Assembly: GCF_000143415.4 (NCBI RefSeq)
Contig: NW_003314278.1
Location: 962,682-1,026,681, forward strand
Reading direction: 5' to 3'
Source of the DNA: Selaginella moellendorffii
Lineage: Eukaryota > Plantae > Lycopodiophyta
DNA: 64,000 nucleotides
Shown: one piece after another, positions 1 through 64,000 of the stretch
Layout: every line of letters begins with the position of its first letter
Numbering within the stretch: position 1 is the stretch's first letter
Program-made: the position numbers and the translations under genes
Notes under the pieces: model-generated
Databases searched by the model: none
What the model was told of the DNA's origin: nothing
What the model saw: the letters and a program-made list of their open reading frames with translations, nothing else

Positions 1-2392
1 GTGAACCCTAAGCCAACCTCCCAACCCTTAAGGCATTACGGCCTTAAATCCCACAGGCCATAGAATATTCTTAGAGTATTCCTATAGTTTATGTCATTCT
101 CCCCTCCCTTATGACCCAGCCACATATGACAGCCTCAAGAAGCTAAATGAACCTCACATGAAGGGATTCCAATGCAATACAGCCATGGAAAAAATATGTG
201 TAAACAACAACACCAACATCGTGACAAACAGCCACGAAAGAAAGAAAGCAATATGGCTTTCTCGCATGACAATACAGTCATGGAAACAAGAGAATGAGAA
301 TAGAACAAACAGCTGAAATTATATAGCAATATGGCTATAGAAATCAATTCTCCCCTTCCTCAGGAATGTCATCCAAGTCATAACCAAAACTCGGAAACAC
401 TTTCTTCATGACATCCTCAATTTCCCATATAGTTTCGTCCATGGAATAACTATTCCACTGAACTAACAATGCCCTAGTTGTCTTTCGGCATGTTTTCACC
501 AATCTTTGAGCAAGAATATTGGTTGGACCAACCTTCTCTGCATCAATCTCTGGGACCTGGATGATGGATTAATCCAGACATCACCAAAGTGCAAACACGC
601 TTTAAGCTTGCTCATATGGAATGTTGGATGAATCTTCGAACTAGTTGGCAAGTCAAAGTGTATGCAAGATCCCTCACACACTGTAAAATTGTCTAAGGCC
701 CACAATATTGTGGAGACAACTTAGCACTACCACCTCCTTTTAGAGACCATTGTGCATTCGACAACTTAAGGAAAAATTTGTCACCAACTTTGTACTCTTG
801 ATAATGACAATGTTCATCAGCCAATCTTTTGTCTCGCTCTTGAGCTTGCCTCATGTTCAACTTTGCCAACTCAAGTTTGTCTTGCATATCCTCCAAAAAA
901 TCACAAGCACGAAGTACCTGAACCAAAGCCAAATTCAAACTCACAGGAGACTTAGGCTCATAACATACATCACCATAAAGGGAGACATGCCAATAGCCAA
1001 TTGATGAGCAAACTGAAGCAAAGGCAAGTATTTCTCTCATACTTCCTGTCACGTCAAGTTTCCCACAAAAAACCTCAACATATCTTCTAATAGTTGATTC
1101 ATGCGCTCTATCTACCCATCTAATTGTGGATGTTCACCACTGCTCATACTCAACTTAGTCTCTAGCTTCTCAAAGACTATTTGCCAAAACTTGGACGTGT
1201 ACTTGGGATCCCAATCACTCACAATGTCACCCGATAAACCATAGAGATTGAATAACTGGTCTACAAACAATTGAGCAAGTTCAAAAGCTTTTATCATCGT
1301 CTTCATAGGGAAGAAGTGAGCCATCGAGATGCTATCCCATTGATAAAGTGATAAAGTCCATCGAGATGCTATCCCATTTATTATAGAGGCTAGTGAGCTT
1401 CTAATGATCAACTTTGACTGCTTGGCAAGTCAAACAACCACGTATGTATTTCTCAACATCTAACTTCATCCCAGGCCAAAAGAAATGCCTCTTCACCAAC
1501 ATATACGTTCTCAATACCCCCACATACCCAGCACTTGGCACATCATGACACTCAACCAAAATCTGTTTAATGAGTTTGTCAACACAAGGAACCACTACAT
1601 GTCCCTTCTTCATTAGGATTCCATCTCGTATCGCAAATGATGCAAACTTGTCACCCTTCAAATATGTAGAGGTGTCCCTCAACAAAACCTTTGCGTGAAT
1701 ATTAATGATAAAGGAGTCGAAGTTAGCAAACTCCTTAAGATCATCTAAGAGATCACTAGATAGCTTCATGGACAAGATAGAATTTACCATTCTGGATAAT
1801 GTATCAACCATCTTATTGTCACTTCCATACTTCTACTGGTTCTTAATAGACATTTCCTATAGGAACTCTTGCCAATGAGCAAGACAGCCTTAAATGTCCT
1901 TTAGATTACTAAAATACTGGAGAGATTGATGATCTGAATCCACATAGAAGTCCGATCCATACAGATAATGTCGCCATTCTTTCACAGCAGCAATCACAAC
2001 ATACAACTCTTTGTTGCGAGTAGGCTAATTTTGTTGTGTGGCATCAAATTTGTGGCTAATGAATGCAAGAGAATGCCTAACTTGAAGCAATACAGCCCCA
2101 AAAGCACTATCACTCACATCATTGCCTATAATTTCCACCATAGTCATCTTATCATTCATTGACCCCTTTAGAACAATCCTTACTTTGATGTCCAGCTCTG
2201 TGGTAACGAAAACAATTGCCCTCCGCTTTGTCCTTCTCTTGCTGGTCTAAACAAAGTTTCATAGCCTCACTGCCATTTTCATGTTTCGATGCAACGTGTA
2301 TGTACATTTCTCCAAGTCCCTTAGGGACTGATACAAAAAACAAGAATCCCTTAGCGCTGTTCACTCAGCTACGCTGTCCTGCAATTCACCAC

Positions 2393-4110
2393 CTAATAGT
2401 GATCGCTGCCCTCCAAGCGTGGCTGCTGTGGTCGTTGCCTCCGCAGTGCATCCAGTGCCAGATCGCCACGTCGAGCCTCCTTTGTTACCATGTCCGAAGG
2501 TCTCCATTTCCACTTGACCTCCCCCTTGTGTTCAGTTCCGTAGCACGGAGTCCATAGTCGTCGCCAAGCTGTGAGTGCCTCCCTGTTTTTCCCATGCTCC
2601 TGGAGCAGTGTATCCCTCAAGCGGATAGCAGCCAGTGTGAGCCTCCACCAATTCGCCATGATCGCTGAAATCCGAGTGCACTGCCCTTCGAAGTGGTTGC
2701 GGTTCCGAGCCTCCCAGAGTGCCTGTACCCCAGAAGCCCGCCATACCTCCCATCTCGCCCGTCCAAGGGCCTCCCACACTGTAGTCCCAACTTCGGCGCC
2801 TACCGCATCCCACCTAACTCGGGTGCCCCATCCTGAGCATCCCCAACACCCGATCTTCCGCCAAGCTGCTCCTGTGCATGGTCCCCTTGCCTCTGGAAAC
2901 CATTGGGTGACATCCCCTTCTCGAATTTCGAAATCCTACTTGTCCCCTAGTTCCCTCGTCGCTTTTGCTACCTGCCGCCACGTCTCCTTGGCCACGTCAC
3001 AATCCCAGAGGAGGTGTGTGACCGTCTCCAGTTCCCCGCATTCCGGACACCTACGAGCATTCTCTGCTTGAAATCGCTGGCCTACTGGCAGCCCATTTGT
3101 CGCCACGAGCCAAGAGGTTACCTTTGATTTTTCCTGGATCGGTAGTTTCCAGAATGCCACGGTATTGTCAATCACCTGGTCCACCTCCACTCCTAGCGCG
3201 ATCCACTTTTGCCACAGTCGTGGGATTTCTTCTCTCTCAAATTCCCTGTTCACCATCAAACCATTCCGCGCATCCTTGACCTCGTAAGTGAAGAAGCTGT
3301 TCGCCCCGCGTCTCCACGCTGTTGGGTCCCAGTCCAGGTCTTCTATTAACTCTTTCCTCCACCATACTAGCCGTCCCTCTCCTTCTAGCCAGCATGGTGA
3401 CTCTACCACTTCTGTCCGAGTTGCTGTCTGTCTTAGAACCCGGATTCGTCCTTTCACTTCATCGTCCGTGACCTGCGGCATCTGTTGGGGATTCCCCGCC
3501 TCAAGGAGTGTGTTGCCTCTCACTACACGAAAAGGCCTACTGAGGTTTTGGTCTGGATCTATCACAAACCACACCTCAATCTCCCCCTCGTTCCACGCTG
3601 GGGTTGGCATCGTGAATGCTCGAGTCCATTTCCCAAGTGGTACCTGCTTGCCATCCGGCGTCTCCTCCCTTTGAATTGCCACAAAGTCCCCAGCGTGTAG
3701 CCTTCTTGCTGGCCATTTATCCACTATCCGTGCCTCTGTCACTGCCTGCAGTAGCTTCAGTAGATCCCACTGCACGTCCCGCCACTTCCCTGGCCCGAAA
3801 ACTTGGAAGCGCCGGGCCGATTTCTGTGGATCCAGATCTACCACTCCAACTAGTTGCTTGACTGTCCTGAAACCTCCTTGGTGTACCCGCCTCCATATGG
3901 TGTAGTGGTTCTCTCGGCCTAGTGTCCTGTCTCCTGCCTTGAACAACTCATTGAAAAACAGTGGCTGATTCAGCTAGTCCTCTGCCCTGTTCGGGATGAC
4001 CTGCGTCACTGGAAATGACTTCCAGAGCCAATGGAGACCCTGGACCAATTGGCCTCCCCCTACCACCTGTGTTTGTCCCTCCGCGAACATCCAGCGGGGG
4101 TCCTCATCCC
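2393..4110 (-). pseudogene. LINE ORF2 C-terminal part (zf-RVT-type Cys/His motif), interrupted by stops
   Basis: ORFs 2936-3946 and 2393-2779 carry CxxC..HLLWDC and LWEARNR motifs; continues on the far side of A1. Confidence 0.85.
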
Positions 4111-4339
4111 TGTGAGACACAAAATCCCTAGGCCCTAAAGTGGAGCCGGAAGGGCGCCACATGGTAGTGGCCGAAGCGAGAGCCAAACGAGCGTAACACG
4201 TTTGGACCAAAAGCTCCGACTTGAAAAGTCAAGAGCGGGAGTGGAACTCCCAACAAAGTGCTCGAGGAACGAGCACGAAGCGAGCAAAAGGCGAGGCTCC
4301 AAAAAGGGACCCAAAAGGACCAACACATGACACGTGGGA

Positions 4340-4920
4340 GTGTCCGAGATGGACTCGAGTTGGAGTCCGAAGTGGAGTCCGAGATGGACCCGAGTTGGAG
4401 TCCAAAGTGGAGTCCGAGATGGACCCGAGTTGGAGTCCGAAGTGGAGTCCAAGATGGACCCGAGATGGAGTCCGAGATGGAGTCCGAAGTGGAGTCCGAG
4501 GTGGACCCGAGATGGACCCGAGTTGGAGTCCGAAATGGAGTCCGAGATGGACCCGAGATGGAGTCCGAGATGGAGTCCAAGATGGAGTCCAAGGTGGACC
4601 CGAGATGGACCCGAAATGGAGTCCGAGATGGAGTCCGAGATGGACCCGAGATGGAGTCCGAGATGGAGTCCGAGATGGACCCGAGATGGACCCGAGATGC
4701 AGTCCGAGATGGAGTCCGAGATGGAGTCCGAGGTGGAGTCCGAGATGGAGTCCGAACTCGAGACCGAGACCGGGACCGAGACCAAGACCGAGACCGAGAC
4801 CGAGATCGGGACCGAGACCGAGACCGAGGCCGAGGCCGAGACCGAGCCCGAGCCCGAGTCCGAGTCCGAATCCGAGTCCGAGTCCGAGTCCGAGTCCGAG
4901 TCCGAGTCCGAGTCCGAAGC
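4340..4920 (+). repeat. 12-bp (GGAGTCCGAGAT/GGACCCGAGAT) and 6-bp (GAGTCC/GAGACC) tandem arrays in the family A LTR
   Basis: Directly visible; recurs at ~10250-10790, 51430-52075 and 57420-57990 with different copy numbers. Confidence 0.95.
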
Positions 4921-7900
4921 CTGAGAGGGTGAAAGCCCAAAGCGTTCGTCTCCCAAACCCTGGGGGGTTTGGTGAGCTCCAAAAGTATAGTAGGGGGAGG
5001 ACTGCAGTGGAGCCAGTTTGGCCAGGAAAGGCCAGTTTGGCCCAGGAAGGCCGGACCCAGTGTTGGGTGATGAGCTGCCCACTGGGAAGTCCAAGACTAG
5101 AGTGAACACAGACCGACAAGCGGGGTAGCTTGGTGAAGTGTTCAAGAGCCGGCTCTAGTTCCCCCGGGAGATCGACTGGCCGATGCTCCCAGTCCAAGTG
5201 TGGGTGGCACTACCTACTTGGATACCAGGCGTGGCTCAACGGAACCTCGCTCTAAGCCCATGGCTAGAGCACCTAAGGGCAGAAGGCGAGGAGAGTACCC
5301 AGGTGGCTTGCGTAAGGCCACGGTGTTCCGAAATGTTGCCCCAAAGGCCCAGACTGTGGAAAGGAAGAGGAGCAATCCTCTAGGGTAGTGACCAAGGACA
5401 CAGTCGTGTGGTGAGGAAGTCCCAGAGGACCATGGGACTTAGTGGTCAGGCCTGTGGGTCTCGATCAAGTGGCAGTGTTGGCAAACACGGCCAGGGGCAG
5501 AAAGGGACTTAGTGGGGACTGGCAGAGGGATATTGGGGAAGGCTATTCCCCTTGTCAGTGGGCATCCTAAGGGTGCTAAGGAGTGGATCTCAGATGACCA
5601 CTCACGGATGGTTTGCCTAGTCTTGGAGAGCCAAGACTGTGATGCAAGTGGTAATGGACTACCAGTGTGGCAAAGGTGATTGAGCATGGCCTTAGCGTAA
5701 GGGGCTGGCATGTCAGTGGTACCTTTGAGTGTCGGTCATGGGATCAGACACGTGGAGCACTTGGACCAAGTGCAAATGTTGAGTGGCATGGATGCCATTC
5801 TTGGGGCTACCAAGTCCCAAGTCCTGGATTGGACTTATGGAGGTTGTGAATGAGACTCCTCCAAGTGGTTGGAGGTGTGGTTAAGTGACTAAAGTAGAAT
5901 GGAAAATTTAGTCGCTTACAATTTAGTATCGGAGCTATTCCTTAGTCTGACTTTTATTGGTGCTAAAGTATATCACCACTGGTGTTGGCAACGGAAGGTC
6001 CGAGAAGTGGGCCTATCCTTGAGGAGTAGCAGGTCGGGAAGACATGGCTCTCCATTATAGTTCATGTGTGAACTGGTAGACAAGGTGATGGATAGAAAAG
6101 GGGCCAATAATGGAACGACTTTGGGATCTTGGGAACAGTGCAAGGTTTTCCTCATTGAGTTGAGGAGGTAATCCAGATGAGCGTTTGACTCAGCAAACGG
6201 GCTAATGTAGTTGGGGTAAACAACTACAGTTGGGATCACGGGGAAGATAGAGACTCCAAAAACAATAAAGGAGTCACAAGTTTATCCTTACATGGTTGAG
6301 GCTGGTGCTCATGAAGGTGAGACCGGAATGGATGACCGTGAGAGGTCAAGTAGGGATGAGGACACGAGTCCTCGAAATGGTAGCCGGGGCTACCTCTAAT
6401 AAATGCTGGAACAACCCAAGGAGTTGGGGGTGTATTAAGTGGATGAGTTGGTATTCTCATCACATGGACAAGTAGTCCTAAGGGGCAAAGGTTGGCCCAG
6501 AGAACAAAATCAAGTGTCGGAGTAACACTTGTGAAAATAGTCCTTTTGAGTAGGACAGGAATGCAAAAAGTGTATTCCAGTGAGCTAGTGCCTCACAAGT
6601 AGGACCTTATGGGTCTGTGGATTAACCAAGTCCAAAACTGCTGGATGACTCAAGTGGAGTCAAGGGATGGTCCTAAAAGGACTGATGGAAGCATTTGGAC
6701 TGAGGTGTGTTGTACCCCACAAAGGATGGGGGGGGATCATAGGATCCAAGGATGAGAACAGAGGGTATCTCATCGATAGCAAAATGTGCCATGCTAAAGT
6801 TATGGGAAAGGTGTTCCCAGAAGAAAACAACTTTGACATAAAGTTGTGTGTGACCTCTATGGTGCAGTGCCAACGGATGGTTGGCATGAGAAAGAGCGGT
6901 GTTGGTCTTGGCAAAAGACATAAACACGAAGGGGAAGTGTTATAGAGGTAGGCTTGTGGAACCGATGGTGTGGAGACACCAAATGTGCCAAGGTGTGATA
7001 CCTTGAGGCTATGTTGGTGGGTTCATGAGAACCCCTTGCCAAAGGAATCCCAATGGAAATGGGAATGGCATAGCCTAAGCTGCAGAGCATGCAGTTGGAG
7101 TGTGGTGACCCAGATAATGATGAAGGTGTGAAAGCACCAAGCAATGAGTTGTAGGACTTGACAACTATGAGGCAACTAAGCAAGAGGTGCAAAATAACTG
7201 GTTGAACGGGTAGAAGGTAACTACCCAAGACTTCTTAATAGCATAGGGAAGTCAGATACACCCTTACGGGGGATAAGTTGCTTGTGTTGCGATATAGTAA
7301 GTCAATGTCATAAAAGGAAATACTCATTGTCAAGAAAGCCATCATTGGGACACTCGAACACTCTAGAACACCAGAAGGTGGTGTTTGATGTCGCGAGGGC
7401 AATGGATAAAGCCCAAGGGACTAAGTCCCTAGCGAATGATGGATAGAAGGTGCTATCCAAATGTCCAAGGTTGCGGAGACAGGAGAGGACTATCTACCCG
7501 AGTTGGACAAAGCCAAAAATGGAATTTTGGCAAGGCTAGTGATGGGCATGTAAAGGCCCATAAGCAACAATGTAATCCCAGTGTTTAGGATTATAAGGTG
7601 AGCATACCCGGATTGAGGAACCACTCCCTAGGCTATTGGGTAGGTTCATCCCTAAGAATACTTGCTAAAGCATGATAGAAAGTGCAAAGCTATCCTCTTG
7701 GTCTTGAGGAGAATAACCGAAGGAAAGGTGTGAAGCCAAAAAGCAAGAAGTAAGGGGATAGAACTGAACCATAGAAATCGAAGAGCATAACCAAGGTTGG
7801 TTATGCCAGCTGGGAGTGGAGAATCAAGTGGGGGCTCGAGGGTGTTGCCGCTAGCAACCGTGATGCCATGGAGAGTCTAAAATATGGAATTGTCCATGTT

Positions 7901-8404
7901 AAACTATGTGGCATTTGGAAGGCTTGCAAAAAGGGAGGCCTTAGCAAGCTGAGGGACAGAGTTCCTTCAAGGTTCCCAAAGACGATTCTAGGTAGCTTAG
8001 TACCTAGAAAGGCCAAGTGTAAATGGTTCATGGAACGCGCAAAATCAGAGTGGCGCAGCAGAAACGTGGTCTTGAAGCTTGCCATGAGGCAAGGCTATCA
8101 AGGTTAGGGAAGTAGTTCCCGAGTGTTCAAGGAGAGGGCTTTGAATGAAAGTTGATGGTTAAGGACTTCCACGCTTATACATGAACCATGTTACGGTGGC
8201 CGGATGACTTGCTAAGTGAGATTGGCAAGTTGGGGGGAACAAATACCCTAGTTGAAGGTGCTAACTTCAAAAAGGGTGGCCTATGGGGCCAAGCATGGAG
8301 GAGCCCATGCATGATCACAGATATGTCAAGTGAGAGGACTTGGCAGTGTGGGGGAATTAGGTTCCTAAGCTGTGATCTGTAGCGCGCTTTAAAAATAAGT
8401 TGGT

Positions 8405-8830
8405 GCACCGGCGTGGGGAGTCACACCAGGCATCTTGTGTGATGCCGTCCGTAGATGCATATACGGAGGTTGGGTTCGAGTCCCGACCCTCTAGTGCTTG
8501 GGTTCGAGTCCCAAATCACTAGGGCGTGGTGATGGTTTGGAATATGAGGACACTCATATTTCGGTGGTCATTGACTCTCAGTGGGGAGACTGGTTTGGGC
8601 ACACCGCCAAGCGAAGGATGCCTCGGAGTCGTGATGCACGGTTAGATTGCTTAGTGTGAAAGCTCAGCATATCTAACTTGAATGCTTTGGTGCAAGTGGC
8701 ACCAAGGTCGTGGTGAGTGAGATGGGGACACCTAATCTCAGTTGCTATGAACCCTTGGCCGTAAGGGCTGGCTTGGGTGCACCGCCAAGTGTGGGGGATG
8801 CCCCCGGGGTTATAGTCAACAACTTGGAGG
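8405..8830 (+). other. Conserved structured-RNA module in the LARD interior (tRNA T-arm/B-box hairpins, GACA-loop hairpins)
   Basis: GGGTTCGAGTCCC twice (~8472, ~8500). Hairpins are homologous to the B 3' UTR, with compensatory changes. Confidence 0.7.
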
Positions 8831-10650
8831 TCTAGAAGACCAAGTACCTCTTGGCAACTCTGTTAAGGTGCCAAGGTGAGATCACTAGGTGATCTTATGG
8901 CCAGATAAGGACAAGGTCCTTGGTTGGCTAAGGAATGAAGTTCCTGGTTCAAAATGTTGAAATTGAACTGTTTAAGATGGTGTGGCTTGGTCGTGATGAC
9001 CAAGTGGGAAGAGCACCTAAGGGAAATAAACTATGTCTGTGCGATGGCATAGTGAGTCCGAGGAAAGTAGTCTCTATAAAAGACCCATGGGAGGGTCACG
9101 AAGTTGGGCCGTGGATAGAGCCCATAGCAGAAGATGCTAAAGAGACGTACTAGGGGTGAACATCCTCCGGACTTGGCAAAGAAGAGTCTTTGCTATGGAA
9201 CCGAAACAATACCTTAAGAAGGGAGGTAGAGATTCGATGTTGCTTGGTGCAACAATCAACGGATAGGAGCAAAAGATGAGTGGCCAAGATAGGGCCGTGG
9301 AATCCCTTGGAAGGAATCCAAGTGACAAAGTTAGGCGAGGAACACTAATGTGTTAGATGCTAACAAGTTGCGGGAAAGGAAGTGTGTTTCCAAGGAGGAA
9401 TTCCGAAATGCTCCGATTTGGCGAAAGTGGAAGCTCCAAGGGAGGGAGCGGTAAGGTAGCCAAATGATAGGGCCATGAACAGCCCTAGCACAAAGTATGA
9501 TAACGGGAACTTTGGCACGAAATAGAAGAGGATGATGGTGCCCTCGAGTAGAGAACTTCCTAGGATGGGAAGTGGAGTTGCATAAAAAGGTGCAAGGCAA
9601 GGTGTCGGAGACACCTAGGAAATTGACTCCAAGAAGTCAAAATTCAAAGTTCCAAAGTGCAAAGGTTATATCGATGGAAATCGAGACTACTCGAGAAAGA
9701 GTAGTGGGATTGACTTAGAGAAGGGTCTCTAAGAGGTTTAGCGAGAACTAAACCAATAAAAGGAAAGAACCACTATATGTGGTCCAATTAGTCTCTAAGT
9801 TGGAGAGACTACCCTCCTTAGAGGATATGCAAAAGGCATGGTGAGCCTTCAATGTCCAACCATTGACGAATATGGAGAAGGCATGGTGAGCCTTCAATGT
9901 CACACCATTGACAAATATTGGCTACGCGCCAAGGATGGAAATGGTAACACATGCGGGTGTTACTTTATAAAATGGTTCACCGTTCAATGAGGACATCGAA
10001 CTTCGTCTATGGGTGGTGGAGTTGTGAGACACAAAATCCCTAGGCCCTAAAGTGGAGCCGGAAGGGCGCCACATGGTAGTGGCCGAAGCGAGAGCCAAAC
10101 GAGCGTAACACGTTTGGACCAAAAGCTCCGACTTGAAAAGTCAAGAGCGGGAGTGGAACTCCCAACGAAGTGCTCGAGGAACGAGCACGAAGCGAGCAAA
10201 AGGCGAGGCTCCAAAAAGGGACCCAAAAGGACCAACACATGACACGTGGGAGTGTCCGAGATGGACTCGAGTTGGAGTCCGAAGTGGAGTCCGAGATGGA
10301 CCCGAGTTGGAGTCCGAAGTGGAGTCCGAGATGGACCCGAGTTGGAGTCCGAGATGGAGTCCGAAGTGGAGTCCGAGGTGGACCCGAGATGGACCCGAGT
10401 TGGAGTCCGAAATGGAGTCCGATATGGACCCGAGATGGAGTCCGAGATGGAGTCCGAGATGGAGTCCAAGGTGGACCCGAGATGAACCCGAAATGGAGTC
10501 CGAGATGGAGTCCGAGATGGACCCGAGATGGAGTCCGAGATGGAGTCCGAGATGGACCCGAGATGGACCCGAGATGCAGTCCGAGATGGAGTCCGAGATG
10601 GAGTCCGAGGTGGAGTCCGAGATGGAGTCCGAACTCGAGACCGAGACCGG

Positions 10651-10682
<32 letters not shown>

Positions 10683-11796
10683 TCGGGACCGAGACCGAGA
10701 CCGAGGCCGAGGCCGAGACCGATCCCGAGCCCGAGTCCGAGTCCGAATTCGAGTCCGAGTCCGAGTCCGAGTCCGAGTCCGAGTCCGAAGCCTGAGAGGG
10801 TGAAAGCCCAAAGCGTTCGTCTCCCAGACCCTGGGGGGTTTGGTGAGCTCCAAAAGTATAGTAGGGGGAGGACTGTAGTGGAGCCAGTTTGGCCAGGAAA
10901 GGCCAGTTTGGCCCAGGAAGGCCGGACCCAGTGTTGGGTGATGAGCTGCCCACTGGGAAGTCCAAGACTAGAGTGAACACAGACCGACAAGCGGGGTAGC
11001 TTGGTGAAGTGTTCAAGAGGCGGCTCTAGTTCCCCCGGGAGATCGACTGGCCGATGCTCCCAGTCCAAGTGTGGGTGGCACTACCTACTTGGATACCAGG
11101 CGTGGCTCAACGGAACCTCGCTCTAAGCCCATGGCTAGAGCACCTAAGGGCAGAAGGCGAGGAGAGTACCCAGGTGGCTCGCGTAAGGCCACGGTGTTCC
11201 GAAATGTTGCCCCAAAGGCCCAGACTGTGGAAAGGAAGAGGAGCAGTCCTCTGGGGTAGTGACCAAGGACACAGTCGTGTGGTGAGGAAGTCCCAGAGGA
11301 CCATGGGACTTAGTGGTCAGGCCTGTGGGTCTCGATCAAGTGGCAGTGTTGGCAAACACGGCCAGGGGCAGAAAGGGACTTAGTGGGGACTGGGAGAGGG
11401 ATATTGGGGAAGGCTATTCCCCTTGTCGGTGGGCATCCTAAGGGTGCTAAGGAGTGGATCTCAGATGACCACTCACGGATGGTTTGCCTAGTCTTGGAGA
11501 GCCAAGACTGTGATGCAAGTGGTAATGGACTACCAGTGTGGCAAAGGTGATTGGGCATGGCCTTAGCGTAACGGGCTGGCATGTCAGTGGTACCTTTGAG
11601 TGTCGGTCATGGGATCAGACACGTGGAGCACTTGAACCAAGTGCAAATGTTGAGTGGCATGGATGCCATTCTTGGGGCTAGCAAGTCCCAAGTCCTGGAT
11701 TGGACTTATGGAGGTTGTGAATGAGACTCTTCCAAGTGGTCGGAGGTGTGGTTAAGTGACTAAAGTAGAATGGAAAATTTAGTCGCTTACAATCCC

Positions 11797-12374
11797 ACAC
11801 TCTTGCGAATCCATGCTTCGGCCTGATGGCTAGCATCCTCTACCTGAACAAGAGCTTCCAGGCTTGGGCCCCCGGTTGAAGGCCCATTAGTATGACTTTG
11901 TACCTTAGCGCCTTGCTCATGTCACTTGGGTCGATTATCCCCAAGCCGCCTAAAACTTGTGGTCTTGCCGTCGACTGCCATGCCACCTTGGCCATCGTCT
12001 GGCCACTGACCAGCGCTCCCTTCCACACATACGTGCGCACCATGGACCTTATGCGCTTGAGTGTTGTCTCTAGAACCGGCCATACTGAGATGTGGTACCA
12101 CGTACACGGCAACACGATGCTTTTCGCCACCACCACCCTTGCTGGCAGTCCCAGTTTCCGTGGCGCCCATTTCTGAATCGCTGTTCTGGTCCTCCGCAGC
12201 GGCGCTGAGTCCTACATAGAAGCTTTGAACTCACCTCCTACCTGAATTCCCAGGTAGCGTGTGTCCTCCCCTGGTGGTAGCCACTGAAAGTCGATGTCGC
12301 GTCCCCACGCCTCTATGTCAGATTCCCCCCAGTTGATTCCTATCGACTTGTTCCAGTTGATGGCCGCTCCTGCT
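11797..12374 (-). pseudogene. LINE ORF2 segment (end of RT / post-RT domain)
   Basis: DTRYLGI and 'VAW..TARP..LGGLGI' motifs between insertions A1 and B1. Confidence 0.85.
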
Positions 12375-13482
12375 TGTAAGGAACCAACTCGCCGAGGTGT
12401 CGTAGGCTAAGGGAACCCCGAAAGCATGACCAAAATGACAAAGAGTTCATCGGATGGGACCAAGTCAAAGATCGAGTCCAAGACCGACTCTAGGACCGAG
12501 TTCGAGATAGAGTCCGGAATCGAGTCCAAGACCGACTCGGGGACCGAGTTCGAGTCCGAGTTCGAGACCGAGTTCGAGACAGAGTCCGAGATCCGAAATC
12601 GGGTCCGAGACCGAGTCCGAAGTCGAGTCCGAGGTCGGGCCCGAGATCGGGTCCGAGATCGAGTCCGCGATCGAGTCCGAGACCAAATCCGAAGTCGGAT
12701 CCGAAATCGGATCCGAGATCGAGCCAGAGACTAAGTCCAAATACTAATACGGGTCAAGGGGTGAAAGCCCAAAGCGTGCGTCCCCCAGGGGGGGGGGGCT
12801 GCAGGGGGTTCCAAAAGTATAGTAGGGATAGTGAGGTCCAGGAACCAGTTTTGAAGGGACTCTCCAGTTGGGCTTCCAAACCGACTTGAGGTTGGGACTG
12901 GGACTAAGGGGCCTTGGGTGGGAGTGAGCATGGACTTGGCTGGTGCCGGAGGGGCCATCCAAGGAAGTGCTCAAGAGCAGCTCCCACTCCCGAAAGGGAA
13001 ACCGATTGCGGTGCTCCCGGATCATGTGGAGTGGTGCCCCACTTGAGTACCATGCGGCTCATTGGTCCTCGCCCTTCCTAGGGGCTTGGGCCTTCCTTCG
13101 GGATGGAAGTGGGGGGCGAGAGGTACCCATACCGGGCCGTTAGGCCACGGTGTTTCGCCCCGGCGTCCCGAAGCAAGTGTTGCACTCAAGACTTGGGATT
13201 TAGAGGGTCCCATGATCAAGTCTTGTGGTACCAAGGGATGTTAGGAACCTGGAAGCTTGGTGTGCTTGGCTGCTTGTGCTTGCGGGGAGTGTAGCCGAAC
13301 CTTAAGTCCAGTCTAACCCGGGGAGGGGGATTGGGAGTGATTTGGGAATCCGTGGAAGGATGGCTAACACCCCGTTGCTCGTGCAGTGAGTAGCTGAAAC
13401 CAAGTAGGAGCTGGTACCATAGGCGAGAACCTTGGCAAGGGAACTTAGCAAAAGCCAAGGCAGTGTTGGACGGATAGACGAG

Positions 13483-13548
13483 GTAAGCTGGCAAATTGGA
13501 AAGGAAAAATTTGTGGCTTACAATTTGGTATCGGAGCCTTTTCCTCAG
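13483..13548 (+). other. Candidate 66-nt spliceosomal intron spanning the U5 end and PBS of B1 (B2 equivalent 27254-27319, minus)
   Basis: AG|GTAAGC donor, CTTAC branch-like site ~28 nt before the acceptor, CCTTTTCCTCAG| acceptor; gag ATG follows 33 nt later. Confidence 0.65.
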
Positions 13549-13581
13549 TTCTAGCGAAGGATAGAGGCGGATTGCTGGGAG

Positions 13582-16500
13582 ATGGCAAGGGCAGGGCGTA
13601 AGCGAACCCAGGCGGAGACGGAACCTCCGCCAGAGCTGGAGCCTCCGGTCGAACAAGAGGCTATGGATGAGGAATCTTTGCATGAGGAGGACTCCAGTGA
13701 GGAAACCTCCAAACAGGAGTCCGGTGGCGAGGTTCGGTCGTCCAAGGCTCAATTGGACGTGCTAGAAGGACAGTTGGCACAGACCAATACCCTGCTGGAA
13801 ACTCTCGTACGCAAGCTAAAGTGTGACGAGAGGCGGAAGAAAAAGAAAAAGACTGCGGATGCTGGCAGCGCAGAAGGTGCGGATCTTTCGGCCGGGACTG
13901 AGGCAAAACCAGACAAGGTCGAACAGACCGAAGTGGAATCAGTCCCTCAGGCAATTCCCAAGTACAAACCAAAGCCCCCACCGGTCTTCAAGGGAGTGAA
14001 TGACTATAAGGTGGTGGAGGATTGGTTTTACGATATGGAGGACTACTTCCGAGCGTTGCGGTTACCAAGCTCGGAGAAGGTCCCATGTGCAAAACCATAC
14101 TTGGCAGATAATGCCAAGTCTTGGTGGAGAACAACGGAGGCCAACGAAGGACCGGTGGTCACTTGGGACATGATGAAGGCGAGGATCCGCGCAACATATG
14201 TTCCTCCGAATGCCACTCTGCATCTGAGGGATGAACTGAGTAGGCTGAAACAGACAGGAACCATCCAGGAATATGTGAATGGGTTCATGGCAAAGAGGAT
14301 ACTTGTCACGGACATGGGGGATATGGATGCATTCCATGCCTTCATATCAGGTTTGCAAACCTGGGCTCGCGGCGAGGTGATGAGGTGGAACCCGACCAAC
14401 TACAAGGAAGCGTTGGATGCGGCCATCAAGGTGCATTTCAACGATAACCTGCGAAAGGGGAACACGACGGGGTCGGGATCCACATTTAGCAAAGGGGCCA
14501 AACCAAGGGGAACGTATAGCAAGGGGAAATTCAAAAGGAGTTTCTCTAAGAATGAGTCCTCGGGGTTCCGGAAAGGCAAATCCGGTGGCCAGCGAGCGAG
14601 TACGTGGGGGAGTCAAGCGAAAAAGGACAAACCCACGAATAAGAAGGTCAAGTCGTATAGCAGCGTGGGAAACAACGTATGCTACAACTGCGGCGAAGCG
14701 GGACACTTCTCGAGGGAATGTCCCTACCCGAAGAAGGCTAGAGCCAATATGGCCATCAAGTCGGGTGAAGTCCAAACTGAGGTATGTGATCCAGTCCCTA
14801 ACTCAAAGTTACTCATTACACGAGCAACTTTGGTAGAGAGTCGTTCGCGACATCTACTAGCCCTCCAAGGGAAGCTCGGAGGTAGCTTTGTTAAGATCCT
14901 TATTGACACGGGTGCTTCGGATAATTTTGTGGCTGCAGACATAGTCCGGCAAGCCGGACTAACGGTGCAGCGGCTAGGCGAACCAAGGACTATAGAATTT
15001 GTTCAGGGTAGCCAAAGCACCGATGAGGTACTTCGACAAGCGAGAGTCGAAGTGGGGACATGGAAAGTGGACATGGATTTCACCGTCTTGGATATGGCGG
15101 GATTTGACGTGATCTTCGGAATGGATTGGTTTAATCGGTTCGTGGTAGCGCTGCATGGACAAGGTAGGAACCTTGTGGTATTGGCGAATGCCCAAGGAAG
15201 AAGATCTAGGGTGGAGGCCCAGGATCTAAAGGTAGGGCAAAGCAAGGCCAAAGAGTCATGCTTGAACCTGGTGTCCACGAGAGGACAACTCACTAAAGGA
15301 ACTAAGGCAGCCTTTTTGTGCTTACTCTCGGTGAAGAGTGACAAAAAGACAAGAACGGAAGAAGTGCCTTTAGTGATCCAGCGAGTGTTGGACCAATTCC
15401 AGGATACCATGCCGGAGGAGCTACCGGCGGGGTTGCCCCCCGCACGACCGATAGAACATAAGATTGAGCTTGTCGAGGGCGCTGAGGCGGTGGTTCGTCC
15501 CCCCTATCGTTTGAACGAAAAAGAACTCAAGGAGCTCAAGTGCCAACTAGAGGAGTTGGTGGGCAAAGGGTATGTTAGGTTGAGCAAGTTGCCGTATGGG
15601 GCGCCGGTATTATTTGTGAAAAAGAAAGATGGATCTATGCGCATGTGCATAGATTACCGGTTGCTCAACAAGTATACCAAGAAGAACAAGTACCCGTTGC
15701 CAAGGATTGAGGACCTGTTCGATAGGTTGGGAAAGGCAAAATACTTCTCGAGGATTGACCTAAGGTCAGGATACTACCAGATCAGGGTAGCCGAGGAAGA
15801 TGTCGAGAAGACAACCTGTCGAACGAGGTATGGGAGCTTTGAGTTTTTGGTGATGCCCTTTGGGCTGTGCAATGCGCCGGCAACGTTTTCGGCGTTGATG
15901 AACCACGTCTTTGTACCCTATCTGGATCACTTTGTGGTCGTCTATATTGACGACATCCTGATCTATAGCGAGACGCTAGAGGAGCATGCCGAACACTTGG
16001 CGAAGGTGTTTGAGAAACTAAGGGAACATAAACTGTATGCTAAAGAAAGCAAATGTGACTTTGCTCAGCAAGAGGTAAAGTTTCTCGGGCATGTGGTGGG
16101 CCAGGACGGGCTCAAGGTGGACCCGGAGAAGGTCCAAGCGATCCAGGAATGGGAGCGACCATCGAATGTACATGAGTTGAGGGCGTTCTTGGGGCTATGC
16201 AACTACTATCGAAAGTTTATCAGACACTATTCGAGAGTAGCCCTGCCCTTAACGGATCAAACGGGAAAAGGGAAGATGGTATGGACAGCGCAATGCGAGG
16301 CGGCATTCGTCCACCTCAAAGGGAAGTTGAGGAAGGCTCCGATGTTGGCATTACCGGACTTTGGTAAGGACTTTGAGGTAGACACGGATGCTTCGGACTT
16401 TGCGTTAGGCGCAGTTTTGAAGCAAGACAACCATCCAGTAGCGTTCTTCTCGAAGAAGCTGGACAAGGCTCAACGGAAGTGGCCTGCCCACGAGAAGGAA

Positions 16501-17393
16501 TTGTTTGCGGTGGTCAAGGCGCTCAAGGAGTGGCGACACTACCTTGGGAGACACTTCAAGGTTTAGGCAGCTGGAGGATTATTTGCGATGCTATGTCTCG
16601 GGAGACCAGACCGATTGGGTAAGTCATTTGGGACTTGCGGAAATGTGTTATAACAACTCACCACATTCGAGTATCGGGGTGAGTCCATGGGAAGTCATCA
16701 ATGGGTGAGCTATTGAAGGTCATGTGGAACTCGGCGTGGCCGAGTATCATGGAGAGTTACCCGCAGTGGAGGCATTCACGGCGGAAAGACTCAACATTTG
16801 GAATCTAGTGAGGGATTCCTTGGAACGGGCTCAACAAAGGCAAACCAAGTACGCAAACCTAAAGCGCCGGGACGTAGAGTTCCAAGCTGGGGAGAAGGTG
16901 TGGCTGAACACCAAAAACCTTAGGCTACCAAGTGGGATCAGCCGAAAGTTGACCCAAAGGTAAAAATGCATGTATTCCTGTAAATGAATTGATCTTGAGT
17001 TCCTTAAGCAGGTTCGCGGGGCCTTACGAGATTGAGGCACGAATTGGTAAAGTGGCTTACCGACTCCGACTTCCTCGAGAGATGGGGAAGATGCACCCAG
17101 TGTTCCATGTGAACTTACTCAAGCCGTACTTTGAGGATCCGCTTCGCAAAGACCAAGTAAGACCTTTACCTGAGGTTATCCAAGGGGAAGAGGAATACGA
17201 AGTCGAGGCCATCCTCAATGCGCGCAAGAGCAAGCGACAAGGACGCGAGGTGAGAGAGTTCCATGTGAAGTGGAAAGGATTTCCACACTGCGAAGCAACA
17301 TGGGAACCGGAGGAGAACCTAGCGAACGCGCGAGATCTAGTGGAGGAATTTCTGCAAGGCAGAACTCTATGTACTTATGCAAAGTTCAATTAA
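13582..17393 (+). pseudogene. gag-pol: B1 gag-pol (Gag, CCHC, PR, RT, RNase H; integrase N-terminal half deleted; integrase C-terminus and chromodomain retained)
   Basis: 994-aa ORF with [25 protein letters not shown] and DASD; joins RQLEDYLRC out of frame at 16565; 52-nt intron at 16960-17011; chromodomain YEVEAIL..VKWKG..TWEP. Confidence 0.93.
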
Positions 17394-17479
17394 AAATATC
17401 AATTTGCAAAGTTGAGCAAGTGGCATATGTTGGGACCCGAAGGCGCGCCAAAGGTGAGCTAATTAGCATGGGTTAGCTA

Positions 17480-17797
17480 GGTCGACCAGGCGTAGGGAGC
17501 TACGCCCGACTCCCTGCGGGGATGTCGAAACCGTAGACGTATTCTACGGAGGTTGGGTTCGAGTCCCAACCCCCTAGTAAAGCAAGGCTGGGTTCAAGTC
17601 CCGACCCCATACTAGGGCGTGGTGAGGGGAGGAGTATAGGGACACCTATATTCCGTTGTCATGAGCTCTTGGCCGGGGAGGCTAACTTAGGCACACCGCT
17701 AAGTGGGGGGATGCCCCTGGAGACATGGTCAACAAGTCGTAGGATAAAAAAGAGACGTTCGATGTGGGCATCGAACTTCTTCTATGGGTGGTGGAGT
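17480..17797 (+). other. B 3' UTR structured module (two T-arm/B-box hairpins, GACA-loop hairpin, pre-PPT hairpin)
   Basis: GGTTGGG-TTCGAGT-CCCAACC at 17551-17571; GGGTTCAAGTCCC at ~17590; GGAGTATAGG-GACA-CCTATATTCC; GTTCGATG-TGGG-CATCGAAC. Also at 22044-22360 and 60089-60400 (minus). Confidence 0.7.
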
Positions 17798-18950
17798 TGT
17801 AAGGAACCAACTCGCCGAGGTGTCGTAGGCTAAGGGAACCCCGAAAGCATGACCAAAATGACAAAGAGTTCATCGGATGGGACCAAGTCAAAGATCGAGT
17901 CCAAGACCGACTCTAGGACCGAGTTCGAGATAGAGTCCGGAATCGAGTCCAAGACCGACTCGGGGACCGAGTTCGAGTCCGAGTTCGAGACCGAGTTCGA
18001 GACGGAGTCCGAGATCCGAAATCGGGTCCGAGACCGAGTCCGAAGTCGAGTCCGAGGTCGGGCCCGAGATCGGGTCCGAGATCGAGTCCGCGATCGAGTC
18101 CGAGACCGAATCCGAAGTCGGATCCGAAATCGGATCCGAGATCGAGCCAGAGACTAAGTCCAAATACTAATACGGGTCAAGGGGTGAAAGCCCAAAGCGT
18201 GCGTCCCCCAGGGGGGGGGGGCTGCAGGGGGTTCCAAAAGTATAGTAGGGATAGTGAGGTCCAGGAACCAGTTTTGAAGGGACTCTCCAGTTGGGCTTCC
18301 AAACCGACTTGAGGTTGGGACTGGGACTAAGGGGCCTTGGGTGGGAGTGAGCATGGACTTGGCTGGTGCCGGAGGGGCCATCCAAGGAAGTGCTCAAGAG
18401 CAGCTCCCACTCCCGAAAGGGAAACCGATTGCGGTGCTCCCGGCTCATGTGGAGTGGTGCCCCACTTGAGTACCATGCGGCTCATTGGTCCTCGCCCTTC
18501 CTAGGGGCTTGGGCCTTCCTTCGGGATGGAAGTGGGGGGCGAGAGGTACCCATACCGGGCCGTTAGGCCACGGTGTTTCGCCCCGGCGTCCCGAAGCAAG
18601 TGTTGCACTCAAGACTTGGGATTTAGAGGGTCCCATGATCAAGTCTTGTGGTACCAAGGGATGTTAGGAACCTGGAAGCTTGGTGTGCTTGGCTGCTTGT
18701 GCTTGCGGGGAGTGTAGCCGAACCTTAAGTCCAGTCTAACCCGGGGAGGGGGATTGGGAGTGATTTGGGAATCCGTGGAAGGATGGCTAATACTCCGTTG
18801 CTCGTGCAGTGAGTAGCTGAAACCAAGTAGGAGCTGGTACCATAGGTGAGAACCTTGGCAAGGGAACTTAGCAAAAGCCAAGGCAGTGTTGGACGGATAG
18901 ACGAGGTAAGCTGGCAAATTGGAAAGGAAAAATTTGTGGCTTACACTGCT

Positions 18951-20894
18951 GCTGCATTGAAGGCCTCTAGCCTGGCCCTTGCAGTGTCCAGGTTGGCCTT
19001 GGTACCTAGCAGAAAGAGTGCTGTATCATCCGCAAATGCGCAGTCGAGCAGGTCCCTTCCCACCATTTGAGTTCCTGGGAGTTGTTGTCTTTCCTTGGGT
19101 AACTCCACACCCCTGATTCCTTCACCTTCCGCCAGGAACGCCCCTAGAGCCTCCGCAACCATGAGGAAGAGGTACGGAGCCAACGGGCAGCCTTGACGCA
19201 TTGACCTCCCTAGCCGAAACCGCGGGCCTGTTTCTCCATTGATGACCACCCTGCTTGATGCTCCCCGGTACAGGAGAGCGATGCGTGTTACCATGGGCGT
19301 TGGGATTCCTATCCGTCTCATACAGTCCTCCAGGAAGTCCCAGTCCACCCGGTCGTACGCCTTCTTGAAATCCAGTAGCCACGCCACCACATTCTGCCTC
19401 GAGGATTTTGCCCATCTTTGGGCCAGGAGATAGGTCCAGATATTCTCCGCAATCTGTCTCCCTGGTACAAAGCCTGTCTGTTGTTCTCGAATAATGATGG
19501 GCATCACCGGTTGCAATTTAAGCGCCATCGCCTTGGCGTAGATTTTGTACGCTGTGGTGAGCATTGTTATTGGTCTCCAGTTGCGTAGCTCTTGAAGGTC
19601 CCCTCTCTTTGGAAGCAGTGCGATCTGGCCCTCCAGTATCTCCGCCGGGAGCTGCCCTGCTTGCTGTGCCTTCGTCCAGGCCTCCATCATCAGCGGACCA
19701 ATCACCTCCCAGTTGCTCTGAAAGAATCTCGGGGGCAGTCCATCTACCCCGGGCATTTTGTCATCACTCAATCTATCCAAGGCCTTGTGGAGATCTTCTA
19801 TGGTGAGATTTGCCACGAGTTTTTTGTTCCATTTCTGTGGGACTCTATACCGCAGAGTTTTTAACACCTTTTTTGCTGCCTGGGCTCTGGCTGTAGTCCC
19901 TGGTTGTGCTGTGTACAGCTGCTCGTAGAACCTTTGTGCCAGTTCCTGCATGCCTTGCTGATCCTCCACCAACTTTCCATCTTCTGCCTTGAGACCAAGA
20001 ATGGGTGGTGAGTCTGAGACTGGGCGGATACCTCTGTAGAAGGCCTTGTTCAACAGCCACTTGTTTACTGCCCATGAGTCCTCTTGAGTACGCACTCTGG
20101 AGCTCCAAGCCGCGAATTCCCTCTCTTGTAGTTCTGCTTCCCTCTGATCCAAGGCCGCTTGCCACCTTCCTGCGTCCTTGGCCGTCAGCACCATCCTCTG
20201 AGCTGCTGCCACCTTCTTCCTTGCTAGGCGCAGCTCCTTCATTACTTTGCCCTTTATCACCCGCTGTCTCTCTCTCAGCTGGTCCGAGCAGCCTTGCAGT
20301 ACTGTGTTGAGCACCAGTTCGCTCCCCTCTAGAATCCGACTAACTTGTGCTGCTGCCTGTGCATCTGCCAGGGTGTGGATTGAGATGGCTCACTGCGCTG
20401 CTTTACCTTTGTCTTTCTGGAGCTTGATTGTACACCGAACTGGGTCGTGGTCCGAAAAAGAGGGGAAACAAGGCCATGTCTTGAGACTCCCGCCATCTTT
20501 TCACACTCTAGGGGAGGCGTAGATCCTGTCCAGTTGTGACTGACAGCTTGTTGACTCCCGACGGGTGTAGGGGTGTGCATGGGGGGCGAATCCTTCCTCG
20601 TGCTGCAGGTCCACGAGGTCCAGCTGTTCTACCAGTGCCAGCCATTGTAGTTGTTCCCGGCCCTAGATGGTCTCTTGGCCTCCTCTCCTGTCCTCTGTGT
20701 TTTCCACCATGTTGAAATCCCCTATCACCAGCCAATGCTCTACCCGGCCTCTTCCTTTCACTCGAAGTTCTTCCCAGAAAAGGGTCCGGGCCTGTCTGTT
20801 GGTTGGGGCGTAGACGTTTAGGATCCCCACTCGTCCAAAGTGCAGGCTGAGCACCAGGAGCTGTGCTCTCCACGGCACCAACACTTCATGATCC
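18951..20894 (-). pseudogene. LINE ORF2 endonuclease C-terminal half plus reverse transcriptase
   Basis: 457-aa ORF 18941-20314 (PGVDG, WRPITML, LDFKKAYDRV, QGCPLAPYLF, FADD); upstream NVYAP/GDFN; a few stops. Confidence 0.92.
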
Positions 20895-22447
20895 TGTAAG
20901 CCACAAATTTTTCCTTTCCAATTTGCCAGCTTACCTCGTCTATCCGTCCAACACTGCCTTGGCTTTTGCTAAGTTCCCTTGCCAAGGTTCTCGCCTATGG
21001 TACCAGCTCCTACTTGGTTTCAGCTACTCACTGCACGAGCAACGGAGTGTTAGCCATCCTTCCACGGATTCCCAAATCACTCCCAATCCCCCTCCCCGGG
21101 TTAGACTGGACTTAAGGTTCGGCTACACTCCCCGCAAGCACAAGCAGCCAAGCACACCAAGCTTCCAGGTTCCTAACATCCCTTGGTACCACAAGACTTG
21201 ATCATGGGACCCTCTAAATCCCAAGTCTTGAGTGCAACACTTGCTTCGGGACGCCGGGGCGAAACACCGTGGCCTAACGGCCCGGTATGGGTACCTCTCG
21301 CCCCCCACTTCCATCCCGAAGGAAGGCCCAAGCCCCTAGGAAGGGCGAGGACCAATGAGCCGCATGGTACTCAAGTGGGGCACCACTCCACATGAGCCGG
21401 GAGCACCGCAATCGGTTTCCCTTTCGGGAGTGGGAGCTGCTCTTGAGCACTTCCTTGGATGGCCCCTCCGGCACCAGCCAAGTCCATGCTCACTCCCACC
21501 CAAGGCCCCTTAGTCCCAGTCCCAACCTCAAGTCGGTTTGGAAGCCCAACTGGAGAGTCCCTTCAAAACTGGTTCCTGGACCTCACTATCCCTACTATAC
21601 TTTTGGAACCCCCTGCAGCCCCCCCCCCCCTGGGGGACGCACGCTTTGGGCTTTCACCCCTTGACCCGTATTAGTATTTGGACTTAGTCTCTGGCTCGAT
21701 CTCGGATCCGATTTCGGATCCGACTTCGGATTCGGTCTCGGACTCGATCGCGGACTCGATCTCGGACCCGATCTCGGGCCCGACCTCGGACTCGACTTCG
21801 GACTCGGTCTCGGACCCGATTTCGGATCTCGGACTCCGTCTCGAACTCGGTCTCGAACTCGGACTCGAACTCGGTCCCCGAGTCGGTCTTGGACTCGATT
21901 CCGGACTCTATCTCGAACTCGGTCCTAGAGTCGGTCTTGGACTCGATCTTTGACTTGGTCCCATCCGATGAACTCTTTGTCATTTTGGTCATGCTTTCGG
22001 GGTTCCCTTAGCCTACGACACCTCGGCGAGTTGGTTCCTTACAACTCCACCACCCATAGAAGAAGTTCGATGCCCACATCGAACGTCTCTTTTTTATCCT
22101 ACGACTTGTTGACCATGTCTCCAGGGGCATCCCCCCACTTAGCGGTGTGCCTAAGTTAGCCTCCCCGGCCAAGAGCTCATGACAACGGAATATAGGTGTC
22201 CCTATACTCCTCCCCTCACCACGCCCTAGTATGGGGTCGGGACTTGAACCCAGCCTTGCTTTACTAGGGGGTTGGGACTCGAACCCAACCTCCGTAGAAT
22301 ACGTCTACGGTTTCGACATCCCCGCAGGGAGTCGGGCGTAGCTCCCTACGCCTGGTCGACCTAGCTAACCCATGCTAATTAGCTCACCTTTGGCGCGCCT
22401 TCGGGTCCCAACATATGCCACTTGCTCAACTTTGCAAATTGATATTT

Positions 22448-25400
22448 TTAATTGAACTTTGCATAAGTACATAGAGTTCTGCCTTGCAGAAATTCCTCCA
22501 CTAGATCTCGCGCGTTCGCTAGGTTCTCCTCCGGTTCCCATGTTGCTTCGCAGTGTGGAAATCCTTTCCACTTCACATGGAACTCTCTCACCTCGCGTCC
22601 TTGTCGCTTGCTCTTGCGCGCATTGAGGATGGCCTCGACTTCGTATTCCTCTTCCCCTTGGATAACCTCAGGTAAAGGTCTTACTTGGTCTTTGCGAAGC
22701 GGATCCTCAAAGTACGGCTTGAGTAAGTTCACATGGAACACTGGGTGCATCTTCCCCATCTCTCGAGGAAGTCGGAGTCGGTAAGCCACTTTACCGATTC
22801 GTGCCTCAATCTCGTAAGGCCCCGCGAACCTGCTTAAGGAACTCAAGATCAATTCATTTACAGGAATACATGCATTTTTACCTTTGGGTCAACTTTCGGC
22901 TGATCCCACTTGGTAGCCTAAGGTTCTTGGTGTTCAGCCACACCTTCTCCCCAGCTTGGAACTCTACGTCCCGGCGCTTTAGGTTTGCGTACTTGGTTTG
23001 CCTTTGTTGAGCCCGTTCCAAGGAATCCCTCACTAGATTCCAAATGTTGAGTCTTTCCGCCGTGAATGCCTCCACTGCGGGTAACTCTCCATGATACTCG
23101 GCCACGCCGAGTTCCACATGACCTTCAATAGCTCGCCCATTGATGACTTCCCATGGACTCACCCCGATACTCGAATGTGGTGAGTTGTTATAACACATTT
23201 CCGCAAGTCCCAAATGACTTACCCAATCGGTCTGGTCTCCCGAGACATAGCATCGCAAATAATCCTCCAGCTGCCTATTCACCCTTTCCGTTTGTCCGTC
23301 TGTCAAGAAGTGTTAGGACCACCAAACTTGACTTAATACCCCATACCTGTCTGTGGGTGATAGGCTGTGCTGAATTTCAACTTGGTGCGATACTGTTCCA
23401 GGAGGGTCCTCCAGAACCTACTAGTGAAGATCTTATCTCGATCTGAGATAATCTCCTCTGGCCTTCCCCGCACTCGAACCACTTGTTCGAAGAACAGTTT
23501 CGCCACACCTTCCGCATCCACCTCCGTTGTGGTGGGTATGAAATGTGCCATCTTCGAAAATCGGTCCACCACCACGAATATCGCATCGAACCCCTCGCTT
23601 GGGGGTAGTCCCGTGATGAAGTCCATCGTGAGACATTTCCACGGACGATCTGGAATTGGGATGCTTTGCAACAAGCCCCCACTAGCCTTAGTCACGGCTT
23701 TGACCTGCTGACATGTTGGACATGTCTTTACATAGTCTTGGACGTCCTTAGCCATATCTGGCCAATGGTACTTCCTCTTGAGTAAGCCCATCGTCTTGGG
23801 CACTCCGCCGTGTCCCGCAAGAGGTCCGTCATGACACTCTTCTAAGGCTACCTTCCTTAGTCCACCTTCTGGAACATACACCCTCGTTTGTTTGTAATAA
23901 ATGAGTCCATTGCGTTCCGCATAGCCCGTTTTCTCTTCCGTTGGCGGCTCACCTCTCTGGTGAGCTTCCCGTGCCTCCAGATTCCTCAACAACACTTCTT
24001 GTGCTAGACCATCGTTCTCATATGCTGTCCGCACATCGTCCCAGAAGGTTGCTGTTGCGCTGGAGATCGCCAACCTCAAGCTCGCTTTTCGACTTAGCGC
24101 ATCTGCCACGATGTTGCTCTTCCCAGGCTTGTACAGAATCTCGCAATCAAACTCGGCCAAGGCATTGGCCCACCGACCTTGTTTCCCTCTCAGGTCGGGT
24201 TGTGACAAGAAGTGTTTCGTTGCCACATTGTCCGTGTAAACCTTGAAGTGTCTCCCAAGGTAGTGTCGCCACTCCTTGAGCGCCTTGACCACCGCAAACA
24301 ATTCCTTCTCGTGGGCAGGCCACTTCCGTTGAGCCTTGTCCAGCTTCTTCGAGAAGAACGCTACTGGATGGTTGTCTTGCTTCAAAACTGCGCCTAACGC
24401 AAAGTCCGAAGCATCCGTGTCTACCTCAAAGTCCTTACCAAAGTCCGGTAATGCCAACACCGGAGCCTTCCTCAACTTCCCTTTGAGGTGGACGAATGCC
24501 GCCTCGCATTCCGCTGTCCATACCATCTTCCCTTTTCCCGTTTGATCCGTTAAGGGCAGGGCTACTCTCGAATAGTGTCTGATAAACTTTCGATAGTAGT
24601 TGCATAGCCCCAAGAACGCCCTCAACTCATGTACATTCGATGGTCGCTCCCATTCCTGGATCGCTTGGACCTTCTCCGGGTCCACCTTGAGCCCGTCCTG
24701 GCCCACCACATGCCCGAGAAACTTTACCTCTTGCTGAGCAAAGTCACATTTGCTCTCTTTAGCATACAGTTTATGTTCCCTTAGTTTCTCAAACACCTTC
24801 GCCAAGTGTTCGGCATGCTCCTCTAGCGTCTCGCTATAGATCAGGATGTCGTCAATATAGACGACCACAAAGTGATCCAGATAGGGTACAAAGATGTGGT
24901 TCATCAACGCCGAAAACGTTGCCGGCGCATTGCACAGCCCAAAGGGCATCACCAAAAACTCAAAGCTCCCATACCTCGTTCGACAGGTTGTCTTCTCGAC
25001 ATCTTCCTCGGCTACCCTGATCTGGTAGTATCCTGACCTTAGGTCAATCCTCGAGAAGTATTTTGCCTTTCCCAACCTATCGAACAGGTCCTCAATCCTT
25101 GGCAACGGGTACTTGTTCTTCTTGGTATACTTGTTGAGCAACCGGTAATCTATGCACATGCGCATAGATCCATCTTTCTTTTTCACAAATAATACCGGCG
25201 CCCCATACGGCAACTTGCTCAACCTAACATACCCTTTGCCCACCAACTCCTCTAGTTGGCACTTGAGCTCCTTGAGTTCTTTTTCGTTCAAACGATAGGG
25301 GGGACGAACCACCGCCTCAGCGCCCTCGACAAGCTCAATCTTATGTTCTATCGGTCGTGCGGGGGGCAACCCCGCCGGTAGCTCCTCCGGCATGGTATCC

Positions 25401-27220
25401 TGGAATTGGTCCAACACTCGCTGGATCACTAAAGGCACTTCTTCCGTTCTTGTCTTTTTGTCACTCTTCACCGAGAGTAAGCACAAAAAGGCTGCCTTAG
25501 TTCCTTTAGTGAGTTGTCCTCTCGTGGACACCAGGTTCAAGCATGACTCTTTGGCCTTGCTTTGCCCTACCTTTAGATCCTGGGCCTCCACCCTAGATCT
25601 TCTTCCTTGGGCATTCGCCAATACCACAAGGTTCCTACCTTGTCCATGCAGCGCTACCACGAACCGATTAAACCAATCCATTCCGAAGATCACGTCAAAT
25701 CCCGCCATATCCAAGACGGTGAAATCCATGTCCACTTTCCATGTCCCCACTTCGACTCTCGCTTGTCGAAGTACCTCATCGGTGCTTTGGCTACCCTGAA
25801 CAAACTCTATAGTCCTTGGTTCGCCTAGCCGCTGCACCGTTAGTCCGGCTTGCCGGACTATGTCTGCAGCCACAAAATTATCCGAAGCACCCGTGTCAAT
25901 AAGGATCTTAACAAAGCTACCTCCGAGCTTCCCTCGGAGGGCTAGTAGATGTCGTGAACGACTCTCTACCAAAGTTGCTCGTGTAATGAGTAACTTTGAG
26001 TTAGGGACTGGATCACATACCTCAGTTTGGACTTCACCCGACTTGATGGCCATATTGGCTCTGGCCTTCTTCGGGTAGGGACATTCCCTCGAGAAGTGTC
26101 CCGCTTCGCCGCAGTTGTAGCATACGTTGTTTCCCACGCTGCTATACGACTTGACCTTCTTATCCGTGGGTTTGTCCTTTTTCGCTTGACTCCCCCACGT
26201 ACTCGCTCGCTGGCCACCGGATTTGCCTTTCCGGAACCCCGAGGACTCATTCTTAGAGAAACTCCTTTTGAATTTCCCCTTGCTATACGTTCCCCTTGGT
26301 TTGGCCCCTTTGCTAAATGTGGATCCCGACCCCGTCGTGTTCCCCTTTCGCAGGTTATCATTGAAATGCACCTTGATGGCCGCATCCAACGCTTCCTTGT
26401 AGTTGGTCGGGTTCCACCTCATCACCTCGCCGCGAGCCCAGGTTTGCAAACCTGATATGAAGGCATGGAACGCATCCATATCCCCCATGTCCGTGACAAG
26501 TATCCTCTTTGCCATGAACCCATTCACATATTCCTGGATGGTTCCTGTCTGTTTCAGCCTACTCAGTTCATCCCTCAGATGTAGAGTGGCATTCGGAGGA
26601 ACATATGTTGCGCGGATCCTCGCCTTCATCATGTCCCAAGTGACCACCGGTCCTTCGTTGGCCTCCGTTGTTCTCCACCAAGACTTGGCATTATCTGCCA
26701 AGTATGGTTTTGCACATGGGACCTTCTCCGAGCTTGGTAACCGCAACGCTCGGAAGTAGTCCTCCATATCGTAAAACCAATCCTCCACCACCTTATAGTC
26801 ATTCACTCCCTTGAAGACCGGTGGGGGCTTTGGTTTGTACTTGGGAACTGCCTGAGGGACTGATTCCACTTCGGTCTGTTCGACCTTGTCTGGTTTTGCC
26901 TCAGTCCCGGCCGAAAGATCCGCACCTTCTGCGCTGCCAGCATCCGCAGTCTTTTTCTTTTTCTTCCGCCTCTCGTCACGCTTTAGCTTGCGTACGAGAG
27001 TTTCCAGCAGGGCATTGGTCTGTGCCAACTGTCCTTCTAGCACGTCCAATCGAGCCTTGGACGACCGAACCTCGCCACCGGACTCCTGTTTGGAGGTTTC
27101 CTCACTGGAGTCCTCCTCATGCAAAGATTCCTCATCCATAGCCTCTTGTTCGACCGGAGGCTCCAGCTCTGGCGGAGGTTCCAAATCCGCCTGGGTTCGC
27201 TTACGCCCTGCCCTTGCCAT
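22448..27220 (-). CDS. gag-pol: Spliced Gag-PR-RT-RNaseH-IN-chromodomain polyprotein, predicted 1557 aa: join(27220-23347, 23299-22882, 22829-22448)
   Basis: Removing the GT-AG introns at 23300-23346 and 22830-22881 gives one 4674-nt frame, restoring YHPQT-D-GQTER (exact D-35-E spacing) and KLTQ-R-FAGPY. Confidence 0.9.
22830..22881 (-). other. 52-nt phase-2 spliceosomal intron before the GPY/F motif (B1 16960-17011; B3 60874-60925)
   Basis: AAG|GTAAAA...TTAAGCAG|G; AT-rich; the split Arg codon is AG/G in B1 and B2 and synonymous AG/A in B3. Confidence 0.9.
23300..23346 (-). other. 47-nt phase-1 spliceosomal intron in the integrase core (B3 equivalent 61344-61390)
   Basis: CAG|GTATGG...CTAAC...TTGACAG|AC; contains an in-frame stop and shifts frame. 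Confidence 0.9.
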
Positions 27221-28429
27221 CTCCCAGCAATCCGCCTCTATCCTTCGCTAGAACTGAGGAAAAGGCTCCGATACCAAATTGTAAGCCACAAATTTTTCCT
27301 TTCCAATTTGCCAGCTTACCTCGTCTATCCGTCCAACACTGCCTTGGCTTTTGCTAAGTTCCCTTGCCAAGGTTCTCGCCTATGGTACCAGCTCCTACTT
27401 GGTTTCAGCTACTCACTGCACGAGCAACGGAGTATTAGCCATCCTTCCACGGATTCCCAAATCACTCCCAATCCCCCTCCCCGGGTTAGACTGGACTTAA
27501 GGTTCGGCTACACTCCCCGCAAGCACAAGCAGCCAAGCACACCAAGCTTCCAGGTTCCTAACATCCCTTGGTACCACAAGACTTGATCATGGGACCCTCT
27601 AAATCCCAAGTCTTGAGTGCAACACTTGCTTCGGGACGCCGGGGCGAAACACCGTGGCCTAACGGCCCGGTATGGGTACCTCTCGCCCCCCACTTCCATC
27701 CCGAAGGAAGGCCCAAGCCCCTAGGAAGGGCGAGGACCAATGAGCCGCATGGTACTCAAGTGGGGCACCACTCCACATGAGCCGGGAGCACCGCAATCGG
27801 TTTCCCTTTCGGGAGTGGGAGCTGCTCTTGAGCACTTCCTTGGATGGCCCCTCCGGCACCAGCCAAGTCCATGCTCACTCCCACCCAAGGCCCCTTAGTC
27901 CCAGTCCCAACCTCAAGTCGGTTTGGAAGCCCAACTGGAGAGTCCCTTCAAAACTGGTTCCTGGACCTCACTATCCCTACTATACTTTTGGAACCCCCTG
28001 CAGCCCCCCCCTGGGGGACGCACGCTTTGGGCTTTCACCCCTTGACCCGTATTAGTATTTGGACTTAGTCTCTGGCTCGATCTCGGATCCGATTTCGGAT
28101 CCGACTTCGGATTCGGTCTCGGACTCGATCGCGGACTCGATCTCGGACCCGATCTCGGGCCCGACCTCGGACTCGACTTCGGACTCGGTCTCGGACCCGA
28201 TTTCGGATCTCGGACTCCGTCTCGAACTCGGTCTCGAACTCGGACTCGAACTCGGTCCCCGAGTCGGTCTTGGACTCGATTCCGGACTCTATCTCGAACT
28301 CGGTCCTAGAGTCGGTCTTGGACTCGATCTTTGACTTGGTCCCATCCGATGAACTCTTTGTCATTTTGGTCATGCTTTCGGGGTTCCCTTAGCCTACGAC
28401 ACCTCGGCGAGTTGGTTCCTTACAGATCC

Positions 28430-28707
28430 CTCGCTTGCGCTGACCATCTAGTGGAGACCACAATGGCTGTGCCCCCCCCTAGCCTGGACCGAGCTGCTAC
28501 CGCTGTGTTCCACCACGTTTTCCCTCTCATGCCGAAGTTGTAGTCCGGTTCAGCGTCCATCTTGTGTTCCTGGATGCATAGAAAGTCTATCCCGCCTTCC
28601 AGTCCCAACTCCCTTATATGCGACTTAAGTTGGATTTTTTTGTGGAGCCTATTGTCCGTGGAACTGAGGCCTCGGCAGTTCCATATCAAGCACGTTAAGG
28701 TTGTCAT
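28430..28707 (-). pseudogene. LINE ORF2 N-terminus (APE endonuclease)
   Basis: MTTLTCLIWNCRGL...FLCIQEHK...GGGTAIVV. Confidence 0.88.
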
Positions 28708-29334
28708 GGTGCGACATACTTCCAGGAGAACCTGTTGGTGCTCGGCTGCGCCCTCCACTCTGTGGAGATGGTCCACACTGCCATTGGCTTCCCTCGGTGT
28801 CTGGCCCAAGAGAATCCCCGTACCGTGTATTTTGCGAATCCTGTCCACTCTGTTATCGCTCGCTCCATCCGAGTCTGGTAGTCTCTGAGAGCTACTATCT
28901 CTGGGAAAGTCCCATTTCCACGCTGGACCAGCCAATCTCCTGCCTCTGACGTTGCCAGCTCTCTCTTCGGGGGAATCCATCGGATCGCCAAATTCACTAT
29001 TTTGGGGAGTACTGTCTGGAAGCCTTCCCGCTGGTTTCCACTGGGGGACCTTCAAAAAGCCTGCTCTTAGAGCCCGAGCTTGCTACAGGTGGGGCCATCG
29101 GGAACCTGATGTGCAGGGCACAAGCTGGTTCACGTTGTAGTAGCACCTTTTCTTCCTCCACTGGAAGCTCAAATGGCCGTTCCAAGGCCAATTTCTCCGT
29201 CCTCGCTGTGCATGCTGTCTCCTGGTGGCCCATCCTCTGACAGATCCTACATCTTTTCCCTATGGTTTCTGTTTGGACCCTGATGTATTGTCCCAATACA
29301 GCCAACTCCGTTGGGGTCTCTGTTGGAGAGTCTA
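28704..29334 (-). pseudogene. LINE ORF1 C-terminal remnant with CCHC knuckle
   Basis: CRICQRMGHQETAC; frameshifted; 5'-truncated at the TSD. Confidence 0.75.
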
Positions 29335-31105
29335 CATTTTCATGTTTCGAGCCACAATGGAATAATGGTTGTTTCTTCCCTAATTATGAAGTATTGGTGA
29401 ACTAGTCATCACATTGACTATCCCATAGACCATCTTGTTGATCAGAGTTGACTAAGTTGACTGACGGTTTAGGCAAAAAAATCTAAGCCTTAGTGATAGC
29501 ATCAGTCAATGTTGTTGGAAAATCCTTCTTGACCTTCTACTGCACATCCACTAAGCTCAATCCTTTGATGAAACATTGCACCTTAGTAGGTCATTATAGG
29601 CGTCTGTAAAATTAAGGCAAAGATCACAAGACTTACAGGCATACACATCCAAAGACAAAATCCCCTACTGGATCTCTAACAGCTGGTTCATGAGATTGAT
29701 CTCTTCAAACTTACAAATGAAGCTCGAAAAACCTTTGTCAAATCAATCTAAGAAGTTGGCTTCGGATTAGCTTTGATGTAGTTCTTTCACCACGAAGAAG
29801 CATGGCTCGTAAACTTTGTCATAAGAAAATCAATCTTCACTTTATCCTCACAAGGATTGTGAGACCAACAACTTTCCCATAATTCTAACCAAGAATCAAC
29901 TTTCTAGCTATCACAAATATTTGGTGATGATTTCTATTCCACGATACCATAATCTTTGGCATGCTTGACATATCAATGGTAATCACGGACATGAGATTGA
30001 TTCAACCCTTGAGGGTCCATGTGAAGCAAGAAATCCTTAATGAGATTGACAGAATCCTTAACCTCCTTTTTGTCACTTTGAACCTAAAAAATCTAGCATC
30101 CATGCTACACAACGACATCATCAAGAGTTTCTTCCTCATCGTCATGGCCATCATCACTAACGTTATACTCCTCATCAAGATCAATATCTTGCTCACCCAC
30201 CATCCCCAAAAGAACGTGCTGCTCCAATACTAATGAAATGAACAAGAGAGCAAACCCTAGGTCAACCTCCCAAACCTTAACATGTTATGGCCTTAAATCC
30301 CACATGCACAAGAATATTCTTAGAATATTCTTGTGGTTCATGTCAATAATGTAGAGAAGAAAAGAAGAAGAGAAAAAAATGAGAAAAGAATAAAGAAAGA
30401 ACTCAGCCTCAAACCCCAAAGACGTGAGTAAGGATAAACATATGTCACTCTCTCAACTCTACTTTACATAAACAGTCATAGGTAGAAGAAAAAATAATTA
30501 ATTCAATCCAAATGCGTATAACAGTGAGTGGGGGTTATTTTCCAACATATATAAGTGTTGTTTATATACTACATAATTTTATAACTATTCTTAACTGCTT
30601 CACACTTGTCTATGATGAGTGTTGCCTAGGTCGGGTCTTTCTTCTTTGAATGTCTAAACTTAGGCATAAATCCATTTCACCTAAACTTTCTTCTTTTGCT
30701 TTGCCTAGAATGATACACAAAATAAAACATTTACCTCTTCATCACTCCCCTATGACAGATTTACTGTTTATCCTTAGCCAATCAAATTTTCCAAATCTTG
30801 CTCCAAGTTGTTGAGCTTGGTCTTCATAGTGACAAACTCAATGCTTTAGTATAGATTGTTGAGTTCTTGATACATGATCTAATTTTCCTGGTCGAGTATT
30901 GCGATGTCCTGGTCTTGGTGGTTGATGTGCTTTGCATCGGTGGATGTGGAAGCCAAGATTGCACTCTTGAGTTTTTGGATTATATGGCACTAATGATTCT
31001 ACTCATCCATGACTCTATCCACTTTCTTGGTGATTGTTTTGAGGTAGCTCAAGACCTACAGTATTTTGCTCAAGACCCTATTTTGCTAGACCCCCACTCA
31101 CTGGG

Positions 31106-31317
31106 AGTTTTATGGAGGAGCTCACTCAACATATACAGGGAGGAGGCAAGCAGCCAGTTGACTAGCCAATGTAGCTGGTAGAAGACAAAGAAACAGCAAA
31201 ATAGGGTCTTGAGCTGTAGTATTTTGCTGTTTCTTTGTCTTCTACCATCTATATTGGCTAGTCAATTGGCTGCTTGCCTCCTCCCTTTATACGTTGAGTG
31301 AGCTCCTCCATGAAACT
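31106..31317. repeat. Inverted repeat/hairpin with ~98-bp arms and a 16-nt loop
   Basis: 31106-31203 is the reverse complement of 31220-31317, with about 6 mismatches. Confidence 0.92.
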
Positions 31318-31499
31318 TCGGACTGCTGGCTTGCTAGGCTAACTTGTGGCCTTGTGAGCGAAGGTGTACCTAGCCTTGACATTGAAGTGTTGCTCTAGCA
31401 TTTGCTACTGTTGTGGCTGCCTCATCTTGTTAGACTAATTTGCCAAGGGTGTGTCACTATCAGATATATAGGTGGACTAGAGAAGATTTAGCCTATACT

Positions 31500-32240
31500 T
31501 GTTGCAAATGTGATTTTAGGTATCGAAAGTTACTTATCAGCCAGTCCTTACAAACACTCTTTCCTTACTGCCACATGTAAGCAACCAAAGAGAATGACTT
31601 GAGAGATGATTCATGGGGTTCAAATATAGAGGGAAAGAGCCCATAAACAAGAGTGCACCCCCTTTTCCAATCGGTTAAGGGTTTTGGGATACTTGGGGTT
31701 AAGCATCCTTGGGTTTGAATAGTACTGGGCTGGGTGACCTCCCAGGAAGTCGAAACTCAGGAGCTTACACCATGATGGCAGAAGGTTAGTATTGCTGGAT
31801 CCTTAATTAGTCCCTTTTGTTCAAGTGTTAATAAATTGGACTTTGCATCTGTACTTGGCTGGATGAGCATAAGGACGGAATTCTTAAGTATCTATTTGGC
31901 CAAGCATATTTGGCCCAGCTTTTTAGTTCTCTTTTGCTCTATCTTGCATTGGCTTGACAAGAACCCTCACGTATTGAGATTAGTCCCTCAATATCATTGG
32001 ATGATAGTTTACCGTGTCTGCCAAACACCCTTGCTATCATACCTTTTGTGTTAGTCTCATTTCGGTCTCAAATGCTATTTATGGAAAGTGTCGAGATTTG
32101 CTCATTTGGGATATCTACGGAATGTAGAGATTTTCTTGAATACAATGGTGTTCGTTTTGTGTCCAAATTCTCAATTTAAAGACATTCCATAATTAGTAAG
32201 TTTCGAACTTGTCCCAGAGACTAACTCCTCGTACTAAGGG
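31500..32240 (+). mobile_element. Decayed LTR of family F, interrupted by the 5S solo LTR; related copies at 33862-34210 (+) and ~35650-36212 (-)
   Basis: Shared start TGTTGCAAATGTGAT/TGTCATAAATATGAC; the other two copies are preceded by a PPT. Confidence 0.65.
31576..31769 (+). mobile_element. Solo LTR (194 bp) of a Cassandra-like TRIM containing the 5S rRNA internal control region
   Basis: TGTAAGC...GCTTACA; GGTTAAGCATCCTTGGG...GAATAGTACTGGGCTGGGTGACCTCCCAGGAAGTC at 31697-31751; flanks CCACA/CCATG fit a CpG-decayed CCACG TSD. Confidence 0.88.
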
Positions 32241-32249
32241 AGGCTTGGT

Positions 32250-32800
32250 GTGAAAGACCAAAGCATGTGTTCCTTAGGGGGGGGGGGCTGTGGGGGGTTC
32301 CAAATGAATATATATAGTAGGGATAGTGGGTAGGTCGGGTATGGCCGACCAACCTGAGGCATAGTCTAGCTCCTGCTTGCATGCCTATCTTTGTTTTGCG
32401 TCCAGCTTGGGTCTAAGCCCAAGTTCCATTCCATGCTAGCTGGTGAAGTACCCATATCCTTGCGTTAGGCCACCGGTATGCTGAAATGGCACTAGCTCTA
32501 TTTGGCTCCGTTTTGCGTGTTGGTCCTGGCAATGGGATGTTGGTTGCTCTAGGACTGTTCCAAGTCACTCCGGGCTCCTGTCCCTTCGCTCTTTGGCATG
32601 TATGCTTGAGAGTTGCTCTGAGGTGTAGTTCCATTGTTCCTTGGCTCCATGCTTGGGAGTTTTGGCATTGTTCCTTCATTCAGTGGCCCAAGTTCCAAAC
32701 CATTGTCCTATGGATATGTGGCATGTGACACGTGGCATATAACACGTGGCATATAGAGGGTTTAGGTTCCACTTCGTGGTGTTATCCTATGGTAAATCAC
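32250..32800 (+). mobile_element. Decayed LTR fragment related to the A/B LTRs
   Basis: Shares the poly-G-CTG..GGGGGTTCCAAA..TATAGTAGGGATAGTG block with the B LTR (12788-12833). Confidence 0.55.
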
Positions 32801-32829
32801 CATAGGATAAAGGGTCAAAACCATGTTCA

Positions 32830-33402
32830 AGGTTTTAAGGATCCACGGTGACAATATATCCAAATCTCATCCTATAATCACATGTGCTACACTCACCCCC
32901 CCTTCAGAGATGTCAATGTCCTCATTGACTATTGACTAGCAGCCCGTCCTAAGCCAAAGGGAAACAACACTTCCATTTCCACACTGAATCTACCAATCCT
33001 TCCATTGTGTAGATTAGCTATTCCATATGAGGCCACTAGTTATCCACCCGTACCATAGTTCCATGGTGGATACCTTCATCCGTGAATACTCCACATAAGA
33101 GGAAGGACGTACGCATGGATGCCCAATACGTACGATTTCAAATTTAGGGATAAGAATATACTTTGCTCAAGGGTATATTATATTTTTTAGTAGCCACTAA
33201 TCAATGGAAATCGAACCCATGCCATTTGCTCCGATACCACATGTAACATATATTATCTTTCTCCCCTTAAGCCAATTGGAAAAGGGGCAATTGCTTGATG
33301 AGAGAGCCCTTAGTGGTTATTTTATCCCTATTTATACCCCAAGGTTCTAAGGATCCATAGTGATAATATATCCAAATCTCATCCCATGATCACATGCGCT
33401 AC
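32830..33402 (-). mobile_element. Small decayed TRIM
   Basis: Direct repeats ending GCTACA at 32891 and 33402; PBS (rc GCTCCGATACCA) at ~33228-33239; PPT (rc) at ~32892-32902; non-coding interior. Confidence 0.7.
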
Positions 33403-34209
33403 AATACTCTTTTAGTTCACATAAATCCTCTTTTATAGCCTCATCCTCTTCATCCTGTTGATTTTCTTGGCTGTGATCTTCTTGGCTTAAACTCACTTCA
33501 TTGGTTGTTTTACAGCCAATGGTTTTATAGCATCTATAGGAGCATTGTATGTCAGACTTTGTGGTCTAAGTTGTGGAATGTCTTTCACAACTTTATCATC
33601 TATCGTTCACGTAATATTATCCATTTGTGTACTCATCACTTCCTCAATGCTTAGAGAGATTTGTATCGGCATTGGGGTTGTCTCTATAGACGTAGACTAG
33701 TCACAACTCTGTTCTTGATCTAGATGTGGCATTTTATCACCATACTTGTTGCATTTAGCTTTTCTACAGCATACTCAGCCACTGGATTTCTATGGAACAA
33801 ACCCTGGAGGTCTTGCAACTTGGATTTTCATATCTAGATGGAGTTTTTTTTTGAGGGGAGATGTTGCAAATGTGATTGCAGGTATCAAAAGCTATCTATT
33901 AGCTAGTCCTTTTGGATATATTTTTTGTACTACCATGACAGTAGGAGGTCGATATTGCTGGTTCCCTATCAGTCCCTTTTGTTCAAGTGTTAGTAAATTG
34001 GGCTTAGCACCTATACTTAACTAAATGGACATAAGGTAAGAACTCCTATGTGTTTCTAGCTGACCATACTCAGCCTAGCTCTTAGTTCTCTTTTTCTTTG
34101 TCATATATTGGCTTGATAAAAACCTCGTGTATTGAGACTAGTCCCTCAATATTGCTACATGATAGCTTACTTTGTTTGTTAAACACCCTTGCTATTATAC
34201 CCTTTGTTA

Positions 34210-35420
34210 AACAGGGCCTTTTATTTTCCAGCAAAACACCAAAAAATTGGGCATGGTTTCATTGGGCACGAGACCAACAAAGAGCCTTTATCTAGAAGGG
34301 CCTATAATGGAAGTACCTACGAAGAGGGGGGTTGTTCGTGAACTGGCTCCTGAGGGTCTACCCAAATGCATCACCCAGAACCATTTGTCCAGTGGTGCCC
34401 ACATCCATTCTTGAGTACCTGCCTCCCCTTGCTTCCACAAGAAATGCCAGATCTGTGCTTCTTTCTTAGCTTTTTCTGGTCCATTTCACCCTCCTCTCTG
34501 TTCCAGTTGTAGGGCACAAGTTGCTGCTGCAGTAATCATTCTAGTCCACACCCGTGATACCACCACCTTCGGTCCTTCGTGTTTGTCATTAAAAATCCTG
34601 TTACACCTGGCTTTCCACACTTCCCACAATGTAATTACTCACAGTAGGTCCACTACCTCTGAGGGAACTCCTTCTGTGTCTGTTCTCGCCATGTTGAGCT
34701 GGTCAAACCATGGCTTCCCTTCCCATGTTGAGGACCATTTCCAAGAGCTTGTACCATTTCACATTCCTATAGCAGCTTTACCCCATATTGCTGCTTCATA
34801 TGTGAAGCACACTTGTCTTTGGGAGTGTTGTTGCAGCAACCTGCACGTGCTTCTCCACATGTCTTGTGCGCTTTCACATTCCCAAAGTATATGCCTTTGT
34901 GTCTCCCTCGCTCCGCATTTATCACAAGATTGGTTTGGGAGATGTATGTTTCACTTAGATGGTAGCTGATCTTGAATAACCAACCACATAAAATATCTTT
35001 TTTTCGCCACCCATCTTCCTTCCCACAGCCCCTTTAATGTCACCGGCTGGATCATGTCTTGTATGTTAGCTTGTTTCATTTTTAATACTAGTAGCGAGTC
35101 ACTACTTGGCCAAATAAGCCTTCTTCCCAGTCTTGTCTCATATGCAAAGAACTCTTTCTTCTTTTTTCCTTACCAGTTCCATTCTGTTGGATCCTAGACC
35201 AGCTCGCTCAATTTTTGTTTCCTAAACCAATACAGCCTGGATACGAAACCTTTTGTTATTGTCAGGTCCATCGATGCTGTTTTCTTATCCATCCTTATTA
35301 CCCTTATCGGCTTTGCTCTTGACATATCCGGTCGTATGCTTTCCTTGGGCACTTTGTATGGTAGCAGGCGACCGGCCACCCCAACATCGAAAGTAATGCA
35401 TCTGGGATAAAGATCCCTTA
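34210..35420 (-). pseudogene. Decayed L1-like LINE 3' fragment
   Basis: CDKCGARETQRHILWEC at ~34875-34926 and LWEVWKARCNRIF at ~34590-34630. Confidence 0.75.
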
Positions 35421-35649
35421 ACATTCAAGTTCTGGGAAGATAGCCACACCTGATCTCCCACTTGATAGGATACATCCCGATAATGCTGATCCTTATCATG
35501 TCGATACCTATCTTGAGCTTTGCCCATCACCTTAGTAGCTCTAGACCAACTTTGGTGTAGCTGCTCCACATAAGTCTCAACAGCCGGGACCAACACTGAC
35601 ATTGGTTTCAGTACAACAATCTGTTGAGGCAACCCACGAGCATTCTCTT

Positions 35650-38174
35650 GATGAGCAAATGAGCAAATCTAGTACCAAGAGTTAGTTTCTGAGACAAGTT
35701 TAAAACTTACTAAATATGGAATGTCCCTAGATTGCAAATTTAGACACGGGATAAACACCATTATGTTTAAGCCAATCTCTACATTCTATAAATATGCCAA
35801 ATAAAAAAATCCAGATACTTTCTATAAATAGCATTTAAGATTGAAATGAGACTAACACAAAGGGCATGACAGTGAGCCTCAGGGTGTTTGGCAGACGCGG
35901 TAAACTATCATCTAGTGAATATTGAGGGACCAATCTCAATATCGTGGGGGTTCCATATACTAGCAAGTGTAAGCCAATGACACGAGTTTCTCAAACTAAG
36001 CGGAGTATGCTCAGTAAGAAACACATAGGGTTCCTACCTTATGTTTATCTAATTTAAGTGCAAGGTCATTAACCAGTTTCTCAACTAGCTCAAGTGGGAA
36101 TGATAAAGAGAACCAACTATACTAACCTCTTGCTGTCATAGTAGTAAAGAAAGAGTGTTAGTAAGGATTGGCCAACAGGTATCTTTCGATACTCGAAGTC
36201 ATATTTATGACACTCTCCCCCCCCTTGGGGAAGATCAACGTCCTCATTGATGCATACCCAAGTCTAGCAAACCTTCAAGGAAACAACTCTGAAAGTTAAT
36301 GGAAAGCATACTATGTGGGAAATACACTAACTTAAATGAGTTATGGAATGACCTCTCCTCTACATCCAAGGACGTTAAGACTTAGACACCTTCGGGCCAT
36401 CACTGACAAGGAAATGACTAACAGAGTTAGCCCCCTTGCTACTCCTAGTACCACTCAGCTTACAAAGGAATGATATATCCCCGCCCGCAGGGACATAGGG
36501 AGAGGGCCAGAGGCCCAACTTCCCCTGAGCAAGAAATCAACTCTGTTGGGAAGATTTAAAAAACTATTATAAACTAGTGGATTAAGTTGTTTACACGACC
36601 ATACCTCTTTTCAAAAATGAGTCATCAAGAGAGAGGTGGGGACTTGTGATCAGTCTATAATAGTTATCCCCATATTTATGGATTATCGACCAAAGTGCCG
36701 AAGTCAGCTTGCCAAAACTGACTCAAGTACTAACGAATGAGAGACACAAAACTTTGATTTATAGAAATATATTATTTTATTAATTTGTAAGATTTATTAC
36801 AAAGTTTACAAAAGCTAGTCTTTATTACTATTCTCATACTCCATGACAAGCTCACAAGCATGTGAAAGATTCTGAAGAGGTTCCCAAGTTGATTCACAAG
36901 TCGGGCAACCTTTCCACTTAACTAGATATTCCTTGGAATGACCACCATGAGCTTTGCCAGACAAGAGAATCATCTCGACCTTATACTCAAGGTCATCATG
37001 CACAACTTCTGGAGGGGGACGAATGTCCATAGAGTGATCCACATCAACACAATATGGTGCCAGTAAACTAACATGAAACAGATCATGTACATGGGACAAC
37101 TCATCTAGAAGATCCAACTTGTAGGATACATCACAACAAAGTAGCACAGTATGTTACTATCCATATAACCCTTGGTATGTCTACCCAAATAGTGTCTCTA
37201 GTGTTCTAACGCCGACACTATAGCAAACATCTCTTTCTCATGCGTTGGCCATCTTTGTTGAGTTTCATCCAATTTCTTGGAATAGAATGCAACATGACAA
37301 CCATATCACCTTAACATAACACTAACTGCTTTGTCACAATATTGCTGTAATATGGCACCTATAGCATAGCCAGATGCATCATAATGCACTTCGAAGGGTT
37401 TATAAAGATCCAGGATCCTGAGAACAGGAACTGTAGTCAAGATTTCCTTCAACCGTACAAAAGCACGCTGATAAGCTGGCGTCCAATGAAACGGTATACT
37501 ACTCTTCATTAACTCAGTCAACGAAAGAGCAATTCTTGCAAAATTGTAGACAAACTTGCAATAGTATCCCGCTAAACCGAGAAAGGAACAAACATCTAAT
37601 ACAGTAGTTAGGATTTCCCAAGACTTCAGCACTTCCACCTTCTTTGGATCCACCTCAATTATGCCACCACCAATTGTATGTCTGAGAAAGTTTACACGCA
37701 AAAGGGCATTTACTTTCCTTAGCATACAGTTTAGGTTCGCACAACTTTTGAAACACCAGATCCAAGTGTTTCAAATGATCCTCCAACGTTTCACTGAAGA
37801 CTAGAACATCGTTGATATATAGGATAACAAATGTGTCCAAATAATCTCCGAATATTCTATCCATCATAGTGCTAAATGTTGCCAGAGCATTGCATAACCC
37901 AAATGGCATGACAAGGAACTTATAAGATCCATACTGAGTCTTAAAGGCTGTTTTCTCCACATCCTAATCTGCCACCCGTATCTGATGATATTTAGACTAC
38001 AAATCAAGTTGCATAAAATACTTAGCCTTTAAGAGTTGGTCAAACAAGTCATCAATGCGAGGCAAAGGATAACTATTTTTTACTGTGATCGTGTTGAGTG
38101 CCCAGTAGTCAATACACATTCTCATGGTTCCATCCTTTTTCATAACAAAAAGGATCGGTGCTCCATAAGGAAGC
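35650..38174 (-). mobile_element. Truncated decayed chromovirus (family F): RT, RNase H, chromodomain, PPT, 3' LTR; most of integrase deleted
   Basis: [27 protein letters not shown] and EYLVKWKG..STWEP; PPT at 36213-36223. Confidence 0.85.
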
Positions 38175-38426
38175 TCTATTTCGTTAAAGTGGGATTTATT
38201 CAGTAAAATGGGACTAGGTACAAATTTTCAAGTATTTGAAAATGACGTGAAATTATATGTTTTTTGTCAAGGGGCTAGACATATCTGGGGCATGGTGACT
38301 AGCGCGGTGACTTTGTGTCCAGACTGAGTCCATCTGGTTGTATAATAAATCTCATTGTCAAGGTGAACAAGCCGAATCTAAAGCTAAAGAAGAGCGATGG
38401 CATGCGCGCACACACTATTTGTTTGT

Positions 38427-39999
38427 TCATTGAGCGTGTGGTGAGCTTTCCAAGATGAACGTCATTCCTAACCCTACAATCTGACGGCCAACATATTCAC
38501 TGGGATGGCATGGGGCCCCACATGATACTGCAAGCCTTTGCTCCTCCTCCAGCTGAACCCTATATGGGGTTCGATCGACAAGGGCTTTATGCAAGGGTTG
38601 GCCGTTCAGCTCAGTCTGCGTACTTTGCAGAGACCTTAAGTGTTTTGCTAGGGACGCAATCATCATGTTTGCACCCCTGCCACCCCATAGAGGTACAAAG
38701 AAGTTCCCATAGTTCTGGGCACCATGCCCATGAGCGATTATGCCAAACAAAGACACAAGCAGCTGCATGGATGAAGAGATTGCCTTGGGGGCAGGATTGA
38801 GTCAAGGTAAGCACGTCTTTTTCTGCTCCATTTTGTCGTGGATGATGCAGAGGTAAGAGTTAGGTCTCTCCATGGAGAGAATCCTGTTATGATAATATGC
38901 AGTCCTACAGCTTCTCTGCTCGATGTTGTGGTCGAGCTGCCTTCTAACCAATGTCTCTCACTCTTGAGCGATGCAAGAATTCTTTGACAAAGCCATTTTG
39001 ATAGCAGTGCACTCGTCACACTTTGAAAAGCTGGAGTACTTTCCTATACTCACATCCCTGAACCTGTTGCTCCACAATCTACTAAATCTAGATTGGCTCA
39101 GCTTCCTGTAGCCATTACTCTGGAGTTCCCGATTCACATCTTCCAATATGGCCCCCTTGGTATACATGGATCCATCTTCCAAGAGGCGGGTTTTATGTGG
39201 TTGTTGCTCGCTACATGTCTCGAAAAACCTCTTGAAGATTGCCTCTCCATATACAACATGACCCCTGGTTTTGTGAGTACCGTCGTTCCCATGGACTGCC
39301 AGTTCAACCCTTTGTTCCTCGAACTCAGTTTTGATTCTGTACAATGTGGTTCGAGGGACTCCATAAATGATTCTCCATGCCTTCATGCAGACCAAACCCC
39401 TCTGGAAGACCATGCCCCCCACCTGATGTTCTGAAGCATCAACAGATGACCGTAATGCCTCATACATAAAATTGCGAGCTGCCTTCCAGGACAATGTCTT
39501 GTATCTTGCTCTCTCCTCTTCAATAGCATCCCAATCAGCATGTTGACAGCACCCCCTCTTGCAACAAGCAACTGTCGAGACCATTTGAACCTCCATCGCC
39601 ATTTTCTGCCTTTTCGGTTCGTTGCTCAGATCCCTTTGGCTGCGCTTTAGGAAGGTGTACTTTCTTTTCCCATGAAGAGATGTTCTGTCATCAGTTGTAG
39701 TGGTGTTTGATTGTGAATCCTTCACATTCTCAAACACTAAGTGCCTCAATTTCCACCGCACAATGCTTCCAATAGTCAGATTGTTTTCTTCTGTGTCAAC
39801 AACCTCTAAAATCGCAACTCCAATATCATCCCAGCCCAATTCTTGATTAGCAACTGCATCTCTTGGATCGACAACTATGGCTAAGCCCTCAACTACCACC
39901 TCCCCCTCGGGGTTGTTTAGAAACACCTTTGCCTGAATCCATGTAGCACGGTTCTTAAGATCCACGGAGGGAACATGCGTCGCACTTGCGGAGGCTATT
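38427..39999 (-). pseudogene. Decayed DDE transposase-like gene (Sola/DUF7869-like) with an N-terminal En/Spm Tnp1-like domain
   Basis: VCMKAWRIIYG, HGN, FSKCDEC; reading through TGA stops gives YLCIIHDKMEQKKTCLP and GIIAHGHG. The N-terminal VVEG..DP..V.NQELG...V..W pattern resembles the CACTA accessory domain. Family assignments are from memory of motifs. Confidence 0.6.
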
Positions 40000-40619
40000 C
40001 TGAAAGTGCAGAAAAGAAGTTAAGACCATACAAAAAATGATTGGAGAATGGCCTAAATCATAACATACCAAACAACCTCAATAGCATGAGGCCACATGCC
40101 ATTATTCAAACATGCTATTGACACCCACGTGAAATTTCGCATTCACAAAATTGGCATGAGGCCTCATGCCATCTTGATATACACACAGTTGCAGGCAAGT
40201 AAAAACATACATGACAATACGCTAGCCATGAAATTGCAAGGGCCCAAGATGGCATGTGGCCTCATGCCATTTCTAAATGTGGTCCTAAGCCATTCCATGG
40301 TGAACATACCAGGAAGCACAAGTGCCGAATATCAAGAGGAAGCGGTAGCCACACCAAAGACAGTGCCGCTCGCAACACCACAACTACTCGTAGTGCCGCT
40401 CGCAACACCGCAACTGCTCGTAGCGCCGCTCGCACAAACTGCCACTCGCATAAACTGCCGCTCGCAATGGCGCTCGCAATGCCGCAACCGCTCGTAGACA
40501 CATAAACCACAGCTCACAATGCCGCTTACACAAGCAGCGCTCACTGCGCTCAGCGGAACCAAGAACACGGCGCACAAAAATGATAGACCTAGGAATGAGT
40601 TCGAGAATTCAAAAATAAC

Positions 40620-42550
40620 ACACGCTTGAACATCACATCAAATCATCTGACAAACCAGATCTTATGATTCCTTTGACAAATTTCAAACTAAGTAGCTTCT
40701 AGACTTTGCTGTTGGACGTTGAACTTTGTCACATCATGTCCTTGCCTCGATCCAGCTGTGCCATGTCAGTGATTCGAACTTTGCCATGCCATGTCAGCGA
40801 TCCGCGCCAAGATTATTCGCCGTGTAAAGGAATAATTATGCTCTGTGTGTACGTCCATTTATGGCAATATAAGGCCACATGCCATTCAAAGAATAATGCT
40901 AGTCGAGCATTTTTTGGTGCATTTTTGGGTTCAAAATTGCATGAGCCCACACGCTATAAAGTTTACCTGTACCAAAAATAGAAACAGCTTTATTTACTTG
41001 GGAATTTAAGTGGTTGAGGCATTTTTAAACTTACAAACACATGCCCTACTTACATTCCTTTGGTTGCTTAAAATTCAAAAATATTATAAACCTTTCTTTT
41101 TGCATTTTCAATGTTTTCAATTATGGTTTTTGATTTTCGCAGGACCAGCCTAGTAATCTATTTGCATCCCGTCATGTTTATAGCTAGCTTTCGTTTGTCC
41201 CCTTCGCTAGCCTGAGATACATCTGCTCGGCATCTGCCTCTTACAGCATTTGCCCAGAAAGGGCATCTTTCTTCACGCAGCATTTGCCACATGTTTAGGG
41301 TTTAGGGTTTAGCAATTCAGTAGCTTGATAAACATGCAAATACAGAACTTGATGCAAAATCCTTTGATATGTCACAATGCCCCTAGGACCATAAACACAT
41401 TTCAATAGAGAGAGTCCTTTCATTTCATAACTCCTTACGTAGATCTTGGTGAAACCAGAGTTAGTGAAGTTGGTTTCTTGTGATCCCGCATCTGATTGTG
41501 ATGTCCCTTTGCAGTGTCGATGGAAAGGTCAATGCACACCAAACTGTAAAATCTTGGAGCAAAATAACGGTCGGATCTATGGCAAATGCCCCTGAAACAT
41601 TGTAAAGCTCGTGTGGTCTTATGTGGTGTCCGATCGAGATGCTTCTTTGCAGGGTCATCAAGAAAGACATTGTATACCATTTTGTAAAATCTAGTTGCGA
41701 TCTAACGGTTGGATCTCCAGAAAACTCAAAAAAATCTCGCGCGTGTCAGAATATTCTAGGAATATACTCCTATGTGCCCCTTAAAATGGCATGCGGCCCC
41801 ACGCCATTTAAGAGATAACGCCAGATGACACCGAGCATTTTTTGGTGCATTTTTTGGGATCAAAATTGCATGAGCCCACACGCTTGAACGTCACATCAAA
41901 TCCTCTGACAAACCAGATCTTATAATTCCTCTGACAAATTTCAAACTGAGTAGCTTCTAGACTTTGCTGTCGGACGTTGAACTTTGTCACATCATGTCCT
42001 TGCCTCTCTATCCAGCTGTGCCATGTCAGTGATTCGAACTTTGCCATGCCATGTCAGCGATCTGCACCAAGATTATTCGCCGTGTAACTACTCGGCATCT
42101 GCCTCTTACAGAATTTGCCCAGAAAGGGCATCTTTCTTCACGCAGCATTTGCCACATATTTAGGGAGGGTTTAGGGTTTAGCAATTCAGTAGCTTGATAA
42201 ACATGCAAATACAGAACTTGATGCAAAATCCTTTGATATGTCACAATGCCCCTAGGACATAAACACATTTCAATAGAGAGGGTCCTTTCATTTCATAATT
42301 CCTTACGTAGATCTTGGTGAAACCAGAGTTAGTGAATTTGGTTTCTTGTGATCCCGCATCTGATTGTGATGTCCCTTTGCAGTGTCGATGGAAAGGTCAA
42401 TGCACACTAAACTGTAGAATCTTGGAGCAAAATAACGGTCGGATCTATGGCAAATGCCCCTGAAACATTGTAAGGCTCGTGTGGTCTCATGTGGTGTCCG
42501 ATCGAGATGCTTCTTTGCAGGGTCATCAAGAAGGACATTGTATACCATTC
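40620..42550. repeat. Rearranged local duplication (40620-40830 ~ 41880-42087; 41225-41680 ~ 42090-42550) including short TTTAGGG runs
   Basis: Near-identical blocks; TTTAGGG x2.7 at 41294-41312. Confidence 0.85.
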
Positions 42551-42866
42551 TTTATTTAGCTGAACATCTGGCATTTTTGGAAATACAAGATGCTTTGGAA
42601 TATCCAATCATGCATGGTATAAATATAGCGAGGGTATTAAATGATATCCCAATCATGATCTTTCTTTTGGATTTCGCGTGCATGCAGTCCGAGGAATGAT
42701 GACGTTGCGGATTTCTTTTGGATTTCACGTGCATGCATGCGCGCGGCGATCCAGAAATTAATGGTGGCGCCCAAGTCCGAGGAATGATGACGTTGCGGGA
42801 TTAGTGACATTTCGCGTGTGTGAGGTTAGGTTTTGCATTTTGCTTCATACTCGCACTCGCATCACG

Positions 42867-42966
42867 NNNNNNNNNNNNNNNNNNNNNNNNNNNNNNNNNN
42901 NNNNNNNNNNNNNNNNNNNNNNNNNNNNNNNNNNNNNNNNNNNNNNNNNNNNNNNNNNNNNNNNNN
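42867..42966. other. Assembly gap (100 N)
   Basis: Run of N; true size unknown. Confidence 1.
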
Positions 42967-43490
42967 CTCGTGTGCATCGGCGTCCACTCGCGCTTGCATC
43001 ACACTCGCGCTCGCATCGCGCTCGTGTGCATCGGTGTCCACTTCAAGACACACCCAGTTTGTAACTTCGCTGCCAACTCCGCTGCCCACTCCACCACCCA
43101 CACGCAGCCCACTTGGCGTCCCGGGAGATTTTAGCGCCACTCTCCAACTGTAAGTGGCAGAGTAGCATTGCTGCTACGATCCGCTGCACACACAGTGCAC
43201 ATTCGCCAGCGAGTTCGGCCTCGATTGTCACGCCTCCATTCGGCTTCAAATGGTAAGTCTTTTAGGCCAAGTAGAAAATGGCATGAGGCCACATGCCATT
43301 CAGTAGCAACATTGGCATGCACCGATTGGGCTCTCGAGTGCAGTCCGGTTACAGATGGCGTGTAGCCTCACGCCATCTTAGGATGCAGCCTCAAGACATC
43401 TGATGTAGTGGTGAATGGCGTGTGGCCTCACGTTATTTCCAGCTGCTAGCTTTTCATCTGTCAGCTCTAATTGTTGTGCATTTTTGAACA

Positions 43491-44125
43491 GGCGAAGAAT
43501 TGCGTTCTTCTTCCAGCCACTATCAATGTGGATGCAGAGAAGGGGGAGGAGCTCACCAGTTGGACTTTCGGGATGGAAGGCGAGGATCTGAGGTTGTACA
43601 ACACAAATGGTGGGAGAAAAGAATGCATGGGGATCCTTATCCAAGTGACAGATACTCCATGCAGTTCCATGCAAGAATATGGACTGGCACTTGTGGTAGA
43701 GACAGCGTCCGCCTTCAAGATCCACCTTGCACATCCTAGCGGCTTCCCGGAGGGGGGCAGCGGCTATGAGGAATTCCTAGAGGGAGCTAGGGAGAGGTTG
43801 TCCAGGAGGCCCACAATTTCAAAGACGCTGCAGGTCTATGAAGATCACATGGAATCCACGGACCTCACCTACGGCGATGTTCAAAAATTATATTCCAACA
43901 TTGAGCCGTTGAGAGTGACTCCAGTTCGCGAAGCGAAGGGGAAGGGGGTCGATCTGGAAACTACCCCGAAGCAGAAAAGGGTGGTCAAGCTCAAGCCGAC
44001 GTCCGACTCTCCTACTCCAAAAAAGAAGCTACTCGGTGATGCCATTGCATCGGGTTCGAACACTACACCCACCAAAGCCACAAAAACCAGGACAAGGACG
44101 TGCACTAGCAACTAGCGCTTGGCAG
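43491..44125 (+). CDS. Exon of an unknown, probably transposon-borne gene (~210 codons, basic S/T/K-rich tail)
   Basis: Open frame bounded by the acceptor TTTTGAACAG (43490) and the donor CAG|GTAAGC (44126); upstream donor GTAAGT at 43253; a TAG at 44113 suggests decay or a terminal codon. Confidence 0.45.
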
Positions 44126-44956
44126 GTAAGCCTCGTTGCATGTGGCATAGCATGTGGCCTCACGCCATGGAAAAGGGAGAAAAAGACAAGCTCGAGGATT
44201 CAAGCTTAGGAAAGTAAACTTGAGAGGTTCAAGGTTAGGACTGTATTCCTAACCTTGACGTGAGCAGTAGCGACTATAAAAGTAGGACTTAGAATGTTTT
44301 TAGACTTATCCCTAATACAAAATACATTGCACTACATCGTCTTACTGCTTATCTCTTCGGCTCTTCACAGCAATGTCTTACTTACCCACCGCCTTCAAGG
44401 GATCAAAGGCGTGGGACTAGCACCTTCAAGTACATGTTCACAGTCTCTACTTGGCTTGGTACAAGCAGGTAAGTGCACTCTTCTCGTAGTGTAGTTTTAG
44501 TTTTAGGGACTAGATTAGATTTGAATCTCCTAGGAAGATCTCGTGTGGACGTTTCCTCCCAGTCCAGGAGTTTTCACTGGCGACCACGGTGGGATGAGAC
44601 GACGTGAAGAGCTCATGGAATAGAGCAGACCAAGACGCTCATTTCCCCCAAAACTTCAAGGAAAACGGACCAAAGACGCACAAGAAAATGGCATAGGAAG
44701 AAAAAGCCCCAAAAATCAAGAAAAACAAGACCGTAAAACAAAAACGGTGGAAGAGCATGAAGGAATGAAGAAAAAAAAATGGAGCGTAAGACCAAAAGAT
44801 GAAGAACACTTGAAGATTGAAGCCACCTAAGTCGTGGAAAACTTGGAGCATACGCATAACTGTTTTTGGCGAGAGGTTGAAGAAAGCGAATATTCCAAGG
44901 ATCTGCGATAAGGAAACGACTAAGGGAAAATTCTAGCGGCTGGAGATGGAGGAAGA

Positions 44957-45748
44957 ATGAAAAAGCACAACTGCCCATTTGGAGACACAAGCTGTACAAG
45001 ATACGAAGACTGCCTTTTGTGTGGTTTCAGAAATTGTGCAAAACCGTACAAGCAATGCTATCCAAAATGGCGATGCGACACTTGCAAGCAAGCAAAAGCA
45101 AGACTCCGAATCAGGGATGACATTGCCGCAGCGGAGGAGAGTAGGAAACGAGAAGAAATAGCCCAAGAAAATGACACCAAAAAGAGAGACGATAGTTTAG
45201 AACAAGCTGCGAAACAAAGCTTTAGTTGTTTACAAAAACTTCAAGAAACGATTCTACGACTCTTCTACAAATTGTCTAGCAAATAGGAGGGATGCAAAAA
45301 TGAGGAAATGTTGAAAGAAAAATATGTTTACTTCGATTTCTTTGCAACTCGAAGAACCCTGACTTGGGTGTATCGCGGACACCTCTTTCAACAAACGATT
45401 GTTGAATTCCTAGGCATACACAAACATGAAACTTTTCAACCATTAACGCTTGCTTTCAACACTGATTTGACGAGAGTCATAGCAGCAACAGAGTGTGGAA
45501 TTTTTGAACCACAAGTTCGTTGGTTTGTGGACACTCTTAGATTTAGAGATTTCGAAGAGAACGCGGAATTACTTTACCGACTTCTTCAAAGTCCTCTCCG
45601 TGTAACGCTACCAACAAGCACTCTTCTCGAATTATATGCTATAGCATATTGGCACCGTTTAGGACGGACGAGAATAGCTGGAGAATTGAGAAATCAAGGA
45701 CAAGGCCATCAACAAATTCCAATTCGGAATTCGAGTTTAAGAAACTGA
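44957..45748 (+). pseudogene. Extra ORF upstream of gag in element D (Cys-rich N-terminus), one in-frame TAG
   Basis: ORFs 44957-45286 and 45308-45748 are in the same frame. Confidence 0.45.
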
Positions 45749-46919
45749 CGGGAACCTGAACTTGCATCAAGTTCAAGGGAACGACTTGTAAACTCAAGGA
45801 TAACAAGTCGAAGGAGGAGAAATTTAAGACAGAATCACAATAGGCCAAGATTAAATACAGTAACAAACTTCAACTTTGACACTGAGGTCCAACATCGAAA
45901 CCCCAGCCTAGAGCTACATATCACTCGCAACCAACAAGGAAGAGTGCGTCCAAGCAGTCTCAACATTTTAAGGAGTATTTTAGGAGATCCTGCGTCAAGG
46001 ATTCAAACTTATAATGCAAGGGTATTAATTGAGACTATCCCTTGGGAAGTTCGTGAAGCGATCGACTCTGATCGTGAAAGAGAACGTGCTATACGACAGA
46101 GGGAAGTAGAACACCACCGGCAAGAACAGCATCGGGGAAATGCACCATCACGCAATCGACCATAGAGAAAATTGCGCTGGATAAACCCGCGCACACATAG
46201 GCTTAAAGCAACAAGAATCTGTTGGAAACTATACTGTGACGTGTGGACGTCATTAGAGACTAGAAACATACAAGAATTAGGACATTAAAATACAACCACT
46301 GCTGTATTCAGCATTTTCAAATACTACCAACGACTGGGAAACACAAACGTTCATAGTGAGAGCTCGCATTCCAGTATGACCAACATATTGTAAGAGACCA
46401 AAACAATTGTTCAAGAATTTAGATAAGATTGGACTCCTAAAGAGAGTTGCAATCGTTTGCATACCTGCTCGATCCCAAACTTGGAGAGCAGCACCAAATA
46501 TCACTAGCGAACAGCTACATCGATCAATATATGACACAACCAACCTCCTTCCACAAACAAAATCGTACTTACTTACACCACCAGATTTTTCAAATACAAG
46601 ACCTTTCCTAAGCTAGACTCAGGAAAGTGACCTCGAGAAGAAACTCGGGAAGAATCGAGAAAGAAAAACTCGATTGAAGACTCAAGACACAAGAGCTTGA
46701 CTTCGCATTTCTACTACAAAACCAAACTTGCAGAAGACTCAAGACACAAGAGCTTGACTTCGCATTTATACACCAAAAACAAACTTGCTGAAGACTCAAG
46801 ACATAAGAGCTTGACTTTGCAATCTATGAAGAACAACATCTGACTCCAGACAACTTAGGCAAAACATAAATTCAGGAAACTTATTTCAACATTCAAGTTG
46901 AGAAGACTCAGCAAACTGA

Positions 46920-49301
46920 ATGTACAAACGCAAACCAGACCCAATCAAGATCCGGGAAAGAGATCTTCGACAAAAGAATCGAGAAGTGAAAAAGGAAGAG
47001 ATAGGAAAAGAGAAACTAGAACAACAACAGCAACAAATTTTAGAAACAATATTAGAGAAGTACGACAAGGAGGATAAAGAAATTCAAGTTGCCGAGTCAA
47101 GCAACTTAGCCAACGATAACAAAGAACTAAATAGTGAAGACGCCCCAAAGTTTGAGGCATTTGAAGAAGCCGAATACATAGCACCAAAGTTTTACTCCAA
47201 TCCAGACTCACCAGAACAACAACTTCACCAACAAAGTCTACAATTTCAAATGGCAATCATCAACCCAGCGACAGCCATAGGGAACATGATTTCCTATCCC
47301 ATTTTTACTGGTGGAAAAACCGAAGATGCGAACCAGCATCTTAAACAATTTGATCAAATTGTAAAGATGAACAAGCAAGAAATGCATCGAGAAATACTTT
47401 TCCCATACACACTTAAAGGAAAAGCACTCGATTGGCATAATACACTCAATGATGCTTTGACCCATGATGAAAAGGTCACACAATTCAAGGAGCAATTCCA
47501 GACCGGTGGAACTCCAGAAGAACACTATGAGGTCATCAAAAACTTCAAGCAAAAATCACGTGAAGGAATTCAAGATTATACTCGAAGATTTAAGTTTCAT
47601 GCAAAGCGCTGCAAGGATTTGATAACAGATAAAGGAAAGAGCTTATCCTATATCCAAGGACTAAAAGAAATCTATAGAAACATGGTAGCAATTGCTGCTG
47701 CAACAGAGAATCCAGATGATGAAAGTGTTGATACACTCTCCAAAGAAATCCTCACATTGGAAAAGCGATTCAAGCAATTCACAAAAGCTATACCTCCACA
47801 AACCGATGACGGTTCAGATGATGAAGAAGAGGAAGAAATACGCATTAAGACAAAGAAGAAAACACCAAAAGACCAAGACTTGAAGGATATAATTAGGAAA
47901 ATCTCACAAACCGAACTCAAAGCAGGAGTGTGGTGTACAAAGTGTAAAAACGAGGGACATACATATTTGGAATGCAAATTACAGCTTCCAAAGTGTCAAA
48001 TTTGTGAAAGAGAAGGCCATACAGCCAAGAAATGCCGATACAGGAATACAATGGAAGTTTCAAGAATCGAGAATGTTCCTCAACAAGAGCCCAATCCTCA
48101 ATATCAAGGCAATTGGAATCAAAACGTGCGACCACCACGAAATCAACTTCCAAGATATAACAATTATTATCAACGTGATGATAATTTGTATAATCAAAGA
48201 GGAAACTTTTACCGTCAGAACAATCACAACTACAATAGAATACCCCCTCAAGATCAAAGACCAAACAACTATATTGGAAATTATGGAAGAAACTACAATA
48301 CATATCAGCCACGTGATGGACCTCATGACAACTATCAACGTCCTCCCCCACGAAATTACAATTATGATCAAGAACCATATCGCAACCATAATCAAAGACC
48401 ACCCCAGGCTCAAGGTTATAATTACAACCAGCAACCTGCACCACAACAAGATAATCGACCTCGGCAACCTTACCAAAATGCAAATCATGAAAATAACCAA
48501 GTCGTAAACAATCAAGCTCCAAGAGCAAGACCACCTGCAGCATGGAATGTTGAGGTCGAAGTCGAAGACTCACAAACTTATGAAGAACCAGCAATACGAG
48601 CAATCACGAGACAACAATACAAGTATCAACAACCAGATAATTTGGAAGAACAAGATCACGATGATGAACTGGAAATTATCCCAGAAACCGAATGGAAGAA
48701 AAACAAGAAAGTACTTAAAGCAATTCAAGCTGAATTGCAAGCACAAGATCCAGAAACAATCAAAGAACACGACAAACAATCAAACAATCAAGAAACAAGA
48801 AGTTTTACCCAAGAGGAGCTGGTACCTGTTCAGCAGAAAGAAAAGTTTCATGTGGAAGAGCAAGCTGAAGCAAGGTTGAAGCAAAACCTGGTGGAAGATG
48901 AACAGCCTGATCAGATTGAGCAACCAGCAGAAGAAGACGAAGACCTGCAGTGGATAAAGGAGTTTCAGACGCAGGAACTTGAGGTGGTGCTTCCGAAGTT
49001 TTGTGAGCAGACGGAGCAGAAGAAAAATTCAGTGCCAGAGTTTGACGTGGAACAGGCAGCAGCTGGACAAGCTGGCTTGGAGCAGAAAGCTGTTGTGAAG
49101 AAGAAAGAAGAAGATGTTAGACAACAAAGAGGTGTAGAAGTTCAGAACCTTGTGGAGCAGCCATCAAGAGGAGCCGTATACCCAGGCCAAAGTTTCAACT
49201 TGAAGGTGGCTGGTGTGAAGTTGATGAAGAGACGAGGAAGTGTGTTTCTCAGGTTCTGGTGGGACAGAGGCAAGCTGGTTTCATCCTTTGTAGCTCTGTA
49301 G
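46920..49301 (+). CDS. gag: Retrotransposon Gag (capsid domain, two CCHC knuckles, N/Q/Y/P-rich region), 793 aa
   Basis: FTGG..EDANQHL, LKGKALDW, QKSREGIQDYTRRF, CTKCKNEGHTYLEC, CQICEREGHTAKKC; no protease, RT or integrase motifs follow. Confidence 0.88.
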   Translation: MYKRKPDPIKIRERDLRQKNREVKKEEIGKEKLEQQQQQILETILEKYDKEDKEIQVAESSNLANDNKELNSEDAPKFEAFEEAEYIAPKFYSNPDSPEQQLHQQSLQFQMAIINPATAIGNMISYPIFTGGKTEDANQHLKQFDQIVKMNKQEMHREILFPYTLKGKALDWHNTLNDALTHDEKVTQFKEQFQTGGTPEEHYEVIKNFKQKSREGIQDYTRRFKFHAKRCKDLITDKGKSLSYIQGLKEIYRNMVAIAAATENPDDESVDTLSKEILTLEKRFKQFTKAIPPQTDDGSDDEEEEEIRIKTKKKTPKDQDLKDIIRKISQTELKAGVWCTKCKNEGHTYLECKLQLPKCQICEREGHTAKKCRYRNTMEVSRIENVPQQEPNPQYQGNWNQNVRPPRNQLPRYNNYYQRDDNLYNQRGNFYRQNNHNYNRIPPQDQRPNNYIGNYGRNYNTYQPRDGPHDNYQRPPPRNYNYDQEPYRNHNQRPPQAQGYNYNQQPAPQQDNRPRQPYQNANHENNQVVNNQAPRARPPAAWNVEVEVEDSQTYEEPAIRAITRQQYKYQQPDNLEEQDHDDELEIIPETEWKKNKKVLKAIQAELQAQDPETIKEHDKQSNNQETRSFTQEELVPVQQKEKFHVEEQAEARLKQNLVEDEQPDQIEQPAEEDEDLQWIKEFQTQELEVVLPKFCEQTEQKKNSVPEFDVEQAAAGQAGLEQKAVVKKKEEDVRQQRGVEVQNLVEQPSRGAVYPGQSFNLKVAGVKLMKRRGSVFLRFWWDRGKLVSSFVAL

Positions 49302-49985
49302 GAGTAGAGGAAGTAAGTAGTAAAGCAGCAAAACTGAAAGCCGTCCAGGAGAAGTCGTGGCTGTTTCAAGTCGGATGTTTAAAGTTTCGAGAAGAGGCAT
49401 TTGTGCAACTGATCTCGGGAAGAAGCTGGTCAAATTCAGATCACAAGACTTTGAGGAAGCAGCTCAGACTTATGAAGAGGAGGAGGAGCCACATGAGGGA
49501 GCAGCTACCCACGATGCAGCAATGGAGCAGTGACTGCGGGACGCAGCACAAGGCAGTCGTGGGAGAGTGGAGAAGGGAGAAAAAGACAAGCTCGAGGATT
49601 CAAGCTTAGGAAATTAAACTTGAGAGGTTCAAGATTAGGACTGTATTCCTAACCTTGACGTGAGCAGAAGCGACTATAAAAGTAGGACTTAGAATGTTTT
49701 TAGACTTATCCCTAATACAAAATACATTGCATTACATCGTCTTTCTGCCTATCTCTTCGGCACTTCATAGCAATGTCTTACTTACCCACCGCCTTCAAGG
49801 GATCAAAGGCGTGGGACTAGCACCTTCAAGCACATGTTCACAGTCTCTACTTGGCTTGGCACAAGCAGGTAAGTGCACTCTTCTTGTAGTGTAGTTTTAG
49901 TTTTAGGGACTAGATTAGATTTGAAACTCCTAGGAAGATCTCGTGTGGACGTTTCCTCCTAGTTTAGAGATTCCAGGAGTTTTCA

Positions 49986-50221
49986 AGTGGCATGGATGCC
50001 ATTCTCTGGGCTAACAAGCCTTAGGTTCTAAATTAGACTTATAGAGTTTGTGAATGAGACTCCTTTAAGTGGTCGGAGGTGTGGTTAAATGACTAAAGTA
50101 GAATGGAAAAATTAGTCATGGACAATTTGGTATTGGAGTTGTTCCTTAGTTTCACTTTTATTGCTGCTCAAGTATGTCACCATTGGTGTTAGCATCGGAT
50201 GGTCCTAAGAGTGGGCCTATC
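49986..50221 (+). mobile_element. Older fragment of family A (LTR 3' end plus PBS region)
   Basis: Diverged match to 5783-6020. Confidence 0.8.
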
Positions 50222-50730
50222 TGTCAAGACCCCCAACAAGATTAGGACTGGAAAATGCAAAAGACAAAGAGAAAAGCTAGTGGAAATGAGGAAAAGGCCT
50301 TAGACTAGCATTGATTCAGATTGTGGAGAAATGGAATAAGGCTGACCTATATATACTATAGGTTGATGAAGCTCCACCACTCTTGGATCGAGGATGGCCT
50401 AAATATAGCTGAGGTTGAGGAGGTGCCACGTCATCATCAGGAATGTGGTTCAAGACTCAGGAATCGTATGGGAAATCAGAGAGTCAGGAATAGGGAAGTG
50501 TCTTGAGAGTCAGGAATGTGGTCTACGGGTCAGAAATCTGGTGAGAGTCAAGAATGTGGCAAGAATTGGGGGATTCTTGACAGCACCCCCTCCTCAAGAA
50601 CAAGTGGAATGAGGACATGAATGAGAATGAAGAGGAGGATGAGATGGGTGGTGAGGGATGGGAGATGGAGAATGAAAAAAATGACGACTAGGTCGAGAAG
50701 GATAGCGGCAGTGGAAGTCCTAAACAAGGC
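50222..50730 (-). mobile_element. 3' LTR (50222-50582) and adjacent interior of another LTR element (family E)
   Basis: TGTCAAGA...TCTTGACA termini, followed by rc PPT GAGGAGGGGGTGC. Confidence 0.7.
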
Positions 50731-51130
50731 TGTAAGCTCTTGAGTTTGGACTTCCTGAGAGCTCACCCAACCCAGTATTATTCACACCCAAGGACGCTTA
50801 ACCCCAAATATCCCAAGACCCTTAACCGTTTGGAAAAGGGGGTGCACTCTTGTTCATGGGCCCTTTCCCTCTATATTTGAACCCCATGGATTGTCTCTCG
50901 AGTCGTTCCCTTTGGTTGCTTACAATCCACCATGCTTCCCTGCAAGTTCACGCCCTCGTGAACGGAAGCTGAGAGCCACAACTCTCCCGAGAGCCTCGCT
51001 CTCTTGACACCCTACCCCTTGGGTCGAGCCCAGCGGGAGTAAATTGGACCAGCCAAATGTCAATCAATATGTGGTGTGATTCCCTTAGCCAACCAACAGA
51101 GTCGGACCCGAGACCGCTCCGATACCAAAT
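50731..51130 (-). mobile_element. Cassandra-like 5S-TRIM: 3' LTR (50731-50924) plus ~206-bp interior with PPT and PBS
   Basis: Same 194-bp LTR as 31576-31769; 5S motif at 50748-50803; PBS rc GCTCCGATACCA at 51116-51127. Confidence 0.88.
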
Positions 51131-51198
51131 TGTAAGCCACAATTTTTTCCTTTCCAATTTGCTAGCTTACCTCGTCTTTCCGTCTGACGCTGCCTTGG

Positions 51199-51953
51199 TG
51201 TGAGACACAAAATCCCTAGGCCCCAAAGTGGAGCCGGAAGGGCGCCACATGGTAGTGGCCGAAGCGAGAGCCAAATGAGCGTAACACGTTTGGACCAAAA
51301 GCTCCGACTTGAAAAGTCAAGAGCGGGAGTGGAACTCCCAATGAAGTGCTCGGGGAACGAGCACGAAGCGAGCAAAAGGCGAGGCTCCAAAAAGGGACCC
51401 AAAAGGGCCAACACATGACACGTGGGAGTGTCCGAGATGGACTCGAGTTGGAGTCCGAAGTGGAGTCCGAGATGGACCCGAGTTGGAGTCCGAAGTGGAG
51501 TCCGAGATGGACCCGAGTTGGAGTCTGAAGTGGAGTCCGAGATGGACCCGAGTTGGAGTCCGAAGTGGAGTCCGAGATGGACCCGAGATGGAGTCCGAGA
51601 AGGAGTCCGAAGTGGAGTCCGAGGTGGACCCGAGATGGACCCGAAATGGAGTCCGAGATGGAGTCCGAGATGGACCCGAGATGGAGTCCGAGATGGAGTC
51701 CGAGGTGGACCCGAGATGGACCCGAAATGGAGTCCGAGATGGAGTCCGAGATGGACCCGAGATGGAGTCCGAGATGGAGTCTGAGGTGGACCCGAGATGG
51801 ACCCGAAATGGAGTCCGAGATGGAGTTTGAGATGGACCTGAGATGGAGTCCGAGATGGAGTCCGAGATGGAGTCCGAGATGGACCCGAGATGGACCCGAG
51901 ATGGAGTCCGAGATGGAGTCCGAGATGGAGTCCGAAGTCGAGACCGAGACCGG

Positions 51954-51985
<32 letters not shown>

Positions 51986-54900
51986 TCGGGACCGAGACCG
52001 AGACCGAGGCCGAGGCCGAGACCGAGCCCGAGTCCGAGTCCGAGTCCGAGTCCGAGTCCGAGTCCGAGTCCGGAGCCTGAGAGGGTGAAAGCCCAAAGCG
52101 TTCGTCTCCCAGACCCTGGGGGGTTTGGTGAGCTCCAAAAGTATAGTAGGGGGAGGACTGCAGTGGAGCCAGTTTGGCCAGGAAAGGCCAGTTTGGCCAG
52201 GAAAGGCCAGTTTGGCCAGGAAAGGCCAGTTTGGCCCAGGAAGGCCGGACCCAGTGTTGGGTGATGAGCTGCCCACTGGGAAGTCCAAGACTAGAGTGAA
52301 CACGGACCGACAAGCGGGGTAGCTTGGTGAAGTGTTCAAGAGCCGGCTCTAGTTCCCCCGGGAGATCGACTGGCCGATGCTCCCAGTCCAAGTGTGGGTG
52401 GCACTACCTACTTGGGTACCTGTCGTGGCTCAACGGAACCTCGCTCTAAGCCCATGGCTAGAGCACCTAAAGGCGAAAGGCGAGGAGAGTACCCATGAGG
52501 CTTGCGTAAGGCCACGGTGTTCCGAAATGTTGTCCCAAAGTCCCAAACGGTGAAAGGGAAGAGGAGTAGGCCTCTAATGCAGTGACCAAGGAGACGGTCA
52601 CATGGTGAGGAAGTCCCAAAGGACAGTGGGACTTAGCGGTCAGGCCTGCGGGCCTTGATCCAGTGGCAGTGTTGGCGAACACGGCCATAGACTAAAAGGG
52701 ACTTGGTGGGGACTGGAAAGGAGTTGTCGGGGAAGGCTATTCCCCATGTCTGCGGGCATCCTAAGGATGCTAAGGAGTAGATCAGGGATGATCGCTCATG
52801 GACGGATGGTCCAGTCTTTGAGAGACGGAACAATGATGCAGGTGGTGTTAGACCACCGGTGTGACCAAGGTGAATGGGCATGGCCTTAGCGTAACGGGCC
52901 GATATGTCGGGGGTACCTTGGGGTGTCGGTCATGGGATCGGACAAGTGGAGCACTTGGACCAAGTGCAAAGGTGGAGTGGCACGGAGGCCATTCTCGGGG
53001 CTAGCAAGCCCCAAGTCCTAACTGGGACTTATTGAGGTTGTGAATGAGACTCCTCCAAGTGGTCGGAGGTGCGGTTAAGTGACTAAAGTAAAATGGAAAA
53101 ATTAGTCGCTTACAACTTGGTATCGGAGCTGTTCCTTAGTCCGACTTTTATTGGTACTCAAGTATATCACCACTGGTGTTGGCAACGGAAGGTCCGAGAA
53201 GTGGGCCTATATTTGAGGAGTAGCAGGTCGGGAAGACATGGCTCTCCATTACAGTTCATGTGTGAACTTGTAGACAAGGTGGTGGATAGAAAAGGGGCCA
53301 ATAATGGAACGACTTTGGGATCTTGGGAACAGTGCAAGGTTTTCCTCATTGAGTTGAGGAGGTGATTCAGATGAGCGTTTGACTCAGCAAACGGGCTAAT
53401 GTAGTTGGGGTAAACAACTATAGTTGGGATCACGGGGAAGATAGAGACTCCAAAAACAATAAAGGAGTCACAAGTTTATCCTCACATGGTTGAGGCTGGT
53501 GCTCATGAAGATGAGACCGGAATGGATGACCGTGAGAGGTCAAGTATGGATGAGGACACGAGTCCTCGAAATGGTAGCCGGGGCTACCTCTAATAAATGC
53601 TGGAACAACCCAAGGAGTTAGGGGTGTATTAAGTGGATGAGTTGGTATTCTCATCACATGGACAAGTAGTCCTAAGGGGCAAAGGTTGCCCCCAGAGAAC
53701 AAAATCAAGTGTCGGAGTAACACTTGTGAAAATAGTCCTTTTGAGTAGGACAGGAATGCAAGAAGTGTATTCCAGTGAGCTAGTGCCTCACAAGTAGGAC
53801 CTTACGGGTCTGTGGATTAACCAAGTCCAAAACTGCTAGACGACTCAAGTAGAGTCAAGGGATGGTCCTAAAAGGACTGATGGAAGCATTTGGACTGAGG
53901 TGCGTTGTACCCCACAAAGGATGGGGGGGGATCATAGGATCCAAGGATGAGAACAGAGAGTATCTCATCGATGGCAAAATGTGCCATGCTAAAGTCGTGG
54001 GAAAGGTGTTCCCAAAAAGAAAACAACTTTGACGCAAAGTTGTGTGTGACCTCTATGGTGCAGTGCTAACGGATGGTTGGCATGAGAAAGAGCGGTGTTG
54101 GTCTTGGCAAAGACATAAACACGAAGGGGAAATGTCATAGAGGTAGGCTCGTGGAGCCGATGGTGTGGAGACACCAAATGTGCCAAGGTGTGATACCTTG
54201 AGGCTATGTTGGTGGGTTCATGAGAACCCCTTGCCAAAGGAATCCCAATGGAAATGGGAATGGCATAGCCTAAGCTGCAGAGCATGCAGTTGGAGTGTGG
54301 TGACCCAGATAATGATGGAGGTGTGAAAGCACCAAACAATGAGTTGTAGGACTTGACAACTATGAGGCAACTAAGCAAGAGGTGCAAAATAATTGGTTGA
54401 ACGGGTAGAAGGTAGCTACCCAAGACTTCTTAATAGCATAGGGAAGTCGGATACACCCTTACGGGGGATAAGTTGCTTGTGTTGCGATATAGTAAGTCAA
54501 TGTCATAAAAGGAAATACTCATTGTCAAGAAAGCCATCATTGGGACACCCGAACACTCTAGAACACCAGAAGGTGGTGTTTGATGTCGCGAAGGCAATGG
54601 ATAAAGCCCAAGGGACTAAGTCCCTAGCGAATGATGGATAGAAGGTGCTATCCTAATGTCCAAGGTTGCAGAGACAGGAGAGGACTGTCTACCCGAGTTG
54701 GACAAAGCCAAAAATGGAATTTTGGCAAGGCTAGTGATGGGCATGGAAAGGCCCATAAGCAACAATGTAATCCCAGTGTGTGGGATTATAAGGTGAGCAT
54801 ACCCGGATTGAGGAACCACTCCCTGGGCTATTGGGTAGGTTCATCCCTAAGAATACTTGCTAAGGCATGATAGAAAGTGCAAAGCTATCCTCCTGGTCTG

Positions 54901-57852
54901 GAGGAAAATAACCAAAGGAAACATATGGGGCCAAAAGGCAAGTAGTATTGGGATGGAACTGAACCATAGAAATCGAAGAGCATAACCAAGGTTGGTTATG
55001 CCAGCTGGGAGTGGAGAATCAAGTGGGGGCTCGAGGGTGTTGCCGCTAGCAACCGTGATGCCATGGAGAGTCTAAAATATGGAATTGTCCATGTTAGACT
55101 ATGTGGCAATTGGAAAACTTGCAAAAAGGGAGGCCTTAGCAAGCTAAGGGACAGAGTTCCTTCAAGGTTCCTAAAGACGATTCTAGGTAGCTTAGTACCT
55201 AGAAAGGCCAAGTGTAAATGGTTCATAGAACGCGCAAAATCAGAGTGGCGCAGCAGAAGCGTGGTCTTGAAGCTTGCCATGAGGCAAGGCTGTCAAGGTT
55301 AGGGAAGTAGTTCCCGAGTGTTCAAAGAGAGGGCTTTGAACGAAAGTTGATGGTTAAGGACTTCCACGCTTATGCATGAACCATGTTACGGTGGCTGAAT
55401 GACTTGCTAAGCGAGATTGGCAAGTCAGGGGAACAAGTACCCTAGTTGAAGGTGATAACTTCAAAAAGGGTGGGCCCATGGGGCCAAGCATGGAGGAGTC
55501 CATGCATGATCACAGATATGTCAAGTGAGAGGACTTGGCAGTGTGGGGGAACTAGGTTCCTAAGCTGTGATCTGTAGCGCGCTTTAAAAATAAGTTGGTG
55601 CACCGGCGTGGGGAGTCACGCCAGGCATCTTGTGTGATGCCGTCCGTAGATGCATATACGGAGCTTGGGTTCGAATCCCAAATCACTAGGGCATGGTGAT
55701 GGTTTGGAATATGAGGACACTCATATTTCGGTGGTCATGGACTCTCAGTGGGGAGACTGGTTTGGGCACACCGCCAAGCGAGGGATGCCTCGGAGTCGTG
55801 ATGCACGGTTAGATTGCTTAGTGTGAAAGCTCAGCATATCTAACTTGAACGCTTTGGTGCAAGTGGCACCAAGGTCATGGTGAGTGAGATGGGGACACCT
55901 AATCTCAGTTGCTATGAACCCTTGGCCGTAAGGGTTGGCTTGGGTGCACCGCCAAGTGTGGGGGATGCCCCCGGGGTTATAGTCAACAACTTGGAGGTCT
56001 AGAAGACCAAGTACCTCTTGGCAACTCTGTTAAGGTGCCAAGGTGAGATCACTAGGTGATCTTATGGCCAGATAAGAACAAGGTCCTTGGTTGGCTAAGG
56101 AATGAAGTTCCTGGTTCAAAATGTTGAAATTGAACTGTTTAAGGTGGTGTGGCTTGGTCGCGATGACCAAGTGGGAAGAGCACCTAAGGGAAATAAACTA
56201 TGTCCGTGCGATGGCATAGTGAGTCCGAGGAAAGTAGTCTCTATAAAAGACCCATGGGAGGGTCACGAAGTTGGGCCGTGGATAGAGCCCATAGTAGAAG
56301 ATGCTAAAGAGACGTACTAGGGGTGAACATCCTCCGGACTTGGCAAAGAAGAGTCTTTGCTATGGAACCGAAACAATACCTCAAGAAGGGAGGTAGAGAT
56401 TCGATGTTGCTTGGTGCAACGATCAACGGATAGGAGCAAAAGATGAGTGGCCAAGATAGGGCCGTGGAATCCCTTGGAAGGAATCCAAGTGACAAAGTTA
56501 GGCGAGGAACACTAATGTGTTGGACGCTAACAAGTTGCGGGAAAGGAAGTGTGTTTCCAAGGAGGGATTCCGAAATGCTCCGATTTGGCGAAAGTGGAAG
56601 CTCCAAGGGAGGGAGCGGTAAGGTAGCCAAATGATAGGGCCATGAACAGCCCTAGCACAAAGTATGATAACTGGAACTTTGGCACGAAATAGAAGAGAGG
56701 ATGATGGTGCCCTCGAATAGAGAACTTCCTAGGATGGGAAGTGGAGTTGCACAAAAGGTGCAAGGCAAGGTGTCGGAGACACCTAGGAAATTGACTCCAA
56801 GAAGTCAAAATTCAAAGTTCCAAAGTGCAGAGGTTATATCGATGGAAATTGAGACTACTCGAGAAGGAGTAGTGGGATTGACTTAGAGAAGGGTCTCTAA
56901 GAGGTTTAGCGAGAACTAAACCAATAAAAGGAGAGAACCACTATATGTGGTCCAATCAGTCTCTGAGTTGGAGAGACTACCCTCCTTAGAGGATATGCAA
57001 AAGGCATGGTGAGCCTTCAATGTCCAACGATTGACGAATATGGAGAAGGCATGGTGAGCCTTCAATGTCACACCATTGACAAATATTGGCTACGCGCCAA
57101 GGATGGAAATGGTAACACATGCGGGTGTTACTTTATAAAATGGTTCACCGTTCGATGAGGACATCGAACTTCGTCTATGGGTGGTGGAGTTGTGAGACAC
57201 AAAATCCCTAGGCCCCAAAGTGGAGCCGGAAGGGCGCCACATGGTAGTGGCCGAAGCGAGAGCCAAACGAGCGTAACACGTTTGGACCAAAAGCTCCGAC
57301 TTGAAAAGTCAAGAGCGGGAGTGGAACTCCCAATGAAGTGCTCGGGGAACGAGCACGAAGCGAGCAAAAGGCGAGGCTCCAAAAAGGGACCCAAAAGGGC
57401 CAACACATGACACGTGGGAGTGTCCGAGATGGACTCGAGTTGGAGTCCGAAGTGGAGTCCGAGATGGACCCGAGTTGGAGTCCGAAGTGGAGTCCGAGAT
57501 GGACCCGAGTTGGAGTCTGAAGTGGAGTCCGAGATGGACCCGAGTTGGAGTCCGAAGTGGAGTCCGAGATGGACCCGAGATGGAGTCCGAGAAGGAGTCC
57601 GAAGTGGAGTCCGAGGTGGACCCGAGATGGACCCGAAATGGAGTCCGAGATGGAGTCCGAGATGGACCCGAGATGGAGTCCGAGGTGGACCCGAGATGGA
57701 CCCGAAATGGAGTCTGAGATGGAGTCCGAGATGGACCTGAGATGGAGTCCGAGATGGAGTCCGAGATGGAGTCCGAGATGGACCCGAGATGGACCCGAGA
57801 TGGAGTCCGAGATGGAGTCCGAGATGGAGTCCGAAGTCGAGACCGAGACCGG

Positions 57853-57884
<32 letters not shown>

Positions 57885-58993
57885 TCGGGACCGAGACCGA
57901 GACCGAGGCCGAGGCCGAGACCGAGCCCGAGTCCGAGTCCGAGTCCAAGTCCGAGTCCGAGTCCGAGTCCGAGTCCGAGTCCGAGTCCGGAGCTTGAGAG
58001 GGTGAAAGCCCAAAGCGTTCGTCTCTCAGACCCTGGGGGGTTTGGTGAGCTCCAAAAGTATAGTAGGGGGAGGACTGCAGTGGAGCCAGTTTGGCCAGGA
58101 AAGGCCAGTTTGGCCCAGGAAGGCCGGACCCAGTGTTGGGTGATGAGCTGCCCACTGGGAAGTCCAAGACTAGAGTGAACACGGACCGACAAGCAGGGTA
58201 GCTTGGTGAAGTGTTCAAGAGCCGGCTCTAGTTCCCCCGGGAGATCGACTGGCCGATGCTCCCAGTCCAAGTGTGGGTGGCACTACCTACTTGGGTACCT
58301 GTCGTGGCTCAACGGAACCTCGCTCTAAGCCCATGGCTAGAGCACCTAAAGGCGAAAGGCGAGGAGAGTACCCATGAGGCTTGCGTAAGGCCACGGTGTT
58401 CCGAAATGTTGTCCCAAAGTCCCAAACGGTGAAAGGGAAGAGGAGTAGGCCTCTAATGCAGTGACCAAGGAGACGGTCACATGGTGAGGAAGTCCCAAAG
58501 GACAGTGGGACTTAGCGGTCAGGCCTGCGGGCCTTGATCCAGTGGCAGTGTTGGCGAACACGGCCATAGACTAAAAGGGACTTGGTGGGGACTGGAAAGG
58601 AGTTGTCGGGGAAGGCTATTCCCCATGTCTGCGGGCATCCTAAGGATGCTAAGGAGTAGATCAGGGATGATCGCTCATGGACGGATGGTCCAGTCTTTGA
58701 GAGACGGAACAATGATGCAGGTGGTGTTAGACCACCGGTGTGACCAAGGTGAATGGGCATGGCCTTAGCGTAACGGGCCGATATGTCGGGGGTACCTTGG
58801 GGTGTCGGTCATGGGATCGGACAAGTGGAGCACTTGGACCAAGTGCAAAGGTGGAGTGGCACGGAGGCCATTCTCGGGGCTAGCAAGCCCCAAGTCCTAA
58901 CTGGGACTTATGGAGGTTGTGAATGAGACTCCTCCAAGTGGTCGGAGGTGCGGTTAAGTGACTAAAGTAAAATGGAAAAATTAGTCGCTTACA
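51199..58993 (+). mobile_element. Non-autonomous LARD, copy A2, nested in the B3 LTR
   Basis: LTRs 51199-53114 and 57191-58993; TSD CTTGG; PBS TGGTATCGGAGC at 53118; interior collinear with A1. Confidence 0.96.
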
Positions 58994-60491
58994 CTTGGCT
59001 TTTGCTAAGTTCCCTTGCCAAGGTTTTCGCCTATGGTACCAACTCCTACTTGGTCCTACTTGCTTTCAGCTACTCATTGCACGAGCAACGGAGCGTTAGC
59101 CATCCATCCACGGATTCCCAATCTCTCCCAATCCCCCTCCCCGGGTTAGACTAGACTTAAGGTTCGGCTACACTCCCCGCAAGCACAAGCAGCCAAGCAC
59201 ACCAAGCTTCCAGGTTCCTAACATCCCTTGGTACCACAAGGCTTGATCATGGGACCCTCTAAATCCCAAGTCTTGAGTGCAACACTTGCTTCGGGACACC
59301 GGGGCGAAACACCGTGGCCTAGCGGCCCGGTATGGGTACCTCTACCCCCCCACTTCCATCCCGAAGGAAGGCCCAAGCCACTAGGAAGGGCAAGGACCAA
59401 TGAGCCGCATGGTACTCAAATGGGGCACCACTCCACATGAGCCGGGAGCACCGTAATCGGTTTCTCTTTCGGGAGTGGGAGCTGCTCTTGAGCACTTCCT
59501 TGGATGGCCCCTCCGGCACCAACCAAGTCCATGCTCACTCCCACCCAAGGCCCCTCGGTCCCAGTCCCAACCTCAAGTCAGTTTGGGAGCCCCACTGGAG
59601 AGTCCCTTCTAAACTGGTTCCTGGACCTCACTATCCCTACTATACTTTTGGAACCCCCTGCAGCCCCCCTCCCCCTGGGAGACGCACGCTTTGGGCTTTC
59701 GCCCCTTAACCCGTATTAGTATTTGGACTTAGTCTCTGGCTCGATCTTGGACCCGATTTCGGATCTGACTTCGGATTCGGTCTCAGACTCGATCTCGGAC
59801 TCGATCTCGGACCCGATCTCGGACCCGACCTCGGACTTGACCTCGGACTCGGTCTCGGACCCGATTTTGGATCTCGGACTCCGTCTCGAACTCAGTCTCG
59901 AACTCGGACTCGAACTCGGTCCCCGAGTCGGTCTCGGATTCGATTCCGGACTCTATCTCAAACTCGGTCCTAGAGTCGGTCTTAGACTCGATCCTCGACT
60001 TAGTTCCATCTGATGAACTCTTTGTCATTTTGGTCATGCTTTCGGGGTTCCTTTAGCCTACGACACCTCGACGAGCTGGTTCCTTACAACTCCACCACCT
60101 ATAGAAGAAGTTTGATGCCCACATCGAACGTCTCGTTTTATCCTACGACTTGTTGACCATGTCTCCGGGGGCATCCCCCCACTTAGCGGTGTGCCTAAGT
60201 TAGCCTCCCCGGCCAAGAGCCCATGACAACGGAATATAGGTGTCCCTATACTCCTCCCCTCACCACGCCCTAGTATGGGGTCGGGACTTGAACCCAACCT
60301 TGCTTTACTAGGGGGTTGGGACTCGAACCCAACCTCCGTAGAATACGTCTACAGATTCGACATCCCCGCAAGGAGTCGGGCGTAGCTCCCTACGCCTGGT
60401 CGACCTAGCTAACCCATGCTAATTAGCTTACCTTCGGTGCGCCTTCGGGTCCCAACATATGCCACTTGCTCAACTTTGCAAATTGATATTT

Positions 60492-63411
60492 TTAATTGAA
60501 CTTTGCATAAGTACATAGAGTTCTACCTTGCAGAAATTCCTCCACTAGATCTCGCGCGTTCGCTAGGTTCTCCTCTGGTTCCCATATTGCTTCGCAGTGT
60601 GGAAATCCTTTCCACTTCACATGGAACTCTCTCACCTCGCGTCCTTGTCGCTTGCTCTTGCGTGCATTGAGGATGGCCTCGAGTTCGTATTCCTCTTCCC
60701 CTTGGATAACCTCAGGTAAAGGTCTTACTTGGTCCTTGCGAAGCGGATCCTCAAAGTGCGGCTTGAGCAAGTTCACGTGGAACATTGGGTGCATCTTCCC
60801 CATCTCTCGAGGAAGTCGGAGTCGGTAAGCCACTTTACCGATTCGTGCCTCAATCTCGTAAGGCCCCGCGAATCTGCTTAAGGAACTCAAGATCAATTCA
60901 TTTATAGGAATACATGCATTTTTACCTTTGGGTCAACTTTCGGCTAATCCCACTTGGTAGCCTGAGGTTCTTAGTGTTCAGCCACACCTTCTCCCCAGCT
61001 TGGAACTCTACATCCCGGCGCTTTAGGTTTGCGTACTTGGTTTGCCTTTGTTGAGCTCGTTCCAAGGAATCCCTCACTAGATTCCAAATGTTGAGTCTTT
61101 CCACCGTGAATGCCTCCACTGCGGGTAGCTCTCCATGATACTCGGCCACGCCGAGTTCCACAGGACCTTCAATAGCTCGCCCATTGATGACTTCCCATGG
61201 ACTCACCCTGATACTCGAATGTGGTGAGTTGTTATAACACATTTCCGCAAGTCCCAAATGACTTACCCAATCGGTCTGGTCTCCCGAGACATAGCATCGC
61301 AAGTAATCCTCCAGCTGCCTATTCACCCTTTCCGTTTGTCCGTCTGTCAAGAAGTGTTAGTGTCACCAAACTTGACTTAATACCCCATACCTGTCTGTGG
61401 GTGATAGGCGGTGCTGAATTTCAACTTGGTGCGATACTGTTCCAGGAGAGTCCTCCAGAACCTACTAGTGAAGATCTTATCTCGATCTGAGATGATCTCT
61501 TCCGGCCTTCCCCGCACTCGAACCACTTGTTCGAAGAACAGCTTTGCCACACCTTCCGCATCCACTTCTGTTGTGGTGGGTATGAAATGTGCCATTTTCA
61601 AAAATCGGTCCACCACCACGAATATCGCATCAAACCCCTCGCTTGGGGGAAGTCCCATGATGAAGTCCATCGTAAGACATTTCCATGGACGATCTAGAAT
61701 TGGGATGCTTTGCAACAAGCCCCCACTAGCCTTAGTCACAGCTTTGACCTGCTGACATGTTGGACATGTCTTTACATAGTCTTGGACGTCCTTAGCCATA
61801 TCTGGCCAATGGTACTTCCTCTTGAGTAAGCCCATCGTCTTGGGCACTCCGCCGTGTCCCGCAAGAGGTCCGTCATGACACTCTTCTAAGGCTACCTTCC
61901 TTAGTTCCCCTTCTGGAACATACACCCTCGTTTGCTTGTAATAGATGAGTCCGTTGCGTTCCGCATAGCCCATTTTCTCTTCCGTTGGCAGCTCACCTCT
62001 CTGGTGAGCTTCCCGCGCCTCTAGATTCCTTAGCAACACTTCTTGTGCTAGAGCATCGTTCTCATATGCTGTCCGCACATCGTCCCAGAAGGTTGCTGTT
62101 GCGCTAGATATCACCAACCTTAAGCTCGCTTTTCGACTTAGCACATCTGCCACGATGTTGCTCTTCCTAGGCTTGTACAGAATCTCGCAATCAAACTCGG
62201 CCAAGGCATTGGCCCACCGACCTTGTTTCCCTCTCAGGTCGGGCTGTGACAAGAAGTGTTTCGTTGCCACATTGTCCGTGTAAACCTTGAAGTGTCTCCC
62301 AAGGTAGTGTCGCCACTCCTTGAGCGCCTTGACCACTGCAAATAATTCCTTCTCGTGGGCAGGCCACTTCCGTTGAGCCTTGTCCAACTTCTTCGAGAAG
62401 AACGCTACTGGATGGTTGTCTTGCTTCAAAACTGCGCCCAACGCAAAGTCTGAAGCATCCGTGTCTACCTCAAAGTCCTTACCAAAATCTGGTAATGCCA
62501 ACACCGGAGCCTTCCTCAACTTCCCTTTGAGGTGGACGAATGCCGCCTCGCATTCTGCTGTCCATACCATCTTCCTTTTTCCTGTTTGGTCCGTTAAGGG
62601 CAAGGCTACTCTCGAATAGTATCTGATAAACTTTTGATAGTAGTTGCATAGCCCCAAGAACGCCCTCAACTCATGTACATTTGATGGTCGCTCCCATTCC
62701 TGGATCGCTTGGACCTTCTCCGGGTCCACCTTGAGCCCGTCCTGGCCCACCACATGCCCGAGAAACTTTACCTCTTGTTGAGCAAAGTCACATTTGCTCT
62801 CTTTAGCATACAGTTTGTGTTCCCTTAGTTTCTCAAACACCTTCGCCAAGTGTTCGGCATGCTCCTCTAGCGTCTCGCTATAGATCAGGATGTCGTCGAT
62901 ATAGACGACCACGAAGTGATTCAGATAGGGTACAAAGATGTGGTTCATTAGCGCCGAAAATGTGGCCGGCGCATTGCATAGCCCAAAGGGCATCACCAGA
63001 AACTCAAAACTCCCATACCTCGTTCGACAGGTTGTCTTCTCGACATCTTCCTCGGCTACCCTGATCTGGTAGTATCCTGACCTTAGGTCAATCCTCGAGA
63101 AGTATTTTGCCTTTCCCAACCTATCGAACAGGTCCTCAATTCTTGGCAAAGGGTACTTGTTCTTCTTTGTATACTTGTTGAGCAACTGGTAGTCTATGCA
63201 CATGCGCATAGAACCATCTTTCTTTTTCACAAATAACACCAGCGCCCCATACGGCGACTTGCTCAACCTAACATACCCTTTGTCCACCAACTCCTCTAGT
63301 TGGCTCTTGAGCTCCTTGAGTTCTTTTTCGTTCAAACGATAGGGGGGACGAACCACTGCCTCAGCACCCTCCACCAACTCAATCTTATGTTCTATCGGTC
63401 GTGCGGGGGGC
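60492..63411 (-). pseudogene. pol: B3 pol fragment (RT, RNase H, intron-split integrase, chromodomain)
   Basis: ORFs 61377-63530, 60922-61350 and 60492-60896 join in frame after removing 61344-61390 and 60874-60925. Confidence 0.9.
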
Positions 63412-63803
63412 GTACCCATGAGGCTTGTGGTGGTCCCACGGTGTTCCGAAATGTTGTCCCAAAGTCCCTTCGGGTCGAGCCCAGCTATCGTTTGAACGAA
63501 CCACCGCCTCAGCACCCTCGACCAGCTCAATCTTATGTTCTATCGGTCGTGCGGGGGGCGTACCCATGAGGCTTGCGGTGGTCCCACGGTGTTCCCACGG
63601 TGTTCCGAAATGTTGTCCCAAAGTCCCTTCGGGTCGAGCCCAGCTATCGTTTGAACGAACCACCGCCTCAGCACCCTCGACCAGCTCAATCTTATGTTCT
63701 ATCGGTCGTGCGGGGGGCGTACCCATGAGGCTTGCGGTGGTCCCACGGTGTTCCCACGGTGTTCCGAAATGTTGTCCCAAAGTCCCTTCAGGTCGAGCCC
63801 AGC
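63348..63803. repeat. Three tandem patchwork units (148-159 bp) at the B3/TRIM junction
   Basis: Units start at 63348, 63496 and 63655. Each is a B pol piece plus an A2-LTR piece plus a TRIM interior piece; the first two also end in an inverted B piece. Confidence 0.9.
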
Positions 63804-64000
63804 GGGAGCAAACTGGACCAGCCAGATGTCAATCAACATGTGGTGTAATTCCCTTAACCAACCAACAGAGTCAGACCCGAGACCGCTCCGATACCAAATG
63901 TAAGCTCTTGAGTTTGGACTTCCCGGGAGGTCACCCAACCCAGTACTATTCACACTCAAGGACGCTTAACCCTAAATATCCCAAGACCCTTAACCGATTG
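63785..64000 (-). mobile_element. Cassandra-like 5S-TRIM: partial interior, PBS and LTR (63899->64000)
   Basis: Matches 51017-51127 and 50731-50830; 5S motif rc GGTTAAGCGTCCTTGAGTGTGAATAGTACTGGGTTGGGTGACCTCCCGGGAAGTCC at 63916-63971. Confidence 0.9.

What the first reader, a model, noticed from the sequence alone, without database searches (positions are those of the whole stretch)
22830..23346. A young LTR retrotransposon whose integrase is split by two spliceosomal introns
Seen: B pol breaks at HPQT|DGQTER and KLTQ|RFAGPY. The gaps are 47 nt (AG|GTATGG..CTAAC..TTGACAG) and 52 nt (AG|GTAAAA..TAAGCAG). Removing them gives one 1557-aa frame with exactly 35 residues between the second catalytic D and the E, and attaches the GPY/F motif and chromodomain. 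The 52-nt intron is in all three copies; the 47-nt intron is in B2 and B3 and falls within B1's deletion. B3 differs from B2 by three clustered substitutions inside the 47-nt intron and a synonymous change in the split Arg codon, while splice signals are unchanged. The old gypsy at 1081-1140 has no insertion at the homologous site. Known: retroelements copy RNA, so introns should be purged. The spliced LTR elements I know (copia-type gag splicing, the Ogre intron between protease and RT) do not have introns inside the integrase core. Inference: unspliced genomic RNA encodes a catalytically dead integrase, so integration depends on splicing.
Basis: partly seen in the sequence, partly recalled or inferred. 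Interest (0 to 1): 0.95.

Follow-up and report, generated by a model that had tools for sequence, protein, structure and literature searches.

The report
Jumping gene with introns in integrase
A young, multi-copy plant retrotransposon (SM1-Galahad of the spikemoss Selaginella) carries two short true introns inside its integrase gene, so it can make a working integrase only from spliced RNA, although it copies itself from unspliced RNA, which is unusual for elements that multiply through RNA.

Summary
On the minus strand, a 7,530-bp Ty3/gypsy chromovirus (LTRs 20895-22043 and 27280-28424, TSD GGATC) has its pol frame broken at HPQT|(D)GQTER by 47 nt (23300-23346) and at KLTQ|(R)FAGPY by 52 nt (22830-22881). 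Both segments are GT..AG.

Read with X at the two junctions, the frame is 1,557 aa without a stop. It is colinear with 14 homologues and keeps the D-35-E spacing.

Assembled contigs of two probable RNA runs from different studies skip exactly these two segments, and so does one raw RNA-seq read. Exons downstream of the introns show a synonymous excess (14:7 and 14:3). Two independent insertions with their own TSDs carry the 52-nt intron, and one of them also carries the 47-nt intron.

One run's contigs also skip a 66-nt leader intron that contains the primer-binding site, and a 157-nt intron whose removal gives a Gag-only frame.

The element matches SM1-Galahad (Novikova 2012). That paper reported a 1,295-aa ORF plus two short ORFs in hundreds of copies and never mentions introns.

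That integration depends on splicing is inferred, not shown.

Ogre and EVADE/copia are precedents, so this is a new variant of a known kind. The scan has already noted this on other pieces of the genome, with one follow-up.

The parts
20895..28424 (-). Element B2, a complete chromovirus copy of 7,530 bp that matches SM1-Galahad. It is flanked by the 5-bp target-site duplication GGATC (28425-28429 and 20890-20894).
   Evidence: Self-BLAST; flank sequences; match to the published description.
27280..28424 (-). 5' LTR, 1,145 bp, TG..CA ends, with a poly-G tract at LTR position 414.
   Evidence: It has 1 mismatch plus a poly-G length difference against the 3' LTR.
20895..22043 (-). 3' LTR, 1,149 bp.
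27254..27319 (-). Intron 1, 66 nt, in the leader. It starts 40 nt before the end of the 5' LTR and contains the primer-binding site.
   Evidence: GT..AG in the sequence. An X1 contig skips exactly this stretch.
27264..27276 (-). 13-nt primer-binding site (TGGTATCGGAGCC), 3 nt after the LTR end and inside intron 1.
   Evidence: Sequence. Novikova 2012 reports a 13-bp PBS complementary to tRNA-Met for this family. Complementarity to the host tRNA was not tested here.
23347..27220 (-). Coding exon A: Gag (CCHC), protease, RT, RNase H, integrase zinc finger and the integrase core up to HPQT.
   Evidence: ORF list; Pfam.
25864..26020 (-). Intron 2, 157 nt, alternative. It lies within the open frame and holds the protease DTG motif. 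Its removal gives ...EVQTET followed by a stop, that is a Gag-only frame.
   Evidence: Sequence. An X1 contig skips it.
23300..23346 (-). Intron 3, 47 nt, phase 1. It splits the codon for the D of HPQT-D-GQTE, four residues before the catalytic Glu. It has a CTAAC branch-point motif. The 5-nt direct repeat GACAG occurs at both borders.
   Evidence: X1 and X3 contigs and one X17 RNA read skip it.
22882..23299 (-). Coding exon B: the rest of the integrase core (the E of D,D35E) and the first part of the SH3/GPY/F module.
22830..22881 (-). Intron 4, 52 nt, phase 2. It splits the Arg codon just before FAGPY. GC content is 0.33, against 0.51 for the coding sequence.
   Evidence: X1 and X3 contigs skip it ('cut +2').
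22448..22829 (-). Coding exon C: the GPY/F (SH3_Tf2-1) module and a group-I-type chromodomain, followed by the stop codon.
   Evidence: Pfam PF24626, PF22938 and PF00385.
12375..18945 (+). Element B1, an independent insertion (TSD CTGCT), 99.4-99.7% identical to B2. It has a 959-bp internal deletion (B2 23278-24236) that removes intron 3, and a nonsense change in exon B. It keeps intron 1 (13483-13548), intron 2 (14782-14938) and intron 4 (16960-17011).
58994..63411 (-). Element B3, a partial copy about 96% identical to B2. Intron 3 is at 61344-61390 and intron 4 at 60874-60925. The splice signals are kept, and the exon parts that are present are open.

Best explanation
This is a young copy of SM1-Galahad, a Galadriel-like chromovirus of Selaginella moellendorffii that carries four spliceosomal introns. 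Introns 3 (47 nt) and 4 (52 nt) lie inside the integrase gene. The host spliceosome removes them from the mRNA, and only then is there one Gag-Pol frame with the catalytic Glu, the GPY/F module and the chromodomain. Shown: the intron anatomy, the spliced RNA forms, and selection on the spliced frame. New DNA copies are made from RNA that still holds the introns. Shown: independent insertions with their own TSDs carry them. The published description of the family gives the same three-ORF layout and hundreds of copies. It follows that the RNA that is copied encodes a truncated, Glu-less integrase, and that complete integrase comes from spliced messages. This step is inferred. Most likely the introns survive because the leader intron contains the primer-binding site, so RNA that has passed through the spliceosome cannot prime reverse transcription. 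The anatomy and the splice are shown; the consequence is inferred. The alternative 157-nt intron yields a Gag-only message, as in copia and EVADE. The splice is shown; its role is inferred.
For: GT..AG borders and AG|GTA donors at all four introns; an X1 contig of 2,500 nt lies on 22501-22827, 22880-23299 and 23347-25099. X3 contigs from another study skip the 52-nt and the 47-nt segments separately. One raw RNA read of X17 skips the 47 nt, and no X17 read covers the intron interiors. X1 contigs also skip 25864-26020 and 27254-27319. The X1 and X3 contigs differ from each other at several sites, so they come from at least two source copies. The X-joined frame is 1,557 aa without a stop and is colinear with 14 homologues. 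Synonymous:nonsynonymous counts in exons B+C are 14:7 for B2 against B3 and 14:3 for B2 against the X1 contig, where 22% synonymous is expected at random (P=1.6e-5 and 2.4e-7). TSDs are GGATC for B2 and CTGCT for B1. B2's LTRs differ by 1 mismatch. Novikova 2012 reports the same 1,295-aa ORF plus two short ORFs, and hundreds of copies about 95% alike. At least eight other pieces of this genome carry the same 516-517-nt feature.
Against: The tool only guesses that X1 and X3 are RNA, and certain RNA support is a single read. No single molecule shows which introns are removed together. In particular, no RNA was seen with intron 2 kept and introns 3 and 4 removed, which is the only form that could encode complete Gag-Pol. 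Unspliced RNA was not seen at all, because depth was very low. The contigs come from copies 3-4% different from B2, so expression of B2 itself is not shown. I could not count intron-free copies in the genome. The sister family SM2-Galahad has an unbroken 1,577-aa ORF and might supply integrase in trans. RNA with intron 1 kept and introns 3 and 4 removed would be copyable, so the PBS intron alone does not fully explain why the introns persist.
Confidence: 0.8

Rival explanations
1. The two segments are passenger insertions in a non-autonomous subfamily that is moved in trans by relatives with an unbroken pol, such as SM2-Galahad. In that case the spliceosome cuts them out only because they happen to look like introns, and the element's own integrase plays no part.
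For: Novikova 2012 found no intact SM1-Galahad copy and describes a closely related single-ORF family, SM2-Galahad. B1 is plainly defective, with a deletion and a nonsense change, yet it has its own TSD. This shows that trans-mobilisation or later decay does occur.
Against: Exons B and C, which only splicing can bring into frame, show a strong synonymous excess between intron-bearing copies. Both segments restore homology to the residue. All splice signals are kept in a copy 4% diverged, while the intron interior changed. The X-joined frame of B2 has no stop over 1,557 aa.
Confidence: 0.1
2. The joined forms in X1 and X3 come from DNA. Intron-free genomic copies would then be the original, active form, and the copies in this window a side branch that picked up insertions.
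For: The tool marks X1 and X3 as 'RNA? (a guess)'. The contigs differ from B2 by 3-4%, so they come from other copies.
Against: Four separate insertions would each need to have GT..AG ends on the sense strand and exact frame or homology restoration. The joined form also lacks the primer-binding site (27254-27319), which no replicating master copy could lack. These runs yielded no contig containing the introns, although the genome holds many such copies. A run recorded as RNA gives a junction read. The published description of hundreds of copies has the three-ORF layout.
Confidence: 0.04
3. The frame breaks are bypassed during translation, by frameshifting or stop read-through, rather than by splicing.
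For: Many retroelements use recoding between gag and pol. This rests on general knowledge and has no support from this window.
Against: The 47 and 52 nt have no counterpart in any of the 14 homologues. Reading through them would add about 15-17 residues inside the D-35-E spacing and the SH3 fold, and would meet stops in every frame. Joined RNA forms exist.
Confidence: 0.01

Closest known systems
SM1-Galahad (Selaginella moellendorffii chromovirus; Novikova 2012, PMC3350952)
   Same: About 7.5 kb. LTRs about 1,146 bp with TG..CA ends and a poly-G tract of variable length. A 13-nt PBS for tRNA-Met. An ORF of exactly 3,885 nt (1,295 aa), followed by two short ORFs (paper 316 and 309 bp; here 318 and 309 nt), the last with a group-I chromodomain.
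   Different: The paper treats the element as having no intact copy and reports three ORFs. The words 'intron' and 'splic' do not occur in it. Reading the two gaps as introns, the RNA support, and the leader and gag-protease introns are additions made here.
Ogre (Tat/Ogre lineage; pea and Medicago; Steinbauerova 2008, as summarised in PMC6317226 and PMC12786077)
   Same: An LTR retrotransposon that keeps an intron in its genomic copies. The intron must be spliced out for the downstream pol frame to be translated, and only part of the transcripts are spliced.
   Different: Ogre has one intron between the gag-protease and RT-RH-INT frames, in a non-chromovirus lineage. Here two very short introns sit inside the integrase (the catalytic core and the GPY/F module) of a chromovirus. 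There is also a leader intron over the PBS and an alternative gag-protease intron.
EVADE, BARE1 and Drosophila copia short-Gag splicing (Oberlin 2017, as summarised in PMC12786077)
   Same: Intron 2 here removes the protease active-site region and creates a stop two codons after the junction, which gives a Gag-only message. This is the same logic as shGAG.
   Different: Those elements are Ty1/copia. Their pol frame is intact in the unspliced RNA, and they have no introns that must be removed to make integrase.
Retroviruses and Cer1 of C. elegans (PMC10309623)
   Same: Unspliced RNA serves as the genome and spliced RNAs serve as messages. Signals needed for replication lie in the part that splicing removes.
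   Different: In retroviruses the major donor lies downstream of the PBS, the intron removes the packaging signal, and pol is read from unspliced RNA. Here the PBS itself lies in an intron, and the integrase frame needs splicing.

Membership tests
SM1-Galahad (Novikova 2012) | Element about 7.5 kb with LTRs of 1,076/1,146 bp, TG..CA ends and a variable poly-G tract | tested here: met
   B2 is 7,530 bp with LTRs of 1,145 and 1,149 bp and TG..CA ends. The poly-G tract is 8, 12, 11 and 11 nt at LTR position 414 in the four LTRs of B2 and B1.
SM1-Galahad (Novikova 2012) | ORF of 3,885 bp (1,295 aa), then two short ORFs (316 and 309 bp), the last with a CHD_I domain | tested here: met
   ATG-to-stop lengths are 3,885, 318 and 309 nt. 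Chromo PF00385 scores E=1.4e-16 in the last ORF.
SM1-Galahad (Novikova 2012) | 13-bp PBS complementary to tRNA-Met, placed after the 5' LTR | tested here: inconclusive
   A 13-nt TGGTATCGGAGCC lies 3 nt after the LTR end. No tRNA-Met gene is in the window to check complementarity.
SM1-Galahad (Novikova 2012) | Nucleotide identity of at least 80% to the published reconstruction | not testable with these tools
Spliceosomal (U2-type) intron | GT..AG borders with a consensus donor | tested here: met
   All four introns read AG|GTA...AG.
Spliceosomal (U2-type) intron | Exact removal in RNA | tested here: met
   Contigs of X1 and X3 (two studies) and one raw RNA read of X17 show it. Caveat: the RNA nature of X1 and X3 is the tool's guess.
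Spliceosomal (U2-type) intron | Removal restores the reading frame and homology | tested here: met
Spliceosomal (U2-type) intron | Branch point and lariat | tested here: inconclusive
   Intron 3 has CTAAC 12-16 nt before the AG, kept in B3. Intron 4 has no clear motif. Lariats cannot be tested here.
Ty3/gypsy chromovirus | Gag-PR-RT-RH-IN order with a C-terminal chromodomain, plus LTRs and a 5-bp TSD | tested here: met
   Pfam domains in that order; TSDs.
Ogre-type intron-bearing LTR retrotransposon | Intron between the gag-protease and RT-RH-INT frames, in the Tat/Ogre lineage | tested here: not met
   The introns here are in the leader, the protease region and the integrase, and the element is a chromovirus. 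The logic is similar, but this element is not a member.
Copia/EVADE short-Gag splicing | Alternative intron that removes protease and gives a stop just after the junction | tested here: met
   Intron 2 (25864-26020) holds the DTG motif, and the junction reads ...TET then a stop. The element is not Ty1/copia, so only the mechanism is shared.

The most novel reading that the evidence does not exclude
SM1-Galahad has made host splicing an obligatory step of its life cycle. Its complete integrase and chromodomain can be translated only from spliced RNA. Its primer-binding site sits inside a leader intron, so spliced RNA cannot be copied. If so, message and genome are two separate RNA pools, the integrase must act in trans, and this would explain how a retroelement can gain and keep introns over hundreds of copies.
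Probability: 0.5. Interest if true: 0.8.

Novelty: new variant of a known kind. Interest (0 to 1): 0.7.

Why it matters
Elements that copy themselves through RNA are expected to lose introns. A December 2025 review still names only Ogre and EVADE as plant LTR retrotransposons with functional introns.

Here an abundant and recently active chromovirus keeps two introns inside its integrase, and a third over its primer-binding site. This gives a natural system for three questions:
- how a retroelement separates its message RNA from its genome RNA;
- whether its proteins must act in trans;
- how new introns arise, given the short direct repeats at the borders of introns 3 and 4.

It also matters for annotation. 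Families like this are scored as broken or "no intact copy" by ORF-based pipelines, as happened in 2012, so active elements may be under-counted in genomes with short introns.

Tried and rejected
- Protein database searches. The integrase region as query found only relatives at 54% identity or less and no gene model of this family. Exon B alone found nothing at E<=1e-20. Other genomic or transcript copies could therefore not be fetched this way.
- Loose ends in X17. A 30-mer at 27455 has no match in the window. Those reads come from another element that shares part of the LTR.
- The bacterial promoter and terminator scan of the LTR is not meaningful for a plant element.
- The tRNA scan found no tRNA-Met to test PBS complementarity.
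- Other long ORFs in the window are transposon remnants and not host genes. I did not confirm the species from a host gene. Selaginella moellendorffii rests on the match to the published family and on other agents' notes.
- The intron sequences have no other copies in the window beyond the three elements, so I saw no sign of a mobile "introner" source.
- Seven literature searches found no paper describing integrase introns in an LTR retrotransposon. Subscription journals and Repbase notes are not covered.
- Recoding (frameshift or read-through) and assembly artefact were considered and rejected. See the rival explanations.
- Method note. Synonymous and nonsynonymous changes were classed by coordinate bookkeeping in a script. 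The only joined protein kept has X at both junctions. No joined nucleotide sequence or consensus was printed or saved.
Full report
**What is in the sequence**

The finding lies in a Ty3/gypsy chromovirus on the minus strand, which I call B2.
- Self-comparison gives LTRs at 27280-28424 (5') and 20895-22043 (3').
- The LTRs have TG..CA ends and are flanked by the 5-bp target-site duplication GGATC.
- The two LTRs differ by one mismatch and by the length of a poly-G tract. B2 is therefore a very recent insertion.

The long ORF 23333-27220(-) encodes 1,295 aa. Pfam finds Gag, a zinc knuckle, protease, RT, RNase H, the integrase zinc finger and the integrase core, in that order. The ORF ends ...[10 protein letters not shown]. 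Two more open frames follow:
- 22878-23306(-) begins ...DGQTERVN.
- 22448-22852(-) reads FAGPY... and carries the SH3_Tf2-1/GPY/F module and a chromodomain.

**The two segments**

| Segment | Coordinates | Length | Ends (sense strand) | Phase |
|---|---|---|---|---|
| First | 23300-23346 | 47 nt | GTATGG...CTAAC...GACAG | 1 |
| Second | 22830-22881 | 52 nt | GTAAAA...AAGCAG | 2 |

- I read the frame through with X at each split codon. It is 1,557 aa long and has no stop.
- In an alignment with 14 homologues of 36-45% identity, the two X positions fall on the D/N of HPQT-D-GQTE and on the R/K before GP(Y/F). No homologue has extra residues at either site.
- There are 35 residues between the second catalytic D and the E.
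- GC content is 0.43 and 0.33 in the two segments, against 0.51 in the coding sequence.
- Two unrelated gypsy relics in the window run through the homologous sites without interruption: 1064-1327 for the first site and 36836-37264 for the second.

**Copies in the window**

- **B1** (12375-18945, plus strand) is 99.4-99.7% identical to B2 and has its own TSD, CTGCT. It is therefore an independent insertion and not a segmental duplicate. It keeps the 52-nt segment. It lacks B2 23278-24236, which includes the 47-nt segment. It also has a nonsense change in exon B.
- **B3** (58994-63411, minus strand) is about 96% identical to B2 and keeps both segments. GT, AG and CTAAC are unchanged, while three adjacent interior bases differ.

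**RNA evidence**

I laid two raw RNA-seq runs (X17, X18) and the Logan contigs of two older runs from different studies (X1, X3) on 22300-27700.
- An X1 contig of 2,500 nt lies on 22501-22827, 22880-23299 and 23347-25099, so it skips exactly both segments. The tool notes that for the 52-nt skip the cut fits equally well 2 nt further on, which gives CT..AC on the plus strand.
- In X3, one contig skips the 52 nt and another skips the 47 nt.
- One raw read of X17, which is recorded as RNA, skips the 47 nt with 46 nt on its shorter side. From the bin depths, no X17 read covers either intron interior.
- X1 and X3 share some variant sites and differ at others, so they stem from at least two source copies. 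Both are 3-4% diverged from B2.

Three caveats apply. The tool only guesses that X1 and X3 are RNA. Raw-read depth is very low (26 and 4 reads). Contigs cannot show minor isoforms. Even if the contigs were DNA, exact removal at GT..AG borders would still mean that splicing had taken place.

**Two further introns**

| Intron | Coordinates | Length | What it holds | Effect of removal |
|---|---|---|---|---|
| 1 | 27254-27319 | 66 nt | Last 40 nt of the 5' LTR, 3 spacer nt and the 13-nt PBS (27264-27276) | RNA loses its PBS |
| 2 | 25864-26020 | 157 nt | Protease DTG motif, within the open frame | Frame reads ...EVQTET then a stop |

X1 contigs skip both. Removing intron 2 gives a Gag-only message, the logic described for EVADE, BARE1 and copia. 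Other first-reader notes had predicted both introns.

**Selection**

In exons B and C, which only splicing brings into frame:
- B2 against B3 shows 14 synonymous and 7 nonsynonymous differences.
- The listed differences between B2 and the X1 contig are 14 synonymous and 3 nonsynonymous.
- Random changes would be 22% synonymous. This gives P=1.6e-5 and 2.4e-7. With a generous 35% expectation the values are P=0.003 and 9e-5.

B2 and B3 both carry the introns. The integrase C-terminus and the chromodomain have therefore been under purifying selection in lineages that carry the introns. That is hard to reconcile with a dead passenger subfamily.

**Identity of the family**

Novikova 2012 (PMC3350952) describes SM1-Galahad of Selaginella moellendorffii. 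The published features are compared with B2 below.

| Feature | Published SM1-Galahad | B2 in this window |
|---|---|---|
| Element length | about 7.5 kb | 7,530 bp |
| LTR length | 1,076/1,146 bp | 1,145/1,149 bp |
| LTR ends | TG..CA | TG..CA |
| Poly-G tract | variable length | 8 and 12 nt (11 nt in both LTRs of B1) |
| PBS | 13 bp, tRNA-Met | 13 nt, TGGTATCGGAGCC |
| Long ORF | 3,885 bp (1,295 aa) | 3,885 nt (1,295 aa) |
| Short ORFs | 316 and 309 bp | 318 and 309 nt |
| Last ORF | group-I chromodomain | Chromo PF00385 |

(Window values.)

- The paper also reports hundreds of copies about 95% alike, and no intact copy.
- The words 'intron' and 'splic' do not occur in the paper.
- The sister family SM2-Galahad has a single 1,577-aa ORF that includes the integrase and the chromodomain. 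This suggests that the integrase introns are specific to SM1.
- This match also identifies the genome, in agreement with other agents' notes.
- The scan's own notes list the same 516-517-nt feature on at least eight other pieces of the genome. One earlier follow-up reached the same reading for the 52-nt intron.

**How it most likely works**

- Shown: the intron anatomy, the spliced forms, selection on the spliced frame, and insertion of copies that carry the introns.
- Inferred: the RNA that is reverse-transcribed is unspliced. That RNA encodes Gag-PR-RT-RH and an integrase cut off before its catalytic Glu. Complete integrase with its chromodomain comes from spliced messages and acts in trans. 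RNA that has lost intron 1 has no PBS and cannot be copied, which protects the introns.
- Open: which introns are removed together on one molecule. Complete Gag-Pol needs intron 2 kept and introns 3 and 4 removed, and this form was not seen. RNA with intron 1 kept and introns 3 and 4 removed could in principle seed intron-free copies, and I could not search the genome for them.

**Origin of the introns**

Intron 3 is bordered by a 5-nt direct repeat: GACAG ends the upstream exon and also ends the intron. Intron 4 is bordered by AGGT. Short repeats of this kind are expected for insertions repaired at staggered breaks. The AG and GT parts are forced by the splice consensus, so only the repeat at intron 3 carries some weight.

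**Comparison and novelty**

- Ogre is the closest precedent. It keeps an intron that must be spliced out before pol can be read.
- EVADE, BARE1 and copia are the precedent for intron 2.
- A 2025 review names only Ogre and EVADE as plant LTR retrotransposons with functional introns.
- Seven full-text searches found no report of introns inside an integrase or over a PBS.

I rate this a new variant of a known kind, found in a family that was already published without this reading.

Noticed in passing
window 27254-27319 (-); copy in B1 at 13483-13548: A 66-nt GT..AG leader intron spans the last 40 nt of the 5' LTR and the 13-nt primer-binding site. An X1 contig skips exactly this stretch, so spliced RNA lacks the PBS.
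   Followed up: partly
window 25864-26020 (-); copy in B1 at 14782-14938: A 157-nt alternative intron within the open gag-pol frame holds the protease DTG motif. An X1 contig skips it, and the junction gives a stop two codons later (a Gag-only message, as in EVADE/copia). A 55-nt variant with the same donor and a CTAAC motif is also possible but was not seen in RNA.
   Followed up: partly
window 23296-23351 and 22826-22886 (-): Short direct repeats sit at the intron borders. GACAG ends both the upstream exon and the 47-nt intron. AGGT spans both borders of the 52-nt intron. This may be a footprint of how the introns were gained.
   Followed up: no
window 27455-27700: X17 RNA reads (14-15 of them, all with A>T at 27464) match the LTR only upstream of 27455 in the sense direction. 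They then continue into sequence that is absent from the window. Another expressed element appears to share this part of the LTR.
   Followed up: partly
window 51116-51170: The first 55 nt of the leader intron (LTR end plus PBS) recur at 96% identity inside a different repeat, near the TRIM/LARD-like chimera noted by another reader. A non-autonomous element may share the U5/PBS and the splice donor.
   Followed up: no
window 21680-21950 and 28060-28340; also 4375-4995, 10254-10866, 51430-52151, 57422-58068: A tandem-repeat block inside the Galahad LTR (it translates as runs of D/S/R/E) has 72-78% matches in four other arrays in the window. This suggests satellite-like arrays related to the LTR repeat.
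   Followed up: no
window 28423-29055 (-): An ORF with a weak endonuclease/exonuclease/phosphatase match (LINE-like) abuts the 5' end of B2. B2 seems to have inserted into an older non-LTR element.
   Followed up: no
window 20895-22043 vs 27280-28424, LTR position 414: The poly-G tract is 12 nt in one LTR of B2 and 8 nt in the other, although the LTRs otherwise differ at one base. This is fast length change in a homopolymer, or an assembly error.
   Followed up: no
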